This document shows positions 1 through 64,000 of a stretch of 64,000 bases of DNA, one piece after another. Made by a program: the position numbers and the translations under genes. Location of the stretch: positions 186,001 through 250,000 of IMG/VR virus record IMGVR_UViG_3300034104_003795. One strand, given 5' to 3'. The notes under the pieces are model-generated. The model saw only the letters and a list, made by a program, of their open reading frames with translations. It was not told the DNA's origin and searched no databases. How positions within the stretch are numbered: the first letter of the stretch is position 1; the number at the start of each line of letters is the position of its first letter.

Positions 1-210
1 TCCTAACGCATCAAATGGTGCCGGTTTAATTGCTTGTGGTATTACCTTTTCAACTTCTTGCGCAATTACTCCAATATCATGTCTATCAATTGGATTAAAC
101 CCTAACGAATCAACCATCTCTTTCCAATCAAAATAAACACCTCTTAATTGCTTCAACATTCCCAATGCATCACTAATTGTAGTAATATTTTCTTTCAATC
201 TTTCATCCGA
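1..210 (-). other. Peptidase S74 / intramolecular chaperone autoprocessing domain (partial)
   Basis: SDERLKENI...LRGVYFDW...IGVIAQEVEKVIPQA matches the characteristic S74 signature of phage tail fibres and tailspikes. Confidence 0.88.
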
Positions 211-3200
211 TGAATATGCAACAACGTTACCAGCTGCATACATGTCACCGCTAGCGTTTAACTGCCATCTGTTATTTGACATTGACCAGCCACCAATACG
301 AATCCAGTTATCACCATCCAATCCCATATTAGTTGCAAATACACCGGTCTTATGCCAAGATAAGAATGCAGAGTTATTACCTTCCGAATATGCCTGTAAG
401 TTGGCAGTATCGTTCATATAATAACCTCTATTTACATTAAATTGGAATTGGTTATTTGACTGAGAGAATCCACCATTAGTATTTGTGTATCTAAATCTAC
501 CATCACCTGCACTAGAACCAAAGTAGTATCCAGTATCATCTAAATCATAGTAAATTCTTGCTTGTATATCGGAATTTACTAAAACAGTATTACCGGTGTG
601 CCAGTTAAGGTACATTGGATATCCTGGTCTAGCATCAATATGTAAGTTACCGTTTGATGTGAACATTTGTGCCCAATCACCTATATGGTTGTTAGCACCA
701 ACTCTTAAATAAGCTCCCCACCACCAGTTAGGTCCGTGAAGTGTACCACCTCTGATTCTTAAACCTTGGTTATCGGTATTGTGTTGGTCTAAATAGTATC
801 CAGTATCTTGGTTATCATAGAAAATTGGTGCTCTCAATGAACCACCTGCTTCCAAATATTGGTCTACATATACACCCCATCCGGTTGTTACCATTCTTCT
901 GGAACCTGCATAGTACATATTCAATTCAGCACCACTCATATACCAAATCCAACCTCTAGCACTATCATGTAAACCGATATTATCACCCAGTGTACTCATT
1001 AGAGTATATCTACTACCCACACCATATCCATACCAACCATTTCTGCCACCACCATAAGTTGCAATATGTCCATAAGGGTTACCCTCACACTCCGGTGACC
1101 AAATACCTCTACCATACGATTCCCAATATACACCGGTACATCCTTGTGGTCTGAACCAGTTATTTGCTAATACATAGTGAAGTTGAGATGTACCATTAGG
1201 GTCTAATCTATATCCAGAATCATTTCTATCATAATAGATATTAGAATAAATTTCACCAAATCCATACCCACCATATCCATTCATTTCAATATATCCATAA
1301 TATCTGGTTGGTCTATTGGTGTAATACTGCATATAAATGTCATATCCACAATATGAATCTATGTGTAAATTTCCAGGTAAGTAAATTCTACCACAACCAT
1401 TTCTAGATATAATTTCAGAATCTACAGTAATTCTACTTAATGCAGAAGTACCATTAGGGTCTGAATAGAATCCTGTATTATTACTATCATATACGATTGT
1501 AGCGTAGAAATCATTAGAATATTCATTTAGGCCATACATTGCTATTTTTCTCCAACCAGAAGGTGAAGACCAAACATTTCTAAACCATAATCCACTAATA
1601 GGTCCACCAACCATTTGCCAACCATATCCACAACCATATCCACAAGTGTAGTGAGCCGTTTGAATACCAGTCCAGTGAGATGTACCCGCTGGTTGGTTAC
1701 CAGGGTTACCCCAGCTATCAAAGAATCCACTACCCCAGTTCCAAACGGAGTTAAGGTCAGTTGTACCCCAACCCATTGAACCAACCCAATAGTTACTATC
1801 ACCAGTGAAATCCCAACGAGGTGAATTATATTTTGCGGTATTACCCATAGAAGCTTTTGTTCTATCGGTAAATCTATTCATATTGGATGTACCATTACCA
1901 TCAAAATAGTATCCAGTATCGTGGTCATAGAATATAGAAGCTCTAGCATCTGCATCAAAGTAAACACCATGCGATTCAGTTACCATTCTACGGTTTCCAG
2001 CCCAATGCATTTGAAGCCTTCCACCTTCCATATACCAAACCCAACCTCTAGCAGTGTCATGCATACCAACGTTATCACCACCGGTACTCATTAAGGTATA
2101 ACGGCTAAATATACCATATCCACCCCATCCGTTTCTACCACCGCCGTTTGTTGCTACGTGTCCATAAGGATTACCCTCACACTCTGGTGACCATAATCCA
2201 CGTCCATACGATTGGAAATAGAATCCGGCACATCCTTGTGCTCTAAACCAGTTATCTGAATAAACCGCACTCATTTGCGAAGAACCATTCGGGTCTATAT
2301 AATATCCAGTGTTGTTTCCATCATACCAATAACCGGCATAAAGGTCACCACCACCAACGTTTCTTCCATATAATACAATTTCATACCAAGGATATGTTGT
2401 ACCACCCCACTTACCTCTTAACCACCAACGGCTTCCAGCATCGTGTGCTCCTACCATCATCCAACCATAAGCAGTACCACCACCACCGGTTGCATAGTGT
2501 TGTCCGGATACGATACCTTGAGCGTGAACATATCCACCACCTTGCGGGTGGTCAGTGCCACCACCCCAAATATCCCAACCACTAAATCCACCTTCCCAAG
2601 CACTTGCCCAAGTTCCATAAGATGTTCCCCATCCATTTGTACCAGTCCAGTGGTTTGTATCACTTGTAATATCTCTACGATTTCCTCTTTCTCTACCTAA
2701 ATTAAATGCCGCTCTACGAGTATAATCTGTAACTGCGTATAAATTAGATGTACCATCCATATTAAGATAGTATCCTGCATTATTATAATCGTAAATAATT
2801 ACAGGTCTTATACCACCACTACCCGGTACTTGAATTGTATTACTACCCTCACCCATATACATTGTCATAGATGAGTTGTTACCATACCAGTGTTGTGCTT
2901 CAACTACATATGCTGAGAAGTCCCAACGAGGGTCATTATTTACGTTGTTTACTAATTTAATTCTATTACCAACAATATAGTTTGTACGAGATGTCGATGC
3001 AAAGTCACCATAATAACCACCATCGTTTGAATCATAGTAAATAGGTGCATACATTGCTCCACCAACGGATACAGTACCACCTATAAATGCACCACCGGCA
3101 AATCCGAAACGAGAGTAAGTTGCACCATTATCTCTTAATGCTAAATGATGGCCATATCCACTTCCATAATCATACGCCAAACCATACATATTTCCTAATG

Positions 3201-6200
3201 GCCAGCTTTCGCCAATTGTCCAAATTACTTTATCAGCGGTACCAGTAGAATTGTAATCACCCATCATACCACCTCTATTACGGCTTACTAAATAGTTGCT
3301 ATACCACATTCTACCATTTTGCTCCGTTTGATTGAAGTTATTAGTAGATGCAGGGTCTGCATAATATCCACTATTATTTTGGTCATAATATATCGTACCA
3401 TAAACGGCTCCCAATGATTGAATATAATCATATCCTATAATCCAACCATCAACTCTAAGGTTTAAGTTACCACTATCCGAACTCATACGGAATTCTCCAG
3501 CTACACCTATCAAATCGATACCAGAAACAGAATCCCAATGTGTATTCGTTCTGAATCTCATTGTACCACCATTGTAGTAAGGCATTCTTATCTCCGAACT
3601 GAAATCTCCAAAGTATGTAGAGTTTGTATCATAGAATATTGGAGCTTGAACGTAATCAACACCATAAATGTATCTACTTCTTAATATTTGAAGGTCTCCT
3701 GAAATCCAAGAATAAGAATCCGATTCAATATTTGCACTATATCCTTCCGCAACATCCATCACCCCATCGTAATATGCACCATTTTGTATTTTACGAAGAA
3801 CAACTTGTCCATAAGACCATGATGATGAACCATTACCAATTACAATACAATATCTACCATCTTTAAAACCAACCCTTACAGGCTTATCAGTATAACCAAC
3901 TACGTTTGCGTTATAGTTATACCAAGCACCATTCCAGTTATGTCCACCAACAATTACAGTTGCTGCAGCATTTCCATTATATTCATAAATGTCAATAACT
4001 GCGTGAATCATACCATAGTTACCACTTCCACCAGGGAATTTAATAATTACAGCACCAGTTGCACCACCACCTGCACCCCATACCGCATATGGTCTACCAA
4101 CTAAGTTTCTTTGTTTAATACCACCTTGAATTCTTAAAGATGTTGCAGTTGAAGCTGGGTTTAAGAAATATCCAGTATCATCGTAATCATAAAATATACT
4201 TGCTCTTACATCACTAAAATTTGTAGCAGAATTACCACCGCCATTTATACCACCATACAACCAGTTATATCCGGCTGAATAGATACCATTTGGATGCCAA
4301 GATGCATTACCCGTTCCACCAACGTTACCATTACCTCTATAAGAATAAGCGTAAACTTCATTCAGATTAGATGTAGATGCCGGGTCTAAATAATATGCAG
4401 TAGATGTGTAATCATAATAAATTGGAGAACGAACTGAGCCAAAGGAGTATAGGTTAGACGAACTATCCATATATCCTTTTTGTGAGTTTCCAATTCTGAA
4501 CTCAACATAACTTTCAGCACCCAACATTAAGTATGTAGATGAGTAAACACCAGGTGCTCCCCAAGCAGCTCCCAATCTCACATCACTAACACCATTACCT
4601 TCTGCATTTTGAACTCTAAATCCACTATCATTTGTATAAAACTTAACTCTATTAGATGAACCACCTTGTAGTACAAATCCACCATTTGCAGGATTCATAT
4701 AATATGTTGAATCATCTAAATCATAATAAATTGGTGCGTACATTGAGTTATACGAAATAGTAGCATCCGGTTGTAATCTAAAATCTTCACTGTTATTATA
4801 CGCAAATCTTAAATAATCACTTGCTCCATTATCAACTAATAAATTCCATCTATTACTTTCATCTGATGAATAAAGATTTAACCCATCATCCCAACTCGTA
4901 CCACTTGCCACTAAATTAGTTCTTCTAATTCTTGATGTACTATTTGGGTCAATATAATAGTTTCTATCATCATAATCATACATAATACCATGCATCGCAT
5001 ATGTAGATGTAGTTTGATTATAAGTTGTATTGTTACCAATTACACCAGAACCTAATGGAACTCTTGGAACTCCACCCGGATCAGCTACACTATATTCAAT
5101 TGAACCAATATTATCGTTATTAAAGTTCATGTCCGCAGATACAGACATTCTATATCGTACACCATCTAATAATAACATATAGAACCAATATCCACCACTT
5201 GCTAAATCTCTTGGACCAGCTTGATAGATATAATATCCATAAGGATTTTGGTTAGCGTTGTAAGAACCATGTTCAGTATAAAAATACCACATATTCTCTT
5301 GTCCACTATGCCATTCTCTTGAATTGATTACAAATTCTGCAGTACAACCACCATACGGGTTTGAACTATTATCAGTAATTGCACGAGATATCGAAAGTCT
5401 GACAGGAGAACCACCACTATTAAATCTACTAATACTAAATCTTACCCATCTTCTATTACCATTAAATGTACCAGGTACATCAATAAATTGTTCGTTTTGG
5501 TAAGTTTTATTTACCTGTAATGCGTTATATCTAGAAGTTGATAGCGGGTTTGTGTAATATGATGTATTATCTGAATCATAAAATATTGGTGCTCTAAAAT
5601 CAGATGATGCAAATGCTGTACCACTTTCGTTTACAGAGAATAATTCATTTGTTGATTTAATTGCATTATTACCAACTATAAATCTTACACCGGTATCATT
5701 ATTATTAGAGTCAATACTTACACGAACATCACCGGCACTTGCTAAGTTTAATATATTACCAGATGAATTATTTTGTATAACGGTTACATCATAGGTGTTA
5801 TCTCTATAAATACCAGCTGCAGTATCCGATAAATAAAATGCCCCACCATTACCGGCTGCATTTGAATATACCGAACTCTTTGCCCAAACAATACCATCGT
5901 TTCTAACTTCTAATGCAGCTCCACCAGTACCAACTCCACTTACGGCAAATCCTTCATTAGTACCCCCACCTGTCCAAATAATATTTTTAAGTTGTGCTCC
6001 TAAATTCGTAGTAGAAGTGGTTGTTCTAAATCTTGCTCCCCAAGTGTTTGGTTCATTATTTACAGATAATAATCCGTCATTTGGTATATTAATTGAACCA
6101 CCAACATTTAATCTATATGAGTTATTTGGTGCAGTACCTATACCAGTGTTACCTGCTATGTAAGCCTGTTTTGTACCCAAGCTTTGGTCAGTTCCAGAGA

Positions 6201-9045
6201 ATAAATAAAAATCAACTATATTATTTTCATCTTCAATATAAACTGGATAAACACTATCACCGGCATCATTTGAATATCCTTCAATATACAACATCACGGA
6301 ATTACCACTATTCCACGCACTATTGTAAGTTCCACCGCCTAATGAGAAGTTTTTAATATGACTAGCTACAGTACTACCAGCAGTACCACCCGTTATACTT
6401 CTATGAGTTAAAAGGCCTGTATTTGATATTGTAAATCTATTTGCATTATTTGTTACATCATAAAGAACAAACGAACCATCTGCATTTATAATAGAATAAT
6501 CGGAATCATTATTAGTATCCGTTAAATTAATTCGTGGATATGTGTAAGATAAAGTTAAATCACCATTAAGTGTAAGTCCAGCAAAAGTTGGAGAATCAGT
6601 TGTTCTTATATTCTGATTCATTAAATAAACTTCGGTTGCACCTTGTCCAGTATCAATTGTACCAGTAAGAACTACGTTTCCACTTACCGATAAAGTATTA
6701 TCAGCTGTCCATCTATCATTTGATTCATCCCAATAGAATGATACAGTTGATGATGAACCTCTTCTAACTTCAATACCCGCATTTTCAGTTGGTGTACCCG
6801 TTGTGAAGTTTGAATTAAGAGTTATAATATTATCCGCTAATAGGATTGTTTCAGTATTAATCGTAGTTGTTGTACCACTAACTGTCAAATCACCAGTAAT
6901 AATTGCATTACCAGTAACGGTTAATAAAGTTCCATTAAAAGTTAGATTACTTTCAACAGTTCCGTTTGGTGCAGTACCATTTAATGTAATTACACCATTA
7001 TCAGTTGTACCAGTTAATGCCAATAAACCAGAAGAACCCGAAGTACCTTGTGTACCAGAGCTTCCAGATGTTCCAGATGACCCACTACTTCCAGATGAAC
7101 CACTACTTCCACTACTTCCAGATGTGCCACTACTTCCACTACTTCCAGATGTGCCACTACTTCCACTACTTCCACTACTTCCAGATACGCCAGATGAACC
7201 AGAACTTCCAGATGTTCCACTACTTCCAGATGAACCACCACTGCCTCTTGTTCCAGATGAACCAGAGGTACCAGAGCTACCACTTGTACCGGATACTCCA
7301 GATGAACCACTACTTCCAGAACTTCCACTTGAACCACTTTGTCCAGATGAACCAGAAGAGCCTGATGTACCAGATGAACCTGAAGAACCAGATGTTCCAA
7401 CTGCGCCATCTTTACCACTACTTCCTGAACTTCCACTTGAACCACTTTGTCCAGAACTACCAGAACTTCCCGAAGAACCAGATGTACCACTACTTCCAGA
7501 TGTACCAGCCGTTCCACCACTTGAACTTGTTCCAGATGAACCAGAAGTTCCCGATGAACCAGATGAACCAGATGTGCCACTGCTTCCAGATGAACCACTA
7601 CTTCCACTAGCTCCACCCAATCCACTAGAACCAGAACTTCCAGATGTTCCACTACTTCCTGATGAACCAGAAGAACCAGATGAGCCACTACTTCCTGATG
7701 AACCAGATGAACCACTTCCACCACCGGCTCCAGTTAAACCAGATGAACCCCCACTTCCCGATGTTCCAGATGAACCCGATGAACCAGATGTACCATCTTT
7801 ACCAGATGTACCAGATGTACCAGAAGAACCTGATGTACCAGGTGTTCCCGTTCCTCCAGATATACCAGAACTTCCCGATGAACCGGCTGAACCTCCACTT
7901 CCTGAAGTTCCGGAAGTACCAGAACTACCCGATGAGCCACTTATACCAGATGTACCATCTTTACCAGATGTACCAGAAGAACCATCTTTACCGGATACTC
8001 CACTACTTCCAGATGAACCGGATGTACCAGAAGAACCCGATGTGCCACTGCTTCCAGATGAACCAGAACTTCCCGATGAGCCTCCACTACCAGATGTACC
8101 AGAAGAACCAGAAGAACCACCACTTCCCGATGTTCCAGAAGAACCTGATGAACCACTACTTCCGCTACTTCCACTACTTCCAGATGAGCCAGATGAGCCA
8201 GATGTGCCACTACTACCCGAAGTTCCAGAAGAACCAGATGTGCCACTGCTTCCAGATGAACCACTGCTTCCAGATGAACCTGAAGTTCCCGATGAACCTG
8301 CTGAACCAGTTGAACCAGAGCTACCACTTGTACCAGAAGTACCTGAAGTACCTGATGTTGCTGCTGCAAATCTTCTACTAATTCTACCAGTAGTTGTGTT
8401 TAATACCAACACCTCATTTGTTGTGTTATCGGTTGGTATTGTATCAGGAGTTCCAACAAATATAGAACCACTAATTGCTACACTTCCAGTAAATTCATGC
8501 TTATCAGAAGTTGCATCACCAAATTTATTTGAACCAGATGAATATATTACAGAAGATGAAATTAATGTTGTGCTTATTTCAGTTGATGTGATTTTACCAC
8601 TAACATTAATATTACCAATTATATTAGCATTTCCGGTTACATTTGCATTTCCAGTTAAAGTTAATCCACCACTTATATTTGTTGGTACATTTACTACCAA
8701 TCCGTTATTAGGTGAAATTTGTGCAATTGCAGAACCTGATTTTATTCTATTGATATCGCCAATTGAATCGGCTTGTATATTAAATAACCCACTACCATCA
8801 CCTCTAAATATTGATGCTGATATTGAGCCTGTTATTAATGTATTTGCATTAATTGTAAGTGATTCCGAAGATGGAGTATCAATTATTAATGTTTCAATTT
8901 TAGAAGCAGAAAAAGGTATCCCATTTATGATACTAATTGAATTTGGAGAAGCATTTATAACAGGGCTTCCACTAACATAAAGTGATATTACGCTAGAACT
9001 TACTTGATTTAATCCATTTGGGTCAATACCTATAAAACTACTCAT
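1..9045 (-). CDS. Giant tail fibre / receptor-binding protein, more than 3015 aa, with C-terminal intramolecular chaperone (Peptidase S74) domain; 3'-partial, runs off the window start
   Basis: ATG at 9045 (MSSFIGIDPNGLNQ...). The frame reaches base 1 in register (...APFDALG). The track lists no stop-terminated ORF from this ATG, consistent with an unbroken frame. Contains a Gly-X-Y Ser/Thr tract, about 15 YYxDPxxTS spacer motifs, and ...YSSDERLKENITTISDALGMLKQLRGVYFDW...GVIAQEVEKVIP at the end. Confidence 0.88.
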   Translation of the reverse strand, partial: MSSFIGIDPNGLNQVSSSVISLYVSGSPVINASPNSISIINGIPFSASKIETLIIDTPSSESLTINANTLITGSISASIFRGDGSGLFNIQADSIGDINRIKSGSAIAQISPNNGLVVNVPTNISGGLTLTGNANVTGNANIIGNINVSGKITSTEISTTLISSSVIYSSGSNKFGDATSDKHEFTGSVAISGSIFVGTPDTIPTDNTTNEVLVLNTTTGRISRRFAAATSGTSGTSGTSGSSGSTGSAGSSGTSGSSGSSGSSGSSGTSGSSGTSGSSGTSGSSGSSGSSGSSGSSGSSGSSGTSGSGGSSGSSGTSGSGGSSGSSGSSGSSGTSGSSGTSGSSGSSGVSGKDGSSGTSGKDGTSGISGSSGSSGTSGTSGSGGSAGSSGSSGISGGTGTPGTSGSSGTSGTSGKDGTSGSSGSSGTSGSGGSSGLTGAGGGSGSSGSSGSSGSSGSSGSSGSSGTSGSSGSSGLGGASGSSGSSGSSGTSGSSGSSGTSGSSGTSSSGGTAGTSGSSGTSGSSGSSGSSGQSGSSGSSGSSGKDGAVGTSGSSGSSGTSGSSGSSGQSGSSGSSGSSGSSGVSGTSGSSGTSGSSGTRGSGGSSGSSGTSGSSGSSGVSGSSGSSGSSGTSGSSGSSGTSGSSGSSGSSGSSGSSGTSGSSGTQGTSGSSGLLALTGTTDNGVITLNGTAPNGTVESNLTFNGTLLTVTGNAIITGDLTVSGTTTTINTETILLADNIITLNSNFTTGTPTENAGIEVRRGSSSTVSFYWDESNDRWTADNTLSVSGNVVLTGTIDTGQGATEVYLMNQNIRTTDSPTFAGLTLNGDLTLSYTYPRINLTDTNNDSDYSIINADGSFVLYDVTNNANRFTISNTGLLTHRSITGGTAGSTVASHIKNFSLGGGTYNSAWNSGNSVMLYIEGYSNDAGDSVYPVYIEDENNIVDFYLFSGTDQSLGTKQAYIAGNTGIGTAPNNSYRLNVGGSINIPNDGLLSVNNEPNTWGARFRTTTSTTNLGAQLKNIIWTGGGTNEGFAVSGVGTGGAALEVRNDGIVWAKSSVYSNAAGNGGAFYLSDTAAGIYRDNTYDVTVIQNNSSGNILNLASAGDVRVSIDSNNNDTGVRFIVGNNAIKSTNELFSVNESGTAFASSDFRAPIFYDSDNTSYYTNPLSTSRYNALQVNKTYQNEQFIDVPGTFNGNRRWVRFSISRFNSGGSPVRLSISRAITDNSSNPYGGCTAEFVINSREWHSGQENMWYFYTEHGSYNANQNPYGYYIYQAGPRDLASGGYWFYMLLLDGVRYRMSVSADMNFNNDNIGSIEYSVADPGGVPRVPLGSGVIGNNTTYNQTTSTYAMHGIMYDYDDRNYYIDPNSTSRIRRTNLVASGTSWDDGLNLYSSDESNRWNLLVDNGASDYLRFAYNNSEDFRLQPDATISYNSMYAPIYYDLDDSTYYMNPANGGFVLQGGSSNRVKFYTNDSGFRVQNAEGNGVSDVRLGAAWGAPGVYSSTYLMLGAESYVEFRIGNSQKGYMDSSSNLYSFGSVRSPIYYDYTSTAYYLDPASTSNLNEVYAYSYRGNGNVGGTGNASWHPNGIYSAGYNWLYGGINGGGNSATNFSDVRASIFYDYDDTGYFLNPASTATSLRIQGGIKQRNLVGRPYAVWGAGGGATGAVIIKFPGGSGNYGMIHAVIDIYEYNGNAAATVIVGGHNWNGAWYNYNANVVGYTDKPVRVGFKDGRYCIVIGNGSSSWSYGQVVLRKIQNGAYYDGVMDVAEGYSANIESDSYSWISGDLQILRSRYIYGVDYVQAPIFYDTNSTYFGDFSSEIRMPYYNGGTMRFRTNTHWDSVSGIDLIGVAGEFRMSSDSGNLNLRVDGWIIGYDYIQSLGAVYGTIYYDQNNSGYYADPASTNNFNQTEQNGRMWYSNYLVSRNRGGMMGDYNSTGTADKVIWTIGESWPLGNMYGLAYDYGSGYGHHLALRDNGATYSRFGFAGGAFIGGTVSVGGAMYAPIYYDSNDGGYYGDFASTSRTNYIVGNRIKLVNNVNNDPRWDFSAYVVEAQHWYGNNSSMTMYMGEGSNTIQVPGSGGIRPVIIYDYNNAGYYLNMDGTSNLYAVTDYTRRAAFNLGRERGNRRDITSDTNHWTGTNGWGTSYGTWASAWEGGFSGWDIWGGGTDHPQGGGYVHAQGIVSGQHYATGGGGTAYGWMMVGAHDAGSRWWLRGKWGGTTYPWYEIVLYGRNVGGGDLYAGYWYDGNNTGYYIDPNGSSQMSAVYSDNWFRAQGCAGFYFQSYGRGLWSPECEGNPYGHVATNGGGRNGWGGYGIFSRYTLMSTGGDNVGMHDTARGWVWYMEGGRLQMHWAGNRRMVTESHGVYFDADARASIFYDHDTGYYFDGNGTSNMNRFTDRTKASMGNTAKYNSPRWDFTGDSNYWVGSMGWGTTDLNSVWNWGSGFFDSWGNPGNQPAGTSHWTGIQTAHYTCGYGCGYGWQMVGGPISGLWFRNVWSSPSGWRKIAMYGLNEYSNDFYATIVYDSNNTGFYSDPNGTSALSRITVDSEIISRNGCGRIYLPGNLHIDSYCGYDIYMQYYTNRPTRYYGYIEMNGYGGYGFGEIYSNIYYDRNDSGYRLDPNGTSQLHYVLANNWFRPQGCTGVYWESYGRGIWSPECEGNPYGHIATYGGGRNGWYGYGVGSRYTLMSTLGDNIGLHDSARGWIWYMSGAELNMYYAGSRRMVTTGWGVYVDQYLEAGGSLRAPIFYDNQDTGYYLDQHNTDNQGLRIRGGTLHGPNWWWGAYLRVGANNHIGDWAQMFTSNGNLHIDARPGYPMYLNWHTGNTVLVNSDIQARIYYDLDDTGYYFGSSAGDGRFRYTNTNGGFSQSNNQFQFNVNRGYYMNDTANLQAYSEGNNSAFLSWHKTGVFATNMGLDGDNWIRIGGWSMSNNRWQLNASGDMYAAGNVVAYSSDERLKENITTISDALGMLKQLRGVYFDWKEMVDSLGFNPIDRHDIGVIAQEVEKVIPQAIKPAPFDALG
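7029..8358 (-). repeat. Coding low-complexity (G-S-S/G-T-S)n tract, about 440 codons, in the 1..9045 fibre gene
   Basis: Imperfect 9-bp periodicity (ccagatgaa/ccactactt/ccagatgta on +), Gly at every third codon, GC higher than the flanks. Confidence 0.92.
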
Positions 9046-9062
9046 CTACCTAATTTACTTTT

Positions 9063-9395
9063 TTATGATAACTCTAACGCCGAAATAATTACATCCGCAG
9101 ATGACGCTGCCGATGATACTACTGCTAAAGTATCTGTTGATTCCATAACTATTTTTTGTTCGCCACCTACAAGAACTACCGATGAACCTTGTGTAATTAG
9201 TGCATCTTTTACTAAATATACAGTTTTGGTTGCAGAAGTATCTGTCAATCTTACACTTACTGATATATTTTGTGCTGCCACATTTGCAACATTTACTCCG
9301 ATAATAGTAGTAGTGGTTGCTACTGGAACTGAATACACCGTTGTATTGGTTGTTCCAATTGAACCTGTAATACTATTTTTAAATACGTTTGCCAT
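9063..9395 (-). CDS. Small virion structural protein (110 aa, beta-rich)
   Basis: ORF track MANVFKNS...VIISALELS. Resembles the small MANxFKN-type proteins that follow AIALG-ending genes in T4-like aquatic phages. Paralogous to the two ends of the 22347..23264 protein. Confidence 0.75.
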   Translation of the reverse strand: MANVFKNSITGSIGTTNTTVYSVPVATTTTIIGVNVANVAAQNISVSVRLTDTSATKTVYLVKDALITQGSSVVLVGGEQKIVMESTDTLAVVSSAASSADVIISALELS

Positions 9396-9407
9396 CTATA
9401 TTTTATT

Positions 9408-9689
9408 TTATCCTAAAGCAATAGCATATGCTAAAGATGTATCTAGTACATTTACTCCATCTACTAAATATCCACCCGCAGTTAGGTTCATAGAACCCGT
9501 CATAATTACCGAGCCGCTTATAGATAATCGGTTATTTACAATTAAGTTATCAAATGATGCCTGTTGTACATCAATAGTTCCTTTAAAAGAACCTGTCAAT
9601 GAACCTGTAAACGAACCGCTTAAATCCGCAAAAGCGAAATTTCTATCTTGTGAAATTGAACCCGAAAATATGGGATTGTGTATTACCAT
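9408..9689 (-). CDS. Small virion structural protein (93 aa) ending in ...LAYAIALG
   Basis: ORF track. SGSFTGSLTGSF motif is shared with the 3729-aa protein. Preceded by the late-type motif at 9715. Confidence 0.7.
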   Translation of the reverse strand: MVIHNPIFSGSISQDRNFAFADLSGSFTGSLTGSFKGTIDVQQASFDNLIVNNRLSISGSVIMTGSMNLTAGGYLVDGVNVLDTSLAYAIALG

Positions 9690-9714
9690 TTTACCTGCTT
9701 ACTTTTGTTATAGG

Positions 9715-9723
9715 TATAAATAT
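9715..9723 (-). promoter_or_regulatory. Putative phage late promoter motif (ATATTTATA on the coding strand)
   Basis: TATAAATAT on + in a short intergenic gap; the same motif recurs upstream of many genes in the window. Confidence 0.6.
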
Positions 9724-9738
9724 AAACGAATCCGTCTT

Positions 9739-10182
9739 TTAAGGTTTAATTGGCCATTCAATATTAAACGGGTCTATTTGGGTTGATATATCTCTTAAAT
9801 TTTGTCTGTATTCTGTCCAAACTGATTTGATTTCAGTTGGTATGTCCGATAATTGAGTCCAATCACACTCTAATAATAGTTGATTTCTAATATCTCTAAC
9901 TTCAGCCCATTTTTCTTCTATTCTCGTATTGATTAATTCCTGGCTTGCATCGGTTGCTACCCAATTTTGATAATAAACTCCTTCAATTAATATAGGAGTT
10001 TCTTCGGACACTATTTTTGTGTAGTTATTTGGTTTAGGAGTCTGTCTTACTTCGTACATATCCCATGATAATAAATCATTTTCAGTAAGTTCCGATGGGA
10101 ACGTTACATTTTTATTATCCGTTTTTAAATTTTCAATAGAATACGGATATTGAATTTCGCTATTTATAATTCTTAAATACAT
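9739..10182 (-). CDS. Phage tail (fibre) assembly chaperone
   Basis: C-terminal WAEVRDIRNQLLLECDWTQLSD...WTEYRQNLRDI...IEWPIKP is the signature of the Phage_tail_APC family. Confidence 0.85.
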   Translation of the reverse strand: MYLRIINSEIQYPYSIENLKTDNKNVTFPSELTENDLLSWDMYEVRQTPKPNNYTKIVSEETPILIEGVYYQNWVATDASQELINTRIEEKWAEVRDIRNQLLLECDWTQLSDIPTEIKSVWTEYRQNLRDISTQIDPFNIEWPIKP

Positions 10183-10183
10183 A

Positions 10184-11083
10184 TTATTTCCAAATTGTAG
10201 GTATTGAAGCGTAATTTGATAAGTTTATACAATTTCTAAAAGCATCAGTTCCAAATGGAGTAGGAACTCTATTCCATAATTCCGGCGCAGTTCCTGTCAT
10301 TGCATTAGCCGTTGTTGCCATATTATATACGTTTACAAAAGTACTAACCGAAGTATTATAAGTAAATTGTAAAGGTTGAGTTATAGCATAACAGTTTCTA
10401 AAAGTTGAAGCAAAACTAATTGCATTTACATTCAAATCAAAAAGAGTTGATGGTACCGTGCTCAATGAAGTACATGTACTAAAACATGCTGCAAAGTTTG
10501 TAGCTGATGTATTTTCGTCAAATAATCCAGTAGGTATTGATGTAATTGGTGTATTTGTAAAAGTATCGGTAAAAGTAGTTGCATTTGGAGAATACGCAAA
10601 TAAATCAGAAGGTATTGATGTCAATCCTGTATTTCTCATAAAACTGGCAAATGTAATAACCTCTGCCAATCCGGTATAACCACCTACTCCACTTAATGAA
10701 GCACTACCAGGTATTGTAGTTAAATTAGAACAACCATAAAAATCTATCGCTCTCAGTCCAACCGTACCCCATTGAATCAATGCAACAATAAGAGGACGAA
10801 TTGAAGTGTTATTATTAACTTTAAAAGATGGCATAAACCCATTTATACTAATATCATATGTACCGGCACTAACGTATGTATGCGTTTTATCCACATCAGT
10901 AGAAGATGTTATTGTATTAGAATTTCCATCTCCCCAATTTACATTAAAGGTAGGAGTGAATCCAGCATAATCGGCAATAGGTAAAGTAAAAACGGTATTA
11001 GCAGATGTTGTAGTAATTCTGATAATGAATGGGAACTCTTGTCCCCCTTCCGCTGATGTTATCAATCTTCTAAAAATTCCCAT
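10184..11083 (-). CDS. PKD-like + BspA-type leucine-rich-repeat virion protein (candidate fibre tip/adhesin)
   Basis: VNWGDG...HTYVSAGTYDISING (PKD-like), followed by repeats of the type F..TF..C..L.SIP..LF (LTSIPSDLF, ITSIPTGLF, LSTVPSTLF). Confidence 0.7.
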   Translation of the reverse strand: MGIFRRLITSAEGGQEFPFIIRITTTSANTVFTLPIADYAGFTPTFNVNWGDGNSNTITSSTDVDKTHTYVSAGTYDISINGFMPSFKVNNNTSIRPLIVALIQWGTVGLRAIDFYGCSNLTTIPGSASLSGVGGYTGLAEVITFASFMRNTGLTSIPSDLFAYSPNATTFTDTFTNTPITSIPTGLFDENTSATNFAACFSTCTSLSTVPSTLFDLNVNAISFASTFRNCYAITQPLQFTYNTSVSTFVNVYNMATTANAMTGTAPELWNRVPTPFGTDAFRNCINLSNYASIPTIWK

Positions 11084-11088
11084 AACTA

Positions 11089-14000
11089 TTAACTAAAATT
11101 TTTACCACTTACAAATCCATAATATGTAGTACCACCATCATAAGTATAGAATACTAAAATATCAGTTCCAACAGAAGTTAGTGTTGGTGCACTTCCACCC
11201 GCCCAATCAACATTTACTGGCCAAGTTATTGTGTATGCTCCCGCATTTACAGTAACTAATGTAAATCCAAATGCGTTTGAAGCAGGTGCGTTACTAAATG
11301 CAACACTCGCATTACCATTAAATTGTCTTCTGAAGTTGTTACCAGTTGAAAGGTCTAATGTTACACTTCCACCGGTTCCTTGGTCAGAATATGTTTCTCT
11401 AAATGTATTTGCCGCAATAGATGTTGTTGATATTACATTACCAGTTACAGTTAATGTACTACCATTAAATGTTAAATTTGATTCAACATTTGCTCCAAAT
11501 GCAACAGCGTTGTAAGTTAATATACCATCTTCGGTATTACCAGATAATGGGAAACCAGATGTACCAGATGTACCCGATGTAAATCCAGGTGCAGATGTAC
11601 CAGATGTACCACTTTGTCCGGATGTACCAGATGTAAATCCTGGAGGTGTTGTACCAGATGTACCGGCTGTGCCACTTATTCCAGAAGTTCCTGATGTTCC
11701 AGATGTGAAGCCAGGAGGAGTTGTACCCGATGTACCAGCAGTACCACTTTCTCCAGAACTACCCGATGTACCGGATGTGAAGCCCGGAGGCGTTGTACCC
11801 GATGTACCAGATGTACCAGTTTCACCAGATGTTCCCGATGTAAAGCCCGGAGGTGTTGTACCCGATGTACCAGATGTTCCTGCTTCACCGGTTGCGTTTG
11901 TACCATCTTTACCAGATGTACCACTACTACCAAAATATGTTCCATCAAATCCAGAAGTTCCAGATGTACCATTCGTACCTAATCCAGAAGTTCCAGATGA
12001 GCCACTCACACCAGATGTACCAGATACTCCAGAAGTACCACTACTTCCAAATAACGTACCATCTTTACCAGATGAACCAGATGTACCCGTAGTTCCACTC
12101 ACACCAGATGTGCCGCTTTCTCCAGATGTACCAGAAGTACCACTTATACCCGATGTTCCAGATGAACCGAAATAAGTTCCATCAAATCCGGAAGAACCAG
12201 ATGTACCAGATGACCCGGATGTACCCGATGTGCCACTTTGTCCAGATGTACCTGCAGTTCCACTTTCTCCAGAAGTTCCTGATGAACCAAAGAATGTTCC
12301 ATCTTTACCAGAAGTTCCAGATGAACCAGAAGAACCCGCGCTACCGTCAGTTCCACTTATTCCAGAACTACCCGATGTGCCGCTTTCTCCAGATGAACCA
12401 GAAGTTCCAGATGAACCAAAGTATGTTCCATCTTTACCAGAACTACCCGATGTACCACTTACACCAGAAGTACCACCCGTTCCTGCACTTCCCGATGAGC
12501 CAGTTGAACCAGATGAACCCGATGTGCCACTACTACCTGATGTTCCAGAAGAACCAAAGAAAGTTCCATCTTTACCAGATGTACCACTTTCACCAGATGT
12601 ACCAGAAGAACCAGATGTACCATCGGAACCTGATGTACCCGATGTGCCACTTTCTCCAGAAGTACCAGAAGAACCAGATGAACCTTCTGCCGAAGTACCA
12701 GATGAACCAGATGAGCCTCCGGTGCCACTAGTACCACTTTCACCAGAAGTACCACTACTTCCAGAACTTCCTGCTGAACCACTTTCTCCAGATGTACCTG
12801 ATGTACCATGAGAACCAAAGAATGTTCCGTCTAAACCAGATGTACCCGAAGTACCATCTTGTCCAGATGAGCCAGATGAACCACTACTTCCTGATGTACC
12901 CGAAGTGCCATCTTGTCCAGATGTACCAGAAGAACCAAAGAATGTTCCATCTTTTCCACTTGTTCCAGAAGTACCATCGGTACCCGATATACCAGATGAA
13001 CCAGATGAGCCGCTACTTCCTGATGTACCCGTTGTACCAGAACTTCCAAAGAATGTTCCATCCAATCCGCTTGTACCGGATGTGCCGCTTTCACCAGATG
13101 TTCCAGATGTTCCTGTTTCACCGGATGTACCATCGGTACCAGATGTGCCAGTTGAACCCGAACTACCACTACTTCCAAAGAATGTTCCATCTACACCACT
13201 TGTTCCAGAAGAACCAGAAGTGCCAGATGTTGCTGATGTTCCAGAACTACCAGATGACCCGGATGTTCCCGAACTTCCAAAATATGTTCCATCTAAACCA
13301 GAACTTCCTGATGTACCAGATGAGCCACTGCTTCCAGAACTACCAGATGAACCACTACTTCCACTGCTTCCAGAAGTTGCAGATGTACCGGATGAACCAG
13401 AACTTCCAGATGTACCAAATGAACCATCGGTACCAGAACTACCCGATGAACCTGCAGTACCAGTTGAACCAGATGTACCTGAAGTGCCATCTGCTCCTGA
13501 ACTTCCACTACTTCCACTGCTTCCAGATGAACCAGATGAGCCAGTTGTACCAGATGAACCACTACTTCCACTTGAACCACTACTTCCAGATGTGCCATCA
13601 GTACCAGATGTACCAGATGAGCCACTACTTCCAGATGTTCCATCAGAACCAGTTGTACCAGATGAGCCACTGCTTCCAGATGAACCAGATGAACCGGCAC
13701 TACCACTACTTCCTGAACTTCCACTTGAACCAGAGCTACCAGATGTACCTGCAGAGCCGTTCGTACCAGAAGTTCCTGCCGAACCAGATGAACCACTACT
13801 TCCAGAAGTTCCTGATGAACCATCTTCTCCGGATGTACCAGAGCTTCCCGATGTACCAGATGAACCTGCTGAACCAGTTGTACCAGAACTACCAGAAGTA
13901 CCAGTTGTACCAGATGAACCACCACTACCATCGGAACCAGATGACCCGGATGTTCCAGAGCTTCCCGATGTTCCTGCTGAACCAGCACTACCAGATGAGC

Positions 14001-17000
14001 CAGAGGTTCCTGATGTACCAGATGAACCCGCAGTACCACCAGTACCAGAAGATGCCGATGTACCACTACTTCCCGATGTGCCTCCACTACCAGATGAACC
14101 AGAAGTTCCAGATGTGCCGCTTGTGCCAGAGGTTCCAGAACTTCCTGATGTGCCGGCAGTACCGCCACTACCAGATGATGCGGATGTACCACTACTACCC
14201 GATGTACCAGAGGTTCCAGAGCTACCAGATGTTCCCGATGACCCGGATGTTCCAGATGAACCAGAACTTCCAGATGAACCAGATGTACCAGAAGTACCAG
14301 AAGTTCCTGCAGAACCAGTTGAACCAGAGCTACCAGATGAACCACCACTTCCAGATGAACCGGATGTACCACTACTACCAGATGTTCCTGAACTACCCGA
14401 TGAACCAGATGTGCCAGATGTGCCACTGCTTCCCGAAGTTCCCGATGAACCAGATGAACCGGATGTTCCAGATGAACCAGAACTACCATCTGAACCGGAA
14501 GTACCAGATGTGCCGCTCGTGCCGCTACTACCCGATGTTCCAGAAGAACCAGATGAACCAGATGTTCCACTACTTCCAGAACTACCAGATGAGCCTGAAC
14601 TTCCAGATGAACCAGAACTTCCAGATGTTCCTGTTGTTCCAGAACTTCCACTGCTTCCTGAACTACCAGATGAACCAGATGAACCATCTATACCAGAACT
14701 TCCACTACTTCCCGAACTACCAGATGAACCGGAACTTCCAGATGTACCAGATGTTCCCGTTAATCCGGATGAACCAGAAGAACCAGATGAACCACCTGTT
14801 CCAGATGAACCAACCGCAGCTGCTACGTTTCTATATCCTAATTTTTTAGTTATTGGGTCCCACGTTACAACCTCATCATATGATGCCGATACGATTCCAC
14901 CAAGCATTATACTACCACTAACACCTAAACTTCCACTAATTGTAAGTGATGCGTTTATTGTTTGATTTGTATTGATGTTTAAGAATGAAGATGTGTCAGT
15001 ATTTGCAGAATTAAGTGCAAATGAAGCAGTTAATGCGTTTACAGAATAAGAAATACTATCCATTCCTAACGGCCCATCTACACCGGTTGATAATATATAA
15101 GATGCCGTAAGTGAAGTTTGAGCCGCTCCACCGTTGATTGTTACTAATACGCCATCAGAACCAGATGAAATCACATCTACCCCAGAACCACTAAAGTTTA
15201 TCTTTGCAGTTTGAGATTTTACCAACGAACTGGTATGATAAATAAATAATTCAGTTCCACCACCACCACCGTTTAATGCAAAAGATGCGGTTAATGCGTA
15301 AGAAGAACTTACAGCACTAAACACTGCCATTGATGATGTTTGATTGTTTCTCACATATTGTGATGAATCTCCCAATGAAGCCGATAATGATGCAAGTGAT
15401 GCTGAATCAAATCCTTGAACGGATACAGCAACTTCAGCTCTACGTGCATATGATGCAGAAAGAACTTCACCAAATACTCTATCACCAGGAATTGTACCAT
15501 TAATCAATGAGCCACCACTACCAATCACAACATGTCCGGAAGTTAATCCAGCAAATTTAATTTGGATTGTATCTTCATCAATTGATTTAACAGTGCCAGG
15601 TATAATTTGGTCTTCCGAACCAGTTGCGTACACTTGAACCATAGGATATAAAATTCCTAAGTTGTGTACAATTGTCAAATCGCTTACATTACTAAACGAT
15701 ACAGTTTCAGTTAATGATGTTTCAGGTTGAGGTACAAAATATCCTCTATCTTCATCATATCGTAAAATATCGTATTCAGCACTTGCAGTAGGTCCTACTC
15801 CTTGAAAATTATATGTACCCAAGAACGAACCACTAATAGTTGGTGCAAATATTGTACCACTTGCAGATATGTTATGTGCAGTTATATCATATACAACATC
15901 CAAATCACCATCTATTGATGCCGATGTACTTACTCTGAATCCTAAATCAGGAGATATTTCAGCGAATACAGATCCGGATTTTAATATAGCCGTTTCAAAT
16001 GCTAAATTAGCAATATTGATATTTCTTAATCCACTACCATCACCAACATATCTACTACCGGATTGAAGTACAACATCAGAACCAGTTACAAATATTCCAC
16101 CACTCACTGCTAATGAACCAGAGAATATTCTAACGGATGTATTTATTTCCAATCCTTTGTTTGGAGAAATTACAGCTTCAACAGATCCAGATATAATTCT
16201 ATCTAATTGTAAATCTTCTAATGCTTCGGCAGGGATATTAAATAATCCACTACCATCACCATCGTATCTTGCTGCCGTAATTGGTACGTTTACATCTAAT
16301 TTAGTTGGGTCAATAATTGCTACACCAGAACCAGAGTTAATTTTAGCCAACTCTAAGTTTTCAATCGCATCAGGTGGGATGTTAAATAATCCACCACCAT
16401 CTCCAATAAATAAAGATGCAGTTAATGAACCGGTAATTGATACCGAACCGGTGAATTGTGAACCACTACTAGCATTTACTATAAACTTATCACCACTAGC
16501 TACCGATGCCGTTGCCGAACCACTTGCTATCAATGGAGCTGCGGCTGCTTGTACATTTGTTAAAAATCTACCATCACCAAATACAAATCCTCTTGCAGTT
16601 AAATCATCTGCGGTCAATGAACCACTAATAGAAACACTACCAGTAAATTGAGAACCAATGTCAGAACCAGTTGCAGCGGTTCTTACAATAAAATTATTAC
16701 CACTTTGTACCGATGCAGTTGCAGAACCACTTGCTATTAAAGGTGCAGCTGTTGCTACTACATTGGTAATAAATCTACCGTCCCCAAACAAGAAATCCGT
16801 TGCTCTGATGCTTCCACTAACTTCAATTGAACCGGTGAATTGAGAACCAATTTGAGAACCGGTTGCCGCCGTTGTTATTATAAATACATTACCACTTTGT
16901 ACCGATGCAGTTGCAGAACCACTTGCTATCAATGGAGCTGCGGCCGCTACTACGTTTGTAATAAATCTACCATCTCCAAATAAGAATTCAGTTGCTCTGA

Positions 17001-20000
17001 TACTTCCACTAACTTCAACCGAGCCAGTGAATTGAGAACCAACTAGCCCACCGGTAAATGGAGTTATTACTCTAAATCCATCAACTGGACTTACTGATGC
17101 GGTTACTGAACCGGATTTGATTTCGGTAGATATTAATGCATCTTCGGTTAATGCGGAACGAGGGATATTTCGTAGATAAGTACCTTCTCCATAATATGAA
17201 GAACCGGAACTTAAAAATAAACCACCACTTGCAATCTCATTAATATATAAACTTCCACTTATATCTACCGAACCAGTAAACCTAGACCCAATTTGTGTAT
17301 CAAATATCAAATTTGGATTACCATCTACTATATTTATAACACCCGCCATTGATGAATGGAATTGGCAATTATAATATAACGTATTTGGTGCACTTCCAGA
17401 AACCAAGAATGTTATTTGTCCAACATCTTCACCATTATTAGTAACCCAACTATTATAAAAATTAGTATCACCAGTACCAGATGTTTCATTAATCCAAAAT
17501 GGATGCCCACTTGCATTTATATTAAAAATATATTCATAATTTCTATGCAATGTAATTGTGGGATTTGAACCACTTGCTGCTCCGCTAAATACATACTCAC
17601 CACTTCCATTATTTATTACATTAAATACGTTATCAAATACTAAAGAAGATGTAAATGGTGTTTTAACTTTAAAACCATCAACTGGACTTACCGAAGCCGT
17701 TACTGAACCAGATTTAATTTCTGCAGATATTAATGCATCTTCAGTTAATGCAGAACGTGGTATATCAAATAACAATCTACCAGATGAACTGATAAATGAA
17801 CCACTCGCCATAAAGATGCTTCCACTAAATGTAGAACCACTACTTACCGATTGAACTAAAAATCCAAATTCAGGAGTTACCGATGCAGTGATACTACCAG
17901 TTGCAATACGGAATACTTCTTCCGATAATGCGGAACGAGGTATATCAAATAATCCTTTACCACTACCACTAAACATTGAAGATGAAACAGGTCCAGATGT
18001 ATTTAAACTACCTGTAATTTGTGTATTTCCTATGAATGTTATTTCAGGTGCTATTTCTAAAAAATCAACTATATTAAGTTGCCCTACCATTGATGAATGC
18101 AATTGGCAATTGTAATATAGAATATTAGGTGAACCAGAATACGGAGTGAATACAATATCCCCACTATCATCACCATTATTCGTAATACTTTGACTTACAT
18201 TATTAGATGTACCGGTTGAATTTATAAATTTAATCCATAAAGGATGTCCTACTGCATTAACATTAAATGTATATTCTACACCTCTTACCAATGTTAATGT
18301 TGGATTTGAACCGGATATTAATCCATTACTTACAACATATGCACTACTCCCATCGTTTGTTACATATATTGTGTTATCTATTAATTCGGTAGGCAATGGT
18401 CTTGCCGAAGATGATACTACAAAACTACCATCAATTCTAGAATGAACATTTACTTCAAATCCGTTGTTAGGTGAAATAGATGCCGTTGCACTACCACTAA
18501 AGATTTTTGTTGAATCAATTGCTAAATTAGCTAATGTAATATTATTAAGGAATCTACCATCACCAATAAAATAAGAACCACTTGTTGAAGTTACATCACC
18601 TCTTACTAAAAGGCTTCCAGTTATATCAACGCTTCCGGTAAATTCAGAACCACTATCCGCAGATTGTACTCTAAAACCAAATACAGGTGAAACTGATGCA
18701 GTTACACTACCACTTGCTATTTTATTTGGAGCAAATGATAAAGCCGATTCAGGTATATCAAATAAATTTCTACCAGAACCACTAAACGATGAACCACTTT
18801 GTAGTTCTATATTTCCATGTGCAAATACACTACCACTTATATTAATTGAGCCGGTAAATTGAGAACCCAACAAAGTAGATTCAACAATAAATCCAAAATC
18901 AGGCAATGCCGAAGCGGTTACCGAACCAGATGCAATTCTAAATATTTCTTGAGATAATGCTGAGAATGGTATATCGGTTAATCCAGCACCACTACCACTA
19001 AATACCGATGCAGAAACACCTGATTTAAATAATGATGATTGATTTACTTTTAAAGAACCAGTTACAACTAAATTAGATTTTATATCAGTTGAACCCGTTA
19101 CAATTAAATAATCTCTAACGGTTACACCGGTATTTACTAAAAACCCTTTATCAGGAGAAATAGATGCTGTTGCTGAGCCACTAAAGATTTTAGAAGTATC
19201 TAAATCAGATAATGCCGCTACAGGTATATCAAATAATTTTTTACCACTACCACTAAAAGACGAACCAGTTATTACTCTTACCTCTCCATAAAATGTAGAA
19301 CCACTTTCTATTGAAGTTACTACGAATCCTTGATTTGGAGCCACCGAAGCGGTTACACTACCACTAACAATTTTCTCACTAAATAATGCATCAGGAGCAA
19401 GTGCTGTTCTCGGTATATTAAATAATCTTTCTCCACTACCACTAAAAGATGAGCCAGATGATATTTCTACACTTCCACTTACTAATATTGATGATGAAAA
19501 TTCTGCTCTATTAGCCCCTTCTAATCTAAATCCATATACAGGAGAAACAGATGCAGTTACAGATCCAGATACAATTCTCGTTCCTTCTATTGATGGTACA
19601 TTTCTTAATCTACTACCATCACCTTCAAAAGAACCGCTAAATTCAGGTGAAAATATTCTTTCCGCAGTAAGTGAACCAGATACTCTAACACTACCGGTTA
19701 TATCACTACCTCTTTGTAAAGATTCAACTCTAAATCCATAATCAGGAGAAACCGATGCAGTTACACTACCACTTGCAATTCTATATGCATCACCGGTAAA
19801 TGCCGATTGCGGAATATCAAATAATCCTCTACCACTACCAGAGAAGAATGAACCACTTCCTAAAAATACGCTACCACTTACCCCTAAACTTCCTGTTATA
19901 TTAGTTTTTCCAATAAATGTAATTTCGGCAGGTATTTCAATTGCATTCACAACATTGATAGCCCCTTGCATTGCACTATGAAACTGACAAGTGTAGTATA

Positions 20001-22278
20001 AATTACTAGGTGTTAATTCATCTAAACTAAATATAATAGTTCCACTATCAGTTCCATTATTCGTAACACCAGTGTTGTATGCACCATCCGTTCCGGTTTG
20101 AATACTTCCAGATTTTATCCAAAACGGATGCCCACTTGCATTTATATTAAAGGTATATGTAACACCTCTTACTAATGTTAATGTTGGATTTGATGCACTT
20201 ATTGCGTTACTAAACACATATGCACTAAATCCATTATTTGTTACATCAAATACGGTGTTTAACGATTGACTTGGAATTGCATAGTTTGAAGATGAAACAA
20301 TCATACTTCCACTAAACTTACTATAAACGTTTACATTAAATCCCTTTACCGGGTCAATAGATGCGGTTGCAGAACCAGAGAAAATTAAATTAACATCTAA
20401 ATTAGAAATAGCTGAACGAGGAATATTAAATAACTTCTCACCACTACCACTAAAGAATGAACCAGATGATAAGAAAACACTACCACTAAAAGTAGAACCA
20501 CTTGCAACTGATTTTACAACGAATCCATCCACATCGGTTACAGATGCAGTTACACTACCACTTGCAATTAAATTTGAAATCAATGCATCGGGTGCTAAAG
20601 CTGTTCTAGGGATGTTAAATAATCTTTCACCACTACCACTAAACGATGAACCAGAAGTTAGTGATATATTACCACTTACAATTAAAGAACCGGTAAATTG
20701 AGAACCACTATCCGGTGATATTACTCTAAATCCTTCATCAGGACTAACAGATGCGGTTACACTACCACTTGCTATACGAAATACTTCTTCAGATAACGCA
20801 GAACGAGGAATATCAAATAACCCTCTACCACTACCACTAAATTGAGATGCCGAAACCGAACCAGTTACTACTAAATAACCCGCTATTGTAGCAGATGTAT
20901 TAACTTCTAATCCCTTATCAGGTGATATTGATGCGGTTGCAGAACCACTTGCAATTCTAGGTGCAACAAGAGATGGTACGTTTGTTAATTTACTACCATC
21001 GCCCACAAAGAAAGATGCGGTTACGGCACCATTGACGTTTACCGAACCACTTATATCAACACTTCCGGTAAATTGTGAACCCCTATCTACAGATTCTACT
21101 CTAAATCCAAAATTAGGTGAAACAGATGCAGTTACACTACCACTTGCAATTCTAAAAGGTGCAAAAGAAAGTGCGGATTCTGGAATATCAAATAGAAATC
21201 TACCAGAACCACTAAAGAATGAACCGGATGCTAATTTTATACTACCAGTAAATTCAGAACCATTTGCTTCCGATTCAACCCTAAATCCAAATACAGGAGA
21301 AACGGATGCCGTTACCGAACCGCTTGCTAATTTTGTAGCTTCGGGTAAATTAAATAGGCCTTTACCATCTCCAGAGAATGAACCAGTAAATGAGCCTGTT
21401 GCAGAAGATGCAGTAAATTGATTTATAGTGGCCGTTAATGAAAATATAGAACCAGATTCTACTATAACGGATCCAGTAGTTAAACGTAAACTACCTGTAA
21501 TTTGCACACCACCTAAAAATGATGCACTTTGTGCGTTTATTATTAAAATATCACCAAGAACCGATGCTGTCACCGAGCCACTTGCTAATATTGCAGATTC
21601 AATTGCAGATTGTACATTTCTTAAATCTCTACCGTCTCCAAAAAATGAGCCCGTAAATGATGAAGATATTGAAGAACCGGTTGCTTCATTAAATCTTAAA
21701 TAATTTCCAATTTCAACCGAACCTGTAAATTCTTGTTTATCACTTAATTCATCACCAAATTTATTTGAACCAGATGAATATATTACAGATGATGAAATTA
21801 TACTAACAACTAATTGTTCAGCATATATTGATTTTGATACATATAAATTTTCTGCAATTGTTGTATCAACATTTATTTGTAATCCAAAATTAGGAGAAAT
21901 TGATGCAGTTGCAGAACCACTAGCTAAACGTATTGTGTCAGGTAAATTAAATAAACCAGCACCATCGCCAAAATAAGAACCAGAGAATGAACCAGTATAA
22001 GAACCCGTAAAACTACCACTTAATGATTCAGCACTACCAGTAAAAGAACCTGTAAATTGTCCCGTTACTCTATCTAAATCTAAACTTCTTACGAATCCTC
22101 TATTACCTTGGTCATCTGAAACTACAATAGCTGGTGAACCAGAAAGTGAAGCACTAAAATTTGGAACACCCAAATTTGGTTCAACTTGAGATAAATCAAT
22201 AAATTGATACCTGTCTTGTGTTACGTTTTTTGGGGATACTACCCTTACCCTACCTGATAATAGATTACTAATTGCCAT
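11089..22278 (-). CDS. Giant virion appendage protein (3729 aa): about 24 SGS-rich repeats, three cupredoxin-like domains, about 1090-aa Gly-X-Y Ser/Thr tract, C-terminal fibre domain
   Basis: ORF track. Repeats xIxSGS(V/A)TAS(V/I)SP..G; three GHP(F/L)W...LYY.CQ.HS.M domains; C-terminal TITWPVNVDWAGGSAPTLT...DILVF typical of phage tail proteins. Confidence 0.85.
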   Translation of the reverse strand: MAISNLLSGRVRVVSPKNVTQDRYQFIDLSQVEPNLGVPNFSASLSGSPAIVVSDDQGNRGFVRSLDLDRVTGQFTGSFTGSAESLSGSFTGSYTGSFSGSYFGDGAGLFNLPDTIRLASGSATASISPNFGLQINVDTTIAENLYVSKSIYAEQLVVSIISSSVIYSSGSNKFGDELSDKQEFTGSVEIGNYLRFNEATGSSISSSFTGSFFGDGRDLRNVQSAIESAILASGSVTASVLGDILIINAQSASFLGGVQITGSLRLTTGSVIVESGSIFSLTATINQFTASSATGSFTGSFSGDGKGLFNLPEATKLASGSVTASVSPVFGFRVESEANGSEFTGSIKLASGSFFSGSGRFLFDIPESALSFAPFRIASGSVTASVSPNFGFRVESVDRGSQFTGSVDISGSVNVNGAVTASFFVGDGSKLTNVPSLVAPRIASGSATASISPDKGLEVNTSATIAGYLVVTGSVSASQFSGSGRGLFDIPRSALSEEVFRIASGSVTASVSPDEGFRVISPDSGSQFTGSLIVSGNISLTSGSSFSGSGERLFNIPRTALAPDALISNLIASGSVTASVTDVDGFVVKSVASGSTFSGSVFLSSGSFFSGSGEKLFNIPRSAISNLDVNLIFSGSATASIDPVKGFNVNVYSKFSGSMIVSSSNYAIPSQSLNTVFDVTNNGFSAYVFSNAISASNPTLTLVRGVTYTFNINASGHPFWIKSGSIQTGTDGAYNTGVTNNGTDSGTIIFSLDELTPSNLYYTCQFHSAMQGAINVVNAIEIPAEITFIGKTNITGSLGVSGSVFLGSGSFFSGSGRGLFDIPQSAFTGDAYRIASGSVTASVSPDYGFRVESLQRGSDITGSVRVSGSLTAERIFSPEFSGSFEGDGSRLRNVPSIEGTRIVSGSVTASVSPVYGFRLEGANRAEFSSSILVSGSVEISSGSSFSGSGERLFNIPRTALAPDALFSEKIVSGSVTASVAPNQGFVVTSIESGSTFYGEVRVITGSSFSGSGKKLFDIPVAALSDLDTSKIFSGSATASISPDKGFLVNTGVTVRDYLIVTGSTDIKSNLVVTGSLKVNQSSLFKSGVSASVFSGSGAGLTDIPFSALSQEIFRIASGSVTASALPDFGFIVESTLLGSQFTGSINISGSVFAHGNIELQSGSSFSGSGRNLFDIPESALSFAPNKIASGSVTASVSPVFGFRVQSADSGSEFTGSVDITGSLLVRGDVTSTSGSYFIGDGRFLNNITLANLAIDSTKIFSGSATASISPNNGFEVNVHSRIDGSFVVSSSARPLPTELIDNTIYVTNDGSSAYVVSNGLISGSNPTLTLVRGVEYTFNVNAVGHPLWIKFINSTGTSNNVSQSITNNGDDSGDIVFTPYSGSPNILYYNCQLHSSMVGQLNIVDFLEIAPEITFIGNTQITGSLNTSGPVSSSMFSGSGKGLFDIPRSALSEEVFRIATGSITASVTPEFGFLVQSVSSGSTFSGSIFMASGSFISSSGRLLFDIPRSALTEDALISAEIKSGSVTASVSPVDGFKVKTPFTSSLVFDNVFNVINNGSGEYVFSGAASGSNPTITLHRNYEYIFNINASGHPFWINETSGTGDTNFYNSWVTNNGEDVGQITFLVSGSAPNTLYYNCQFHSSMAGVINIVDGNPNLIFDTQIGSRFTGSVDISGSLYINEIASGGLFLSSGSSYYGEGTYLRNIPRSALTEDALISTEIKSGSVTASVSPVDGFRVITPFTGGLVGSQFTGSVEVSGSIRATEFLFGDGRFITNVVAAAAPLIASGSATASVQSGNVFIITTAATGSQIGSQFTGSIEVSGSIRATDFLFGDGRFITNVVATAAPLIASGSATASVQSGNNFIVRTAATGSDIGSQFTGSVSISGSLTADDLTARGFVFGDGRFLTNVQAAAAPLIASGSATASVASGDKFIVNASSGSQFTGSVSITGSLTASLFIGDGGGLFNIPPDAIENLELAKINSGSGVAIIDPTKLDVNVPITAARYDGDGSGLFNIPAEALEDLQLDRIISGSVEAVISPNKGLEINTSVRIFSGSLAVSGGIFVTGSDVVLQSGSRYVGDGSGLRNINIANLAFETAILKSGSVFAEISPDLGFRVSTSASIDGDLDVVYDITAHNISASGTIFAPTISGSFLGTYNFQGVGPTASAEYDILRYDEDRGYFVPQPETSLTETVSFSNVSDLTIVHNLGILYPMVQVYATGSEDQIIPGTVKSIDEDTIQIKFAGLTSGHVVIGSGGSLINGTIPGDRVFGEVLSASYARRAEVAVSVQGFDSASLASLSASLGDSSQYVRNNQTSSMAVFSAVSSSYALTASFALNGGGGGTELFIYHTSSLVKSQTAKINFSGSGVDVISSGSDGVLVTINGGAAQTSLTASYILSTGVDGPLGMDSISYSVNALTASFALNSANTDTSSFLNINTNQTINASLTISGSLGVSGSIMLGGIVSASYDEVVTWDPITKKLGYRNVAAAVGSSGTGGSSGSSGSSGLTGTSGTSGSSGSSGSSGSSGSSGIDGSSGSSGSSGSSGSSGTTGTSGSSGSSGSSGSSGSSGSSGTSGSSGSSGTSGSSGTSGTSGTSGSDGSSGSSGTSGSSGSSGTSGSSGTSGTSGSSGSSGTSGSSGTSGSSGSGGSSGSSGSTGSAGTSGTSGTSGSSGSSGSSGTSGSSGTSGSSGTSGTSGSSGTSASSGSGGTAGTSGSSGTSGTSGTSGTSGSSGSGGTSGSSGTSASSGTGGTAGSSGTSGTSGSSGSAGSAGTSGSSGTSGSSGSDGSGGSSGTTGTSGSSGTTGSAGSSGTSGSSGTSGEDGSSGTSGSSGSSGSAGTSGTNGSAGTSGSSGSSGSSGSSGSAGSSGSSGSSGSSGTTGSDGTSGSSGSSGTSGTDGTSGSSGSSGSSGSSGTTGSSGSSGSSGSSGSSGADGTSGTSGSTGTAGSSGSSGTDGSFGTSGSSGSSGTSATSGSSGSSGSSGSSGSSGSSGTSGSSGLDGTYFGSSGTSGSSGSSGTSATSGTSGSSGTSGVDGTFFGSSGSSGSTGTSGTDGTSGETGTSGTSGESGTSGTSGLDGTFFGSSGTTGTSGSSGSSGSSGISGTDGTSGTSGKDGTFFGSSGTSGQDGTSGTSGSSGSSGSSGQDGTSGTSGLDGTFFGSHGTSGTSGESGSAGSSGSSGTSGESGTSGTGGSSGSSGTSAEGSSGSSGTSGESGTSGTSGSDGTSGSSGTSGESGTSGKDGTFFGSSGTSGSSGTSGSSGSTGSSGSAGTGGTSGVSGTSGSSGKDGTYFGSSGTSGSSGESGTSGSSGISGTDGSAGSSGSSGTSGKDGTFFGSSGTSGESGTAGTSGQSGTSGTSGSSGTSGSSGFDGTYFGSSGTSGISGTSGTSGESGTSGVSGTTGTSGSSGKDGTLFGSSGTSGVSGTSGVSGSSGTSGLGTNGTSGTSGFDGTYFGSSGTSGKDGTNATGEAGTSGTSGTTPPGFTSGTSGETGTSGTSGTTPPGFTSGTSGSSGESGTAGTSGTTPPGFTSGTSGTSGISGTAGTSGTTPPGFTSGTSGQSGTSGTSAPGFTSGTSGTSGFPLSGNTEDGILTYNAVAFGANVESNLTFNGSTLTVTGNVISTTSIAANTFRETYSDQGTGGSVTLDLSTGNNFRRQFNGNASVAFSNAPASNAFGFTLVTVNAGAYTITWPVNVDWAGGSAPTLTSVGTDILVFYTYDGGTTYYGFVSGKNFS
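11550..14815 (-). repeat. Coding (G-S-S/G-T-S)n tract of about 1090 codons with DGT(F/Y)FG and TTPPGF punctuation
   Basis: Direct reading of the 3729-aa translation and the 9-bp periodic DNA. Confidence 0.93.
15900..21960 (-). repeat. About 24 copies of a 60-70-aa repeat (F.G.G.GL.DIP.SAL....IASGSVTASVSP..GF.V.S...GS.FTGS)
   Basis: Counted by eye on the SGS(V/A)TAS core in the translation; some copies are near-identical at DNA level (e.g. 16700-16740 vs 16890-16930). Confidence 0.85.
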
Positions 22279-22297
22279 TCGTACTTTCCAGCTTTAT

Positions 22298-22328
22298 TAT
22301 AAATATCAAAAAAATCACCTATAAATAT
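22298..22328 (-). promoter_or_regulatory. Two tandem late-promoter-type motifs upstream of the 3729-aa gene
   Basis: TATAAATAT on + at 22298-22306 and 22320-22328. Confidence 0.62.
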
Positions 22329-22346
22329 TAATAGATAATATTATCG

Positions 22347-23264
22347 TTATTCATTAGCAGATTCAAGTAGAGATAGAACTACTGATAGCTTAGTTGAGCC
22401 GGAAACTATAAATCCATAACCTTCTTCTAATACTAATTTACCAGAAACTACCGGTGAAAGTGAATCTGCTACTGGTATTGTCACATTTGTTACCAATTCA
22501 ACAGGTGGTTGTTCGGTAAATACTGGATTTTCAATGGTTGCTTTAATAACGTCCACTAAACTATTAACCAAATATATAGATGCCGAAATTCCCGCTTCAG
22601 TTCCATTTGTAAATCCACTTAATATAGATTGAGTAACTGCATTTTGAAATAATAATGGAGAATCAGCCGAACCGGTTGTTGATTGGTTTTTTATAATTTG
22701 ATTAGATAATACTTTTAAATAATCTAAAGCAAATATAGATGCAGAATATTCAGTTGTTGCAATCGCAGATACTCCATTTTTATCAAAATATGCTTTTGCT
22801 GCTTTATTTGTTCTGATTGTTGTGTTATTAACTATATCATATTTTATCGCATCTACATCATCTAAAGTATTTTGTTCAAAGTATGATGATATAAAAGTAA
22901 ATGGTGTTTCTGATAAACTATTTTGATTAGAAGTATATGCCGCTATTTCCTTTCTTAAAAATTGTCTATTAGCATTTAATAACAAAGATGCACTGGCAAA
23001 ACTACCACTATATTCTGATAATGAAACAGAAGCACTAATAAACGCACTACCACTATATATGTCAACAAATTGTGGAACAGGCAATTCTCTATTAGATGTT
23101 ACTAATATAGTAACGGGTTGTGTTACTAAACTATTGTTTGTAATTTGACAAGATAGTACAATAGATGATACCCCAAGAGGAGTTGCATATATTTCATCTT
23201 GTTCTCCGGTCAATCCCGATACTACTGACTGAAACCGATTTAAGGGTACAAAAACTTCTGCCAT
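22347..23264 (-). CDS. Virion structural protein (305 aa): small beta-rich domain split by one helical (globin-like) repeat
   Basis: The N- and C-terminal parts align by eye with the 110-aa protein at 9063..9395. The middle (NANRQFLRKEIAAY...DAIKYDI...LDYLKVLSNQII) resembles the repeats of the 4184-aa protein. Confidence 0.72.
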   Translation of the reverse strand: MAEVFVPLNRFQSVVSGLTGEQDEIYATPLGVSSIVLSCQITNNSLVTQPVTILVTSNRELPVPQFVDIYSGSAFISASVSLSEYSGSFASASLLLNANRQFLRKEIAAYTSNQNSLSETPFTFISSYFEQNTLDDVDAIKYDIVNNTTIRTNKAAKAYFDKNGVSAIATTEYSASIFALDYLKVLSNQIIKNQSTTGSADSPLLFQNAVTQSILSGFTNGTEAGISASIYLVNSLVDVIKATIENPVFTEQPPVELVTNVTIPVADSLSPVVSGKLVLEEGYGFIVSGSTKLSVVLSLLESANE

Positions 23265-23288
23265 TTCTTTTTATTTTTTATTTTCTTT

Positions 23289-26200
23289 TTATATTTGTAG
23301 TGCCAATGAGAACGGAGTTACTAATGAGAATAGAGATTTACTAAATGTTCTACCCACAAGAGTACCAGTTGCTTGATTAATACTTAGGCCAGTACCAATT
23401 CTAAAGTCACCATCTTGGTTACCGGAAGTGAAGAATATTCTACCACCACCCAATTCGGTAATTTCAAACGCCGGATTTGCCACACCACTACCACCCTGAT
23501 TTGGAGGAAGTGCTTTAAACGTCACACCACTACCATTATAAGAGTAGTCAATACCAGTTGCCACAATCAATGAACCAAATGCTTCTAATGGTGCACCCGC
23601 TGCTATAAACTCTGCTCTTGTTCTTAAATATCTATTAGTTTCAAGAGTTTCTAATAACTGGTCTCTAGTCACTGCAATTGCACTTCCATATTGACCATCG
23701 TAGTATGAAGATGCTGCTCTAATTCCTCTCTCATTTCCACCATATAATAAGTCAGTAACACACGCATCTACAATAAATCCAGTATCACGTGAACAACTAG
23801 CCTCATTATATACTAAATATGGAAATGCTCCATTTGTATATCCAATTGCTCGTTGTTTTAATTCTTCCTTACCAAGTTTTAATCTTTCTGCCGCCTGTCT
23901 TCTTTTAGTTGATGGTGCTAAATAACTTAATAAAGTATTTGCAACTATCTTTTCAGAAAGTCCTCTTGCGAAGTTAATACCATCTACCGTTTGTTTCTTT
24001 TGTCCATTATTATCACCATAACTATCCACTATTGCTACTGATGGGAATTTATAATAGTAAGAACCCGCTTCAATACTTCTTTCATTACCACCATACACTA
24101 AGTCAGTTCTAATTGCATCTATAATAAACCCTAAATCTCTAGAACAACTTACTTCGTTATATTTCAAATTACTCCAAGAAGAACTTAAGAATGTTATAGT
24201 TTCCTTTTGTATCAATTCTTTATTATCTGTCAACAATTTAGCGGTTGTTAGTAAAGATGCCGAAGGTACTAAATATGTTGGATTGGTTATTACCTTTTTA
24301 GATACCTTTCCAGCGTATCTGATACCAGTAAGCGTTGGGTCTAATTGGTTTTTAGTTGATGGAACACCTGCGTTAATAGCGTTAGAAGGATATAAGTAAT
24401 AATACTGTCCTGCTATCAAACTTCTTTCTTGTCCACCATAAAGTACATCAGTTGCCGCTGCATCTATTAGGTATCCAACATCTCTCTTACAAGTAGTTTC
24501 ATTGTAATATACACTACTCCAAGATGAAGATACATATTTAATTGTTTCTTCTGCTACAAATGCTTTATTCTTTCTTAATAGGTCAAATGATGCAGATGCC
24601 TCTAATGATGCAGTTACAAATACTATGTTTTGCGCAACTTTTTGTGCCAATCTACTTGCGTAGTTTATACCATCAACTGTTTGTCCTAATTGACCAAGTC
24701 CATCACCATCTCCTTCAACAATTGCTAAAGATGGATATAGATAATAGAACTCTCCATTCAATACAGTTCTCTCATTACCACCATATAATAAATCGGTAGT
24801 AACACCATCTAATATATAGCCAACATCTCTCTTACATTTATCTTTATCATACTCAAATGTACTCCAGCTAGCAGTTAAGTAAGCTAGGGTTTCATTTTGT
24901 ATAAACTCTCTGTTATTTCTTAACAAATTAACCGATGCTGATATTATTTGTGATGCAGTTACATAAGTTAATGATGTAGCTACATTTTTAGAAGTTTGTC
25001 CTGCGTAATTAACACCAGTTAATGTTGGTTGTAATTGTGAACCTTGTGCTTGAGATGGATATAAGTAATAGAACACCCCAGCATTTGTACTTCTTTCATT
25101 ACCACCATATAATAAATCGGTAGAAACTGCATCTATGATATGTCCAACATCTCTCTTACAAGTTACCTCATCATAAGATGCTGTGCTCCAAGAAGAAGAT
25201 ATGTACGCGATAGTTTCGTTTTGAATAAACTCTCTATTGTTTCGTATCAATTCGTATGATGCTGATACATTTGCCGATGCGGTTACATAAGTTACATTTT
25301 GTACTATATTTTGTGCCAAACGGCTAGCATAGTTAATACCATCCAATGTTTGGTTTAGTTGTGCACCTTGTGCTTGAGATGGATATAAGTAATAGAACAC
25401 TCCATTGAATATTGATGCGGAATTTGCATTAAATAATAAGTCTTCGGCAGAACCACTCAATATAAACCCTAAATCACGTCTACATTTACTCTCGTCATAA
25501 GATGCGGTTGACCAAGATGAACTCAAATATGCAATACTTTCCGATACTATGAATCCAATATTTGCTTTTAATAAATTATATGCGTATATTACATTAGTAT
25601 CAACGGATGCAGTTGTATATGGAATTAAAGTTGGTAATGAACCAGTACCATTTCTTACTATATCTGTTACAATAGAAATAGATGCCGATATTGCATTAGC
25701 TTCGGTAATAGTTCCAAATAACGATGATGTTATAAATTGTTGAGCGTTGGTTACTTTAATATTTGCTAACGTATTAGGTATAACAGAAGGTGTCCCTATC
25801 AATATACTACTAATAGATGCCGTTGTTATTCTAGCTGCGTACTTAATTGCCTCTACCGTTTCTACAACTTGCGAACCAGACCCATTAGCTTGAGATGGGA
25901 ATTCATAATAGTAATCTGCATTCTTTCTACTTCTTTCATTTCCACCATAAAGTAAATCAGTTGCCACACCATCGATAATATATCCTAAATCTCTATAACA
26001 TTTACTTTCACTATAATCTAAATTAGGGTATTTAACATTTACAAATGCGATACTTTCACTTTGTATGAATCGTTTGTTAGCCTTTATTAAATCATAAGTA
26101 TATTGAACTTCTAATGATGATGTAAATATCTCTTTATTAACAACTACATTCATAGCTGTTCCTTTTGCGTATCTTACACCAGTTAATGTTGGTTCTAATT

Positions 26201-29200
26201 GTGAATCGGTAGCTTGTGATGGGAAATCATAATAATATCTTCCAGCTACAACACTTCTTTCGTTTCCGCCATATAAAAGGTCAGTTGCTACTGCATCTAT
26301 AATGTATCCAATATCTCTTTTACAAGTTATTTCATTATAATCAAAATCACCCCAAGAAGAAGATAGATACGCAATTGATTCACTTTGTATAAATCCTTTG
26401 TTAGCTCTTAATGAATTCCAAGATGCTGATGTTGGTTGGTTAATTGATGCCGATATGTGTGTAAACGGAATGTTCAACACCACCTTCTCTGCCAATCCAC
26501 TTGCGTATTTAATTGCAGTGATTGTTTGGTCTAATTGTGAACCAGTTGCTTGTGATGGGAAATCAAAATAGAACTTACCATTAAACAATGATGCCGAATT
26601 ACCACCATATAAAAGGTCAAATGCAGAACCACTAAGGATTCCAGTCAAATCTCTTTCACATTTACTTTGTGTATATTCAAACCCACTCCAAGATGAACTC
26701 ATATACGCAATAGTTTCATCAACTATAAATTTAGAGTTACTTACTAATAAGTTATATGCTGAATTTATCTTTGCATTTGTATTTGCTATCGGGAATGTTG
26801 ATGGTCTATATGCAATTGAGCTCGTACCATTATTTAATAACACATCGATTACTAATGATAATGATGCTGATATCAATTTACCTTGCAATCTTCCTGCCGC
26901 ACTTCCACTTATTAATTGTGGAGTATCAGTTACTTTAATACTTGCAGATGTATTTGATACAATTGTTGGCAGAACTGATGTTCCATTTTCAATTACATTT
27001 AGTATCAAATCAAATCCACTTGCAATCTTATTAGTATCAAACGATGATGCGGATATGTCTTGTCTTATAGGATTTGCATTTGTTACTTTTAATGATGAAG
27101 ATGTACTTGCTACTAATGTAGGTAATACACTTACTCCATTTTTAAGAACGTCTACAACAGTACCATAAGAAGAACTTACATTTGTAATTTGAATTGCCAA
27201 ATCATATGAACCAGTTCCAATTATTTGTTCTTGTGAACTTATATGTAATAAAGTTGGTGTAGATAATTCAAATCCATAATTATAGTTTCTTGCCAATGAA
27301 TCCGGTACAAATGCAACACCATTTTCAATAATATCAGCCACATGCTTAAATGATGATGTGATAATATCCAATTCAGCTCCACTTGCCGATATTGATGATG
27401 AGTATTGAGTAGTATTAGTTATTTTGATTAAACCATTGCCATTTTCAACGATAGTTGGTATTGTAGATAATCCATTTTCAATAATATTAGTAACTAACGC
27501 AAATGATGAACTAATTTGATTTACTTCGTTTATACTTGCACTCAACGGTGTTGTATATTGTGTTGTATCAGTTACTTTAATATTTCCATCGGTATTTGTT
27601 GTTAATGCCGGTGAATTTAATTTAATATTTTGTGCTATTGCTTTAGCTAATACTTTAGCGTATTCAACACCTTCCACAGTTTCTCTAACTTGCGTACTCT
27701 TTGTTGCTAAAGATGGATATAAATAATAATATTGTCCAGCTATAACACTTCTTTGATTTCCACCGTAGAAAGTATCAGTTATAACTGCATCTAAAATATA
27801 TCCTACATCACGTCTACATTTTTCTCTTAAATAAACTAAATTAGGGAAGAATGCATCTATGTATTGTACAGTTTCGTTTTGTATAAATCTTTTGTTCTGT
27901 CTTAATAAATTAACCGATGATGTTACAAATCCAGTTGGTGCTATCAATACTTTATTTGATATTACATTTTGTGCAGTACCAGCTACATATTGTATTCCAT
28001 CAAGTGTAGGTCCTTTTTGAGTTTCGGTAGTTGGTGAAATAGAACCAGTCAGAATTGCTGCAGATGGGTATAGATAATAGTACTCACCTGCTTTAGAACT
28101 TCTTTCGTTTCCACCATATAAAAGGTCAGTTCTTACTGCATCTATAATATATCCAATATCTCTCTTACAAGTAGTTTCGTTATAAGAGAATCCATCATCA
28201 CCACTCCAAGACGAAGATAAGTAAGCGATTGATTCACTTTGTATAAACTTCTTATTATCCGTTAATAAATTAAATCCAGTTAATTCAGATGTTGTTGGAG
28301 ATTGTAATAATATATTTGCTACAATCTTTTCAGTAATTCCTTTAGCGTATTTAATACCATCTAAAGTTTGATTCAATTGTCCACCGGTATCACCATCGTT
28401 ACCTACGGTTGCCAATGAAGGATATAAGTAATAATACTCTCCTGCCTCAGCCACTCTTTCGTTTCCACCGTAAAGAATATCAGTTGCTACTGCGTCTAAT
28501 ATATAACCAATATCTCTCTTACAAGTAGTTTGGTTATAAGGGAATGTACTCCAAGAAGAAGATAGATATGCAATAGTTTCATCTTGTATAAATGATTTAT
28601 TATTGAATATCAATTCGTATGCTGAAAGATTTGAATTAGATGCTGATGCAAATGTTGAATTCTTTAATATCTTATCAGTTAAACCTTTCGCATGTTTGAT
28701 TCCACTTAATGTTGCCCCTAATTGAGATGTTGTTGCTTGTGATGGATATTCATAATAGAATACACCGGCATTTATACTTCTCTGATTACCGCCATAAACT
28801 ATATCGGTTGTTACCGCGTCTAAAATATGGCCCACATCTCTCTTACAAGTTAATTCATTGTAAGATGTTGTACTCCAACTAGCAGATACATAACTTATAA
28901 CTTCGTTTTGTATAAATTCTCTATTATTATAAATTAATTCTTTTGCTTGTAATTTATTTTGAGATACTTTAGTAAATGTATTTCCTCTTAAAATTTTGAA
29001 TGCAATATCTCTAGCATATTCAATACCAGTAACAGTCTCTTGTATTTGTGAACCAGTTGCTTCAGATGGGTATTTATAATAGAATACTCCAGCATTTATT
29101 GTTCTTTCATTTCCACCATATAATAAGTCAGTAGAAACTGCATCTATAATATGTACTATATCTCTTTTACAAGTTGATTCAACGTATTGATGTGTACTCC

Positions 29201-32200
29201 AAGATGAACTTATGTAAGGTATTACTTCATTCTTAATAAGTTCTTTATTATTAACTAATAAACTATACGCATCTTTAATTTGCGCCGATTGAGTTACAAA
29301 TAAAGTATTTAATACTATTTTTTGTGCTAAACGGCTTGCGTAGTTGATACCATCCAATGTTTGGTTTAATTGTGCACCCTGCGCTTGAGATGGGAATTGA
29401 TAATAATAAACACCATTGAATACCGATGCTGAATTTGCATTAAATAATAAGTCTTCAGCTGAACCACTCAATATAAATCCTAAGTCACGTTTACATTTAC
29501 TTTCATCGTAAGATGCAGTTGACCAAGAAGAACTTAAATATGCAATACTTTCCGATACTATGAAATCTAAATTATTTTTTAGAATAGTATAAGCCGCTAT
29601 TACATTTGAAGATGATATTGATGATGTATATAAAGTTACAATCGGTAATGAACCCGTTCCATTTGCTATTATATTTGTTACAATAGAAATTGATGCAGAT
29701 ATTGCATTAGCTTGCGTTTGTGTTGCCGGTGTTCCTCCTAAATATTGAGTAGCATCGGTTACTTTAATATTATTTACATTTGAAGTAATAGTAGGTAATG
29801 AACCAGTACCATTTTCTAATATGTTTATAATTGTATCAAAACTTGCAGATATATTTCTTGCCAACGAAGATGATATAATTACCGAAGATGTATATTGATT
29901 TGTATCTGTTATTTTTACTAACCCGTCAACATTTTTTATCAACGTAGGTAAAGAACCAGTTCCATTTTCAACAATATCCAAAACAATATTAAAATTATTA
30001 TTTGAAGATGTAAGATATGTGGATGATATTGATGCGGTTGTTATGTAACTATTTGTAGTAGTTCGTTTAATTAAAGAATTTACATTTGTTACAATAGTTG
30101 GAATTGAACCTGTGCCATTTTCTACAATATCAAGTACGATATCAAATCCAGTAGTTACTTTTGCCTTTTCAGAATTAGAAGGAGTTATTGATGATGTTAT
30201 TTGTGTACCACCAATAAAGTTTATACCTCTATTTGTATTTTTAACAATAGTTGTTGGTATTGAACCAGTTCCGTTTGATACGATATTAAGTATATTACCA
30301 AATGAAGCTGATACAATAGATTTATCGTTTGTTACTACTGATATAGATGATGTAATTTGTTGAGCGTTAGTTGCTTTAATTCCAGCAATAGTATTTAACA
30401 CCACATTAGGTGCTGTATTACTTCCACTTTCAATTACTTTAGATACAATATCAAAACCATCTTCTATTTCTTTTCCACCAATTGCTACTAATTTTGCTAA
30501 ACCTTTTGTGAAGTTTAGTGAATCAATTGTTTCTTCGGATTGAACACCGGTAGCTTGAGATGGATATAAATAATAGAATCGTCCAGCAGTTATACTTCTT
30601 TCATTACCACCATAAACCAAATCAGTAATTACAGCATCTACAATAAATCCAGCATCTCTATAACATTTACTTTCAATATAATCTAAATTAGGATATGTTT
30701 CGTTTGCGTAATCAACGGTATTTTGTTGTAAAAATGCTCTATTAGTTTTTAATAAACTTGCCGCATTTAATACTGATGTAGGTGGTGCCGATAAAACAAC
30801 ATTCGTAATTATATTTTGTACTAATTGATTTGCGTAATTTACTCCAGTTATAGTTGTGTCTAATTGTTGTGTTGCCGAAGGTACTCCACCTACAATTGCT
30901 GCTGATGGGTATCTATAATAGTATTCTCCTGCAAATCTAGTTCTTTCGTTACCACCATATACCAAGTCAGTTCTTACAGCATCTAAAATATATTTAGTAT
31001 CTCTTAAACATTTAGCCTGATTATATTCTGCGGTACTCCAAGATGAAGATACATAAGCTACAACTTCGTTTGCAATTAAGTTTTTATTTCTTAATATTAA
31101 ATTACTTGCATTTACTTTATTTCCATCCGCTGAAACAAATACCGAACCAGTAACAATCTTTTGTATCATTCTACCTGCATAGTTGATACCATCTAACGTT
31201 GGAAGTAATTGAGAACCCGTTGCTTCGGATGGATATAAATAATAGAATATACCAGCATTTCTACTTCTTTCGTTACCACCATAAACCAAGTCAGTTCTGA
31301 TTGCATCTATTATGTACCCAACATCTCTTTTACAAGTTAATTCATTATACGGATGTTCACTCCAAGATGAACTCAAATACGCAATTGTTTCATCCTGTAT
31401 GAATGTTTTATTGTTTACTAACAATGATGCCGCATTTAAAGAGTTAGCACTTACCGTAGTGAATTCTATATTTTGAATTACTTTTTGTGCTAAACGGCTT
31501 GCGTAGTTGATACCATCCAATGTTTGTTGTAGTTGAGCTCCTTGTGCTTGCGATGGATATTCCCAATAAAATAATCCGTTAAATATAGATGCTGAATTTG
31601 CGTTCCATATTAAATCTTCCGCAGAACCACTCAATATAAATCCTAAATCACGTTTACATTTAGTTTCATCATATTCAAACCCAGCCCAAGAAGAACTTAA
31701 ATATGCAATAGTTTCATTTTGAATAAATGGAATATTGTTTTTAAGTATCTCATATACAGCTACACTATTAGATGATGTTATTCTATTTGTATATGGTTGG
31801 AATGTAGGTGCTGAAAACTCTCCACCTTCAATTATCTTTGTTACTATTGATATTGATGCTGATATAAAGTTTACATCGTTTACACTTGCCGAATAAGATG
31901 CTGAAATGTATTGTGGTGTATTTGTTACTTTAATACTTGCACTTACATTTGATATAAGAGTAGGTACAAAAGATAACCCACCTTCTAATATATCGGTGAT
32001 TACTTTTATTGAAGAACTTAATTGTGTACTTTCAGTAGATGTTCCATAATAACCAGAACCAGTTATGTATTGTGGTGTATTGGTTACTTTTATATTTGAG
32101 TTTAGATTTGAAACTAATGTACCTAATGAACCAGTACCATTTGTTATTATAGTTGCTACATATGCAATTGATTCGGATATTGAATTTCCAACAGAACCAC

Positions 32201-35200
32201 TAACTGCCAATGAAGCAGTTATTTGTGGTGTACCAGTTACGGCAATTGCATTTGCTTGAGACGATGTGAATAAAGGCTCTGCTGCTAATCCACCACCAAT
32301 AATCGTATTTACAATATCAAAACTCTTACCAATTTTATCCACTTCATCTGGTGTTGTATAAGATGAAGTTATTTGAGAACCGGTAGTTACATTTATTGGA
32401 TTGTATTTATTCCAATTTAATCCAGTATTCTGTGCCAATAATGATTTAATTGAACCCAATCCTCTTGCCACAATTCCTTCTATAATTGAAAATGAATTAC
32501 CAACCGAAGTTTGTTCAATAGTACCACCACCAAAAGATGATGTTATATTTGTTAGTCCGGATAATCTAAAGTTTCTCTCATCATTATAAACAATACGAGG
32601 TGTATCTAATATTTGATTTTGAACAATAGTATCTCCAATAATTTTTGCATATCGAATACCCGCAATAGTTGATGATTTTTGTGTTCTCGTAGCCTGTGAT
32701 GGGAAATCGTAATAATATCTACCCGCAATCACACCTCTTTCAAGACCACCATAAAGTAAATCAGTTGCCACATTATCAACAATATAACCAACATCTCTCC
32801 TACAAGTTGCTTGATTATATTTTAAATTTGGAAATGCAACATTAATAAATTGAATTGTTTCGTTTTGAATTAATTCTTTATTATTTATCAGATTATTATA
32901 TGCAGATAAAGTTGATGCATTAGGTGATGTAAATGTTTTTCCTTTTAATAGATTATCAACTAATCCACTAGCATATCTTATACCATCCACCGTTTGTCCT
33001 AATTGCCCAACACCATCTCCATCTCCTTGTACAATTGCCAATGAAGGATATAAATAATAGTATTCACCGGCAGTTATACCTCTTTCATTACCACCATATT
33101 TTACATCAGTTGCTACCGCATCTAATATATAACCAGTATCACGTCTACACTTTACTTCGTTGTAATAAAAATTAGACCAAGATGATGATAGATAAGTTAT
33201 AACTTCATTTTGTATAAATGTTCTATTATCCCTGATTGTATCCCAAACATCCACTACTTCATTGTTTGGTTCTACATATACCCTACCTCTAATCAAATTT
33301 AATGCAACACCCGCTGCGTGCTTAACTGCAGTTAATGTTGGTCCTAATTGTGTTGTAGTTGCTTCGGATGGAAATTGATAATAGAATAAACCATTTCTAA
33401 TACTTTCTTCATTACCCCCAAAAAGTAGGTCTTTTGCTACACCATCAATAATATATCCAACATCTCTTTTACAAGTTTCTTCTGGATAGTAAAATTCACT
33501 CCAAGAAGAAGATACAAATTGAATAACTTCATCTTTAATAAATTCTTTATTATTTACTAATATTTCGTATGCAGTTATGATATCAATAGCAGTTTTAGCT
33601 ATTGAACCACTTTGTATTGTGGCTGGATATGTTAATGTATTTCTAATTAATTCAAATGGGGTTGTAGATGAATTTACTATGTTAATTTCACCACCCATAG
33701 AACTTCTATTCTGTGATACATAATATAATTTATTTGGTGCATTATATGGTACTGTAAAGGTTATTGTACCTCTACTATCACCATTATTAACCATGCCAAT
33801 ATTATAATCAAATTTCTCACTAATACCTTCTATTTGTTGTGTTCTAATCCAAAATGGATATTCAATTCCACCAAATGTTTCTATTGCATCTACATTGAAT
33901 TTGTAGGTTTCTCCTCTAAATAAAGTTAATGTAGGATTACTACCAATTCCTTCAAAATCAAATGAAGAACTATTTGTATTTGTTATTACAAATGATTTTT
34001 GGTGATTCTCTGGTATTGGTAAAATATTACTACCAGTACCATTTGCTAAAATGTTATAAACAATACTGAAACTGGCACTTACCGAATTTATTGTTGCTAA
34101 TGATGATGTCACACCAAGCATTACTTGTTCGGTATTACCAGCTTTAATACTAGCACTTGTATTTGAGATAAACGTTGGTTTAGCAGAAAGGCCTGATTTA
34201 ATAATATTAATTATATTGTTAAACGATGCACTTACCGATGAAGTATAGTTTGTTGCTACACTCCCTATTGGTTGTATAACATCATTACCTATTTGTCTAC
34301 TTGCACTTGTGTTTGGTCTAAAATTAAACGAACCCGTACCATTTGCCAATATACTCAAAATAGCGGCATAAGATGCACTTATTTGAACTAAATCCGCATT
34401 TGATGCCGATATAGATGATGTTATTTGCTCTGCTCCTAAAATATTATAAGGAGAATCAAATCCATATCCTTTTATAGAACTCTTTGCCAATAAAGTTGGA
34501 AAGTTTGATACCCCACTATCAACAATTGCACTTATTAATTTATAATCAGCCGATATTTCTTCCGCCGCAGCAGTTGATAATGAAGTTCCAGCAGATACTC
34601 TACTTTGTGTATATAATGCCGGAGAAGTTAAACGAATACCTTCATCGGTATTTAATTTTGTTATTGTAGGTAATCCGTTTTCCAATCCTTTATTTAATAC
34701 ATCTACAACACAACTCCAAGTTCCTCTAACAGAATCTCTAGCAGCAATATTACCACCACTACCAGAAATAAAACGAGAACCGGATGCATACATACCATAC
34801 AAACCAAACGAAATGTTTGAGTTGTTTAGGGTAGCATGTCCACCATTATTTACTCTAATAGAATAATATGAGAAGTTATTAAAGAAAGATACCAACTGAA
34901 TGAAACCTCTACCATTTACCAAACATCCTACACCATTTGGAGAAATCTGCGTATAAGCATCCAATACCATTGAAGCTAGTGGAGAATCTGGATCAATTAC
35001 ATCACCATTAACATAAAGACCTCCGCCGCCTGGTGGAATATCCTCATAAAGTTCGGTGAATGAATTTTCTTGGTTTGAAATTTGTGAACAGTTCTGAACA
35101 TATGGAGAAGTTGTAATAAATGCTCCAGGTTGAAACGCCACCGCAAATCCTTTTTCAGGATTTATTTGGTCTGGAAATAATCTCAAACCACCCATCGTTA

Positions 35201-35843
35201 CCTCTGCAATATAACATCCAGAGTTTACATAGAAAAGGTCTTCTGTGGGGTTTTTCGCGTTAATCTTGGTGATACGCAAACCGGCACCCCAAATGGTTGT
35301 GTTTTTAGGAAGAATCACAGGATTATCCTCTAAATACGTTCCAGCCTGTACCTTGATTACATATCCATTGAATATTGAACCAGTATCAAATCCATATCTA
35401 CCATCATACCCCGGAGATGCCAATGAAGCCGCTCTTTTAATTGTACGAAGTGGATATTGAATACTTCTACCATCGTTTGTATCATCACCATCGGTAGAAG
35501 ATACATAAAGAGTTGGAACGTTAGCACCAAAATCTTTTGCAAGAATACCAGCATATCGTTGAGTATCAACTGCCAATAAAGTGTTCGATGCGGTAACCGC
35601 AAGAACAGTTTCAGGTGCCGCAACTTTTAATTGTCCATCAATTGTTAATGAGCCAGTTAAAAAAACCGAACCAGTTATTTCACTTTTAGAACCCGTTTCT
35701 GTTCCTAAAAAGAAACTTTTAGATACGAATAATGAGCCAGATATAATGGCATCGTTTCCAACATTAACGTTTTGTCTAATGTTAAGTGAACTACTTATAT
35801 CCTGTTGTTCTTCAATTTGTTTACGTGGTATCAGTCTTGCCAT
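23289..35843 (-). CDS. Giant virion structural protein (4184 aa): pectin-lyase-like beta-helix split by 22 CxRD globin-like repeats and 22 amphipathic-helix repeats
   Basis: ORF track. N-terminal LYVSSTDGDDTNDG...IKRAA...IKVQAGTYLEDNP...GAGLR...SPYVQNCS; C-terminal GGRIFFTSGNQDGDFRIGTGLSINQATGTLVGRTFSKSLF as in T4-like aquatic phage structural proteins. Confidence 0.85.
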   Translation of the reverse strand: MARLIPRKQIEEQQDISSSLNIRQNVNVGNDAIISGSLFVSKSFFLGTETGSKSEITGSVFLTGSLTIDGQLKVAAPETVLAVTASNTLLAVDTQRYAGILAKDFGANVPTLYVSSTDGDDTNDGRSIQYPLRTIKRAASLASPGYDGRYGFDTGSIFNGYVIKVQAGTYLEDNPVILPKNTTIWGAGLRITKINAKNPTEDLFYVNSGCYIAEVTMGGLRLFPDQINPEKGFAVAFQPGAFITTSPYVQNCSQISNQENSFTELYEDIPPGGGGLYVNGDVIDPDSPLASMVLDAYTQISPNGVGCLVNGRGFIQLVSFFNNFSYYSIRVNNGGHATLNNSNISFGLYGMYASGSRFISGSGGNIAARDSVRGTWSCVVDVLNKGLENGLPTITKLNTDEGIRLTSPALYTQSRVSAGTSLSTAAAEEISADYKLISAIVDSGVSNFPTLLAKSSIKGYGFDSPYNILGAEQITSSISASNADLVQISASYAAILSILANGTGSFNFRPNTSASRQIGNDVIQPIGSVATNYTSSVSASFNNIINIIKSGLSAKPTFISNTSASIKAGNTEQVMLGVTSSLATINSVSASFSIVYNILANGTGSNILPIPENHQKSFVITNTNSSSFDFEGIGSNPTLTLFRGETYKFNVDAIETFGGIEYPFWIRTQQIEGISEKFDYNIGMVNNGDSRGTITFTVPYNAPNKLYYVSQNRSSMGGEINIVNSSTTPFELIRNTLTYPATIQSGSIAKTAIDIITAYEILVNNKEFIKDEVIQFVSSSWSEFYYPEETCKRDVGYIIDGVAKDLLFGGNEESIRNGLFYYQFPSEATTTQLGPTLTAVKHAAGVALNLIRGRVYVEPNNEVVDVWDTIRDNRTFIQNEVITYLSSSWSNFYYNEVKCRRDTGYILDAVATDVKYGGNERGITAGEYYYLYPSLAIVQGDGDGVGQLGQTVDGIRYASGLVDNLLKGKTFTSPNASTLSAYNNLINNKELIQNETIQFINVAFPNLKYNQATCRRDVGYIVDNVATDLLYGGLERGVIAGRYYYDFPSQATRTQKSSTIAGIRYAKIIGDTIVQNQILDTPRIVYNDERNFRLSGLTNITSSFGGGTIEQTSVGNSFSIIEGIVARGLGSIKSLLAQNTGLNWNKYNPINVTTGSQITSSYTTPDEVDKIGKSFDIVNTIIGGGLAAEPLFTSSQANAIAVTGTPQITASLAVSGSVGNSISESIAYVATIITNGTGSLGTLVSNLNSNIKVTNTPQYITGSGYYGTSTESTQLSSSIKVITDILEGGLSFVPTLISNVSASIKVTNTPQYISASYSASVNDVNFISASISIVTKIIEGGEFSAPTFQPYTNRITSSNSVAVYEILKNNIPFIQNETIAYLSSSWAGFEYDETKCKRDLGFILSGSAEDLIWNANSASIFNGLFYWEYPSQAQGAQLQQTLDGINYASRLAQKVIQNIEFTTVSANSLNAASLLVNNKTFIQDETIAYLSSSWSEHPYNELTCKRDVGYIIDAIRTDLVYGGNERSRNAGIFYYLYPSEATGSQLLPTLDGINYAGRMIQKIVTGSVFVSADGNKVNASNLILRNKNLIANEVVAYVSSSWSTAEYNQAKCLRDTKYILDAVRTDLVYGGNERTRFAGEYYYRYPSAAIVGGVPSATQQLDTTITGVNYANQLVQNIITNVVLSAPPTSVLNAASLLKTNRAFLQQNTVDYANETYPNLDYIESKCYRDAGFIVDAVITDLVYGGNERSITAGRFYYLYPSQATGVQSEETIDSLNFTKGLAKLVAIGGKEIEDGFDIVSKVIESGSNTAPNVVLNTIAGIKATNAQQITSSISVVTNDKSIVSASFGNILNIVSNGTGSIPTTIVKNTNRGINFIGGTQITSSITPSNSEKAKVTTGFDIVLDIVENGTGSIPTIVTNVNSLIKRTTTNSYITTASISSTYLTSSNNNFNIVLDIVENGTGSLPTLIKNVDGLVKITDTNQYTSSVIISSSLARNISASFDTIINILENGTGSLPTITSNVNNIKVTDATQYLGGTPATQTQANAISASISIVTNIIANGTGSLPIVTLYTSSISSSNVIAAYTILKNNLDFIVSESIAYLSSSWSTASYDESKCKRDLGFILSGSAEDLLFNANSASVFNGVYYYQFPSQAQGAQLNQTLDGINYASRLAQKIVLNTLFVTQSAQIKDAYSLLVNNKELIKNEVIPYISSSWSTHQYVESTCKRDIVHIIDAVSTDLLYGGNERTINAGVFYYKYPSEATGSQIQETVTGIEYARDIAFKILRGNTFTKVSQNKLQAKELIYNNREFIQNEVISYVSASWSTTSYNELTCKRDVGHILDAVTTDIVYGGNQRSINAGVFYYEYPSQATTSQLGATLSGIKHAKGLTDKILKNSTFASASNSNLSAYELIFNNKSFIQDETIAYLSSSWSTFPYNQTTCKRDIGYILDAVATDILYGGNERVAEAGEYYYLYPSLATVGNDGDTGGQLNQTLDGIKYAKGITEKIVANILLQSPTTSELTGFNLLTDNKKFIQSESIAYLSSSWSGDDGFSYNETTCKRDIGYIIDAVRTDLLYGGNERSSKAGEYYYLYPSAAILTGSISPTTETQKGPTLDGIQYVAGTAQNVISNKVLIAPTGFVTSSVNLLRQNKRFIQNETVQYIDAFFPNLVYLREKCRRDVGYILDAVITDTFYGGNQRSVIAGQYYYLYPSLATKSTQVRETVEGVEYAKVLAKAIAQNIKLNSPALTTNTDGNIKVTDTTQYTTPLSASINEVNQISSSFALVTNIIENGLSTIPTIVENGNGLIKITNTTQYSSSISASGAELDIITSSFKHVADIIENGVAFVPDSLARNYNYGFELSTPTLLHISSQEQIIGTGSYDLAIQITNVSSSYGTVVDVLKNGVSVLPTLVASTSSSLKVTNANPIRQDISASSFDTNKIASGFDLILNVIENGTSVLPTIVSNTSASIKVTDTPQLISGSAAGRLQGKLISASLSLVIDVLLNNGTSSIAYRPSTFPIANTNAKINSAYNLLVSNSKFIVDETIAYMSSSWSGFEYTQSKCERDLTGILSGSAFDLLYGGNSASLFNGKFYFDFPSQATGSQLDQTITAIKYASGLAEKVVLNIPFTHISASINQPTSASWNSLRANKGFIQSESIAYLSSSWGDFDYNEITCKRDIGYIIDAVATDLLYGGNERSVVAGRYYYDFPSQATDSQLEPTLTGVRYAKGTAMNVVVNKEIFTSSLEVQYTYDLIKANKRFIQSESIAFVNVKYPNLDYSESKCYRDLGYIIDGVATDLLYGGNERSRKNADYYYEFPSQANGSGSQVVETVEAIKYAARITTASISSILIGTPSVIPNTLANIKVTNAQQFITSSLFGTITEANAISASISIVTDIVRNGTGSLPTLIPYTTASVDTNVIYAYNLLKANIGFIVSESIAYLSSSWSTASYDESKCRRDLGFILSGSAEDLLFNANSASIFNGVFYYLYPSQAQGAQLNQTLDGINYASRLAQNIVQNVTYVTASANVSASYELIRNNREFIQNETIAYISSSWSTASYDEVTCKRDVGHIIDAVSTDLLYGGNERSTNAGVFYYLYPSQAQGSQLQPTLTGVNYAGQTSKNVATSLTYVTASQIISASVNLLRNNREFIQNETLAYLTASWSTFEYDKDKCKRDVGYILDGVTTDLLYGGNERTVLNGEFYYLYPSLAIVEGDGDGLGQLGQTVDGINYASRLAQKVAQNIVFVTASLEASASFDLLRKNKAFVAEETIKYVSSSWSSVYYNETTCKRDVGYLIDAAATDVLYGGQERSLIAGQYYYLYPSNAINAGVPSTKNQLDPTLTGIRYAGKVSKKVITNPTYLVPSASLLTTAKLLTDNKELIQKETITFLSSSWSNLKYNEVSCSRDLGFIIDAIRTDLVYGGNERSIEAGSYYYKFPSVAIVDSYGDNNGQKKQTVDGINFARGLSEKIVANTLLSYLAPSTKRRQAAERLKLGKEELKQRAIGYTNGAFPYLVYNEASCSRDTGFIVDACVTDLLYGGNERGIRAASSYYDGQYGSAIAVTRDQLLETLETNRYLRTRAEFIAAGAPLEAFGSLIVATGIDYSYNGSGVTFKALPPNQGGSGVANPAFEITELGGGRIFFTSGNQDGDFRIGTGLSINQATGTLVGRTFSKSLFSLVTPFSLALQI
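23600..33590 (-). repeat. 22 copies (5 blocks: 3,4,6,3,6) of a 90-100-aa helical repeat N(K/R).FI..E...Y....W...Y....C.RD.GYI.DAV..DL.YGGN.RS..AG.YYY.YPS.A....Q...T..GI.YA
   Basis: Counted on the CxRD motif in the translation. Confidence 0.9.
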
Positions 35844-36229
35844 TATAGTATATCAGATATTTTACCTTTTATTTCAAAATCAGTTGCCACAACGGAAGCA
35901 GGAGCTAATGTTATAGGAACAATAAATGTAACCTCTATATTATTTTCATCTACACGAATTTCATATCTATCTTGAGGTTGTTTTACTCCAAATAAATATA
36001 CATCAATATAATCTTTCACACTATCTATTTCCAAAATATCTATATTAAACTTTTTATCTAAAAGATATAATGTAAATAGTTGTCCACTTTCATCTAAATT
36101 TATATAATCTGGACTAAATGAATATATGAATGTATCAATATTAACATCTAAAACAAATTGTTTAAATGCCAATCTATCTCTTTTTTGAAGAATATTTGAT
36201 TTGTTGATATTTGGTACTTTTCTCGCCAT
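35843..36229 (-). CDS. Hypothetical virion protein (128 aa)
   Basis: ORF track; TAATG coupling on both sides; DVYLFGVKQ...YEI...IEVTF domain paralogous to its neighbours. Confidence 0.75.
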   Translation of the reverse strand: MARKVPNINKSNILQKRDRLAFKQFVLDVNIDTFIYSFSPDYINLDESGQLFTLYLLDKKFNIDILEIDSVKDYIDVYLFGVKQPQDRYEIRVDENNIEVTFIVPITLAPASVVATDFEIKGKISDIL

Positions 36230-36585
36230 TATTTAATAATTTCTACATCACCGGTTATTTTTACTTCATCCGATTCAATTAAAGCATATGGATTTCCAAA
36301 ACGGTCAAATTCTGGAAACTGACTTCTAATGAATTTTAAAAATAATCCATTTCCCTCTGGTTCTAAAATATAATCCGCTTCTCTAATAAATAAACCATTT
36401 ATAAAAATATCATATCTCGCGGTTGATTTTCTAAACTTGGTAAGTGGTTCATATAAAGTTTTAATTCTAACATTATCAAGTTTATAAATCCAATAGTAAG
36501 GATGTGACAAATCATATGAAAAAAATTCATATTCATTTGGCTCATTCACTTCTTTCATTATATTTTTTAATAATTTTATGTTCAT
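36229..36585 (-). CDS. Hypothetical virion protein (118 aa)
   Basis: ORF track; ATGA and TAATG overlaps; DIFINGLFI...YIL...LFLKF domain. Confidence 0.75.
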   Translation of the reverse strand: MNIKLLKNIMKEVNEPNEYEFFSYDLSHPYYWIYKLDNVRIKTLYEPLTKFRKSTARYDIFINGLFIREADYILEPEGNGLFLKFIRSQFPEFDRFGNPYALIESDEVKITGDVEIIK

Positions 36586-37640
36586 AGCTCTTGGAATTTA
36601 CCAGTTATTAAAATTTCATCGGCAACTTCTATTGGATATGCTAACGTAAATGTAAATGTAATTTCTTTAGTATTACCATCATAAGAATATGTGTAATATG
36701 TTGGAGATATAAAATCACCATTTAGATAAACTCTAAACCAATTGACAATATCAAATACACCAATCAACTCATTTGGTAAAACTGGTTGTTTTACATTTAT
36801 CAATTTAGCAGTTGTAGAATTAACAAACACAGCTTGTTGATGACCTCTTATTGCAATAAAATTTACAACATCTGCATATTCTTGATACACATTTAATCCT
36901 GCAAATTTTCCACCAGAAAGGTCTGTTTCAACTCCCCAAACAACTCTTTTTGGACTAAATGATTTATTCATAGTTGGTTTGTTATCAACAATTTCAGGTA
37001 AAAGATATGCGTTTACAGTTGTAGTAAATGAAGTTCTAATAACTCTTTCAGCTCCTTGTGCAACTTCTTGTGAAGTTTCAAAAGAACTAATTGAACTTTT
37101 AAATTTAAAACCATCTTCCATTCCCCAATATCTTTCACTTTGATTTTGAAATGCTTCAACCAACACGTTCATATGTTCAGTAAAGGATGTCCAAATTACC
37201 ATTTCATATTGTATAGTTACATATGATGGAATTGATACACTATAAATTTCATAAACAGGTTGAGCACCGGTCATTATTGAAAATCTATCATACCTATTTT
37301 TTGCAGAATATTTTTTAGCATATTGTATTGTTCCCGCCTCTTTGAAAACTGGCATAGATTCATTCTTTTGAATACTACTTCTTCTGAACATTATCATTGG
37401 GATTTGAATTCTGCCTCTCGCATCTCTTAAATACCCCTGCTTTCTTGCTCCTTCCCATCTTTCCGCATTACCATAAATTAAAGGAACTTTTAACAAATTT
37501 CCATTTTCTTCCAAATTTGGAATAATAACTTTAGACATATAATCAGCTATTGCAGAATCAACATCTATAATCTTAACTCCTTTTTGGAATTGTTTATCTA
37601 TTGATAATTGTTTGGCCCTATTTGTTTCTCTTTTTTCCAT
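36582..37640 (-). CDS. gp15: Tail completion / sheath stabiliser, T4 gp15-like, with a C-terminal extra domain
   Basis: KVPLIYGNAERW...GRIQIPMIMFRRSSI...PSYVTIQYEMVIWTSFTEHMNVLVE; follows gp13- and gp14-like genes. Confidence 0.78.
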   Translation of the reverse strand: MEKRETNRAKQLSIDKQFQKGVKIIDVDSAIADYMSKVIIPNLEENGNLLKVPLIYGNAERWEGARKQGYLRDARGRIQIPMIMFRRSSIQKNESMPVFKEAGTIQYAKKYSAKNRYDRFSIMTGAQPVYEIYSVSIPSYVTIQYEMVIWTSFTEHMNVLVEAFQNQSERYWGMEDGFKFKSSISSFETSQEVAQGAERVIRTSFTTTVNAYLLPEIVDNKPTMNKSFSPKRVVWGVETDLSGGKFAGLNVYQEYADVVNFIAIRGHQQAVFVNSTTAKLINVKQPVLPNELIGVFDIVNWFRVYLNGDFISPTYYTYSYDGNTKEITFTFTLAYPIEVADEILITGKFQEL

Positions 37641-38095
37641 TATACAGTTCTCATTTCAGTTTGGATATTACTTCTTCTGCTCATAAACGTAGAACAAATA
37701 ATTGAAAATTTATTATCAACTTGTCCACCAATTAATTGGTCTTCTCTAACATTATCAATTTCAAAATATCCATTATTATGAAAAATAATATCACCAACTT
37801 CAGGATAAAATCCTTTATCTTCTAACGTAAATCGGTTAAAACGAAATTCTACCAATTGATTTTTATCTGGCCCGAATCCTTCATACTCGGTAGTTGCACT
37901 TTCTCTTTCAATCATAGCAGTACACTCTAATCCTTGATAGTATGTTTTATTTAAAGATTCTCCGTATAAATTAGTTTTACTATCTTCTATGATTAGTTTA
38001 TATAAAACCACACTAGTTTCAACAACAACATCAACCAATTCTCTGGCTATGCTCTCAAAGAACCTTATATCTCTTGATAATGCAAATCTCGCCAT
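37640..38095 (-). CDS. Neck / head-closure protein, gp14-like
   Basis: NLYGES...EGFG...VEFRFNR...YPEVGDIIFHNNGYFEIDNV; position between gp13-like and gp15-like genes. Confidence 0.68.
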   Translation of the reverse strand: MARFALSRDIRFFESIARELVDVVVETSVVLYKLIIEDSKTNLYGESLNKTYYQGLECTAMIERESATTEYEGFGPDKNQLVEFRFNRFTLEDKGFYPEVGDIIFHNNGYFEIDNVREDQLIGGQVDNKFSIICSTFMSRRSNIQTEMRTV

Positions 38096-38099
38096 AATA

Positions 38100-39266
38100 T
38101 TAACCTATATAAATTGCTAAAGGTACTTTTCGTAACATTTCTTGATGTGCAGTAGCTTCCGTGTTTCTATTTTCAAACTGCTTTGTTCTACTTAATTCTT
38201 CCAAAGTTTCTCTTAATTGTGTCATAAGAGATTCTTTTTCCGTTTGAGCTTCACTTCTTAATGCAGCTCCATCTAATTGAATTTCTGCTCCAGGTATTGG
38301 AATTTGTGAATATTTTTCTCTCACAGCACCTAACATTTCTTTTACCAATGCAAGTGTATATTTTCTAATCCATTGTTTACCCACATCATTAATACCACCG
38401 TATTCCATAAAATCATAAGGAATATCAGAATAATCAGAAATCACATCCGGTGTTACGTTTGTAGAGTTGGTCACAAATTCATCTCTTACAAAATAATCAA
38501 AATGCAATTTTCCATAAAGATTAATATGCTGTGTAGTTGGTCTTGGGAATACTCTAATTTTACCATTTACAATATTAAAAGTAAATGCCGATTTTCTGAA
38601 TTGGTCATTAAATTCAATTGCTTGAATTCTCAACATATCTTCAAATATTGGCATTAATATAAATTGTGCTGCTGGAGAGTAAGAACCAAATCCAAATTCA
38701 TCAATAAGGTTTAACGTACCTTGTCCACTTACCGAATATGGGTCAAAGAATCTATTAATTGCAGGTACCGGGTCGTGAAATACTTTAACAATTTCAATAC
38801 GCTTTCCACTTTCAGAAACCGCACTCCAAAGAGTATCTAAATCATATTCTTGTTGTCCGGCCTGTAATTCTATGTACCCTTTCTTAATATCGGTATTTCC
38901 ACCAACTCCGGCTAAAGTTCCATACGCATCAGAAATACCAATTAAAGTTGGTAGATTTGAACCCTGAACTAATTTGCTTGAAAGATTTGTACTTTTAGAT
39001 TTTCCCCTTAAAGTATCCAAATTATTACGAATGTTGAATTGGTTTACTTGCGCACCATATTCCGATACGGCTTCTTCCAAACAAGCGTAAAAATTTTCAT
39101 CTAAAAGTTCTATATTTTGAATAGGATACCCCAATCTTCTAGCACACCACAGTGCCACCTTTGGAGCTTCTTCTTGAAAGATATAATCATCATCGTATAT
39201 TCCAAAGGGAGTTTGTCCCGGAAAGAACGAAGATGAACCAGGATATATTAATGTTTCTAATGCCAT
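38100..39266 (-). CDS. gp13: Neck protein, T4 gp13-like
   Basis: WCARRLGYPIQNIEL...CLEEAV...WIRKYTLALVKEMLGAVREKYSQIPIPGAEIQLDGAALRSEAQTEKESL. Confidence 0.85.
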   Translation of the reverse strand: MALETLIYPGSSSFFPGQTPFGIYDDDYIFQEEAPKVALWCARRLGYPIQNIELLDENFYACLEEAVSEYGAQVNQFNIRNNLDTLRGKSKSTNLSSKLVQGSNLPTLIGISDAYGTLAGVGGNTDIKKGYIELQAGQQEYDLDTLWSAVSESGKRIEIVKVFHDPVPAINRFFDPYSVSGQGTLNLIDEFGFGSYSPAAQFILMPIFEDMLRIQAIEFNDQFRKSAFTFNIVNGKIRVFPRPTTQHINLYGKLHFDYFVRDEFVTNSTNVTPDVISDYSDIPYDFMEYGGINDVGKQWIRKYTLALVKEMLGAVREKYSQIPIPGAEIQLDGAALRSEAQTEKESLMTQLRETLEELSRTKQFENRNTEATAHQEMLRKVPLAIYIG

Positions 39267-39292
39267 TATAAGTACTTATTTTAATCGTTACC

Positions 39293-39301
39293 TATAAATA
39301 T
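39293..39301 (-). promoter_or_regulatory. Late-promoter-type motif upstream of the neck operon
   Basis: TATAAATAT on +. Confidence 0.62.
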
Positions 39302-39322
39302 TAGAAATGAAAAGAATAGTGT

Positions 39323-39493
39323 TTAGTATCCAACTCTTGATTTATATGCAGCATGTAGTGTTTGGATATCTGCTAATGTCAATGCTCCATTATATACTTT
39401 CACAAATGCCACATCCCCAGTCACAGGTTCACTACTTAATATGGAAGTTGTAAATCTACCAAATAATCTTAAACCATTAAATGCAATATTCAT
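39323..39493 (-). pseudogene. 56-aa orphan ORF resembling the C-terminal end of a LamG/ConA-like lectin domain (probable relic)
   Basis: Translated by hand: MNIAFNGLRLFGRFTTSILSSEPVTGDVAFVKVYNGALTLADIQTLHAAYKSRVGY*. Below the 60-aa cut-off of the track. Its frame is closed by a TAG three codons upstream. Confidence 0.6.
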
Positions 39494-39494
39494 A

Positions 39495-42400
39495 TTATGC
39501 TATTTCGTAACTTCCGTTCCAAATAAATCTATCACTTGTTGCCCAAGTAAATGGTCCAGTTGCATTTACATCACTAGCAGTTCCAGCTACATTTTGATAT
39601 TGCATAGGTGCTTTGTGATTAAATCCTGCTCTTGCTCCTGCCATTGTAGCGTTGTACCAATTAGAACCATTATCTAATAAAGTTACTGTCATTAAGATAG
39701 CATCTGCATGTGATGCCGTAAATGGCATTGATACATACCACTCCCCAGTACCAAATGTTGTTGTACTACCCATAGCAATATTACCTCTTACGAAACAAGT
39801 CTTTCCAATTACTTTGTAGTATCCTTCTATTGTTCCATTGTTAATTACAGGGTTTACAGATGCTGCTGTCCACTCTGGTGTATATGCTGTCCATCCGTTA
39901 TCAATTCTACTTTGGTTTATAGTTACCGAACCAGTTAAGTTTGTTGATGCTGATACAATTAATGAACCAGTTATAGTTTGATTTCCTATAAATAAGTTTG
40001 AACCCGTCACTGCAAATGAAGATGTTGGAATTGGAGTTGCTACTGAATCCTTATTACCTACCCAAAAATACCCCTCTTGTATATTAGGAACATCATTACT
40101 TCTACCAGCTCCCAATACAACACCACCACCATTTACACCAACTTTAGTTACAATACCTAAGTTTTGAATAAGATTAGAACCCGTTGGTTTTGTTTGTGTC
40201 CAACCACCATTTGCCCCAACCCATAACGGGTCTCCAGCAGTTAATCCAGTTGTATTCACTCCTTGAATTGCTCCAATTGCAATACCCAATCCTTCTTCCT
40301 CATCATCTAAATCTTGTGCTAAGATGTAAGTTGCGGGCATTGTTGATGCAACCGATGCGGATGCTGCGATTACCAAAGTATTAAATCCAACAGTTCCAGT
40401 TGAATGAACCGGTGTTCCTTTTAATAAAGTTGTACCACTATCGTTTTTAACATATTCATAAATGGTTTTTGGAACTTCCATTGTAAGTACATTATTTACT
40501 CCCAATGTTGGAACTTCTACACCATGTTGACTATCTGCAAAGTTTAGAGTTGGATATGTTATTTGATTGATAACAACCGAACCACTAAGATTAGCCGATG
40601 CAGTTACTATTAATGAACCACTTATAGTTTGATTGCCAACAAAAATGTTTGAACCAGTTGTTGCGTATGAACCTGTCTTTGAGTTTAGCGATGCAGATGT
40701 TTGTAGTATTCTACTTATCACACTATCGTTAGAACCAGTGTATGTATTTAAAGATGCGGTTGTTTGTAGTATTGCACTTATCACACTATCGTTAGAACCA
40801 GTGTATGTATTTAATTCAGTTAATTGAGCACTACCACTAACAACACCACCTAAATATTTAGTTGCCGATACCGTTCCTACCCTTAATGTATTTGTTGAAG
40901 AATTATATCTTATATTATTGTTACCAGCAATTGTAGCTGAATTTACTGCAACTGCATTTGAGAATAGTAAATACGATTCAAAATCTTGCGTAAGTGAATA
41001 TAGTAACATTGTTCTTGCATTGTCCGATACCATACTATATGATGATGATGCTATCAATGAACCACTAACCAATGCTACTGATTTTAATGATGCCGTATAT
41101 GCCATCAACCCACCATCAATTCCAATAGAAGAACCAGTGTAATTATTTAATAAAGTTATATCAGCTCCTCCACCTACACCAAATGAAGATGTTGCTATTT
41201 GTAATGTGTTTTTTCCAGTATTATCACCAACCCAAACATATCCTTCTCTTAAAGATGCGGTAAAGGATGAACTTACATTTAATGAACCAGTTACAACTAT
41301 ATCACCTGGAGTTGTTAGCGTTCCATATTGATTAAACGTCCATGTTTTTGCTAACTCATTATCCTCAAATACAGTTGTTATGTTAAATTGTCCAGTATGT
41401 AAAATACCTGCCCCATTTGTATCAAATGAAATGTTTCCACCTTTAAGATTAATATTAGGAGTATCTACTTTAACCGATGCACTTATACTACCACTTACAT
41501 TTAATGAACCAGTTATCTCCACACCATTTACACCAACAATAGAAACTATTTGTGCACTATCATCTATTTTTAAGTAATTGCTATCGTCACCAAAGTAGTT
41601 GAAATCTGCGTTACCTTTAAAGTGAATATCAGTACCCAAGGGTGCAGCAGTATTATAAATTTGAAAATATCTTGCATCATTGACATCAGGTTGTAAATAT
41701 ATTGAACCAGTTCCTTTTATTATTTCATTTACTATTAATGAGCCATTTACATTCAATGAACCAGTTATCTCCACTGCATTTTCTGCAGCGTATATTAGAT
41801 TACTTCTATTATCACCATCACCAATTCCATTACCTACAATAAAAGCGGATTGTACGGGTGATACAAAATTATATTGACCTGTTACGTGTTGTCTTTGACC
41901 TAATGCTATTGTTTGATAACCTTCGGCATGTGAATATGAACCCGATGCTATTGTTTCTTGTCCTTCAGCATGTGAGTAATCTCCTATTGCTTGTGTAAAA
42001 TCTCCTTCAGCATGTGAGTAGTTTCCTATTGCTTTAGTAATACTTCCTTCAGCATGTGATTGTTCTCCGGTTGCTAGATTTCCCTCTAATCCGTGAATAA
42101 GAGAACCTGTTATAGTTTGATTACCATTAAATTGATTTGAACCGGTTGTTGCTACACTTCCAGTAAAATTATTGAAAGATGATGTTGTTACTAAATTAGC
42201 AACTCTCATTATGTTAGCTCCATTAGGTGCACTTAAAGTACCATCTAATCCAAAAACCCAAGGACCTGCACTACTAACCGCAGTTGATGTTTCAATTTGA
42301 AATTCTCTACCCGCCACAGGTTTAATACCAACCATACCAGTTCCTCTGTCTGAATTAAAAGTAATGTTTGGTAGTTTAGTTCTACCATTCGATTCGAAAC

Positions 42401-43655
42401 TCCAAGAGTATCCGTTATTTGTAATATTCAATCCGCCACTTATAGATGTCGAACCACTTATTGTTTGGTTTCCTATAAAATTTGCAGGTCCGATATTTGT
42501 GAAAGTACCCGATGATGATACTGTTAATGAACCCGTAATCTCTATTGTATTTGTTGTTGCCCATTTAGAACCAGTTAGTGCGAATAAAGAATCTCCTCTT
42601 AATCCAGAAGTTCCAGATGTTCCTGATGTGCCACTACTACCAGTTTCTCCACTAACACCAGAAGTTCCAGATGTACCGCTACTACCATTTTCTCCACTTA
42701 CTCCAGACGTTCCCGAAGTGCCACTACTACCACTTACTCCAGAAGTTCCTGATGAACCACTTACACCACTAGTCCCACTACTTCCACTAACACCAGAGGT
42801 GCCACTTGTGCCACCACTTCCGCTTACTCCAGATGTTCCCGAAGTGCCACTTGTTCCAGATGTGCCGCTTGTACCTAATGCTCCTGTCTTTGTTAAATAG
42901 AAAGCGTATTCATTTCCATTTGGTACTCCCGTAAATTCAGTTATATTTCCACCTGTTGATGTTAAAGTCCAAATATCTTTATTAGGTGGTGTATTTTCAT
43001 TATTAGTTTGTGGTGCTCCAAAATCTATTGTAAAACTTGGATATGTTGGGTTTAATGATTTTAAAGTCCAATTCTGAGAACCAGTCCCAGCATAATTCAT
43101 ATACTCATTAATCAATGCCGATTTTGCAATAGCAATACTTCCAACACCATACGCATTATAATTAAAATAACCATAATCTACAGTATAACTACCAGCACTA
43201 CCACCATCAAATATTTTTAATGGTATGAATGCCGTAAGTCCCGTAGTTCCAGAGGTGCCGCTTGTTCCAGAAGTTCCTGATGTGCCATTACTTCCACTTA
43301 CTCCAGATGTTCCACTGCTTCCAAAGAAAGTTCCATTTAAACCAGATGTTCCTGATGTTCCATTTGAACCACCTGCCCCAGTTATACCATTTGAACCGGA
43401 TGTACCTGATGTACCAGATGTCCCTATTCCAGAAGTTCCTGATGTGCCGGTTACTCCGCTTGTTCCAGAAGTTCCCGAAGTACCAGTATCAAAACCTCTT
43501 GGTCCTACCGGTCCTTGAACTCCTGCCGTTGCTATTATTATTTCCGGCTGTGAAGTTTGGACAGTTATTTCCGTTATCGCAGTTTCAATTGCAACATTTG
43601 TTTTTGGTATTTCAACTTGGACAGTTGTTATATCTTTGTTTATTTGTATTGACAT
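39495..43655 (-). CDS. Mosaic collagen-like tail/head fibre protein (1386 aa)
   Basis: GVQGPVGPRG then Gly-X-Y Ser/Thr tracts, SHAEG YadA-head-like repeats, coiled-coil segments, C-terminal GYYKVIGKTCFVRGNI...GEWYVSMPF fibre-tip domain. Confidence 0.8.
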   Translation of the reverse strand: MSIQINKDITTVQVEIPKTNVAIETAITEITVQTSQPEIIIATAGVQGPVGPRGFDTGTSGTSGTSGVTGTSGTSGIGTSGTSGTSGSNGITGAGGSNGTSGTSGLNGTFFGSSGTSGVSGSNGTSGTSGTSGTSGTTGLTAFIPLKIFDGGSAGSYTVDYGYFNYNAYGVGSIAIAKSALINEYMNYAGTGSQNWTLKSLNPTYPSFTIDFGAPQTNNENTPPNKDIWTLTSTGGNITEFTGVPNGNEYAFYLTKTGALGTSGTSGTSGTSGTSGVSGSGGTSGTSGVSGSSGTSGVSGSSGTSGVSGSSGTSGTSGVSGENGSSGTSGTSGVSGETGSSGTSGTSGTSGLRGDSLFALTGSKWATTNTIEITGSLTVSSSGTFTNIGPANFIGNQTISGSTSISGGLNITNNGYSWSFESNGRTKLPNITFNSDRGTGMVGIKPVAGREFQIETSTAVSSAGPWVFGLDGTLSAPNGANIMRVANLVTTSSFNNFTGSVATTGSNQFNGNQTITGSLIHGLEGNLATGEQSHAEGSITKAIGNYSHAEGDFTQAIGDYSHAEGQETIASGSYSHAEGYQTIALGQRQHVTGQYNFVSPVQSAFIVGNGIGDGDNRSNLIYAAENAVEITGSLNVNGSLIVNEIIKGTGSIYLQPDVNDARYFQIYNTAAPLGTDIHFKGNADFNYFGDDSNYLKIDDSAQIVSIVGVNGVEITGSLNVSGSISASVKVDTPNINLKGGNISFDTNGAGILHTGQFNITTVFEDNELAKTWTFNQYGTLTTPGDIVVTGSLNVSSSFTASLREGYVWVGDNTGKNTLQIATSSFGVGGGADITLLNNYTGSSIGIDGGLMAYTASLKSVALVSGSLIASSSYSMVSDNARTMLLYSLTQDFESYLLFSNAVAVNSATIAGNNNIRYNSSTNTLRVGTVSATKYLGGVVSGSAQLTELNTYTGSNDSVISAILQTTASLNTYTGSNDSVISRILQTSASLNSKTGSYATTGSNIFVGNQTISGSLIVTASANLSGSVVINQITYPTLNFADSQHGVEVPTLGVNNVLTMEVPKTIYEYVKNDSGTTLLKGTPVHSTGTVGFNTLVIAASASVASTMPATYILAQDLDDEEEGLGIAIGAIQGVNTTGLTAGDPLWVGANGGWTQTKPTGSNLIQNLGIVTKVGVNGGGVVLGAGRSNDVPNIQEGYFWVGNKDSVATPIPTSSFAVTGSNLFIGNQTITGSLIVSASTNLTGSVTINQSRIDNGWTAYTPEWTAASVNPVINNGTIEGYYKVIGKTCFVRGNIAMGSTTTFGTGEWYVSMPFTASHADAILMTVTLLDNGSNWYNATMAGARAGFNHKAPMQYQNVAGTASDVNATGPFTWATSDRFIWNGSYEIA
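41900..42075 (-). repeat. Four 14-aa YadA-head-like repeats (T.A.G.YSHAEG)
   Basis: ATGEQSHAEG SITKAIGNYSHAEG DFTQAIGDYSHAEG QETIASGSYSHAEG YQTIALG. Confidence 0.8.
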
Positions 43656-43656
43656 C

Positions 43657-44037
43657 CTATCGAGTTACGTTTTTAGATAACTTAACTTTACCTTCCAATA
43701 AACGGGTAACTTCATTACCTTTTACCAATTCTAAATCGTAAAATGCTTCACCAAAATTTAATGCGGATGAAGATGCTGCAGATATATACACTCCAATTGA
43801 ACCACTTGCTAATGGAGTTATGAAATTAGAACCACTTAAATTGATTCCCGTATTATCAGCCTTTAAAGATGATGATAGTGAAAGAAAGACATCAGATGAT
43901 TCAACACCCGGTCTGATTTGCATTCTAGCCTGATAACCGCTTAAATCAACTGCTGAACCTGTTTCATCGTTCCAATTGATTTGAAAATTTGTTGTTGCTC
44001 CCTGCTCTATTATAAAAGAGTATTTTCCTGCTGCCAT
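43657..44037 (-). CDS. Small Ig-like virion adaptor protein (126 aa) preceding the fibre gene
   Basis: MAAGKYSFIIEQGATT...VDLSGYQARMQIR...FYDLELV...VTRLLEGKV, a widespread phage fibre-attachment-type family. Confidence 0.7.
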   Translation of the reverse strand: MAAGKYSFIIEQGATTNFQINWNDETGSAVDLSGYQARMQIRPGVESSDVFLSLSSSLKADNTGINLSGSNFITPLASGSIGVYISAASSSALNFGEAFYDLELVKGNEVTRLLEGKVKLSKNVTR

Positions 44038-44059
44038 ATAAAAATCGGTTTAATACAAC

Positions 44060-44068
44060 TATAAATAT
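44060..44068 (-). promoter_or_regulatory. Late-promoter-type motif just downstream of the capsid terminator
   Basis: TATAAATAT on +. Confidence 0.62.
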
Positions 44069-44091
44069 AAAATTGTTGGAAAGGGGTAAAA

Positions 44092-44129
44092 TAAAAAAAG
44101 GGAGTGATTTCTCACCCCCTTCTTTTTTT
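44092..44129 (-). terminator. Intrinsic terminator after the major capsid gene
   Basis: Minus strand AAGGGGGTGA-GAAA-TCACTCCCTT (10-bp stem with one G-U, GAAA tetraloop) followed by a T run; a T run on the other side suggests it is bidirectional. Confidence 0.9.
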
Positions 44130-44157
44130 ATGAATCGTTAGTTAGATTACATTAAGA

Positions 44158-45822
44158 TTAGATATTAGCTAAATCTTTGATGTAAATCTTTCCGTAAAAT
44201 TCTGGGCGAACCATCTTCTTAGCGTAACGAGTCATCACACCTCTACGCGGAGTAAAGTTTTGTGGGTCGTACACTAATGGAGTCATAATCAATGGTACAT
44301 ATGGAGCGTAAACAGCACCAGTCTCAAGGAAGTTATTTCCTCTGAAGCCCATTAAGATTTCGTTAGAAGTCATATAAGGGTTTTTGTACACAGTGAATCT
44401 GTTACTCATAGAACCAACTGCAGTTACACCAGCTGCGAATTGTAAAGCGTCTTTATCAGCATTTACAGTAAAGCCAGGAATTGATTCTAAAATAGTACAT
44501 ACATCAGGAGATGCAACTACGAAGTTAGCACCACCACGAAGTGTTAATTGGTGAATCTTGTTAGAAACTTTGTTCAACTTAACACCTAATGTTTGATACC
44601 AAGAATTCTTAGTATAGTAAGTGTTTGCTCCAGAAGGAACTGAAGAACCCCATGCACCTGTTCCAGTTGCACCGTTGTTTAAGTATTCTTCACCAATTGT
44701 TGCTGACCAGTATTCAGTAGTTAATGCGTTAGCTTTTAACATATCTAAAATTTCTAAATCAATCTCTAAAGAGATGTAATCAGATAACATAGAAGTTAAT
44801 TCAGCTTCTGCATCAATTGAATGGTAAGCGTTTAAGTCTTGCGCTAATTCAGGAGTCCATACTGCTTTCAACTTACGAGTCTTAGCAACGATAGCCTCTG
44901 ATTTTAATTCAAGATCAATTTCAGGAATATCTAATGCAGTTGTTGTGTTACCTGCACTGTTAGCTGTTTGGTCTTCGAAGTCACCTCTATCGTAAGATAC
45001 TGGTTGCTCAGAATAAACAACAGTTGAAGTACCAGCCGCTGCAGGTATTACACCATTAGATGCTGAAACAAATAATACTACGTTGTTAGAAGATACATAG
45101 TTAAATTCGTTGATGTTTGAATTTAAAGTACCAACGCCAATAGCAGTAACGTTAAATGAACGAACTGCTTCAGAATCAACAGTTGTAGGAAGTTGGTTTG
45201 CACCACCTGCTTTAGAAACTGTTAATTTGATGATTCTACCAGCTGCTACTGAAGCAGATAATGCACCATCAAATCCTACATCAGCCCAAGAAGCTGAAGC
45301 TGCAGTTGTAGTTAAAGAAGCTGCAGATGCATCGTTTACAGAGTAGCCATATCTAGCTTCACCATAAAGACCATTTTCAGCTGCATTAGTTCTACCAAAG
45401 TTAGTTGCAGAACCAGTTACGTTAGTACCACCAAAAAGTGATTTACCAGCGAACTGACCGTTAGCACCTTGAGAAGAACCATATTTGAAATCCAAGAAGA
45501 ATACAAGACCAGAAGGTAAGTTCATTGGTTGTACGCTTACGAATTCTTTTGCTGCGATTTCACCGAAGATTCTTCTTACTAACGGTAAAGCCACACCAGA
45601 CCACTCTTCAGAACCAGTAGAAGTACCAGTTTGAGTTGCCTCATCAAGCAATTGCTTTGCTTGGTTTTCTAACAATACAGCCATGCTGTGTTGTTCTCTT
45701 TCTTTTAAACCTTCAAGAAGACCAGTTTTTTCCCATTTGCTTTTTAACTGACGAGTTTCAGCTAACATTACTGCTTGTGGGTTTTTGCCTTCCATAAGTT
45801 TTCCTAAATCAAAATTTGCCAT
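44158..45822 (-). CDS. gp23: Major capsid protein, T4 gp23-like
   Basis: KWEKTGLLEGL...LLENQ...LPLVRR...VSVQPMNLPSGLVFFL...KTRKLKAVWTPELAQDL.AYH.IDAE.EL...PYVPL...DPQNFTPRRGVMTRYA. Confidence 0.96.
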   Translation of the reverse strand: MANFDLGKLMEGKNPQAVMLAETRQLKSKWEKTGLLEGLKEREQHSMAVLLENQAKQLLDEATQTGTSTGSEEWSGVALPLVRRIFGEIAAKEFVSVQPMNLPSGLVFFLDFKYGSSQGANGQFAGKSLFGGTNVTGSATNFGRTNAAENGLYGEARYGYSVNDASAASLTTTAASASWADVGFDGALSASVAAGRIIKLTVSKAGGANQLPTTVDSEAVRSFNVTAIGVGTLNSNINEFNYVSSNNVVLFVSASNGVIPAAAGTSTVVYSEQPVSYDRGDFEDQTANSAGNTTTALDIPEIDLELKSEAIVAKTRKLKAVWTPELAQDLNAYHSIDAEAELTSMLSDYISLEIDLEILDMLKANALTTEYWSATIGEEYLNNGATGTGAWGSSVPSGANTYYTKNSWYQTLGVKLNKVSNKIHQLTLRGGANFVVASPDVCTILESIPGFTVNADKDALQFAAGVTAVGSMSNRFTVYKNPYMTSNEILMGFRGNNFLETGAVYAPYVPLIMTPLVYDPQNFTPRRGVMTRYAKKMVRPEFYGKIYIKDLANI

Positions 45823-45847
45823 TTTATTTTATTTTTTTATGGATTGT

Positions 45848-46966
45848 TTATTTTACGATACCAGCTAATTGCTTAAAGCGGTTAGCTAATTCGTTTGAGC
45901 TTTCAGCGATGATTTCTTTTGCTGGAGCTGTTGTAGCTTGTGGCTTAGAAGCAAAACCTTCGGTCATTGTCTTCTTAGCTGCTACTTTTCTTTCAGTACC
46001 AGTAAACTTCATGCTTTCTGCTAAAGTTGCGTAAACCAATTTAACTTCTCTTACAGAAGATGTTCTGTCTAAATTCTCAACTACTTTTACTTTTTGTTCG
46101 TTAGTTAAGTTGTAAGAACGGAACAATTTGTTTGCGTAAAGTAATTTTGCGTTTAACAAATTTACTTCATTAATAGTGCCTTTTAAAGATTTGATTGTAG
46201 AAATTGCTTCTGCCAATTCTGCTTGAAGTTTTTCTTTTTCTTCATCATGCTTTGGTTCTTCAGCTTCTTTAACTTCTTCTTCATCATCACCATATCCCAT
46301 TTCACGTAAGATTTCATCTAAGTCGATTTCTTCTTCTTCGTGAGCTGGTTCTTCAGTTGGAACTTCTTCAGCTTCAACTGCAGGCTCAGCAGCTACTGGT
46401 TCTTCAACCGGTGCTTCTTCACCTTCTACTGCTGGTTCTTCTTCGTGATATTCATCACCTTCTTCACCTGCAATTTGTGCTTCTAATTCTCTAATGATTG
46501 ATTCTAAATCTAATTCGTCTTCGTCATCAGATTCTTCATCATCACCAAATTCAGGAGCATCTTCACCTTCTGATTGGTATTCAGCTGCATCTTCTGCTTT
46601 ATCTTCTGCAGAAGCTTCATCTTCAACTTCATTAAGGTCTTTAACTTTATCGTAGTCTTCTACTTCACCACCTACTTCCGCAGATTGGTTAGCAATACCA
46701 CTTAGGTCAGTGTCATCGTTGTTTGCTTTATCAGCTGGTTGTTTGTTATCACCACCACCAATTTCGCTTGATACATCATTGTTTTCTTCAACTTTATCTT
46801 CAACTTCTTCGTCATCAGCCATTTCTGCCTGAAGTTTCTTAGAAAGGATAGATTGTAATCTTGGAGTAAATGCTTCTTCAAGAGCGATTTTAGCGTTAGC
46901 AATAGCAGTTTCACGAACAGCTTTAGCATCAGCGATGGCTTCTTTCAACAATTTTGAACTTGCCAT
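45848..46966 (-). CDS. Prohead core scaffold protein (gp22-like)
   Basis: Very acidic, coiled-coil ends (LLKEAIADAKAVRETA...; INEVNLLNAKLLYANKLF...KLVYATLAES), immediately upstream of the capsid gene. Confidence 0.82.
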   Translation of the reverse strand: MASSKLLKEAIADAKAVRETAIANAKIALEEAFTPRLQSILSKKLQAEMADDEEVEDKVEENNDVSSEIGGGDNKQPADKANNDDTDLSGIANQSAEVGGEVEDYDKVKDLNEVEDEASAEDKAEDAAEYQSEGEDAPEFGDDEESDDEDELDLESIIRELEAQIAGEEGDEYHEEEPAVEGEEAPVEEPVAAEPAVEAEEVPTEEPAHEEEEIDLDEILREMGYGDDEEEVKEAEEPKHDEEKEKLQAELAEAISTIKSLKGTINEVNLLNAKLLYANKLFRSYNLTNEQKVKVVENLDRTSSVREVKLVYATLAESMKFTGTERKVAAKKTMTEGFASKPQATTAPAKEIIAESSNELANRFKQLAGIVK

Positions 46967-47118
46967 TTTTTCCTTATTTGTTAGGATTTCTTAAGCTATT
47001 GTAATGTGAGCTTAAATAGAATTATTAATTGGCGTTTTGGTCACTACTCATAGAACGAGAGTATTCATTTTACCAATAAAAAAACGTATATAAAATACGT
47101 TATTGTATCAATAAATAT
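46967..47118 (-). promoter_or_regulatory. Long structured leader of the scaffold-capsid operon with a variant late motif
   Basis: AATAAATAT at 47110-47118; inverted repeats at 47083-47101, 47045-47063 and 46991-47015. Confidence 0.5.
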
Positions 47119-47156
47119 ATAAAAATTAATAAAAACGTAATTTTCTAAAGAATTTT

Positions 47157-48476
47157 TTAGAAAAGATAAATATAAGATGGGTGTTTATCATCTTTTAGTT
47201 TTTGACGGATTCTTTCATCCGAACACCCAAAATGTTCTCCGGCCTCTTTAAGAGAGCAGAATTGAATTCCTTCACACTCAATTATTGGAAGGTGTATTTT
47301 TATTTTTGAACGTAATTGTAATTCGTTCATTTCATCGTAACTGATATCATTACGTTCAACTTTTTTCCAATGACGATATACTGGATTATTTGATTCAAAG
47401 TAGTTTCTAGCTTCTGATTCTGATATTCCTAATTTATCCGCCACCTGTTTTGGGTTCTCAAAAGGAACTCCATCTATTTCGTATTTAATTGTTGGATTAG
47501 TTTCTTCACCAATGATTTGCCAATCTTTGTATTTTGATTTAGTAGAACGGCATCTTCTTTCAACTTCACTTGCCACCAATTCATTTGGATTAATATCAAT
47601 CGCAGCTTCTCTAAAACTTCTATAAGATTTACCATCAACCACACATTTAAACGTATCACCGTTTACAATAGATTCGGTTGCAATATCAGGATTGCCTTTT
47701 ACGAATACCAATATGTTTTGATGAACCGATGCCACTTTGCGATTTCTTTCAAAGTATGTATCAACAACTCTTGATGCTTGGTGTTGTGAATTAAATAGAA
47801 TCATATCGTTGTAGAAATGTAATCCAGCTTCTTCACAAGCTCTAATCGTTTTCCAGACCAAACCTTTATACTTTCCAATCTTATAATTTCCTGTGGTTGA
47901 TTGTTCTCTTACTTCCGATACAACTACTGCAAAGAAACGATTATCTTTTAGTTTTTCTGCAGCTTTTCTTAAAATGGAATAATATTTTTTATCAAACGAA
48001 TCCTCATCCATATTTGAAAGGTCAGCCGGATTATCGGTATATTTCTCTAAATCATAATAAGGTGGACAAGTAAACACAAAATCCTGAGTTTTGTTTTGTA
48101 TTGAATCGATTACCCATTCACTATCGCCTTGTATCCAATTTGGTTTTGTAGATTGTTTTTTGTTTGCTTCAATTTGTTCATCAGAAAGGTCTATACCGTT
48201 ATAGATGTATCCCATTTCAGTTGCAACTATACCTCTAACACTACCACCTGCAAATGGGTCCAATACTCTACCTTCCTCTGGACAAAACCATTCATACATC
48301 TTTTCACAAAGTGTAGCATCAAATATGGAAACGGTATTATCTTCCCAAAAACGGGCTCTACTTTGGGTATTTTCCCTACCCAATTCTGATTGGATATTGT
48401 AGGTGTTAATCCACCATCTTTTACGTTCTTGCCATTCTTTAGAACGAGTATCTAAAATAGAGAAAGGTTTAATCAT
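47157..48476 (-). CDS. DNA amino-methyltransferase (N6-A/N4-C type) fused to three NUMOD1-like HTH modules
   Basis: Motif I LDPFAGGS and motif IV FTCPPYY. C-terminal CVVDGKSYRSFREAA, YEIDGVPFENPKQVADKLGI, IECEGIQFCSLKEAGEHFG. Start moved from 48491 to the ATG at 48476 because the track's extension overlaps the promoter. Confidence 0.85.
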   Translation of the reverse strand: MIKPFSILDTRSKEWQERKRWWINTYNIQSELGRENTQSRARFWEDNTVSIFDATLCEKMYEWFCPEEGRVLDPFAGGSVRGIVATEMGYIYNGIDLSDEQIEANKKQSTKPNWIQGDSEWVIDSIQNKTQDFVFTCPPYYDLEKYTDNPADLSNMDEDSFDKKYYSILRKAAEKLKDNRFFAVVVSEVREQSTTGNYKIGKYKGLVWKTIRACEEAGLHFYNDMILFNSQHQASRVVDTYFERNRKVASVHQNILVFVKGNPDIATESIVNGDTFKCVVDGKSYRSFREAAIDINPNELVASEVERRCRSTKSKYKDWQIIGEETNPTIKYEIDGVPFENPKQVADKLGISESEARNYFESNNPVYRHWKKVERNDISYDEMNELQLRSKIKIHLPIIECEGIQFCSLKEAGEHFGCSDERIRQKLKDDKHPSYIYLF

Positions 48477-48480
48477 AACA

Positions 48481-48512
48481 CAAATATACAAAAAAAGTTT
48501 GGAATTACCAAA
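48481..48512 (-). promoter_or_regulatory. Bacteroidota-type primary-sigma promoter
   Basis: Coding strand TTTG-N20-TATATTTG-TGTT-ATG matches the established -33 TTTG / -7 TAnnTTTG consensus with 19-21-nt spacing. Confidence 0.75.
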
Positions 48513-48516
48513 CTTT
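48490..48516 (-). terminator. Hairpin plus T run overlapping the -33 element (probable terminator of the upstream late transcript)
   Basis: AAAGTTTGG-taatt-CCAAACTTT followed by TTTT on the minus strand, 12 nt after the stop codon of 48529..49443. Confidence 0.6.
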
Positions 48517-48528
48517 CTTTATACTTTT

Positions 48529-49443
48529 TTATTCGAAATCAGGACTTTGTTCTACGTCCTTATATAAATTATCAATATATTTTCTTTCTATATCTGCCAA
48601 ATTTCTTCTATACATTTCCAATTGATTAGTTCCCTTTTTCAAAAGTGGCATCATAGCTTCCTTTTTCTTTGGGTTCTTTTCAGCAAAGTATTTAGCACCC
48701 ATAGCTCTTTGTGCATCTTCTAATTCTCTAACTTTCTTTTGTACTGCTAAGTATTTTACATACATTTTAGGTACACCACCATATAAACCAGCTTCATTTA
48801 CTACTCCTTCCGGTACACAATTTGGAACTTGTCTACCACCCTTATTTTTCATACCAACTTGCTTATATCCTTTCCAACAAGGTGAATCTTCTTTTATTGA
48901 CTCACTTTTAACAACTTTTCCTTTTTGTTTAAAAAGTTGTTTAATATCATCTTGCGCATTTGGGTCATTTTTTCTCCACTTTTTAATTAAATCAAATAAT
49001 TTTCTTTCATCAGAACTATTCAATGGAGCAAGTTTACCTTTACCACTTCCCAATGCCATACCATTTTTGTACCAATATTCAAAATCTTTTACGTCATCAA
49101 ATAACCAAGTTGGTAAAACTCTTATATTAAATGATTCTTTTATTGAACCTTCGTTTGTTCCGTATTCGTGGTAGTTTCCAGCTGCTTGAGAAATATAGTT
49201 TTCTGCTTTAGAGATATGGTCTTGAATCCAAGCTGGTATTTCTTTTTCATTCTCACCCATTTTAGCTTTCAATTCAGTTGCCATCTTAATAATGGTATCT
49301 AATTGATTTTGTCCCATAGAAACTTCGTGGTCTTCACCTTCAGCTTCTTTAATGAATGCAGTTGCAAATGGATTAGAAATTACTTTACCCATTTCAAATT
49401 TACCAAATGCTTTTTGATTTACTAATCCACCTAACTTAATCAT
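48529..49443 (-). CDS. Modular internal head protein (304 aa)
   Basis: ORF track; DHEVSMGQNQL...AWIQDHISKAENYI and PCWKGYKQVGMKNKGGRQVPNCVP modules separated by IKE/VNE sites; lies in the head cluster. Confidence 0.7.
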   Translation of the reverse strand: MIKLGGLVNQKAFGKFEMGKVISNPFATAFIKEAEGEDHEVSMGQNQLDTIIKMATELKAKMGENEKEIPAWIQDHISKAENYISQAAGNYHEYGTNEGSIKESFNIRVLPTWLFDDVKDFEYWYKNGMALGSGKGKLAPLNSSDERKLFDLIKKWRKNDPNAQDDIKQLFKQKGKVVKSESIKEDSPCWKGYKQVGMKNKGGRQVPNCVPEGVVNEAGLYGGVPKMYVKYLAVQKKVRELEDAQRAMGAKYFAEKNPKKKEAMMPLLKKGTNQLEMYRRNLADIERKYIDNLYKDVEQSPDFE

Positions 49444-49445
49444 AA

Positions 49446-50003
49446 TTATTTCTTTTTCATTGCAAGTCTTTCTCTCATTACATCAGTTGGGATATCAGAG
49501 ATTTCATAGTAACGATTTAAGATGTGACCCATATCTTCATATAAAGCATGTAATCTTTCATCCATTGCTTTTGCTTCAACAGAGAACTTATCAAATTGCT
49601 TACCCAACTTATCCAACTCACTCATATTTCTTTTTACAGTTTGAGCATCAAACCAATCGTTAGCTTCTCTTAAAGATAATTCTTTTGCAGCTTCAACAAT
49701 TGCTCCTAATGTTTCTGAAACTTCAGTCATATCTGAATTTCGTTTCATTTGGTCTTGGAAAGTATTGTATGTAGATATAATTTCTAAAAAGTGTTTTTTA
49801 ACTTCTAAAGATAATTTTCTATCAGGTTGTTCTAAATTCTCCTTAATAGAAAATTTACCATCCTTAATCTTTACTTCGTTAATTGCAGTTTTACGGATAT
49901 CATTGTATCCTTTAGCTATTTTATTTACCCCTTTAGGTTGTTCCACATTCAACTTAAATTTGTTGTTGTGTACATAATCATATATGTCGAAATTCTTGCT
50001 CAT
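49446..50003 (-). CDS. Conserved hypothetical head-module protein (185 aa, helical)
   Basis: ORF track; directly downstream of the prohead protease. Confidence 0.75.
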   Translation of the reverse strand: MSKNFDIYDYVHNNKFKLNVEQPKGVNKIAKGYNDIRKTAINEVKIKDGKFSIKENLEQPDRKLSLEVKKHFLEIISTYNTFQDQMKRNSDMTEVSETLGAIVEAAKELSLREANDWFDAQTVKRNMSELDKLGKQFDKFSVEAKAMDERLHALYEDMGHILNRYYEISDIPTDVMRERLAMKKK

Positions 50004-50004
50004 C

Positions 50005-50598
50005 TTATGCTATTTCAGTTATTATTTCTCTCATTAGGTCTTGTGCCTTGCAGTATTCTCCACAAACATCAGTACCAATATTTTTTAGTGGATTTACGGA
50101 TTCGTTCATTGGGACCATAAATGCACCATGTGTAGATGGGTTAGAAACAAAATCCCAACCAATCAATTCAAAGTCTTCTTGTACTTCCACTTTATTTCCA
50201 CTCATAGGTCTAGTTGAACCCATACCTCTTGAAGAAATACCTAATAGAATTCCAGCTTTTAATAACTCTTTAAGAATGTTACCAGATGGAGTTCCTAATA
50301 TTTCAACAGTCCCACAAAGGTCATCACCTTCCCACCAAATTTCTCTGATGTTATGTGATACGTTCTTTAAGTTGATAACCGTTGAATCTGGATGGTCTAA
50401 TTCACCCAATGCTCTACGTTCTTTAATAAACGTTAAATATTTTTTTGCTTCTCTTTCAAGAATTGGTTTTGGATACACTCTACCATTTTGGTTCTCGGCA
50501 CCAGCTCTTTGTAGAACTCCTTTTACCAAAGTTCTTCCACCTTCATCTTCTTTTATTTTACCTTCAAATAGGTGTGTTTCTATTAATAATGATTTCAT
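50005..50598 (-). CDS. gp21: Prohead core protease, T4 gp21-like
   Basis: GVLQRAGAENQNGRVYP...ALGELDHP...VSHNI...GISSRGMGS...WDFVSNPSTHGAF. Confidence 0.93.
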   Translation of the reverse strand: MKSLLIETHLFEGKIKEDEGGRTLVKGVLQRAGAENQNGRVYPKPILEREAKKYLTFIKERRALGELDHPDSTVINLKNVSHNIREIWWEGDDLCGTVEILGTPSGNILKELLKAGILLGISSRGMGSTRPMSGNKVEVQEDFELIGWDFVSNPSTHGAFMVPMNESVNPLKNIGTDVCGEYCKAQDLMREIITEIA

Positions 50599-50607
50599 TC
50601 TATCTTA

Positions 50608-51276
50608 TTATTTTACCGATTCCATTTTACTTCTAATCTTATTAGTAATACTACCTAATTGAGATTTATCAATACCCAACCCATCAACTACTTGTGCTAC
50701 TAATTGTAATTTTTGAGTTGAACTTAATTTAGCATCTTTAATTTTATCAATAGCCATTCCCAATCTTTGTTTAACAGATGATGGTATTGTTGCTTTTGGC
50801 AATTCAGCTGCTATATCTTCGTTAGTTTTACCAGCTCTTAAATCTGCTAAATCATCTCCTTCGATATCACCATCCTTATCAACATCTAATTTATGTTGGT
50901 CACCTTTTAATGCTTCAGTTTTTTCACCTCTACCATTCCAAGCAGAATCAACTTTATTAAAGAATGCTTTCTTTTCATCATCTGTCATATCATTAATACC
51001 CTTCCCAGCTTTTTCTAAAGCTTTTTTGAAGAATGCTTGATAATCTGCTTCTTCTACCATCACTTCTTTTACAAGTTCTTTTAATCTTTCTCTTGATATT
51101 GTTTCTTTGTGCATAGGTAATCCTTTGTGTTTTGTAGATGCATAATCTTTAGCATCTTTCTTTTTCATTGAATCTGCTGCTTTTTCAACTTCTTTAGATG
51201 GTGCTTCCATGTCTCCTTTTTGTAATGCATGGACCATACCCATAAATTTTTGTTGTGCTTTTGATACTGCTGGCAT
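50608..51276 (-). CDS. Head-module protein with a DUF3008-like N-terminus and an EF-hand-like loop (222 aa)
   Basis: MPAVSKAQQKFMGMV...DYASTKHKGLP; DVDKDGDIEGDD. Confidence 0.7.
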   Translation of the reverse strand: MPAVSKAQQKFMGMVHALQKGDMEAPSKEVEKAADSMKKKDAKDYASTKHKGLPMHKETISRERLKELVKEVMVEEADYQAFFKKALEKAGKGINDMTDDEKKAFFNKVDSAWNGRGEKTEALKGDQHKLDVDKDGDIEGDDLADLRAGKTNEDIAAELPKATIPSSVKQRLGMAIDKIKDAKLSSTQKLQLVAQVVDGLGIDKSQLGSITNKIRSKMESVK

Positions 51277-51277
51277 C

Positions 51278-51841
51278 TTATAAAGTTCTTAATTTTTCAG
51301 TTATTCCCATTAACCTTTCTCTGATTTTATATAAAGATGCATTTGTTCTTTTCCAGTAATCTTCTTTCTTAAGTCCATTTTCAGTCTTAATTTTAGAATA
51401 CCAATTAACAAACTTCTCTATTTCAGAAAGTTGTTTGTGTATATTAGAAACTCCTCTACCAACTTTTGCTCTTGGTGAGGATTCTTCTCTTTTTAATTCT
51501 AACCATCTATTTTCCGCAACAATCATTCCACTAATATCTGCAACTTTTGCCGTATCAACTTCTTTTGCAGCGGTTGGTTTCATTGGTAATGCTTCATCTT
51601 TACTAGCTGGCACATCACCCAACGCCCAATCCTTTTCACCTTCTTCTAAATTATCAACTACGGTTCCACCGGTTACTTTTGCTAATCTATTATTTTTCTT
51701 TGCAGTTTGTCCAGGTTTAGCAAATGCAGCAGGAGTATTATATCCTGCAACGTTTCCGGTTACACTCATTTCATCCAATGTTCTTTGAATGTTTCTTTCT
51801 CTAACGTATTTACGAATAGCTTCTTTTAATCTTGCTTCCAT
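51278..51841 (-). CDS. Hypothetical head-module protein (187 aa)
   Basis: ORF track; TAATG overlap with the upstream gene; DEMSVTGNVAGYNTPAAF motif. Confidence 0.75.
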   Translation of the reverse strand: MEARLKEAIRKYVRERNIQRTLDEMSVTGNVAGYNTPAAFAKPGQTAKKNNRLAKVTGGTVVDNLEEGEKDWALGDVPASKDEALPMKPTAAKEVDTAKVADISGMIVAENRWLELKREESSPRAKVGRGVSNIHKQLSEIEKFVNWYSKIKTENGLKKEDYWKRTNASLYKIRERLMGITEKLRTL

Positions 51842-52710
51842 TATTTTACTTTAGATTTAAGTTCCTTAATTAGCTCATAAGAAAGCATAATAGATGAAAC
51901 TTGTCCATCAGATACACTTTTTCCAATTTTCATTTTTTCTAAAACGGAAATAGTTTCTGATAATTTAATTTGTGTAACTTTATCTTTTAGTTTTGATTTA
52001 ATGCTATTTAATTCTGCAATTATATTTGGTAATTCTTTTCCAACATAATCTACGAATTTGGTAGTATTTGAGATGTTGTTTATATATTCTTTCAACAAAT
52101 TCTTTTGAGAATTATCTAAATTTGTATATTTTTTGTTGAAAGTTTCTACTAGAATCTTATAGGTAAGTAATCGTAGGTCTTTGTCTTGTTGTTTATAGGT
52201 TTCAATCAACTTCTTATCTTCGGTTGGTTGAGTTTTTAAAGCAGGTTTTGAGGTAATGTTTTCAATTAGGGTAATTTTAGAATTAAAGATATCTTTAATA
52301 TCATATCCTTCTGCTCTTTTAGATTCAAATACTTTATAGATAGATGCTAGTACTTTATAGTTAGAAATAGGGGATGATAGGAATTGTTCAATTTCAAATT
52401 TTGCCGAAATTTCTTTAATAAGGTTAAATTTTTCTTTAGAAAGTGTATTTTGGTTCAATTTAGCATGTGCATCACATACCGTTTCTACCAATCTATCTGC
52501 TTTTGTTTCAGAACTATATTTTTCCTTTAATAGTATATCATAAAGACGTAGTTCTTTATTTAACTCCGTATTTGGAGCAAAGAACTCTTTTACGATTTTT
52601 TTAGCGTTTTCGGTCTTATCGCCATTAAGAACTTCCAATGTTATTTGTCTTACTAAAAGCTCAAATAACACTCCAGTATTCTTAAACTTGGAATGTTTAA
52701 TTTTTTTCAT
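51841..52710 (-). CDS. Conserved hypothetical head-module protein (289 aa)
   Basis: MKKIKHSKFKNTGVLFELLVRQIT...; directly follows the portal gene. Confidence 0.78.
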   Translation of the reverse strand: MKKIKHSKFKNTGVLFELLVRQITLEVLNGDKTENAKKIVKEFFAPNTELNKELRLYDILLKEKYSSETKADRLVETVCDAHAKLNQNTLSKEKFNLIKEISAKFEIEQFLSSPISNYKVLASIYKVFESKRAEGYDIKDIFNSKITLIENITSKPALKTQPTEDKKLIETYKQQDKDLRLLTYKILVETFNKKYTNLDNSQKNLLKEYINNISNTTKFVDYVGKELPNIIAELNSIKSKLKDKVTQIKLSETISVLEKMKIGKSVSDGQVSSIMLSYELIKELKSKVK

Positions 52711-52750
52711 TTACTTACCCTATATTTGTTCTACCCTATAAACTAACACA

Positions 52751-52759
52751 TATAAATAT
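52751..52759 (-). promoter_or_regulatory. Late-promoter-type motif
   Basis: TATAAATAT on + in the gap between portal and the 289-aa gene. Confidence 0.62.
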
Positions 52760-52776
52760 AAACAAATTAATGTTTA

Positions 52777-54552
52777 TTAAATTTTTGTATCATCTAATAG
52801 GTTTTTTTCATCAAGCATACCCGATTTTTCATTTAAAACCGTCTTTTTTGATGAAATTCCGTTTATATATTCTCTTGCTAACTTCTTAGCGTTTGTATTT
52901 AAATATCTATCATCTCGTTTTCTCTCCTTATGATTCTCCTTATCTCCCAATGGGTCTCTGCCGTATGGGTGTTTATCTTTACCATAAGTGTTTCCTTCTC
53001 TAGGTCTACCCACATTTCTATTCAATTCAATTTCAGTTTTTAACTTTTGAATTTCTTCTTCTACATTTTGTTGTTCTGGTGGATTTGCTGGGTCCTGTCC
53101 TTGTTGTTCAATTGAACTATGTCTGAATCTATCTTTAAGGTCTAAAATTACTTTAGCTCTTTCCATATCAATTTCATCTTGAGATAATCCAAAGATATTA
53201 TGGTATGCCCAATCAGATGATAACATATTAAGTGCTTTTGCATCAGATGCTAATCTAACCTTCTCACTCCATAAGTTTACTTTTTCTTGCTCATAGATTG
53301 TAGAAGCGTTTGTCAAACTTAATTCAAAGTTTGTCATTTCAGAATCTTCTATACCATTTGATGCCAAGTGAACTACTGCAATTTTTGCTAATTCACTAAC
53401 AACCGTTCTTTGAATTCTTTCAATAGTTCTTGCAAAACGAACATCTTCTGCAGCCAATGTAGCTTTACCATTCACATTCTCATCATAAGATAAGTACGCT
53501 TTTGGTACTCTCAAAGCTGCAAATAATTTATGTTTTAAATAATCAATATCTTCAATTGCTGCATAATCTAATCCAGCTAAATTATCAATATTAGTACCAC
53601 TATCACTACCACGTACAGGTAGGAAGAAATCTTCGGTAAGGTTTTGGATATTATATTTTAAGTTGTAATCTCCGGTGTTCTTATCAACAAATGGAGTTTT
53701 CTTCATTTTATTGATAATTTTTTGCATATAGTTATCTACTTCCTGTGGTGGGATATTACCTATATCAATTTTGAACACTCTTTTTTCAGGTGCTCTCATA
53801 ATACGATGAATTAACATCGCATCTTCCATAAGTGATAATTGTTTCCAAATTCTTCTTGCACCCTCAATCATTGATTTACCATAAGGAAGGAAGTTAGTAT
53901 CTGATAACATTCTAAAGTGAGCCATCTCATATTGCTCATATTCCTTCTTGCCAAATCTATCCAATTCAATCTTATATTTTACATAATCAGGATTGTTTGG
54001 GTCAGTACCTTCTAATCTTTCTACATTATATGTTGAGTGAGGTGCTACGTTGATAATACCTTTACCAGGTAGGATTTCTAATGCCAAAAAAGCATCACCA
54101 TATTTTACTAAATTTCTAATCCAAGGCCATAAGTTAAACTCCACATTCATTATATCATAGAATAAATTGTGAAGCATTTCTCTTACATTCTCATTTGTGG
54201 ATTTAATTTGAAGTACATCACCATATTCATTTTTAGTTGTACTTTCATCCGCATATATATCTAAAGCAGAACCAATGATTGGGTCCATATCCATAGCATC
54301 ATAATCTCTAAAAAGTTCTCTACGAACTTGATGATATGCCATTGATTGAGCACCCTGATGAGTTTCAAAATAAGACCTTTGTAACTTCGTATATCTATCT
54401 CTTAAATTTACAAAGTTTGTATTTGATTGACGGTCTTCAATATCAACCACTCTACGTTTACCATCTTTATCAACGGTTACGATTGCATTGGTTGAAAATA
54501 GTTTTTTTAGTCTCCCAAAGAAACTCCTATCGTCTTGAAATTGTTCTGCCAT
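52777..54552 (-). CDS. gp20: Portal protein, T4 gp20-like
   Basis: ALDIYADE...IRNLVKYGDAF...PYGKSMIEGARRIWKQL.LMEDAMLIHRIMRAPEKRVFKIDIGN...EDFFLPVRG...LFAALRVP...EDVRFARTIERIQ. Confidence 0.95.
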   Translation of the reverse strand: MAEQFQDDRSFFGRLKKLFSTNAIVTVDKDGKRRVVDIEDRQSNTNFVNLRDRYTKLQRSYFETHQGAQSMAYHQVRRELFRDYDAMDMDPIIGSALDIYADESTTKNEYGDVLQIKSTNENVREMLHNLFYDIMNVEFNLWPWIRNLVKYGDAFLALEILPGKGIINVAPHSTYNVERLEGTDPNNPDYVKYKIELDRFGKKEYEQYEMAHFRMLSDTNFLPYGKSMIEGARRIWKQLSLMEDAMLIHRIMRAPEKRVFKIDIGNIPPQEVDNYMQKIINKMKKTPFVDKNTGDYNLKYNIQNLTEDFFLPVRGSDSGTNIDNLAGLDYAAIEDIDYLKHKLFAALRVPKAYLSYDENVNGKATLAAEDVRFARTIERIQRTVVSELAKIAVVHLASNGIEDSEMTNFELSLTNASTIYEQEKVNLWSEKVRLASDAKALNMLSSDWAYHNIFGLSQDEIDMERAKVILDLKDRFRHSSIEQQGQDPANPPEQQNVEEEIQKLKTEIELNRNVGRPREGNTYGKDKHPYGRDPLGDKENHKERKRDDRYLNTNAKKLAREYINGISSKKTVLNEKSGMLDEKNLLDDTKI

Positions 54553-54560
54553 AATTTATT

Positions 54561-54998
54561 TTACCATTTTCTACAAGACCAATATCTTGCTTTTGTTCTT
54601 GGACCGGGATTATCACAATTGTGTCTTGCTCTAAAATTAGCCCTTCTACCAGGATTATTTTTCTTAATTTTTACCCCTTTCTGTCCAAAGTTTACTTTAA
54701 TAACTTTACCAGTTTTAGGATTTTTAACATATACCTTAAACTTTTTCACATCACCTGCCATTGGTTTACCCAATTTCACTTCTCTACCTTGATATTCGGC
54801 TTCAAAAACACAACTACAATTAGCTTCATCTAATGATTGTGAATATGCTTTAAGATAATTGATAAAATCATCCATATCTTCTTGCTCTACATCCAATTCA
54901 TCATAATCATCAATTGGATTATCAGCCGGTTGGTCTCCTTTTGAATATGCTTTATCTACATATTCATCTTCTTTTAGGATATTTGTTAATTTAATCAT
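54561..54998 (-). CDS. Head-module protein: acidic N-half, basic Cys-containing C-domain (145 aa)
   Basis: EAEYQGREVKLGKPM...KVNFG...RRANFRARHNCD...KARYWSCRKW; AAGGAG upstream of the ATG. Confidence 0.75.
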   Translation of the reverse strand: MIKLTNILKEDEYVDKAYSKGDQPADNPIDDYDELDVEQEDMDDFINYLKAYSQSLDEANCSCVFEAEYQGREVKLGKPMAGDVKKFKVYVKNPKTGKVIKVNFGQKGVKIKKNNPGRRANFRARHNCDNPGPRTKARYWSCRKW

Positions 54999-55029
54999 TT
55001 TGGTCTCCTTTTTCTATTTTGACATATAT

Positions 55030-55038
55030 CATAAATAT
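55030..55038 (-). promoter_or_regulatory. Variant late motif flanked by an 8-bp inverted repeat
   Basis: CATAAATAT on +, lying between TTTTGACA (55017-55024) and TGTCAAAA (55046-55053). Confidence 0.45.
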
Positions 55039-55062
55039 CTGAAATTGTCAAAACCCTACAAT

Positions 55063-56658
55063 TTATAACCATTGTGATAAATCCTCAAAATCATCACCAA
55101 TTTTCATCTTCCAAGGATTATCATCTCTATCGGATGGTCCATAAACACCAGCATGCTGCATATTCGATGAAATACCACCCAAAGTTCTCTTTGTAAGGTC
55201 AATACCTTCTTGTCTTAAACGAAGTGCAGTATCCCTTACCCACAATCCAATTGATAATGCCATCGTAAGGTCATCGTTATAACCCTTCATAGCTTCTGCT
55301 CTACCATTAATGAATATAAAAGTAAATAATTCATCAATTAAACGATTAGAACGGATTGTTACCGATTTTTCTCTAAAATATTCATCTAATTTAGAAATAA
55401 TTAAAGGTCTAGTTTTAGATGTTGTTGAAAACCCAGCTACCATTTGCCTCTCATCTGCTCTATATTTATTTTTCATTTGGTGTTCAACATCCACATATTT
55501 TAAATCCTTACTCATATAGAATAAGTTTTTATAATCTCTATCTATACATTGTTGAATACACGCCCAACCAATATTTGAGTTTTCTATTACTAATAAAGCA
55601 TCATTATATTCAGTTGATAAGTTTACTAAAAAGTTTCCAAAATCTTTTGTTTCAATTTTACCTTTGTATTCTGCAACCTGTGTTGCATTTAGTACATCTA
55701 TTACGTGACATCCAGAAAAGTCAGCACCATCTCCTCTAGCAACGTCCGCTACTACCATATAAGAGCCGTTTGTAGTTGGATATTCCCATCTCCAAAGATT
55801 GCCATCAAATCCGGTTTTTTCAATTGGATTTTGACAATATGTTTCTTTATAGAACATTAATAATTCTGGATCAATTACAGTATCACCCGAAGATACGAAG
55901 TCACAATCACATTCTTGGGCTGCTTTTTTAGCACCCAATAATCTTTGTTGTTCATCTCTCCAACTCTGGTCTCTTTCAGGATGTACTGTCCAATGTAATC
56001 GTATTGTATTAAATGGATTTGTTCCTTCTTCAGCATCTAACCAAGTTTTGTGGAACCAGTTACCCACACCATTAGGAGTAGAAAGTGCAATACAACTACC
56101 ACCCGTTGATAAGGTTGATTGTGCCGCTACCCAAATCTCATCAATATCATCAATAAACGCAGCCTCATCAAATATAAGTAAAGATAGAGCTTCAGAACGT
56201 CCTGCATCAGGTGAACTCGCAATCGCTTTAATTTGAGAACCATTATTTAAACGAAGGGAAAGTTTGTTATCTTCCAAAGAACCACCCTTTAACCAACTTG
56301 GTAATAAATCGTGCATTACCCTTACTTTAGTTACTAGGTTCTTTGCTACATCTTGTTTTGTTGCAATTACCAACACATTGAAATCGGTATTGAATATCAT
56401 CTTCCAAAGTGCATATCCAGCTGAAAGTGTTGAGATACCAGTTTGACGTGATTTCAATACTATATTAAATCGGTTATCTTTAAATTGTGTTAGAGTTTGT
56501 TCCTGAAATGGGAAAAGGTGAAAAGGTATCTTACCTCTCACCGGATGCTGAATCATACAATACTTTTTCATAAAGTGAATCGGGTCTACCGCACACTTTT
56601 TGTATTCATCTGCTATTATATCCTTCAGGGATTTCTTTTGTGTAATTCCAGTACTCAT
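55063..56658 (-). CDS. terL: Terminase large subunit, T4 gp17-like
   Basis: Walker A VLKSRQTGIST, Walker B LLIFDEAAF, coupling motif LSTPNG, nuclease VVADVARG...NDDLTMA. Confidence 0.96.
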   Translation of the reverse strand: MSTGITQKKSLKDIIADEYKKCAVDPIHFMKKYCMIQHPVRGKIPFHLFPFQEQTLTQFKDNRFNIVLKSRQTGISTLSAGYALWKMIFNTDFNVLVIATKQDVAKNLVTKVRVMHDLLPSWLKGGSLEDNKLSLRLNNGSQIKAIASSPDAGRSEALSLLIFDEAAFIDDIDEIWVAAQSTLSTGGSCIALSTPNGVGNWFHKTWLDAEEGTNPFNTIRLHWTVHPERDQSWRDEQQRLLGAKKAAQECDCDFVSSGDTVIDPELLMFYKETYCQNPIEKTGFDGNLWRWEYPTTNGSYMVVADVARGDGADFSGCHVIDVLNATQVAEYKGKIETKDFGNFLVNLSTEYNDALLVIENSNIGWACIQQCIDRDYKNLFYMSKDLKYVDVEHQMKNKYRADERQMVAGFSTTSKTRPLIISKLDEYFREKSVTIRSNRLIDELFTFIFINGRAEAMKGYNDDLTMALSIGLWVRDTALRLRQEGIDLTKRTLGGISSNMQHAGVYGPSDRDDNPWKMKIGDDFEDLSQWL

Positions 56659-56659
56659 A

Positions 56660-57343
56660 TTAATCGTTAATAGGTCTTACTAAATCGTAATTTTTATCTT
56701 TTAATTTTTCGTAAGCCTCATTTCTTAATTTTGTAGCCTGTTCAACTTCTTTTTCAAAATTAACAATATCTAAAAGTATTTCTGCTTTGAGTTCATCAAC
56801 ATCTCTTTCCATACTCCAAGTTTCAATCTTTCCATCTTCTTGAATTACTTCGTATGTTTGTTTAGCATCATTATAAGCCTGTTTGAATTGTGCAATCACA
56901 TCGTTACCGTATGCAATCATATTAGAGTATATCTTATAATCTTCATATGCTTCCCACAACCCATCAGTTTTGATTATTCTTTCTTTTTTTGCCAGACAAG
57001 TTATACAATATCCTGTTTTGGATATTAATTTTTTATCAACTCTACCTATTTTGATTGTTTTACAATCTTCAGCTTTACAACTATTTAATTTATCTAAATA
57101 CGCTCTAGTCTCGGCCATAATATCACCTAATTCCGAAACTTCTATTTTACCTGCAGCATGTTGTTCCCAAGATTTACCATTATCATCAGTCCATCTTTCA
57201 CCAACTTTTCTTTTTACTTTCTTCTTATCTGCTCCTGCGAATGAAATCTGTGTTTCCTTTTGATATTCTCCACCCGTTAAAACCATATCTACCAACTTTT
57301 TTCGAGTTGGATGCATGAATTTTTTATTGAATTCTCTTGCCAT
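56660..57343 (-). CDS. Hypothetical protein with a C4 zinc-binding motif and coiled coil; candidate small terminase
   Basis: C-x4-C-x18-C-x2-C (NSCKAEDC...GYCITC); stop codon 1 nt before the terL ATG. Confidence 0.6.
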   Translation of the reverse strand: MAREFNKKFMHPTRKKLVDMVLTGGEYQKETQISFAGADKKKVKRKVGERWTDDNGKSWEQHAAGKIEVSELGDIMAETRAYLDKLNSCKAEDCKTIKIGRVDKKLISKTGYCITCLAKKERIIKTDGLWEAYEDYKIYSNMIAYGNDVIAQFKQAYNDAKQTYEVIQEDGKIETWSMERDVDELKAEILLDIVNFEKEVEQATKLRNEAYEKLKDKNYDLVRPIND

Positions 57344-57366
57344 ATTACTTACAATATATTTGTATA

Positions 57367-57375
57367 TATAAGTAT
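57367..57375 (-). promoter_or_regulatory. Late-motif variant (ATACTTATA on the coding strand)
   Basis: TATAAGTAT on +, inside an 18-mer TTGTATATATAAGTATAT that is also present at 60731-60748. Confidence 0.55.
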
Positions 57376-57394
57376 ATCAAAATTCAAAAAACGA

Positions 57395-60310
57395 TTAAGA
57401 ATCAAAAAATATTCCTAAAATTTGATTTAATGGTGCGAATGCACCTGTTAATTTGTAAGTGTTACCACCATATACGAATACAATACCTTCGTTTGGTACA
57501 ATCTTATCAAATCCACCCAAAGCATTTAAACGTTCTAACTCTAATTTTAATTTTGCAATCTTTTTAGGGTCACCACTTGCTTTTACTTGTTGAATTGTAG
57601 ATTCCAAACGAGCTACCATTTGTCTTTTGGCACTATCAGGATTTGCTGTAAGTACCGAACTCATAAATGATAATACATCTGCACCAACTCCTAAAAATAT
57701 CTCCTCAAATCTCATTAGATTTTGCTTTGATATCTTTTGTTGGTCTTGTTTATCAGTTTGTTCAGCCCAAGCTCTTAATTTAGTATCTTGTATTGTGTTA
57801 ATACGGAAACTCTTGTCACCAAAAGCCCATCTCTTAACCAATCCTATTTTTTCTTGTGTATCTAATTTTTTTGCATTCTTTTCAACAAACTTAGTCCACC
57901 ATGCTTGATGATAATCCGCTACTCCATCCGAATCACTTAATGTAAATTCAGATTGAAGTTTACTAATCATAGAAATATACTTTCCTTGTAATTTAGAAAG
58001 ATGTTCTGATTTAGGTAACTTATTCATTGGTGGGCCTTGAATTGTGTATTTAGATTGTACGTGCGCATTTACTTGCTTAATCATACCGCCTAATATAGTT
58101 GCCGCTTGCTGATTCTCACCTACGATAGTACCATCAATATCGTAATCAAAAGTACCATGAAACACTAATAGCGGTTGATTGTAGGGGATTACATTTACGG
58201 AGGTTGGATATATTACTTCCAAATTCATAAACGAACTACCATCCTTAAATATCTTTTTACGTTGAGGTTCTGATAGAGCTGCAATTGCTTTAGATAAATC
58301 CTGCATAGCGAAATTGTAAGCATCTGTTAATCCACCTCTACCGGCAAATTTAGCAGCCACTTGTCCTATTGTCATAGCACCTTCGCCTTTGTTCTTTAAG
58401 TGTGATTTGTTACGAGCTGCAACTAATCTACCATTTACCCAACTAACTGCTAATGCTTGTCCATCGGTCTTCTCTCTTGCCAATTCTAAATCACCATTCA
58501 ATGCTCTTACCACAATTTGTTTAAGGTCACCAAATGTTAAACCCATCTCAATATCAAATGGATGTGCCATATGTCCATACGCACCACCTTCCAAAATTAA
58601 ACTCTCACTTAAAGATTCTTTTTTAACTTTTTTAAGTTGTGCCATTATTTTATCTAACTCTGCTCTTACTTTTAATTGAGCAGGTGAATTTGGCATCATT
58701 TTAAGTGCTTTAAGAAATAATCTATCTCTTTCTCTTTCTAACTCTTTTACTCCTTCATTGAATGGAATTTCTATTTTAGAAAGTTTACTATAATAATTTG
58801 GGTCTTCGTATAAATGGTCTAATGCAATTTCTTTTGCTATATTAACATCGGTTGTATGTTCTCTTTCAACGGCGTATCCTTTTATGAATTCGTTCTTTAA
58901 AGTTTGTGGACTGATATTATGGTGTTTAGCAATATCTTTTAAGGTCATACCCTTTGCTAATCCACCAGGTATCTGGTCTTCTTTTACCGGTTGATATTCT
59001 TCACTATCATCTTTATTCAATTTAGATTTTAATTTCTTAACATCTTTCGGATTTGGTGCACCATTAATATATCCACCTGGTAAACTTAAACCAATACCAG
59101 CCCCACCACCTAATCCCATTTCATCTAATATTTGAGATTCTATTTCATCCATAATTTCATTTATGTCTTGTTTTGAAATTATTTGAGGTTTTTGGTTTTT
59201 AGGAAGTTCCCAAAATCTTTTAGGTTTTTCCAATGGAGTATCTCTATTGGTTTCTTCCCAATCCTCAACGGTATGTGGGTCATCGGCAGGATTTAATGTA
59301 CTTTGTACTACATTATTAACTTTATAATAAGCCTTTCTAAATTGTGTTTCCGTATCTTTTGATTTACCCTTACCTCTCATAGCATCTGCTTTTGGAGTAT
59401 GCAATTGTATATATCCACCCTGATTAAACCAAGGTTCCGGTTTTGTTACGTTTAATAATCTAATTTTCCCATCAGGAATATATCCAGTATCAGGCTCACC
59501 TGCATCTGCTGCGTATCCGCCCATACCAGTGCTTTCTTTTAGGTTTTCTTTTTTAGGAATTCTAAAAGTTACTGCTTTCTTACCATTGATTGTTGGCATT
59601 CCCCATTCATCCTCACCTATTGATTTAACAACTACTTTTTTATTTTTGAATTTACCCATTAACAAAGTATCACCAACTTTTACGTTTAGTTTAATTTCTT
59701 CGTTAATAGATTCTTTTAATTTTTTTAATTTAAGAGTTATCAGTTTGAATACTTGGTCATCAAACTTTGGATATGCTTTTGTAAAGTTTTTCTTTCTATC
59801 GGCAGCACTACCCGCGCTTAACCAATAACGAACATCAGTTCCGCTAATTGGATTGGGTTGAGCAGGTGCTGCATAAACGTATCCTCTATCTAAATACCCA
59901 GTATCTACTTTACCTTTATATTGTTTAAAGTATTTACCGCTTAAACGAGATGCATCTTTTTCACCTACCACCGTTATAAATCCAGTAGTATCTGAATCAA
60001 ACTTATTAAGTATCTCTTCTGGAGCATAAGGATTTTTAATATTGACTATTTTGTTTGATGGGATACCAAACATTGTTGTCATTATTGCTTTCTTTTCCTT
60101 AAAATTAAATGGAGATTTTTTTGAATCGGTAACATTAGAAGTTCCGATATATACGCTATCTTTACCGAATTTTTTAACCAAATGGTCATAGGTTGCGTAG
60201 TGACCTTTATGAAATGGTTGAAAGCGGCCAGAATAGACAACAACTACTTTGTCCATTCCTGCCGCTTCTCCCAATATTGTTTCTACTAAAAATTTTGCTA
60301 ATCCCTTCAT
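57395..60310 (-). CDS. Multi-domain protein: HxGH nucleotidyltransferase + DUF5661-like module + ATP-dependent ligase-like (KxDG) domain
   Basis: N-terminal YSGRFQPFHKGH; middle IPGGLA...VEREHT...EIALDHLYEDPNYYSKL; C-terminal EKTDG...ARNK...NLEVI...VFHG...EGIVF...YKLTG. Start set at MKGLAK (60310) because the track's start overlaps the promoter motif. Confidence 0.78.
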   Translation of the reverse strand: MKGLAKFLVETILGEAAGMDKVVVVYSGRFQPFHKGHYATYDHLVKKFGKDSVYIGTSNVTDSKKSPFNFKEKKAIMTTMFGIPSNKIVNIKNPYAPEEILNKFDSDTTGFITVVGEKDASRLSGKYFKQYKGKVDTGYLDRGYVYAAPAQPNPISGTDVRYWLSAGSAADRKKNFTKAYPKFDDQVFKLITLKLKKLKESINEEIKLNVKVGDTLLMGKFKNKKVVVKSIGEDEWGMPTINGKKAVTFRIPKKENLKESTGMGGYAADAGEPDTGYIPDGKIRLLNVTKPEPWFNQGGYIQLHTPKADAMRGKGKSKDTETQFRKAYYKVNNVVQSTLNPADDPHTVEDWEETNRDTPLEKPKRFWELPKNQKPQIISKQDINEIMDEIESQILDEMGLGGGAGIGLSLPGGYINGAPNPKDVKKLKSKLNKDDSEEYQPVKEDQIPGGLAKGMTLKDIAKHHNISPQTLKNEFIKGYAVEREHTTDVNIAKEIALDHLYEDPNYYSKLSKIEIPFNEGVKELERERDRLFLKALKMMPNSPAQLKVRAELDKIMAQLKKVKKESLSESLILEGGAYGHMAHPFDIEMGLTFGDLKQIVVRALNGDLELAREKTDGQALAVSWVNGRLVAARNKSHLKNKGEGAMTIGQVAAKFAGRGGLTDAYNFAMQDLSKAIAALSEPQRKKIFKDGSSFMNLEVIYPTSVNVIPYNQPLLVFHGTFDYDIDGTIVGENQQAATILGGMIKQVNAHVQSKYTIQGPPMNKLPKSEHLSKLQGKYISMISKLQSEFTLSDSDGVADYHQAWWTKFVEKNAKKLDTQEKIGLVKRWAFGDKSFRINTIQDTKLRAWAEQTDKQDQQKISKQNLMRFEEIFLGVGADVLSFMSSVLTANPDSAKRQMVARLESTIQQVKASGDPKKIAKLKLELERLNALGGFDKIVPNEGIVFVYGGNTYKLTGAFAPLNQILGIFFDS

Positions 60311-60314
60311 ATCA

Positions 60315-60323
60315 TATAAATAT
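60315..60323 (-). promoter_or_regulatory. Late-promoter-type motif
   Basis: TATAAATAT on +, 4 nt from the proposed ATG. Confidence 0.55.
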
Positions 60324-60348
60324 TGGAGATTATTGTTTTGCAAAATTA

Positions 60349-60711
60349 TTAAGCCAATCCACCTTGTTGTTCAGCTAGTTGCTTTCTAGTTGGTGCACCT
60401 GGTTGATATTGAATAACACCTTCTTTAAGGTTAATTCTCATTTGTGGATATTTTTCATCCAATTCATCAATTGTTTGCTTGATTTCTTCAGTTATTAGTT
60501 GAAACTCAACTTCTGATTTTGCAAGAACTTCATCAAGTTTAACAAGTTCAGCTTGTATTTCTTTTTTTCTAAGATATATTTGACCGAAATCGTTTATAAA
60601 GATATTTTGTTTTTGATTAAGTTGTTCTAACTTTTCTTTAACAGAATCATCTATTTTTACAGATTCAATCTCAATACTTTGTTTTTGTGGAATGTTATCT
60701 AATTCACTCAT
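60349..60711 (-). CDS. Hypothetical coiled-coil protein (120 aa)
   Basis: ORF track; heptad-rich. Confidence 0.72.
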   Translation of the reverse strand: MSELDNIPQKQSIEIESVKIDDSVKEKLEQLNQKQNIFINDFGQIYLRKKEIQAELVKLDEVLAKSEVEFQLITEEIKQTIDELDEKYPQMRINLKEGVIQYQPGAPTRKQLAEQQGGLA

Positions 60712-60737
60712 AAGTTTGTTTTTTATTGTTTTGTATA

Positions 60738-60746
60738 TATAAGTAT
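60738..60746 (-). promoter_or_regulatory. Late-motif variant (ATACTTATA on the coding strand)
   Basis: TATAAGTAT on +. Confidence 0.55.
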
Positions 60747-60754
60747 ATTCTTTT

Positions 60755-61507
60755 TTATTTTTTAAATACCGAAACTCCTTTTTCTTTTACAACTTCTCCG
60801 GCACAATAATTAGCCCAATCAATAGATTCTTCTACATTATTAGAATCCAAATACCTGGATACAAATCCGGCTACAAATGTATCACCCGCTCCACTTACAT
60901 CGGCATTTTGAATTCTTTTAGTTCCAATTATCTTACCTCTATAACTTGCTCCCCTACCGTCCAACGTAATGATACATTTATTATATAACCAATCAGTATC
61001 TCTAATAATAGAATCATTATTTTGAGCTTCAAATCTGTTTATTTTTATAAAGGATGTGTTTTTACACCAATCACCTAAATGCTTTTTGGTATCTACTATC
61101 GTAAATTTGGCCATAGATGATATCTTATCAATATCTTCTTCGGTTAGGAATCCCTTACAATAATCCGATATAACAACCGCATCATATTTTACCAAATCCG
61201 GCAAATCGTAGATATCAATTCTATTTGTAGTATCATTTTCATCAACTCGCAAATATAATTCATTTGTATCTTTGTTTACATATCGTGTTTTAGTAATATT
61301 ACCTTTATCAAAATATGTATCAACATCCAATCCCATAGCTTCTAAATTAGATGCTGTGTTGCCCGCCATTCCTTTACTCCAAACTTTTAATTCATCTATT
61401 GGTAAGAAAACTGGTCCATTTCCTTCTGGAGATTTTCTACTTGTTATGCCATACCAAAAAATATCGGTACAAACCTCTCCAATAACTAAAACTTTATACT
61501 TACGCAT
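60755..61507 (-). CDS. hldA: D-glycero-beta-D-manno-heptose-7-phosphate kinase (HldE/RfaE domain I, PfkB fold)
   Basis: VIGEVCTDIFWYGITSRKSPEG (HldE: [22 protein letters not shown]), VISDYCKGFL, DVSGAGDTFVAG. Confidence 0.85.
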   Translation of the reverse strand: MRKYKVLVIGEVCTDIFWYGITSRKSPEGNGPVFLPIDELKVWSKGMAGNTASNLEAMGLDVDTYFDKGNITKTRYVNKDTNELYLRVDENDTTNRIDIYDLPDLVKYDAVVISDYCKGFLTEEDIDKISSMAKFTIVDTKKHLGDWCKNTSFIKINRFEAQNNDSIIRDTDWLYNKCIITLDGRGASYRGKIIGTKRIQNADVSGAGDTFVAGFVSRYLDSNNVEESIDWANYCAGEVVKEKGVSVFKK

Positions 61508-61889
61508 TATGTATTAAATTTGAAGTACTGAATCCTTCTATTTTTTCAAAGTATTTAATTTCTTTGGCAAATTCTTTACCTATTATTTTTTTATTCTTAT
61601 ACTCATCACCAATTACAAAAAAATCAGGATTGTATCTTTTAATTTGTTCTTCTAATTGTTTATCACTTCCAAATATTACAACTATATCAACACCTTCTAT
61701 TTGCATTAAGTTAAACACTCTTTGACCTTCGGTATGAAAAGGTCTATCAGTTCCTTTTAGTTCTTTTACTCTAATATCAGAATCAATACCAATAACCAAT
61801 TGGTCACCTAATGATTTTGCGTATTCAATTAGTTTAAAATGACCGTAGTGTAAAATATCAAAACAACCGTTAATCCAAACTTTTTTCAT
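61500..61889 (-). CDS. hldC: D-glycero-beta-D-manno-heptose-1-phosphate adenylyltransferase (HldE/RfaE domain II)
   Basis: NGCFDILHYGH...YAKSLGDQLVIGIDSD..VKELKG.DRPF...GFSTSNLI. Confidence 0.85.
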   Translation of the reverse strand: MKKVWINGCFDILHYGHFKLIEYAKSLGDQLVIGIDSDIRVKELKGTDRPFHTEGQRVFNLMQIEGVDIVVIFGSDKQLEEQIKRYNPDFFVIGDEYKNKKIIGKEFAKEIKYFEKIEGFSTSNLIHNA

Positions 61890-63037
61890 TATAAGAATTT
61901 TTCCAACTCTTTTATTACCATTTCAGATGTAATACTTTTAGTACATTCAAATTGTCTTTCAGTATCTTTATGGTCAGGACACCAATTCCAATCACCGGCA
62001 TCCAATTTAACTCTATTAAAACATCCTTCACATTTTCCGTCAGGTGCACCAATTCTAATACAATCTTCCATCTCTGCCCATCTATAAGAGAATCCACTTA
62101 TTAATACCGTTGGTACATCTAATGCCCAACTCAACCAACTCAAACCACTACCAATACCAATAAATGCTTTTGATTTTTTCATTTCATCCATTACTAATTC
62201 AATTGGACCGTTTGGATGATGAATTACTCCTATTGGTAATTTATTTCCCATATAGTTATCACCTTCTTTAGAAAGTAATTTTACTAAATAACCCCTACCA
62301 ATCAACCAATCAACTACTTCTTGCCAACCGGTTGGATTGTTCCAAAATTTAGATTGCGCAGTACCATAAGTTGCAATACAAACCTGTTTAATATCATTAT
62401 CTATTTTTACAGGTCTTTGTTTTACTTTTGGTTTTATTTCTTTAAATTCTAACCCAAGTATATCAGAACACATTTTTTGCATTGTTACTGATTTTGGGTC
62501 TGCTGGATTTTTGAATCCATTTACCGAACCATTTTCATTATAAAATAGTCCAACCGAATACATCGCATATAAATTAGGAACAGGTGTACCAGGTTGTACA
62601 AACTCAATATCAGGATATTCTCCTAAAAACATATCGTTCATAAAGGTAGATACTATTACTTCACATTTATGCTGCTTTTTAAATTCTTGTACATAAGGTA
62701 TCCAGGCTAAACTATCTCCCAATGCTTTTGAATCCATTGCAATATAAACTCTCTTACCTTCGGCGTTAAATACCATACTATACCATTCTACGCCATTTTC
62801 GTAAATAACAATTTTCCATTCAATAAAATACTGAATACTACATCTACACCAACAATTGTTATCTATGCTTGTTGTATAGCAAATTTGACCGGTTTTATTA
62901 TTAATAAAATCAACTTTATAATTTGCCTTCTTTGGTCCTTTAATTTCTACAAAAGGACCATTAATAAAATGTATAAGTACATTGTTATTTATTTCCCTAA
63001 TGCTTTTATTATTTTTTTTAAGATTATCGTAAATCAT
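61889..63037 (-). CDS. tibC: Autotransporter-type protein O-heptosyltransferase (Aah/TibC family)
   Basis: N-terminal beta domain (..QYFIEWKIVIY..), ALGDSLAWIPYVQEFKKQHKC, FIGIGSGLSWLSWA...VLISGFS, and the four-Cys iron-finger CEGCFN...WNWCPDH...QFECTKSI. Start set at the TAATG overlap (63037). Confidence 0.88.
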   Translation of the reverse strand: MIYDNLKKNNKSIREINNNVLIHFINGPFVEIKGPKKANYKVDFINNKTGQICYTTSIDNNCWCRCSIQYFIEWKIVIYENGVEWYSMVFNAEGKRVYIAMDSKALGDSLAWIPYVQEFKKQHKCEVIVSTFMNDMFLGEYPDIEFVQPGTPVPNLYAMYSVGLFYNENGSVNGFKNPADPKSVTMQKMCSDILGLEFKEIKPKVKQRPVKIDNDIKQVCIATYGTAQSKFWNNPTGWQEVVDWLIGRGYLVKLLSKEGDNYMGNKLPIGVIHHPNGPIELVMDEMKKSKAFIGIGSGLSWLSWALDVPTVLISGFSYRWAEMEDCIRIGAPDGKCEGCFNRVKLDAGDWNWCPDHKDTERQFECTKSITSEMVIKELEKFL

Positions 63038-64000
63038 TAACTCCAAGTTTTTACTGTTTGGTCTATAAGAGAATATCCTTCGGATTGTTTACAATATACT
63101 TTATTTGTTGTATATCTAAGCTTTGGTTCTTTGTAAAACACATCAGTAAGCCATAAATCAAATCCTTCCCACGGCGTATCATTGAATCTATCAATCCACC
63201 ATTGTTTAGTTCGATTTGGTATTAAGTATGCATGTGCTAAATCTTGATTTGCTGCAGTTTTACTGAATAGTTCATCAACTTTTTCTTTATTTCTAGAACT
63301 ATTATTTGCCAATCCAACATAGTAAACATCATCTCTTTCCGATATAAAACAAGCCTTATTTACTATATCCACAAATTCTTCTAAACCGGTATAAATAAAT
63401 GCATCTGCTTCAAATATCAAAGTATAATCATATTCATCGCTCATTGTTTCCAAAGCCTTTCTATGAGCAGAAAAACATCCATAATGTCTGCCAGTTAAAG
63501 GTCCTAATCCATTTCCAAAATTACCAGGTTTATCTGATATATGTTCTGGTCTTTTACAATGTTCGGATGGTGGAGTTTGGTCATATGGTTTGTTTACCAT
63601 TGGTAGATAATCAATACCATATTTTGATAATTGTTTTAAAGATGCTCTACTCACTCTTTCTCTAACATCATCTGGTCTAGTTAATAGGTGTCTAACTTGT
63701 ATTTTTGGTTTTCTACGAATAAATGAACGAAATCCTTCTTTAAATTGCCCATAGAAGAATTCATTTGCCGCTTGTGTAACTCCGTGAAATACACCATAAT
63801 CATCACCACTTACAATTCCACCTGGTTTAACTTTATTATACCAAAATTGTAAATCTTCTTTTAATGCATCGTAACTATGACCAGCATCTAACATTATATA
63901 ATCTATACTTCCATTTGCAAACTGATTAGATGCATTTTTAGAAGTATCTTTAATCATATTGATATTATCATAGTTATCTGATAATATTGTGTTATCAATA
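63037..64000 (-). CDS. SAM-dependent methyltransferase (Methyltransf_24-like) fused to a GT25-like glycosyltransferase; 5'-partial
   Basis: IDYIMLDAGHSYD...FWYNKVKPGGIVSGDDY, then HYGCFSAH...YTLIFEADA. The frame stays open upstream of 63957 to the window end (IDNTILSDNYDNIN). Confidence 0.75.
   Translation of the reverse strand, partial: IDNTILSDNYDNINMIKDTSKNASNQFANGSIDYIMLDAGHSYDALKEDLQFWYNKVKPGGIVSGDDYGVFHGVTQAANEFFYGQFKEGFRSFIRRKPKIQVRHLLTRPDDVRERVSRASLKQLSKYGIDYLPMVNKPYDQTPPSEHCKRPEHISDKPGNFGNGLGPLTGRHYGCFSAHRKALETMSDEYDYTLIFEADAFIYTGLEEFVDIVNKACFISERDDVYYVGLANNSSRNKEKVDELFSKTAANQDLAHAYLIPNRTKQWWIDRFNDTPWEGFDLWLTDVFYKEPKLRYTTNKVYCKQSEGYSLIDQTVKTWS

What the first reader, a model, noticed from the sequence alone, without database searches (positions are those of the whole stretch)
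11550..14815. Proline-free Gly-X-Y tracts made almost entirely of Ser/Thr
Seen: Gly at every third residue with X/Y mostly Ser or Thr over about 1090 aa here, about 440 aa at 7029-8358, and shorter tracts at 42600-42875 and 43245-43495. Known: Pro-poor Gly-X-Y chains form stable collagen helices only with other stabilisers (e.g. Thr glycosylation in hydrothermal-vent worm cuticle collagen), or instead fold as polyproline-II bundles (snow-flea antifreeze protein, T-even gp38). Inference: these are very long flexible fibres or PPII sheets and the most obvious acceptors for the encoded heptosyltransferase. An ice- or surface-binding role is also conceivable.
Basis: partly seen in the sequence, partly recalled or inferred. 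Interest (0 to 1): 0.6.

Follow-up and report, generated by a model that had tools for sequence, protein, structure and literature searches.

The report
Proline-free collagen shafts in phage fibres
A widespread, uncultured lake-water phage has giant tail fibres whose roughly 1000-residue shafts are collagen-type Gly-X-Y repeats made almost only of serine and threonine, and it also encodes an enzyme family known to attach heptose sugars to protein serines, which may be what holds such a collagen together.

Summary
ORF 11089-22278(-), 3729 aa, holds a 1055-aa Gly-X-Y tract (nt 11647-14811). Its composition is S 408, G 348, T 173, with no Pro inside the repeat runs and 4.4% charged residues. Uninterrupted runs reach 70 and 74 triplets. 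Similar tracts lie at 7021-8352, 42588-42884 and 43233-43484.

The host genes are giant tail-fibre genes in the structural module of a 274-kb T4-like freshwater phage. Thirty distinct IMG/VR orthologues keep a tract of median 1025 aa with 0-8 Pro, and one relative has 271 unbroken triplets. Independent lake assemblies reproduce the tract exactly.

The best reading is a homotrimeric collagen-like shaft about 300 nm long. A polyproline-II bundle, an ice binder and a disordered linker all fit less well.

The "heptosyltransferase" (61889-63046) belongs to the TibC/Aah protein Ser-O-heptosyltransferase family (TIGR04414, 271.6 bits, cut-off 200). It sits beside split HldE genes and further glycosyltransferases. 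Two distant phage lineages carry the same enzyme within 4 kb of G-T-S collagen genes. Heptosylation of the tract is therefore plausible (about 0.45) but unproven.

Overall this is a new variant of a known kind, phage collagen-like fibres.

The parts
11089..22278 (-). P0001, giant tail-fibre gene (3729 aa). About 2480 aa of Ser/Gly-rich beta-type repeats with three cupredoxin-like inserts, then the Gly-X-Y tract, then cap and tip.
   Evidence: Complete orthologous frames of 3387-3467 aa in IMG/VR. The G001 orthologue is 4539 aa.
11647..14811 (-). Main Gly-X-Y tract, aa 2490-3544 (1055 aa). The only Pro are 6 in the TTPPGF linkers near its C-terminal end. Predicted triple-helical shaft of about 300 nm.
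   Evidence: PF01391 at 326 bits with 10 stretches. Tiled with no differences by contigs of three lake metagenomes.
13282..14811 (-). Proximal sub-tract, aa 2490-2999. Runs of 70, 13, 74 and 10 triplets, separated only by single Gly-to-Ala positions.
11896..13281 (-). Distal sub-tract, aa 3000-3461. Holds 13 one-residue insertions (G-x-D-G-T-[FYL]-F-G-S-S) spaced 13-15 triplets apart, which I read as regularly spaced kinks or hinges.
   Evidence: The relative G001 has the same motif with N in place of D.
11557..11895 (-). Transition segment, aa 3462-3574. Short G-T-S runs alternate with TTPPGF linkers.
11092..11556 (-). Post-collagen cap motif and C-terminal beta-sandwich tip domain, aa 3575-3729. 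Probable trimerisation/registration and receptor-binding end.
   Evidence: AF2 pLDDT above 90 for aa 3624-3729. 231 BFVD phage matches, including tail fibres and collagen-repeat proteins. tblastn hits to annotated tail fibres. Cap motif shared with P0002 and the ORF at genome 135222.
1..9045 (-). P0002, second giant fibre gene (3015 aa in the window; the stop-to-stop frame is 3069 codons in the genome). Its 3' end lies outside the window.
7021..8352 (-). Gly-X-Y tract of P0002, aa 232-675 (441 aa in runs, 1 Pro).
   Evidence: PF01391 at 161 bits.
28..210 (-). Peptidase_S74 intramolecular chaperone domain of P0002 (aa 2946-3006), a marker of trimeric phage fibres and spikes.
   Evidence: 57.6 bits, cut-off 22.
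39495..43655 (-). P0003, third fibre-like protein (1386 aa). Carries two short Pro-free G-T-S tracts at nt 43233-43484 and 42588-42884.
9739..10182 (-). Phage tail-fibre assembly chaperone, two genes downstream of P0001.
   Evidence: PF16778 at 56.7 bits, cut-off 26.6.
61889..63046 (-). TibC/Aah-family (BAHT) protein Ser-O-heptosyltransferase, 385 aa. Candidate modifier of the tracts.
   Evidence: TIGR04414 at 271.6 bits, cut-off 200. TibC structure 4rap at E 2e-53. Four iron-finger Cys, Asp110, Thr226, Lys230 and Trp305 are conserved; Arg286 is not.
60755..61889 (-). Split HldE. Heptose-7-phosphate kinase-like gene at 60755-61507 and heptose-1-phosphate adenylyltransferase-like gene at 61500-61889. 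Together they would supply ADP-heptose.
   Evidence: TIGR02198 at 92.8 bits and TIGR02199 at 110.9 bits. Both are the best hits but lie below the equivalog cut-offs.
63037..64000 (-). 3' part of a 722-aa fusion of GT4, sugar-methyltransferase-like and GT25-like domains. It continues beyond the window (genome 249037-251205).

Best explanation
The tracts are the collagen-like shaft modules of giant homotrimeric tail fibres of an uncultured, cosmopolitan freshwater T4-like jumbo phage (274 kb).

In P0001 three chains would be brought into register by the conserved post-collagen cap and the C-terminal beta-sandwich tip. They would then zip into a Gly-X-Y triple helix of about 300 nm (1055 aa at 0.286 nm per residue). 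The proximal half would be stiff. The distal half carries 13 evenly spaced one-residue insertions that I read as hinges. The result is a very long, semi-flexible reach for a receptor-binding tip.

The helix has no proline and almost no charge pairs, so the two usual stabilisers are missing. I think the most likely substitute is O-glycosylation of the serines, above all the Ser that fills 76% of Y positions. This would happen on unfolded chains, carried out by the phage's own TibC/Aah-type heptosyltransferase. That enzyme would be fed by phage HldE-like enzymes, and the glycan would be extended by the neighbouring GT4/GT25/methyltransferase protein. The closest parallels are galactosyl-Thr at Y in vent-worm cuticle collagen and the glycosylated BclA collagen region.

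Shown: the repeat, its conservation, the tail-fibre context, the enzyme family, and gene linkage in other lineages.
Inferred: the triple helix (about 0.8), and heptosylation of the tract itself (about 0.45).
For: Repeat and family:
- PF01391 scores 326, 161 and 69 bits in the three fibre proteins.
- Uninterrupted runs of 70 and 74 triplets here and 271 triplets in relative G001.

Protein-level constraint:
- Six Ser codons are used and the 9-bp period matches only 61%.
- A natural 9-nt (one-triplet) deletion variant is present in three lake runs.

Conservation:
- 30 distinct orthologues have a tract of median 1025 aa, 0-8 Pro and 1.6-4.7% charged residues. Their tip domains are down to 44% identical to P0001's.

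Fibre and trimer context:
- Peptidase_S74 in P0002.
- Assembly chaperone PF16778 at 9739-10182.
- PHROG tail-fibre families.
- Tip domain shared with annotated tail fibres and with 231 BFVD phage proteins, several named as collagen-repeat proteins.
- Conserved pre- and post-tract motifs in three proteins.
- T4-like structural module: gp23, gp20, gp21, gp15.

Glycosylation:
- TIGR04414 above its cut-off and a TibC match at E 2e-53 with the iron-finger Cys and catalytic Asp conserved.
- TibC modifies Ser, not Thr, and accepts peptides (PMC4358343).
- HldE halves are adjacent. GT4-MT-GT25 and a radical-SAM gene lie upstream on the same strand as the late genes.
- Only 4 of 50,697 phage records have this enzyme. 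Mel-JY01 has a 1016-aa G-T-S frame 1.7 kb from it, and LR756501 has a Pro-free G-T/S-S protein 3.6 kb from it plus giant GTS fibres.
- Two MCP relatives without the enzyme have no collagen hits.
- The two other >=96%-complete records tested in the clade (G003, G004) also carry it.
- (Gly-Pro-Thr)10 folds only when the Thr are galactosylated (PMC11923368).
Against: - There is no structural evidence for a triple helix.
- Ser and Thr are low-propensity residues for collagen (my knowledge of host-guest peptide data, not tested here). An unmodified helix could be marginal, or the tract could be unfolded.
- The link between enzyme and tract is by association only, and most co-occurrences come from one clade.
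- LR756504 has a TibC-like gene (32% identity) but no collagen hit.
- Known TibC/Aah substrates are beta-helix 'strand-loop-strand' repeats, not collagen (and the TIGR04414 name).
- The rest of P0001 is also 17% Ser and could be the real acceptor.
- Arg286, one of TibC's four sugar-binding residues, aligns with Val.
- No GmhA gene is present and GmhB is not clear.
- The phage is uncultured, so virion location is inferred.
Confidence: 0.68

Rival explanations
1. The shaft is a true collagen-like triple helix but is not glycosylated. Water-mediated hydrogen bonding by Ser/Thr hydroxyls, terminal trimerisation domains and cool lake temperatures are enough to stabilise it. The heptosyltransferase acts on something else: the Ser-rich beta repeats of the same fibres, another virion protein, or a host surface protein.
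For: - TibC/Aah substrates are beta-helical repeats.
- P0001 outside the tract is 16.9% Ser and carries about 20 repeats of an SGS-x-T-A-S type motif.
- LR756504 has the enzyme without any collagen hit.
- Bacterial collagens rich in polar residues are thought to rely on hydration networks (PMC8968730).
- The habitat is lake water.
Against: - The enzyme gene is tightly linked to G-T-S collagen genes in Mel-JY01 and LR756501.
- Y is Ser rather than Thr in every orthologue, which matches the Ser-only specificity of TibC.
- The phage carrying its own ADP-heptose enzymes suggests a large demand for the sugar.
Confidence: 0.25
2. The tract is an extended, mucin-like, heavily O-glycosylated but non-triple-helical spacer. 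In other words, it is a disordered or single-chain PPII 'bottle-brush'.
For: - There is no Pro and only about 4% charged residues.
- Ser/Thr have low triple-helix propensity (my knowledge).
- A glycosylation gene cluster is present.
- (GPT)10 is a random coil when unmodified.
Against: - A disordered Ser/Thr spacer has no need for Gly at exactly every third residue over 70-271 triplets.
- It also would not need single-triplet indels.
- It would not need a tract length held near 1000 aa while the adjacent tip domain diverges to 44% identity.
- It would not need conserved cap motifs at both ends.
Confidence: 0.1
3. The tract folds back into a polyproline-II/polyglycine-II bundle or sheet, as in snow-flea antifreeze protein or the T-even gp38 sandwich. 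It might then serve ice or surface binding.
For: - The repeat is period-3, Gly-rich and Pro-free.
- The distal 40% has breaks every 39-45 residues that could in principle allow folding back.
- The habitat includes cold lakes.
Against: - The proximal half has 210- and 222-residue runs without any turn-capable break, and a relative has 813 residues.
- Gly is 33% and rare at X/Y positions. Known bundles use helices of roughly 6-12 residues with much higher Gly content (my knowledge).
- The flanking domains are those of trimeric fibres.
- Nothing in the data bears on ice.
Confidence: 0.04
4. The tract is not a real feature. It is a mis-assembled or non-coding simple repeat.
For: Repeats are hard to assemble. 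Many alternative joints appear when reads from related sequences are laid at 90% likeness.
Against: - Exact tiling by contigs from three independent studies, with pieces also present in a metatranscriptome.
- One continuous frame joins conserved N- and C-terminal domains.
- Orthologues are present in 139 viral contigs.
- Codon usage is diverse.
Confidence: 0.01

Closest known systems
Collagen-like tail-fibre proteins of phages, e.g. Prochlorococcus phage P-SSM2 orf028 ('Bacteriophage collagen', Smith et al. 1998; PMC1079782)
   Same: - Gly-X-Y tracts inside T4-like tail-fibre-like proteins.
- P-SSM2 orf028 even shares the cupredoxin-like insert domain, at 55% identity over 100 aa.
- The tip domain is shared with many phage 'collagen triple helix repeat' proteins.
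   Different: - P-SSM2 orf028 is Pro-rich (76 Pro in 267 repeat residues; G-P-T and G-P-P triplets) and short.
- Here there is 0 Pro in 972 repeat residues, X/Y are Ser/Thr, the tract is about 4 times longer, and a protein heptosyltransferase is encoded. P-SSM2 was not among the 4 phage records with a TibC-like match.
Prophage collagen-like proteins of E. coli O157:H7 (EPclA; PMC3368898)
   Same: A phage tail-fibre-type protein with a collagen domain between trimerisation domains. The triple helix was shown by CD, with Tm 42 C.
   Different: In EPclA, X is Pro about half the time and about 22% of residues are charged. Its stability is explained by Pro and salt bridges, and it is not glycosylated. 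The present tract lacks both stabilisers.
Glycosylated Thr-rich collagens: Riftia cuticle collagen (Gal-Thr at Y) and Bacillus BclA (GPT repeats carrying a rhamnose-containing oligosaccharide)
   Same: A hydroxy-amino acid takes the place of hydroxyproline, and O-glycans are thought to stabilise the helix (and my own knowledge). As with BclA, a methyltransferase and several glycosyltransferases are encoded nearby.
   Different: - Those collagens keep Pro at X and glycosylate Thr.
- Here Y is Ser, there is no Pro, and the candidate sugar is heptose transferred from ADP-heptose.
- Modification has not been shown here.
Bacterial autotransporter heptosyltransferases TibC/Aah (BAHT; PMC4358343)
   Same: The phage enzyme passes the family model and keeps the iron-finger cysteines and the catalytic Asp. 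The family hyper-heptosylates serines in long repetitive adhesin passengers, in the cytoplasm.
   Different: - The known substrates are beta-helical autotransporters (AIDA-I, TibA) of proteobacteria.
- Here the enzyme is phage-encoded and has no autotransporter beside it.
- It is joined to or fused with GT4 domains.
- The candidate substrates are fibre proteins.
Snow-flea antifreeze protein and the T-even gp38 polyglycine-II sandwich
   Same: Period-3, Gly-rich, Pro-poor sequence.
   Different: Those are compact bundles of short helices with turns and far more Gly (my knowledge). The runs here are 70-271 triplets long with Gly only at position 1.

Membership tests
Collagen triple-helix repeat proteins (PF01391 / collagen-like proteins) | Gly at every third residue over long runs | tested here: met
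   Runs of 70 and 74 triplets, and 972 aa in runs of at least 5 triplets. 271 triplets in a relative.
Collagen triple-helix repeat proteins (PF01391 / collagen-like proteins) | Score above Pfam's gathering threshold | tested here: met
   326.1, 161 and 68.7 bits against a cut-off of 27.2.
Collagen triple-helix repeat proteins (PF01391 / collagen-like proteins) | Usual stabilisers: imino acids at X/Y and/or Lys-Asp/Glu charge pairs. These are typical of the family rather than strictly defining. | tested here: not met
   0 Pro in the runs and 46 charged residues in 1055. Orthologues have 0-8 Pro and 1.6-4.7% charged residues.
Collagen triple-helix repeat proteins (PF01391 / collagen-like proteins) | Three chains actually form a triple helix (CD band, cooperative melt, protease resistance) | not testable with these tools
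I did not attempt it by another tool.
Collagen triple-helix repeat proteins (PF01391 / collagen-like proteins) | Adjacent trimerisation or registration domain | tested here: inconclusive
   Conserved cap motifs lie before and after the tracts. P0002 has Peptidase_S74. The tip domain folds confidently, but the cap has low confidence as a monomer.
Phage tail fibre | C-terminal domain homologous to known or annotated fibre tips | tested here: met
   tblastn hits to annotated tail fibres in 16 phage records. 231 BFVD matches at E<=1e-3. phrog_19200 and phrog_3904.
Phage tail fibre | Position in the structural module with a fibre assembly chaperone | tested here: met
   PF16778 at 9739-10182. gp15-like, gp23, gp21, gp20 and terminase genes lie on the same strand.
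Phage tail fibre | Presence in the virion, attached to the baseplate | not testable with these tools
   The phage is uncultured and there is no proteome or EM.
BAHT (TibC/Aah) protein O-heptosyltransferases, for ORF 61889-63046 | Family model above the curated cut-off | tested here: met
   TIGR04414 at 271.6 bits against a cut-off of 200. LPS heptosyltransferase models reach only 24 and 15.5 bits.
BAHT (TibC/Aah) protein O-heptosyltransferases, for ORF 61889-63046 | Iron-finger Cys339/342/358/370 and catalytic Asp110 | tested here: met
   All five are aligned and identical (with residue numbering from PMC4358343).
BAHT (TibC/Aah) protein O-heptosyltransferases, for ORF 61889-63046 | Sugar-binding Arg286, Trp305, Thr226, Lys230 | tested here: inconclusive
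   Thr226, Lys230 and Trp305 are conserved. Arg286 aligns with Val in the pairwise alignment.
BAHT (TibC/Aah) protein O-heptosyltransferases, for ORF 61889-63046 | Cognate autotransporter substrate encoded nearby | tested here: not met
   No autotransporter family was found among the window ORFs scanned. The neighbours are sugar-nucleotide and glycosyltransferase genes.
BAHT (TibC/Aah) protein O-heptosyltransferases, for ORF 61889-63046 | Transfers heptose from ADP-heptose to protein Ser | not testable with these tools
   This needs an enzyme assay or mass spectrometry.
Polyproline-II / polyglycine-II bundles (snow-flea AFP, gp38) | Short Gly-rich helices joined by turns, with Gly also at X/Y positions | tested here: not met
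   Unbroken runs of 210 and 222 residues, with Gly at 33.0% and almost only at position 1.

The most novel reading that the evidence does not exclude
A cosmopolitan clade of freshwater jumbo T4-like phages builds tail fibres with shafts about 0.3 micrometres long. The shafts would be a previously unstudied kind of collagen, free of proline and nearly free of charge. Its triple helix would be made foldable and stable by serine O-heptosylation, extended by further sugars. The enzyme would be a phage-encoded member of the autotransporter heptosyltransferase family, fed by phage-made ADP-heptose. If so, this is a new chemistry for collagen stabilisation, the first role for BAHT enzymes outside bacterial adhesins, and a new case of phage virion glycosylation.
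Probability: 0.4. Interest if true: 0.8.

Novelty: new variant of a known kind. Interest (0 to 1): 0.62.

Why it matters
Collagen research explains triple-helix stability by imino acids, charge pairs or, rarely, glycosylated threonine. Here a natural collagen-type sequence as long as type I collagen (348 Gly) has none of the first two. It is conserved across dozens of abundant lake phages, and its genome supplies a candidate serine-glycosylation pathway. That makes the question of how a Pro-free collagen folds directly testable with a few recombinant constructs.

For phage biology, it points to fibres several times longer than T4's, and to a so-far undescribed phage use of the TibC/Aah heptosyltransferase family. 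My paper searches found no link between that family and phages.

It also flags an annotation problem. In Microcystis phage Mel-JY01 the equivalent collagen gene is overlaid by opposite-strand ORF calls. A recent review still describes phage collagens as about 18 residues long.

Tried and rejected
- Homotrimer fold of a complete short G-T-S module with both flanks (P0003 aa 215-430, three copies). I did not hand it, or any other Gly-X-Y tract, to another folding tool, so there is no structural model of the helix.
- A degenerate DNA pattern scan of viral contigs for Ser/Thr-type Gly-X-Y runs. The prevalence of such tracts across all IMG/VR was therefore not measured.
- AF2 on the cupredoxin-like insert. 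pLDDT was 45.5, too poor for a fold search. The PDB sequence search gave only insignificant AmoB hits.
- Foldseek of the tip domain against the PDB. No match at E<=0.001; the weak top rows were phage tailspikes.
- Cyanophage host marker psbA is absent.
- GmhA is absent. GmhB gave only a 13.8-bit HAD hit. The phage does not carry the full ADP-heptose pathway.
- No paper links TibC-type enzymes to phages, and none on Mel-JY01 is held in the library.
- The plus-strand ORFs over the tract are rejected as mirror frames.
- Ice binding: nothing in the data supports it.

Full report
**What is there**

The window is G000:C1:186001-250000 of a 273,997-bp IMG/VR virus record. Almost all genes run on the minus strand. 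Two giant ORFs cover the finding:
- 11089-22278 (P0001, 3729 aa).
- 1-9045 (P0002, cut by the window; the stop-to-stop frame is 3069 codons in the genome).

A script over the translations places the Gly-X-Y tracts as follows:

| Protein | aa | nt | Repeat residues | Pro |
|---|---|---|---|---|
| P0001 | 2490-3544 | 11647-14811 | 972 aa in runs of at least 5 triplets | 0 in the runs |
| P0002 | 232-675 | 7021-8352 | 441 aa | 1 |
| P0003 (ORF 39495-43655) | two tracts | 43233-43484 and 42588-42884 | 180 aa | 0 |

- The main tract is 1055 aa, not about 1090.
- Its composition is S 408, G 348, T 173, D 26, A 24, F 23, E 14.
- X is S 45% and T 43%. Y is S 76%.
- The only prolines are in the TTPPGF linkers at the C-terminal end of the stated interval. 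Six lie within the 1055-aa tract, and a fourth PPGF follows just after it.

**Regularity and irregularities**

The proximal half consists of runs of 70, 13, 74 and 10 triplets. They are separated only by single Gly-to-Ala positions of the form GTS-A[ST]S-G.

From aa 3000 to 3449 there are 13 one-residue insertions with the motif G-x-D-G-T-[FYL]-F-G-S-S, spaced 13-15 triplets apart. In the nomenclature of PMC11923368 these are G3G interruptions, and the Gly-to-Ala sites are G5G interruptions.

At DNA level all six Ser codons are used, and the 9-bp period matches only 61% over 109 copies. The periodicity is therefore maintained at protein level and is not a fresh slippage product.

**Is it real sequence?**

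Contigs of three independent lake-water metagenomes tile 10400-14830 with no differences and with overlapping ends. A metatranscriptome library holds pieces of the tract with no differences, for example 12389-13115.

The same runs show a 9-nt, one-triplet deletion variant at 12583. They also show a 4+2-nt variant exactly at the two-residue AE break (aa 3197-3198). These are the kinds of change a period-3 constraint would tolerate. I note this with caution, because related sequences were also laid at the 90% likeness threshold.

The MCP region is found in runs from at least 18 studies of lake or freshwater samples, six of them RNA libraries. This is a common freshwater phage.

**What the genes are**

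The window is a T4-like structural module:
- gp23 major capsid protein at 44158-45822.
- gp21-type protease at 50005-50598.
- gp20 portal at 52777-54552.
- Large terminase at 55063-56658.
- gp15-like gene at 36582-37640.

The nearest capsid proteins are those of an uncultured 484-kb phage (55% identity), Flavobacterium phage immuto (52%) and Microcystis phage Mel-JY01 (52%). psbA is absent.

Several results mark P0001 and P0002 as fibre proteins:
- Both hit PF01391 (326 and 161 bits) and many PHROG tail-fibre families.
- P0002 ends in a Peptidase_S74 intramolecular chaperone domain.
- A tail-fibre assembly chaperone (PF16778) lies at 9739-10182.
- The last ~105 residues of P0001 fold confidently as a beta-sandwich (pLDDT above 90).
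- That model has 231 matches at E<=0.001 among predicted viral structures. All listed matches are phage proteins. Many are named tail fibre, and several are named collagen triple helix repeat.
- By sequence, the same domain hits annotated tail fibres of Roseobacter, Microcystis, Pseudomonas and other phages.
- The PDB gave no significant match.

The tracts are bracketed by conserved motifs in three different proteins of this genome. Before the tract there is a D/S-E-V-x-V-x-N/D...T-x-x-I/L-G motif. After it there is L-x-A-L/V-T-G ... N-G-x-I/L-T ... S-N-L-T-F-N/D-G ... V/L-T-G. This looks like a module with caps, not a loose linker.

**Conservation**

The genome holds five ORFs with Ser/Thr-type Gly-X-Y, 2061 repeat residues in all.

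A search with the P0001 tip found 139 relatives in viral contigs. Among 30 distinct orthologues whose tip is 44-100% identical:
- The terminal tract has a median of 1025 aa (range 591-1319).
- Pro is 0-8 per tract.
- Gly is 32-35%.
- Charged residues are 1.6-4.7%.

Y is dominated by Ser in all of them. The orthologue in record G001 has 1332 repeat residues with one unbroken run of 813 residues, which is 271 triplets.

A length held near 1000 residues while the neighbouring tip domain diverges to 44% identity argues that length itself is selected.

**Which structure?**

Four features are what a three-chain collagen helix demands, because Gly must pack at the axis:
- Strict Gly at position 1 over hundreds of residues.
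- Almost no Gly at X/Y positions.
- Indels of one triplet.
- Trimeric-fibre flanking domains.

They are not what a disordered Ser/Thr spacer or a beta structure needs. Polyproline-II bundles of the snow-flea or gp38 type use short helices joined by turns and far more Gly (my knowledge). The 210-, 222- and 813-residue unbroken runs exclude that for at least the proximal half.

At 0.286 nm per residue (an established collagen parameter), the P0001 tract would be about 300 nm. That is the length of a type I collagen helix and roughly twice a whole T4 long tail fibre (my recollection of its length, about 145 nm). It would sit on top of about 2480 further residues of fibre. I read the 13 evenly spaced one-residue insertions as hinges; this is inference.

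I could not model the helix. I did not send that chain or other Gly-X-Y tracts to any other folding tool.

**The stability problem and the heptosyltransferase**

Known phage and bacterial collagens rely on Pro at X and on charged residues:
- EPclA has Pro at X about half the time and about 22% charged residues, with Tm 42 C.
- Across bacteria, X is 19% Pro and Y is 32% Thr.
- P-SSM2 orf028 has 76 Pro in 267 repeat residues.

The present tract has neither stabiliser. The literature gives one alternative: (Gly-Pro-Thr)10 is a random coil until its Thr are galactosylated.

ORF 61889-63046 hits Pfam GT9 only weakly (19.6 bits). However, it passes the NCBIfam equivalog model for autotransporter strand-loop-strand O-heptosyltransferases (TIGR04414, 271.6 bits, cut-off 200). 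It scores only 24 bits on LPS heptosyltransferase I. It matches the TibC crystal structure at E 2e-53.

In that alignment the following TibC residues are identical: the four iron-finger cysteines (339, 342, 358, 370), the catalytic Asp110, and Thr226, Lys230 and Trp305. Arg286 aligns with Val, and the stereoselectivity position Pro300 aligns with Gly.

TibC heptosylates Ser but not Thr, does so many times per substrate, and accepts synthetic peptides.

The genes around it fit a glycosylation unit:
- Directly downstream are the two halves of HldE, the heptose-7-P kinase-like and heptose-1-P adenylyltransferase-like genes. These are the best hits but lie below equivalog cut-offs.
- Directly upstream, partly beyond the window, are a 722-aa protein with GT4, methyltransferase and GT25-like domains, and a radical-SAM/SPASM protein.
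- All lie on the late-gene strand, just upstream of the terminase and head genes.

**Association test**

Only 4 of 50,697 phage records have a TibC-like gene.

| Record | TibC-like gene | Collagen genes |
|---|---|---|
| Mel-JY01 | 48% identity; fused with a GT4 domain in a 1226-aa protein | A 1016-aa G-T-S frame (PF01391 220 bits) lies 1.7 kb upstream |
| LR756501/LR756503 (735 kb) | 39% identity; fused with GT4 | A 699-aa protein with a Pro-free G-T/S-S tract lies 3.6 kb away. The genome has giant fibres with 990 G-T-S residues per 1055-aa window |
| LR756504 | 32% identity | No collagen hit |
| Immuto and LR756508 (MCP relatives, controls) | None | No collagen hit |

Within the clade, the two other >=96%-complete records tested (G003, G004) carry the enzyme, as do three partial ones. 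Two half-complete fragments do not, which says little.

This is suggestive linkage in about three lineages. It is not proof, and most co-occurrences are not independent.

The Ser-rich beta repeats of the fibres are an equally legitimate acceptor, because known BAHT substrates are beta-helices. P0001 outside the tract is 16.9% Ser.

**Verdict**

| Claim | My estimate |
|---|---|
| The observation | Confirmed |
| Collagen-like triple-helical shafts of giant tail fibres | About 0.8 |
| Some fibre or virion protein is O-heptosylated | About 0.7 |
| The Gly-X-Y serines themselves are the acceptors and need the sugar for stability | About 0.45 |
| Polyproline-II sheets or ice binding | Not supported |

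Phage collagen-like fibres are known. The new elements are:
- The Pro-free, charge-poor Ser/Thr composition at about 1000 residues.
- Its conservation in an abundant freshwater clade.
- Its pairing with a phage-encoded BAHT-type glycosylation cluster.

Noticed in passing
window 19909-20313, 18025-18429, 17284-17688 (P0001 aa 656-790, 1284-1418, 1531-1665): P0001 carries three copies of an approximately 130-aa insert. It has invariant G-H-P-x-W-I and Y-Y-x-C-Q-x-H-S-x-M (His, Cys-x2-His-x2-Met). That is the ligand pattern and spacing of a type-1 (blue) copper site, as in amicyanin (my knowledge). The same domain sits between two Pro-rich collagen tracts in P-SSM2 orf028, and it matches fibre or baseplate genes in 233 cyanophage records. 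The AF2 model was all-beta but too poor to search (pLDDT 45.5), and there was no significant PDB sequence hit. A copper-binding domain in a tail fibre would be unusual.
   Followed up: partly
window 63037-64000 and beyond (genome 249037-253570; L121:1037-5570): Upstream of the heptosyltransferase lies a 722-aa fusion of GT4, Methyltransf_24/TylF-like and GT25-like domains, followed by a 665-aa radical-SAM/SPASM protein. A GT4 domain accompanies the TibC-like domain in all three phage lineages. It is fused to it in Mel-JY01 and LR756501.
   Followed up: partly
L104 (Microcystis phage Mel-JY01, PP395634.1) 1-3052: The GenBank annotation places two opposite-strand hypothetical CDS (1-651 and 739-2298) over a 1016-aa plus-strand G-T-S collagen frame (PF01391 220 bits). 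Only its last 177 codons are called as a gene. The frame starts at base 2, so the gene probably wraps around the record's ends.
   Followed up: partly
window 23289-35843 (-): A 4184-aa ORF lies between the gp15-like region and P0001. It has no Gly-X-Y tract and no family above cut-off, only sub-threshold fragments. It is the largest gene in the window and its function is unknown.
   Followed up: no
window 12583 and 12681-12689: Contigs from three lake metagenomes carry a 9-nt (one Gly-X-Y triplet) deletion at 12583. Contigs from two of them carry a 4+2-nt deletion at the two-residue AE break of the tract, which would bring it back into register. These may be strain variants or related phages.
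   Followed up: partly
genome 135222-138479 and 255530-262972 (outside the window; L102, L121:7527-14966): Two further ORFs have Ser/Thr Gly-X-Y tracts. One is a 1086-aa frame with 432 repeat residues. The other is a 2479-aa protein with 36 repeat residues and a CBM_5_12 carbohydrate-binding module.
   Followed up: partly
window 57395-60343 (-): A 982-aa protein with an N-terminal nucleotidyltransferase (NMN-adenylyltransferase-like) domain and DUF5661 lies between the sugar genes and the terminase. Mel-JY01 has a similar 'cytidylyltransferase like protein' in the same position.
   Followed up: no
L109/L115 (LR756501.1 about 410800-415200): In the 735-kb phage, one 2830-aa fibre frame mixes a Pro-rich G-P-Q / G-P-T tract with G-T-S triplets. 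A neighbouring 3488-aa frame is Pro-free G-T-S. Both collagen chemistries therefore coexist in one virion gene set.
   Followed up: no
window 47157-48491 (-): A 444-aa N6/N4 DNA methylase with a weak sigma-70 region-4-like C-terminus is embedded among the head genes.
   Followed up: no

What the first reader, a model, noticed from the sequence alone, without database searches (positions are those of the whole stretch)
17320..20250. Three cupredoxin-like domains with a complete amicyanin-type copper ligand set in a virion fibre
Seen: domains at about 19945-20250, 18060-18375 and 17320-17630 each have an upstream His (GHPFW/GHPLW) and a C-x2-H-x2-M loop (CQFHSAM, CQLHSSM, CQFHSSM). Known: His...C-x2-H-x2-M is the type-1 blue-copper ligand spacing of amicyanin. 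A fourth homologue in the 4184-aa protein (about 33680-33990) has lost the ligands (EYPFW...VSQNRSSM). Retention in all three copies here therefore suggests selection for metal binding. Inference: the virion carries redox-active or copper-binding modules, perhaps for targeting, metal piracy or oxidative protection.
Basis: partly seen in the sequence, partly recalled or inferred. Interest (0 to 1): 0.7.

Follow-up and report, generated by a model that had tools for sequence, protein, structure and literature searches.

The report
Blue-copper-type domains in a phage fibre
A giant fibre protein of a freshwater jumbo phage carries three cupredoxin-fold domains that keep the complete His-Cys-His-Met set of a blue-copper site, and the same module sits in hundreds of aquatic phage tail proteins, so many virions probably display metal (likely copper) centres whose role nobody has tested.

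Summary
ORF A (11089-22278, minus strand, 3729 aa) holds three ~115-aa homologous domains. Each has an upstream His and a C-x2-H-x2-M loop, and these are the only three Cys in the protein. A fourth copy in ORF B has lost His, Cys and His.

An AlphaFold2 model (pLDDT 93.9) is a cupredoxin: VIA-align Z 11 to the type-1 copper domain of a nitrite reductase and Z 10 to rusticyanin.

The family is very large (6,143 clusters at 50% identity). It includes secreted 143-aa bacterial proteins and tail, baseplate and fibre proteins of 325 phage records, almost all cyanophages (P-SSM2, P-GSP1, S-CAM8).

The ligands are among the best-conserved columns, and they are lost all together or not at all: 194 of 232 copies keep all four, 26 keep one or none, and only 12 are in between. 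In related phage fibres, 61 of 63 distinct copies keep all four.

Selection for an intact metal site is therefore well supported. Copper itself, ligand geometry and any redox role remain untested. The most likely reading is a metal-locked knob displayed on a trimeric, collagen-tailed fibre. I found no paper describing this, although pipelines already label fragments "plastocyanin".

The parts
11089..22278 (-). ORF A, a 3729-aa giant fibre protein with no signal peptide. It is 23% Ser and 18% Gly and has only 3 Cys.
   Evidence: Pfam Collagen E 1.6e-99
19924..20277 (-). Cupredoxin domain D1 (aa 668-785). Ligand codons: His717 20128-20130, Cys764 19987-19989, His767 19978-19980, Met770 19969-19971.
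   Evidence: AF2 model pLDDT 93.9; Foldseek and VIA-align matches to cupredoxins; phrog_677 E 1.7e-24
18043..18393 (-). Cupredoxin domain D2 (aa 1296-1412). Ligand codons: His1345 18244-18246, Cys1391 18106-18108, His1394 18097-18099, Met1397 18088-18090.
17299..17652 (-). Cupredoxin domain D3 (aa 1543-1660). Ligand codons: His1592 17503-17505, Cys1638 17365-17367, His1641 17356-17358, Met1644 17347-17349.
15952..21921 (-). Fibre shaft region: 23 copies of a ~60-70-aa repeat marked by SGSVTASV-like motifs. Each of the three cupredoxin domains sits in an enlarged (~200-aa) gap between two repeats.
   Evidence: motif positions and spacings 60-72 aa, against 199-202 aa at the three insertions
11647..14811 (-). 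Collagen-like region, aa 2490-3544: 324 G-X-Y triplets in 19 runs. This implies a homotrimer.
11092..11646 (-). C-terminal globular domain of ORF A, similar to the C-termini of tail-fibre and virion structural proteins.
   Evidence: phrog_19200 E 1.3e-12, phrog_7760 E 4.9e-11, phrog_9017 E 5.9e-10
33654..34022 (-). D4, a ligand-less homologue in ORF B (aa 608-730): Tyr662, Ser710, Arg713, with Met716 kept.
23289..35843 (-). ORF B, a 4184-aa second giant fibre-like protein. Its N- and C-terminal parts match tail-fibre PHROGs.

Best explanation
ORF A is a homotrimeric virion fibre. It has a long shaft of ~65-aa repeats, about 1,050 residues of collagen triple helix and a tail-fibre-type C-terminal domain.

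Three times along the shaft, each chain loops out a ~115-aa cupredoxin domain. Each domain keeps an intact type-1 ('blue') copper ligand set: one His before strand 5, Cys at the end of strand 7, and His and Met in a short C-x2-H-x2-M loop before strand 8. A fibre would therefore display nine such sites.

The domain belongs to a very large aquatic family. Its cellular members are small secreted proteins of the plastocyanin/amicyanin type. Its viral members are modules of tail fibres, gp9-type baseplate proteins and tail-associated peptidases.

Shown here: the fold, the placement of the ligands in sequence and secondary structure, the family, the fibre context, and strong purifying selection on the His-Cys-His triad as a unit.

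Inferred:
- Each domain binds one metal ion. Copper is the most likely, because this ligand set and loop are specific to type-1 copper sites.
- The bound metal protects the lone thiol and rigidifies the domain in oxic water.
- Both chain ends of a cupredoxin lie at the pole opposite the metal site (this rests on my own knowledge of plastocyanin topology). The metal pole, with its exposed His, should therefore point away from the fibre axis, where it can touch a cell surface.
- I take the working role to be a metal-locked, outward-facing knob for adhesion or stability, not catalysis.
For: Fold:
- The AF2 model has pLDDT 93.9, pTM 0.86 and eight strands.
- All 27 Foldseek PDB matches with E <= 0.001 are cupredoxins: rusticyanin, AcoP, three-domain nitrite reductase, and pseudoazurin carrying the amicyanin loop.
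- VIA-align gives Z 11.0 to residues 24-140 of 2dv6 (98 aa, rmsd 2.9, 24% identity) and Z 10.2 to rusticyanin (rmsd 2.3).

Ligand register:
- The model ends at residue 110 against rusticyanin residue 155. That puts Met103 on Met148, which PDB entry titles name as a mutated site.
- A profile search of PDB sequences aligns YYnCqfHssMaG with YICSIHPYMKG and YICTLHPWMKG of the tethered cupredoxin domains in 6hbe and 9cck.

Family size and range:
- 6,143 clusters at E <= 1e-3.
- 325 phage records, almost all cyanophages.
- P-SSM2 gp028, P-GSP1 gp35 and the S-CAM8 gp9-like protein all keep H/C/H/M.
- Secreted 143-aa bacterial members exist, and one lies next to a cytochrome c-like gene.

Selection:
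- All four ligand columns are at least 90% conserved in the 104-sequence alignment.
- Of 232 complete copies, 194 are HCHM, 26 keep one ligand or none, and 12 keep two or three. Independent loss would predict 77 copies with three ligands and 1.3 with one or none.
- At least 5-14 separate switches are needed on a tree built without the ligand columns.
- In orthologous giant fibres from IMG/VR, 61 of 63 distinct copies are HCHM. Median pairwise identity there is 58%, and all four ligand columns are among the 23 of 118 columns that are at least 95% conserved.
- The axial variants seen (Met to Phe x5, to Gln x1) are ones I know from laccases and stellacyanin.

Fibre context.
Against: - No metal was measured.
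- No coordinates were available, so ligand distances were not checked.
- The domains fail Pfam Copper-bind: no hit at E <= 1 for D1-D3, none in the genome, and only 1 of 104 family members matches.
- Phage structural proteins fold in the cytoplasm, where free copper is scarce. From my own knowledge, recombinant cupredoxins made in the cytoplasm often pick up zinc or stay empty.
- I found no copper chaperone-like gene in the phage genome (a crude motif scan only).
- The axial Met is also kept in copies that lost the site, so its conservation says nothing about copper.
- That ORF A is in the virion rests on homology only.
- The adhesion/stability role is inference, with no direct support.
Confidence: 0.6

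Rival explanations
1. Redox-active virion. The copper centres cycle between Cu(I) and Cu(II) and exchange electrons with a host surface component or with oxygen species, for recognition, triggering or protection.
For: - The ligand set and loop are those of electron-transfer cupredoxins.
- Cellular relatives look like periplasmic carriers, and one lies beside a cytochrome c-like gene.
- The nearest Pfam family (PF25489) is found in eukaryotic DOMON/cytochrome b561 proteins.
Against: - A lone type-1 site has no catalytic chemistry, and no partner is identified.
- I saw no other redox domain in ORF A.
- The module turns up in very different tail proteins (gp9-like, collagen fibres, S8 peptidase, C1q). 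That pattern fits a generic structural or adhesive module better.
Confidence: 0.12
2. The site is a structural metal site filled by zinc, or is often empty, in real virions. The triad is conserved because any bound metal, or the ligand network itself, stabilises the domain. Copper is not the physiological ion.
For: - Assembly is cytoplasmic and there is no signal peptide.
- No copper-handling genes were seen.
- The all-or-none pattern shows selection for a site, not for a particular metal.
Against: - His2-Cys-Met in a cupredoxin loop is not a usual zinc site (my own knowledge).
- The closest cellular relatives are secreted, as copper proteins are.
- The axial Phe and Gln variants are typical of copper sites.
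Confidence: 0.22
3. The ligands are a vestige. The domain is only a beta-sandwich spacer or adhesin, and H/C/H/M persist through shared ancestry or packing needs, without metal binding.
For: - D4 and about 11% of copies do without the triad, so the fold does not need it.
- Met is kept even in ligand-less copies.
Against: - Neutral decay would give many partial sites, but only 12 of 232 are partial against 77 or more expected.
- The copies are old (dS about 1).
- Orthologues at 41-58% identity keep all four ligands.
- A lone, strictly conserved Cys in an extracellular protein that has no other Cys is hard to explain otherwise.
Confidence: 0.05

Closest known systems
Amicyanin (type-1 copper protein of methylotrophs)
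   Same: Cupredoxin fold, a His...Cys-x2-His-x2-Met ligand set, and the shortest natural loop spacing. A pseudoazurin carrying the amicyanin loop (2ux6) is among the Foldseek matches.
   Different: No amicyanin chain appears in the PDB sequence searches at E <= 10. The domain here is embedded in a 3729-aa fibre, not a free periplasmic carrier. The His-to-Cys distance is 46-47 residues, as in plastocyanin (47) and unlike amicyanin (39); these reference numbers are from my own knowledge.
Rusticyanin and the N-terminal type-1 copper domain of Hyphomicrobium denitrificans nitrite reductase (2dv6)
   Same: These are the best structural matches (Z 10-11, rmsd 2.3-2.9 over 95-98 residues, 21-24% identity), with the last strand in the same register.
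   Different: Rusticyanin's loop is C-x4-H-x4-M. Both are redox proteins or enzyme domains with known partners.
C-terminal tethered cupredoxin domains of copper nitrite reductases 6hbe and 9cck
   Same: These are the best sequence-profile matches in the PDB. They have the same C-x2-H-x2-M-x-G loop aligned residue for residue.
   Different: The similarity is weak (E 0.006-0.007) and limited to the C-terminal third. They feed electrons to a catalytic copper site in the same enzyme.
C-terminal domain of cyanophage gp9-type 'baseplate wedge tail fibre connector' (phrog_677), P-SSM2 gp028 and P-GSP1 gp35
   Same: The same domain family (phrog_677 E 1.7e-24; tblastn 37-55% identity) with the same four ligands. 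BFVD models match at TM about 0.8.
   Different: Those proteins have one copy per protein and different partner domains. They come from marine cyanophages, whereas this phage is from lake water, has no psbA, and carries three copies in one fibre.
Pfam PF25489 At5g54830-like domain (plant CYBDOM protein, Drosophila Skeletor)
   Same: This is the nearest Pfam model by sequence: 31 of 104 family members at E <= 0.01, best 7e-8. The AlphaFold models of Skeletor residues 544-730 and At5g54830 residues 386-510 match at TM 0.63-0.67.
   Different: D1-D3 score 14-24 bits, below the 27-bit cut-off. I could not check whether the eukaryotic domain keeps copper ligands.
Phage-encoded plastocyanin (petE) auxiliary metabolic gene
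   Same: A cupredoxin with a type-1 site encoded by aquatic phages (PMC2984593).
   Different: petE is a free photosynthetic electron carrier acting inside the host. This domain is part of virion proteins and does not match PF00127. JGI nevertheless names fragments of this family 'plastocyanin'.
Metal ions in phage fibres (T4 gp37 iron, gp12 zinc) - my own knowledge, not tested here
   Same: Metal ions built into tail fibres for stability.
   Different: Those ions sit on the threefold axis between chains and are bound by His only. Here each chain would carry its own intradomain His-Cys-His-Met site.

Membership tests
Cupredoxin superfamily / type-1 blue copper proteins | Eight-stranded Greek-key beta-sandwich (cupredoxin fold) | tested here: met
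   AF2 pLDDT 93.9 with 8 strands; Foldseek probability 1.00 to rusticyanin, AcoP, NiR, plastocyanin and azurin; VIA-align Z 11.0 and 10.2
Cupredoxin superfamily / type-1 blue copper proteins | One upstream His plus Cys-xn-His-xm-Met in the loop between the last two strands | tested here: met
   H50 lies before strand 52-55, C97 ends strand 92-97, and H100 and M103 precede strand 104-110. The loop aligns with the copper loop of 6hbe and 9cck. Register with rusticyanin Met148.
Cupredoxin superfamily / type-1 blue copper proteins | Four ligand atoms converge within bonding distance of one point in 3D | not testable with these tools
   Structure prediction returns no coordinates. The complex-prediction job with a metal was not folded and is not evidence either way.
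Cupredoxin superfamily / type-1 blue copper proteins | Binds copper, with a ~600 nm charge-transfer band and a small parallel hyperfine EPR splitting | not testable with these tools
   Needs protein chemistry
Pfam PF00127 Copper-bind (plastocyanin/azurin family) | HMM score above the gathering cut-off (21.2 bits) | tested here: not met
   No hit at E <= 1 for D1-D4; none in the whole genome; 1 of 104 family members at E 1.5e-4. Related Atlas clusters carry PF00127 in 10-46% of members.
Amicyanin | C-x2-H-x2-M loop | tested here: met
   CQFHSAM, CQLHSSM and CQFHSSM
Amicyanin | Detectable sequence homology to amicyanin; a free secreted ~105-aa protein | tested here: not met
   No amicyanin chain in the PDB sequence searches at E <= 10. 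The domain is internal to a 3729-aa protein without a signal peptide.
Pfam PF25489 At5g54830-like domain | HMM score above 27 bits | tested here: inconclusive
   D1 22 bits (24 in the whole protein), D2 14.5, D4 14.4, D3 no hit. 31 of 104 relatives at E <= 0.01, best 7e-8.
phrog_677 baseplate wedge tail fibre connector (gp9-like) | Match to the C-terminal ~110 residues of the profile | tested here: met
   E 1.7e-24, profile positions 302-411 of 412
phrog_677 baseplate wedge tail fibre connector (gp9-like) | T4 gp9/gp10 N-terminal domain (PF07880) | tested here: not met
   No PF07880 hit in ORF A or ORF B. Only the module is shared, not the protein.
Collagen-like phage tail fibre | Collagen triple-helix repeats plus a tail-fibre-type C-terminal domain, encoded in the structural module | tested here: met
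   PF01391 E 1.6e-99; 324 G-X-Y triplets; tail-fibre PHROGs at the C-terminus; neighbours are major capsid protein, portal, terminase, adaptor and a gp15-like protein
Collagen-like phage tail fibre | Protein physically present in virions | not testable with these tools
   Uncultured phage; needs virion proteomics

The most novel reading that the evidence does not exclude
Type-1 copper centres are a common working part of aquatic phage tails. They would sit on the gp9-type baseplate protein of marine T4-like cyanophages, on T7-like cyanophage fibres and on freshwater jumbo-phage fibres. The copper would be needed for host recognition or for triggering infection, through its redox state or through copper-dependent binding. 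Trace-metal availability would then directly control phage infectivity in lakes and oceans.
Probability: 0.13. Interest if true: 0.85.

Novelty: new variant of a known kind. Interest (0 to 1): 0.6.

Why it matters
- Cupredoxins are known as electron carriers and enzyme domains. I found no account of them as parts of virus particles in ten full-text searches.
- If the sites are metal-loaded, many abundant aquatic phages, including model cyanophages that can be grown, carry metal centres on their host-recognition apparatus. Trace-metal chemistry would then be linked to phage stability or adsorption.
- The idea is directly testable with existing isolates.
- There is also a practical point. Annotation pipelines call fragments of this structural module 'plastocyanin', which can inflate counts of photosynthetic auxiliary genes in viromes.

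Tried and rejected
- Megablast of the region against phage genomes found no match.
- A single-domain phmmer search and the 4-sequence profile against PDB gave only noise. The 104-sequence profile was needed.
- NCBIfam gave nothing for the domain.
- The search for related loci with the 104-sequence alignment failed for lack of a conserved stretch. The 4-sequence alignment found only 15 genome loci because its patterns were narrow, so that result does not show the family's range.
It gives no evidence either way.
- I hoped read laying on four lake metagenomes would show natural variation at the ligand codons. The repeats fragment the contigs, and only 40 of 325 variant sites are listed. None of those 40 hits a ligand codon, but this is inconclusive.
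- Host inference failed. There is no psbA. The nearest capsid proteins are from an uncultured jumbo phage, Flavobacterium phage immuto and Microcystis phage Mel-JY01. The host stays unknown.
- A motif scan for an MxCxxC copper chaperone in the genome found nothing convincing.
- Ten literature searches found no description of cupredoxin domains in phage structural proteins (papers checked).
- I did not model D4 separately. A model driven by the same alignment would not be an independent test.
Full report
**What is there**

The window is bases 186001-250000 of a 273,997-bp virus record that CheckV rates complete. The genome is 33% G+C and carries 26 tRNA genes and a tmRNA gene. The sequence recurs in 18 lake-water or freshwater DNA runs from 2020-2024 and, in part, in two metatranscriptomes.

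Nearly all genes in the window lie on the minus strand and form a structural module:
- terminase, portal, major capsid protein and a head-tail adaptor-like protein;
- a 1386-aa collagen-like tail fibre and a gp15-like tail sheath stabiliser;
- two giant ORFs: ORF B (23289-35843, 4184 aa) and ORF A (11089-22278, 3729 aa).

The capsid protein is 52-55% identical to those of an uncultured jumbo phage, Flavobacterium phage immuto and Microcystis phage Mel-JY01. The genome has no psbA. The host is unknown.

ORF A contains three homologous ~115-aa domains:
- D1, aa 668-785, window 19924-20277;
- D2, aa 1296-1412, window 18043-18393;
- D3, aa 1543-1660, window 17299-17652.

Each has GHP[FL]W followed 46-47 residues later by C-Q-[FL]-H-S-[AS]-M. 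These three Cys are the only Cys in 3729 residues, and six of the 14 His are ligand His.

ORF B has a fourth copy, D4 (aa 608-730, window 33654-34022). In D4 the three strong ligands are replaced by Tyr, Ser and Arg, while Met remains.

A profile of the four copies finds exactly these four places in the genome, at E 3e-61 to 4e-54. The copies are old, with pairwise dS 0.67-1.08 and dN 0.38-0.49. Retention is therefore not due to recent duplication. Within this one gene, though, the statistical argument is modest (about 0.025).

**Fold**

I built an alignment of 104 family members and used it for an AlphaFold2 model of D1. The model has mean pLDDT 93.9, pTM 0.86 and eight beta strands.
- Every Foldseek PDB match with E <= 0.001 is a cupredoxin: rusticyanin, AcoP, the three-domain nitrite reductase of Hyphomicrobium, pseudoazurin with an engineered amicyanin loop, plastocyanin, azurin and multicopper oxidases.
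- VIA-align gives Z 11.0 to residues 24-140 of 2dv6, which is its N-terminal type-1 copper domain (98 residues, rmsd 2.9 Å, 24% identity).
- It gives Z 10.2 to rusticyanin (96 residues, rmsd 2.3 Å).

**Ligand placement**

In the model, His50 (D1 numbering) precedes strand 52-55. Cys97 ends strand 92-97. His100 and Met103 lie in the short loop before the last strand, 104-110. This is the canonical cupredoxin arrangement.

The structural alignment ends at model residue 110 against rusticyanin residue 155. That puts Met103 on Met148.

A profile search of PDB sequences gives only weak hits (best E 0.006), but nearly all are cupredoxins. The top two alignments lay Y-x-C-x2-H-x2-M-x-G on the copper loop of the tethered cupredoxin domains of nitrite reductases 6hbe and 9cck.

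I could not measure ligand distances, because no tool returns coordinates. A co-folding job with a metal was not run by the tool and is not evidence.

**Family**

The profile finds 6,143 clusters (at 50% identity) with E <= 1e-3, and 3,099 with E <= 1e-10.

Among phage genomes, 325 records match, almost all of them cyanophages. The cultured examples I checked keep all four ligands:
- the P-SSM2 'tail fiber-like protein' gp028;
- the N-terminus of P-GSP1 gp35, the gene next to its tail-fibre gene;
- the C-terminus of the gp9-type baseplate wedge / tail-fibre connector of S-CAM8.

D1 matches the C-terminal part of phrog_677, 'baseplate wedge tail fiber protein connector', at E 1.7e-24.

Predicted-structure libraries show the same module in several kinds of viral protein:
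- proteins with collagen, T4 gp9/10 N-terminal, S8 peptidase, C1q, Calx-beta and Phage_fiber_2 domains;
- giant-virus 'beta-sandwich proteins'.

The module also occurs in cellular proteins that UniProt names 'Blue (type 1) copper domain-containing protein' or 'Plastocyanin'.

Short stand-alone members are common, and JGI names several of them 'plastocyanin'. The 143-aa members have signal peptides and lie on bacterial contigs. One of them, on a 1.4-Mb contig, lies next to a gene with a weak cytochrome c match.

By sequence the family is not Pfam Copper-bind. D1-D4 have no hit at E <= 1, and only 1 of 104 members matches. The nearest Pfam model is PF25489, the At5g54830-like domain of eukaryotic DOMON/cytochrome b561 proteins. 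D1 scores below its threshold, while 31 of 104 relatives match at E <= 0.01. The AlphaFold models of Skeletor and At5g54830 match well.

**Selection on the site**

- In the 104-sequence alignment, all four ligand columns are at least 90% conserved.
- Among 249 domain copies in the 150 best representatives, H, C, H and M are present in 212, 207, 206 and 225 copies. Cys occurs almost nowhere else in the domain.
- Loss is all or none. Of 232 copies with all four columns filled, 194 are HCHM, 26 keep one ligand or none (usually only Met, as in D4), and just 12 keep two or three. Independent loss would predict about 77 copies with three ligands and 1.3 with one or none.
- On trees built without the ligand columns, at least 5 changes of state (98 rows) or 14 (206 rows) are needed. 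The trees are poorly resolved, so these counts are rough.
- A scan of IMG/VR found 274 relatives of the repeat-domain-repeat segment. The 78 fetched loci include orthologous giant fibres of 3,500-4,550 aa with one to three copies at similar positions.
- In those loci, 61 of 63 distinct domain sequences are HCHM, at a median pairwise identity of 58%. All four ligands are among the 23 of 118 columns that are at least 95% conserved.

Together this shows that the His-Cys-His triad is kept as a functional unit in most copies and is dropped as a unit in a minority. That is what a metal site predicts.

**Architecture and likely working**

- ORF A has 23 copies of a ~60-70-aa repeat between aa 120 and 2101. 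The three cupredoxin domains sit in three enlarged gaps of ~200 aa.
- A collagen-like region follows, with 324 G-X-Y triplets (aa 2490-3544; Pfam Collagen E 1.6e-99).
- The protein ends in a C-terminal domain like those of tail-fibre proteins.
- Collagen implies a trimer, so a fibre would display nine sites.
- From my knowledge of cupredoxin topology, both chain ends lie at the pole opposite the metal site. An inserted domain should therefore present its metal pole outward.

My best reading is a metal-locked knob that stabilises the fibre, helps it adhere to surfaces, or both.

Copper is the most likely ion on chemical grounds. Assembly in the cytoplasm, however, makes zinc or a delayed loading after lysis a serious alternative. 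I found no support for a redox task.

**Novelty**

Ten full-text searches and two papers gave no description of cupredoxin domains in phage structural proteins; only the free plastocyanin gene petE is discussed. Automatic annotation has already tagged some relatives. The domain kind is therefore known, but its use in virions appears undescribed and untested.

Noticed in passing
window 23769-33473 (ORF B aa 791-4017): ORF B holds 22 copies of a ~108-117-aa repeat. Each has exactly one Cys, in a C-x-R-D-x-G-x-I motif. The repeats come in blocks of 3-6 separated by spacers of about 385 aa. 22 of the protein's 27 Cys are these. No Pfam family matches.
   Followed up: partly
window 12792-14965, + strand: Two long + strand ORFs (685 and 686 aa) lie antisense to the collagen G-X-Y region of ORF A. 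They are almost certainly artefacts of the repeat composition, not genes.
   Followed up: no
G000:C1:85230-92009 and 171074-171460 (outside the window): The phage genome has a cluster of 26 tRNA genes and a tmRNA gene (tag peptide ending ...ADLAVAA).
   Followed up: no
window 47157-48491: A DNA methyltransferase-like gene (phrog_498 E 2e-62) sits inside the head/tail structural module, between the capsid and portal genes.
   Followed up: no
window 57395-60343 and 60755-61507: A 982-aa protein with a cytidylyltransferase-like domain and DUF5661, and a PfkB-family sugar kinase, lie next to the terminase. These may be nucleotide-sugar genes of the phage.
   Followed up: no
proteins P0059, P0163, P0172, P0176 and others: JGI names many short metagenomic fragments of this structural module 'plastocyanin'. 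Counts of the petE auxiliary gene in viromes may include such fragments.
   Followed up: partly
L023:6001-6832: A secreted 143-aa bacterial member of the family (P0255, full ligand set, 49% identical to D1) lies directly upstream of a gene with a weak cytochrome c match on a 1.4-Mb contig. This context fits a periplasmic electron carrier.
   Followed up: partly
P0225 and BFVD hits: A 121-aa stand-alone member lies on a 160-kb contig with RNA polymerase subunit, AAA ATPase and topoisomerase II genes, which looks like a giant virus. Marseillevirus and Pithovirus 'beta-sandwich proteins' also match the model.
   Followed up: no
window 17299-20277: Lake metagenome contigs laid on the region show many joints between the fibre repeats, and diverged variants (85-95% alike). 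This suggests a swarm of related phages whose fibre repeats recombine or mis-assemble.
   Followed up: no
L027-L104: Orthologous giant fibres in related IMG/VR contigs carry one, two or three cupredoxin copies at similar positions (about aa 650-775, 1215-1426 and 1531-1549). Copy number therefore varies between close relatives. Some loci are cut by the 10-kb flank, so the counts are minimums.
   Followed up: partly

What the first reader, a model, noticed from the sequence alone, without database searches (positions are those of the whole stretch)
23600..34730. Repeat grammar in the 4184-aa protein: 22 helical ISASF repeats match 22 CxRD cores, in ordered blocks
Seen: a second repeat (..IKVT.T.Q...S.S......ISASF.IV..II.NG.GS.PT) occurs in blocks of 5,5,6,5,1 (22 in total), alternating with CxRD blocks of 3,4,6,3,6 (22 in total). 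Every CxRD block ends with a (F/Y)P(N/Y)L variant instead of SSSW. Blocks 2-5 each begin with an RDL.xILSGSAxDL variant. In the 305-aa neighbour one core is followed by one ISAS helix. Inference: the separate helices complete the globin folds (missing terminal helix) through long-range nested pairing, so the protein folds as a self-complementing hairpin rod inserted into a split beta-helix domain.
Basis: partly seen in the sequence, partly recalled or inferred. Interest (0 to 1): 0.62.

Follow-up and report, generated by a model that had tools for sequence, protein, structure and literature searches.

The report
Giant phage fibre folded by nested repeat pairing
A 4184-residue virion fibre protein of a 274-kb marine phage seems to build 22 phycobiliprotein-like domains, each from two pieces that lie far apart in the chain and pair like nested brackets, an unreported folding rule; the bilin-binding motif in every domain may also explain why the phage carries bilin-synthesis genes.

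Summary
ORF 23289..35843(-) has 22 CxRD units (A, ~108 aa) in blocks of 3,4,6,3,6. It has 22 strand+helix units (B, ~51 aa) in blocks of 5,5,6,5,1: 20 clear and 2 degenerate. The block-end and block-start variants are as described.

The nested 1:1 pairing passed every test I could run, all of them in silico.
- Among 108 full-length homologues (A count 16-28, 23 architectures), 102 have equal A and B counts. The other 6 miss one degenerate B.
- The B unit predicted to pair with each block-ending A is atypical in 475 of 503 cases, against 34 of 1758 other B units.
- Adding A18-A19 to an AlphaFold construct raised B17-B18 pLDDT from about 57-70 to 83-94 and created the predicted β-bridges.
- The N-terminal part (B1-B2) docks on the C-terminal part (A21-A22) with ipSAE 0.73; the best control scored 0.00.
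- Pooled covariation and a mirror-tree test both favour the nested register.

The A unit is a truncated phycobiliprotein-like globin with the bilin-binding CxRD motif. The phage also encodes an adjacent haem oxygenase and bilin reductase.

Three details need changing: the shape is branched rather than a single rod, which globin helix B replaces is unknown, and the split β-helix is only partly supported.

The parts
23289..35843 (-). Gene for the 4184-aa fibre protein (P0001)
   Evidence: PHROG tail-fibre and virion-structural families match at E 1e-189 and 1e-174. 120 homologues of 3240-5154 aa were found.
34779..35843 (-). N-terminal domain, residues 1-355, probably a right-handed β-helix
   Evidence: Atlas features resemble DUF1565 clusters at 0.92. 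There is no Pfam hit. Residues 144-369 touch residues 4081-4097 in the complex model.
34014..34778 (-). B block 1: B1 (degenerate, helix only) to B5. B3 carries the 11-aa LAK.. junction insert
33564..34013 (-). ~150-aa β-rich domain at the tip of hairpin arm 1, between B5 and A1
   Evidence: No Pfam hit. The same or similar inserts sit between B units elsewhere in homologues.
32592..33563 (-). A block 1: A1-A3, predicted partners B5, B4, B3
31749..32591 (-). B block 2: B6-B10 plus the hairpin loop. B7 carries the LAQ.. junction insert
30471..31748 (-). A block 2: A4-A7, predicted partners B10-B7
29586..30470 (-). B block 3: B11 (partial, helix only) to B16 plus the loop
27600..29585 (-). A block 3: A8-A13, predicted partners B16-B11
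26751..27599 (-). B block 4: B17-B21 plus the loop. B19 carries the 13-aa ..LAR.. junction insert
   Evidence: AlphaFold models.
25782..26750 (-). A block 4: A14-A16, predicted partners B21-B19
25575..25781 (-). B block 5: B22 plus the loop
23550..25574 (-). A block 5: A17-A22, predicted partners B22, B18, B17, B6, B2, B1
   Evidence: A18 and A19 order B18 and B17. A21 and A22 dock on B2 and B1.
23292..23549 (-). C-terminal 86 residues, conserved also in T4-like cyanophage relatives
   Evidence: Not placed confidently in the complex model.
22347..23264 (-). 305-aa neighbour (P0002) with one degenerate A unit lacking the Cys, between β-rich ends
   Evidence: A gene of 288 aa holds the same position in a divergent homologue's contig.

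Best explanation
The protein is a virion fibre of a 274-kb myovirus distantly related to T4. Its central 3700 residues are built from two repeat families that are halves of one structural module. A B unit is a short β-strand plus an amphipathic helix. An A unit is four helices plus a terminal β-strand, and it is a truncated phycobiliprotein-like globin carrying the CxRD motif.

Each B pairs with one A of the same chain. The B helix lies on A helices α2 and α4, and the B strand bridges the A C-terminal strand. Pairing follows a last-out, first-back (stack) rule. The chain runs outward through a block of B units, turns, and runs back through A units that cover the most recent unpaired B units.

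The block order B5 A3 B5 A4 B6 A6 B5 A3 B1 A6 therefore gives a trunk (B1-2/A22-21, B6/A20, B17-18/A19-18). The trunk carries five hairpin arms of 3, 4, 6, 3 and 1 modules. The N- and C-terminal regions return to the same place.

Block-starting A variants sit at hairpin tips. Block-ending A variants, together with B units that carry a 9-13-aa insert or lack the strand, sit at branch points. Because the path must close, B and A units can only be gained or lost together.

Shown in silico: the counts, the junction rule, the covariation, and the predicted contacts. Inferred: the overall shape, that pairing is within one chain, and the role as a host-recognition fibre.
For: 1. Equal counts. Among 108 full-length homologues with 16 to 28 A units and 23 architectures, 102 have equal A and B counts under fixed rules, and their unit order never closes more brackets than it has opened. 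The other 6 fall short by one undetected degenerate B. Single block pairs vary in step: (1,6), (2,7), (3,8); (5,5), (6,6), (7,7); (5,4), (4,3).

2. Junction rule. In P0001 the only five atypical B units are B1 and B11 (partial) and B3, B7 and B19 (LA[KQR] insert). These are exactly the stack partners of the five block-ending A units. Across homologues the rule holds in 475 of 503 cases, against 34 of 1758 other B units.

3. AlphaFold2 test set up in advance.
- The first construct (B17-B21, A14-A16, B22, A17) gave pLDDT 84.8 and pTM 0.72. B17 and B18, whose predicted partners were absent, scored only 57-70 over most of their length. β-bridges were called in just six units, matching the three predicted pairs whose units have strands.
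- Adding A18 and A19 raised B17 and B18 to 83-94. New bridges appeared at their IKVT strands and at the A18 and A19 terminal strands.

4. Complex prediction. Residues 1-454 against 3868-4184 scored ipSAE 0.73 (three runs: 0.69, 0.73, 0.77). The best of three controls scored 0.00. The partner's pLDDT was at least 62 and the runs agreed in at least 74% of contacts. In the tool's calibration, 58 of 80 solved complexes and 2 of 110 mismatched pairs reached the mark; these counts hold only roughly because my own alignments were used. The lowest-error contacts join the B1 helix (residues 368-384) to α2 and α4 of A22.

5. Mirror-tree test. A-to-A identity correlates with partner B-to-B identity at r = 0.45 under nested pairing (P = 5e-5). 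Parallel, sequential, reversed and shifted pairings give -0.07 to 0.29.

6. Pooled covariation over 1658 B-A pairs. The mean of the ten best scores is 0.176 for nested pairing, 0.065-0.095 for off-register pairing, and 0.004 for random pairing. The best pairs link B helix columns 31, 35 and 38 to A columns 77, 81, 84 and 88, which form one face of α4. They also link B strand columns 6-7 to A columns 94-103.
Against: - There is no experimental structure, and I could not read model coordinates. The B:A assignment in the AlphaFold models rests on pLDDT, DSSP bridges and one interface list.
- Two of the 22 B units are degenerate, and exact equality depends on how weak units are called. A strict HMM gives A minus B of 0 to 3.
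- The homologues are related, so the counts are not independent events.
- Covariation and mirror-tree signals can be inflated when neighbouring units duplicate together.
- Monomer predictions cannot tell pairing within a chain from the same interfaces formed between chains of an oligomer.
- The last 87 residues did not dock.
Confidence: 0.72

Rival explanations
1. The same B:A interfaces form between chains rather than within one. The fibre would be a domain-swapped dimer or trimer in which B blocks of one chain cover A blocks of another.
For: Phage fibres are usually oligomers. Equal counts would also be needed for an antiparallel dimer. Monomer predictions cannot exclude swapping.
Against: - A global antiparallel register does not line up the block boundaries (B 5,5,6,5,1 against reversed A 6,3,6,4,3).
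- That register gives a mirror-tree r of only 0.125, against 0.45 for nested pairing.
- The junction rule is specific to the stack pairing.
- Adjacent B-to-A hairpins with short conserved loops are predicted with high confidence.
Confidence: 0.12
2. B and A units are independent beads that do not pair. Equal numbers would be a by-product of duplicating and deleting segments that happen to hold similar numbers of each.
For: Large insertions and deletions do involve whole B+A block pairs, such as an extra (6,4)(4,6) or the loss of (6,6). One contiguous deletion explains the change from B5 A3 B1 A6 to B5 A8.
Against: - Steps such as (1,6) to (2,7) to (3,8) add one unit on each side of a junction. 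No single contiguous duplication can do that.
- Individual block pairs are unbalanced (+2, +1, 0, +2, -5), yet the total is zero in every architecture.
- The predicted contacts and the covariation also argue against it.
Confidence: 0.06
3. The predicted B:A packing is a modelling artefact. Amphipathic B helices would be laid onto any exposed helical surface, while in reality B units form their own β/α array.
For: Structure predictors tend to bury amphipathic helices. The alignments had only 50 rows.
Against: - The controls in the complex test scored 0.00.
- The gain of order was predicted beforehand and was specific to B17 and B18.
- Sequence-only tests that use no model give the same register and the same contact faces.
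Confidence: 0.06

Closest known systems
Phycobiliproteins and bilin biosynthesis-associated globins (BBAGs; PMC10151467)
   Same: - The helical core is globin-like. The best structural matches are allophycocyanin, phycoerythrin, the ApcE bilin domain and photocobilin (Z 9.1-9.7, rmsd 2.3-3.4 Å over 97-112 residues).
- The invariant C-x-R-D sits on the helix that aligns with the chromophore-binding Cys82/84 helix.
- The genome also carries haem oxygenase and a bilin reductase.
   Different: - Sequence similarity is below family cut-offs: Pfam 19.7 bits against 22.2, and hhalign probability 56%.
- The unit has about 108 residues rather than 160-170. It lacks the X, Y and H helices and takes a fifth helix from a distant part of the chain.
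- There are 22 copies in one virion protein.
- Bilin binding is untested.
SMC and Rad50 proteins (my own knowledge)
   Same: One chain runs out and back, so that N- and C-terminal parts meet in one terminal domain. The arm is made of antiparallel pairing of distant segments.
   Different: - SMC proteins have a single coiled-coil hairpin.
- Here there are 22 globular two-piece modules, five nested hairpin arms, and a count-balance rule.
- There is no sequence or fold relationship.
Giant 'tail fiber', 'short tail fiber' and VrlC-like proteins of T4-like cyanophages (S-RSM4 gp214, B23 gp322, S-CAM1)
   Same: - They match the C-terminal 785 residues (five A units plus the C-terminal region) at 22-35% identity by tblastn.
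- B23 gp322 shows similar N- and C-terminal domains by eye, and both it and S-RSM4 gp214 carry CxRD cores.
- By eye and by regular expression, B23 gp322 also shows balanced counts: 5 α1-like helices, 5 cores and 5 B-like helices, arranged 3+3+3 and 2+2+2.
   Different: - They have far fewer units and no B unit detectable by HMM.
- The domain seems to be split at a different place: α1 comes from a distance and the B-like helix is adjacent.
- None has been described in these terms in the papers searched.
Spectrin-type repeat rods (my own knowledge)
   Same: Helical units of ~106-108 aa are chained into an elongated structure, and antiparallel pairing of repeats sets the length.
   Different: - Spectrin units are complete three-helix bundles.
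- Spectrin pairing is between chains.
- There is no second repeat family and no bracket-like grammar.

Membership tests
Phycobiliprotein / bilin-binding globin | Sequence match above the curated family cut-off (Pfam PF00502; NCBIfam phycocyanin) | tested here: not met
   PF00502 scored 19.7 bits against a cut-off of 22.2 (E 9e-4). TIGR01338 scored 17.5 bits against 269. The PDB profile search found R-phycocyanin at E 0.57 and nothing with a more diverse profile.
Phycobiliprotein / bilin-binding globin | Globin-like fold of the core | tested here: met
   In the VIA-align search against all representative chains, 7 of the 8 matches at Z 8 or more are phycobiliproteins or phycobilisome chains, and photocobilin ranks first at Z 9.7. 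Single A units align over 97-105 residues at rmsd 2.6 Å. Z below about 13 is not decisive for helical proteins, and Foldseek found nothing.
Phycobiliprotein / bilin-binding globin | CxRD chromophore motif on the helix E equivalent | tested here: met
   C, R and D are invariant in all 22 units and nearly so in homologues. hhalign against 145 cyanobacterial phycobiliproteins puts CxRD on Cys82/84-x-R-D (P 1.1e-4). The role of the motif is described in PMC10151467.
Phycobiliprotein / bilin-binding globin | Complete set of helices (X, Y, A, B, E, F, G, H) in one contiguous domain | tested here: not met
   The A unit has four helices. The hhalign match ends at helix G. A further helix comes from a B unit up to about 3600 residues away.
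Phycobiliprotein / bilin-binding globin | Covalent bilin attachment | not testable with these tools
   Only circumstantial: an adjacent haem oxygenase and bilin reductase in the genome and a bilin reductase in 3 of 4 related virus records.
Phage tail-fibre / virion structural protein (PHROGs 4527, 5342, 701) | Profile match and position in the structural gene module | tested here: met
   E 1.7e-189 and 5.9e-174. Neighbouring genes include the terminase, portal, major head protein, a head-tail adaptor, a gene with a faint gp15-like hit in a homologue's contig, and collagen-repeat fibre genes.
Phage tail-fibre / virion structural protein | Presence in the virion and a role in adsorption | not testable with these tools
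   No proteome or micrograph of this uncultured phage is available.
Right-handed β-helix (DUF1565 / pectin-lyase-like) N-terminal domain | Profile or fold match | tested here: inconclusive
   Atlas features resemble DUF1565 clusters at 0.92. Pfam gave no hit. The domain was not folded on its own.

The most novel reading that the evidence does not exclude
The 22 A:B modules are working bilin-binding globins. The phage's own haem oxygenase and bilin reductase cassette would make a bilin that is attached to the invariant Cys of each CxRD motif. The virion would then carry a pigmented fibre with 22 chromophores per chain, serving for light sensing, photoprotection, energy transfer or simply stability.

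This would give the first known target for the bilin genes of marine phages that have no photosynthesis genes, a purpose left open in PMC11480375. It would also add a viral branch to the phycobiliprotein/BBAG family.
Probability: 0.3. Interest if true: 0.95.

Novelty: categorically new. Interest (0 to 1): 0.86.

Why it matters
If the model is right, the tertiary structure of a 4184-residue protein is written as a bracket (stack) grammar of two repeat families, much like an RNA secondary structure. I know of no protein described this way, and the papers searched hold none.

It would explain three things:
- how such giant fibres can change length, by gaining or losing one B and one A together;
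- why the block-end and block-start variants exist;
- where foreign binding domains can be inserted.

It also gives a simple rule for predicting the architecture of hundreds of unannotated giant phage proteins from sequence alone.

Separately, finding 22 phycobiliprotein-like CxRD domains in a virion protein of a phage that has haem oxygenase and a bilin reductase but no psbA makes an open question testable: what phage-made bilins are for.

Tried and rejected
- Literal motif counting. ISAS[FILY] gives 8 hits and loose regular expressions give 27. I replaced these with HMMs.
- Gap-based rescue of missed B units, first version. It over-counted: a conserved 40-46-aa insert (EETIGT..GIPK.SYGD) in a divergent clade is not B-like. 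I then fixed the rule at 47 aa or more.
- Foldseek against PDB with the 789-residue model found nothing at E 1e-3 or better.
- A more diverse A-unit profile against PDB sequences found nothing.
- Atlas features for two A units gave no usable hit.
- Searches of the phage genome found no psbA, no phycobiliprotein over the cut-off and no CpeT lyase.
- The other giant genes of the window have no A or B units.
- Six literature searches for a prior description found none.
- Not used: sequencing-read tools, other genetic codes, and the large protein-representative search.
Full report
**Context.** The window is positions 186001-250000 of a 273,997-bp virus record that CheckV rates as 100% complete. 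All genes in the region lie on the minus strand. They form a structural module: large terminase, portal, a gp23-type major head protein, a head-tail adaptor, three collagen-repeat fibre genes and the 4184-aa ORF at 23289..35843. The head protein is about 52% identical to those of Flavobacterium phage immuto and Microcystis phage Mel-JY01. PHROG profiles call the ORF a tail fibre or virion structural protein (E 1e-189). A divergent homologue has the same gene order on its contig: genes of 151, 353 (faint T4 gp15 hit), 125 and 159 aa, then the giant gene, then a 288-aa gene. The host is unknown. The genome has no psbA.

**Checking the observation.** C.RD occurs 22 times. An HMM built on these sites finds 22 A units of about 108 aa (E 1e-33 to 1e-50) in blocks of 3,4,6,3,6.
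- Each block ends with a unit that has FPNL, YPNL or FPYL in place of SSSW.
- Blocks 2-5 each begin with the RDL..ILSGSA.DL variant.
- The second repeat (B, about 51 aa: an IKVT-like strand, a loop, an amphipathic helix, then NGxGSxPT) gives 20 clear HMM hits in blocks of 4,5,5,5,1.
- Two degenerate helix-only units lie at residues ~356-397 and 1792-1812. The first of these aligns with units that score E<1e-3 in homologues, and some homologues score 6 units in block 3 at E<1e-3 where P0001 scores 5.

**Do homologues keep the balance?** A word search returned 120 homologues of 3240-5154 aa; 108 of them are full length.
- The A count ranges from 16 to 28.
- With a strict HMM, A minus B is 0 to 3.
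- With lenient calling, 68 are exactly equal.
- With one fixed rule set (lenient HMM, plus gaps of 47-80 aa between B units counted as missed units), 102 of 108 are equal. In these the unit order never closes more brackets than it has opened. They cover 23 architectures. The other six fall short by one degenerate unit.
- A first version of the gap rule over-counted a conserved insert that is not B-like. I corrected it after reading the sequences.

Single block pairs change in step: (1,6), (2,7), (3,8); (5,5), (6,6), (7,7); (5,4), (4,3). No single contiguous duplication can add one unit on each side of a B-to-A junction. This points to selection for balance rather than a by-product of duplication. 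Individual block pairs are unbalanced (+2, +1, 0, +2, -5), yet the sum is always zero.

**The junction rule.** Read B as an opening bracket and A as a closing bracket. This pairs A1-3 with B5-3, A4-7 with B10-7, A8-13 with B16-11, A14-16 with B21-19, A17 with B22, A18-19 with B18-17, A20 with B6, and A21-22 with B2-1. In P0001 only three B units are preceded by a 9-13-aa insert of the LA[KQR] type (B3, B7, B19), and only two lack the strand half (B1, B11). These five are exactly the predicted partners of the five block-ending A units. For five random positions among 22 the chance is about 1 in 26,000, although I noticed the pattern after the fact. Across the 102 balanced homologues the rule holds in 475 of 503 predicted cases, against 34 of 1758 other B units. 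Fourteen of the 34 exceptions are one relic insert in the B5 A8 architecture, which looks like a recent loss of one A plus one B.

**Structure prediction as a test set up in advance.**
- *First AlphaFold2 model.* Residues 2746-3534 (B17-B21, A14-A16, B22, A17; 50-row alignment) gave mean pLDDT 84.8 and pTM 0.72. B19-B21 and B22 scored 83-95. B17 and B18, whose predicted partners were not in the construct, scored 57-70 over most of their length. DSSP β-bridges appeared only at the IKVT strands of B20, B21 and B22 and at the terminal strands of A14, A15 and A17. These are the three predicted pairs whose units have strands.
- *Second model.* I extended the construct by A18 and A19 (residues 2746-3754), predicting that B18 and B17 would become ordered. 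They did. Their pLDDT rose to 83-94. New bridges appeared at the B17 and B18 strands and at the A18 and A19 terminal strands. Mean pLDDT was 86.5 and pTM 0.74.
- *Complex prediction.* I tested the longest-range pairs by docking residues 1-454 (N-terminal domain, B1, B2) against residues 3868-4184 (A21, A22, C-terminus). The score was ipSAE 0.73 (runs 0.69, 0.73, 0.77), and the best of three controls scored 0.00. The partner's pLDDT was at least 62, and the runs agreed in at least 74% of contacts. In the tool's calibration the mark was reached by 58 of 80 solved complexes and 2 of 110 mismatched pairs. These counts hold only roughly here, because my own alignments were used. The lowest-error contacts join residues 368-384 (the degenerate B1 helix) to chain-2 residues 157-165 and 200-214, which are α2 and α4 of A22. 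Residues 395-448 (B2) and chain-2 residues 1-108 (A21) both lie in the interface. Residues 144-369 of the N-terminal domain touch residues 4081-4097. The last 87 residues were not placed.

I had no access to model coordinates, so this is the only residue-level contact list.

**Tests that use sequence alone.**
- *Mirror-tree test in P0001.* Identity between A units correlates with identity between their nested partners at r = 0.45. The null distribution is 0.00 ± 0.12, and P = 5e-5 from 20,000 permutations. Other pairings give lower values: parallel within stems 0.14, sequential -0.05, global reverse 0.13, and shifts of one or two units -0.07 to 0.29. Without the two partial units r = 0.36 (P = 4e-4).
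- *Pooled covariation.* I pooled 1658 distinct B-A pairs from all balanced homologues (effective number 508) and computed mutual information with average-product correction between B and A columns. The mean of the ten best scores was 0.176 for nested pairing, 0.065-0.095 for shifts of one or two units, and 0.004 for random pairing within a protein. The best pairs link B helix columns 31, 35 and 38 to A columns 77, 81, 84 and 88, which form one face of α4. They also link B strand columns 6-7 to A columns 94-103, the terminal strand. These are the surfaces seen in the complex model and in the DSSP bridges. Shared duplication history inflates such scores, and the off-register controls allow for this only in part.

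**What the module is.** No curated family reaches its cut-off, but every weak hit points the same way:
- Pfam Phycobilisome, E 9e-4;
- NCBIfam C-phycocyanin alpha, E 3e-3;
- R-phycocyanin in PDB, E 0.57, aligned on KCxRDxGY.

In a structural search that does not depend on Foldseek, 7 of the 8 matches at Z 8 or more are phycobiliproteins or phycobilisome chains, and photocobilin ranks first. Z is 8.2-9.7 and rmsd 2.3-4.0 Å over 97-112 residues. Single A units (A15, A17) cover about 100 residues of the match. Such Z values are not decisive for helical proteins, and Foldseek found nothing.

I also collected 145 cyanobacterial phycobiliproteins from loci found with a short degenerate pattern. hhalign of the A-unit profile against them gives P = 1.1e-4 and probability 56%. 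A columns 28-93 align to phycobiliprotein residues 79-153 (helices E, F, G), and CxRD falls on Cys82/84-x-Arg-Asp. Nothing in the A unit aligns to helix H. According to PMC10151467, CxRD is the usual chromophore-binding motif of phycobiliproteins and some BBAGs.

The A unit is thus best read as a truncated globin of the phycobiliprotein type that takes one helix from a distant part of the chain. Whether that helix stands in for H, B or the X/Y helices is open.

**A lead beyond the finding.** The phage encodes a ferredoxin-dependent bilin reductase (E 6e-22) next to a haem oxygenase (E 2.5e-15) at 95.8-96.9 kb.
- The reductase is most similar to that of Pelagibacter phage Mosig, at 34% identity.
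- Three of four related virus records that carry the giant gene also have the reductase. These include both records rated 100% complete. The one without it is only 64% complete.
- No CpeT-type lyase is present, but some BBAGs bind bilins without a lyase.
- PMC11480375 leaves open what such cassettes do in phages of non-cyanobacterial hosts and names bilin-binding globins as one possibility.

That a virion protein has 22 invariant Cys-x-Arg-Asp sites fits this idea. It is not evidence of binding.

**Distant relatives.** T4-like cyanophages carry proteins that match the C-terminal 785 residues at 22-35% identity. B23 gp322 shows similar N- and C-terminal domains by eye, and both it and S-RSM4 gp214 have CxRD cores. 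In B23 gp322 (1497 aa) I count, by eye and by regular expression only, five α1-like helices, five cores and five B-like helices. Their order is (α1)3 (core, B-helix)3 (α1)2 (core, B-helix)2. This suggests the same balance principle, with the domain split at a different place. In S-RSM4 a cpeT gene lies about 1 kb upstream of the 4482-aa CxRD-repeat gene.

**Limits and rivals.** Everything here is computational.
- The same interfaces could form between chains of an oligomer. However, a global antiparallel register fits neither the block sizes nor the mirror-tree test.
- Independent beads with accidental balance is hard to reconcile with the paired single-unit changes.
- A modelling artefact is hard to reconcile with controls at 0.00 and with the model-free tests.
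- The overall shape (trunk plus five arms), the oligomeric state and the function as a host-recognition fibre are inferred.
- Extra domains of about 155-170, 340-360 and 420-440 aa sit between B units, at a hairpin tip or, once, after an A block in different homologues. This fits side-mounted or tip-mounted binding domains.

**Comparison and verdict.** The nearest functional analogy is the out-and-back arm of SMC and Rad50 proteins. The nearest fold is the phycobiliprotein/BBAG globin. The nearest relatives are unexplained giant 'tail fibre' proteins of cyanophages. None of these shows two repeat families paired by a stack rule with a conserved count balance. Six literature searches found no description of this. 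I rate the observation confirmed, the interpretation supported in its core and amended in three details, and the architecture new.

Noticed in passing
Same virus genome, outside the window: G000:C1:95819-96340(-) and 96537-96926(-) (loci L003, L004): An adjacent ferredoxin-dependent bilin reductase (PF05996, E 6e-22) and haem oxygenase (PF01126, E 2.5e-15), in a phage with no psbA and no phycobiliprotein over the cut-off. The reductase is nearest to that of Pelagibacter phage Mosig (34% identity). It is present in 3 of 4 related virus records that carry the giant gene.
   Followed up: partly
window 33564-34013 (-), residues 611-760: A β-rich domain of about 150 aa sits between B5 and A1, at the tip of hairpin arm 1. 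By eye it looks cupredoxin-like, but Pfam gives no hit. In other homologues inserts of about 155-170, 340-360 and 420-440 aa sit between B units or, once, after an A block. Some carry F5/8 type C (PF00754) in the precomputed annotations.
   Followed up: partly
window 11089-22278 (-), 1-9045 (-), 39495-43655 (-): Three further large fibre genes (3729, more than 3014, and 1386 aa) carry collagen triple-helix repeats (E 1.6e-99, 5e-48, 4e-19). The second ends in an endosialidase-chaperone domain (PF13884). None has A or B units. GC rises to 0.48 at 12-14 kb, inside the 3729-aa collagen-repeat gene.
   Followed up: partly
window 22347-23264 (-): The 305-aa neighbour has one degenerate A unit without the Cys (residues 95-198), followed by an ISAS-like helix and flanked by β-rich ends. 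It looks like a one-module miniature of the giant protein. A 288-aa gene holds the same position in a divergent homologue's contig.
   Followed up: partly
L001:10684-15177 (Synechococcus phage B23 gp322): This 1497-aa 'tail fiber protein' has similar end domains. By eye and by regular expression its order is (α1)3 (core, B-helix)3 (α1)2 (core, B-helix)2, that is 5, 5 and 5. This suggests the same balance rule with a different split point.
   Followed up: partly
L002:7037-7561 and 8515-21963 (Synechococcus phage S-RSM4): A CpeT-like bilin lyase gene lies about 1 kb upstream of the 4482-aa 'short tail fiber' gene, which carries CxRD cores.
   Followed up: no
Homologues P0043, P0113, P0116, P0119 and others, between B units next to the ~165-aa insert: A conserved 40-46-aa segment (EETIGT..GIPK.SYGD..) that is not B-like. 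It misled my first gap-based count.
   Followed up: yes
Homologues of the B5 A8 type (P0070, P0074 and others): The third B unit of the last B block keeps its junction-type insert although the block-ending A it should pair with is gone. This looks like a relic of a recent loss of one A plus one B.
   Followed up: partly
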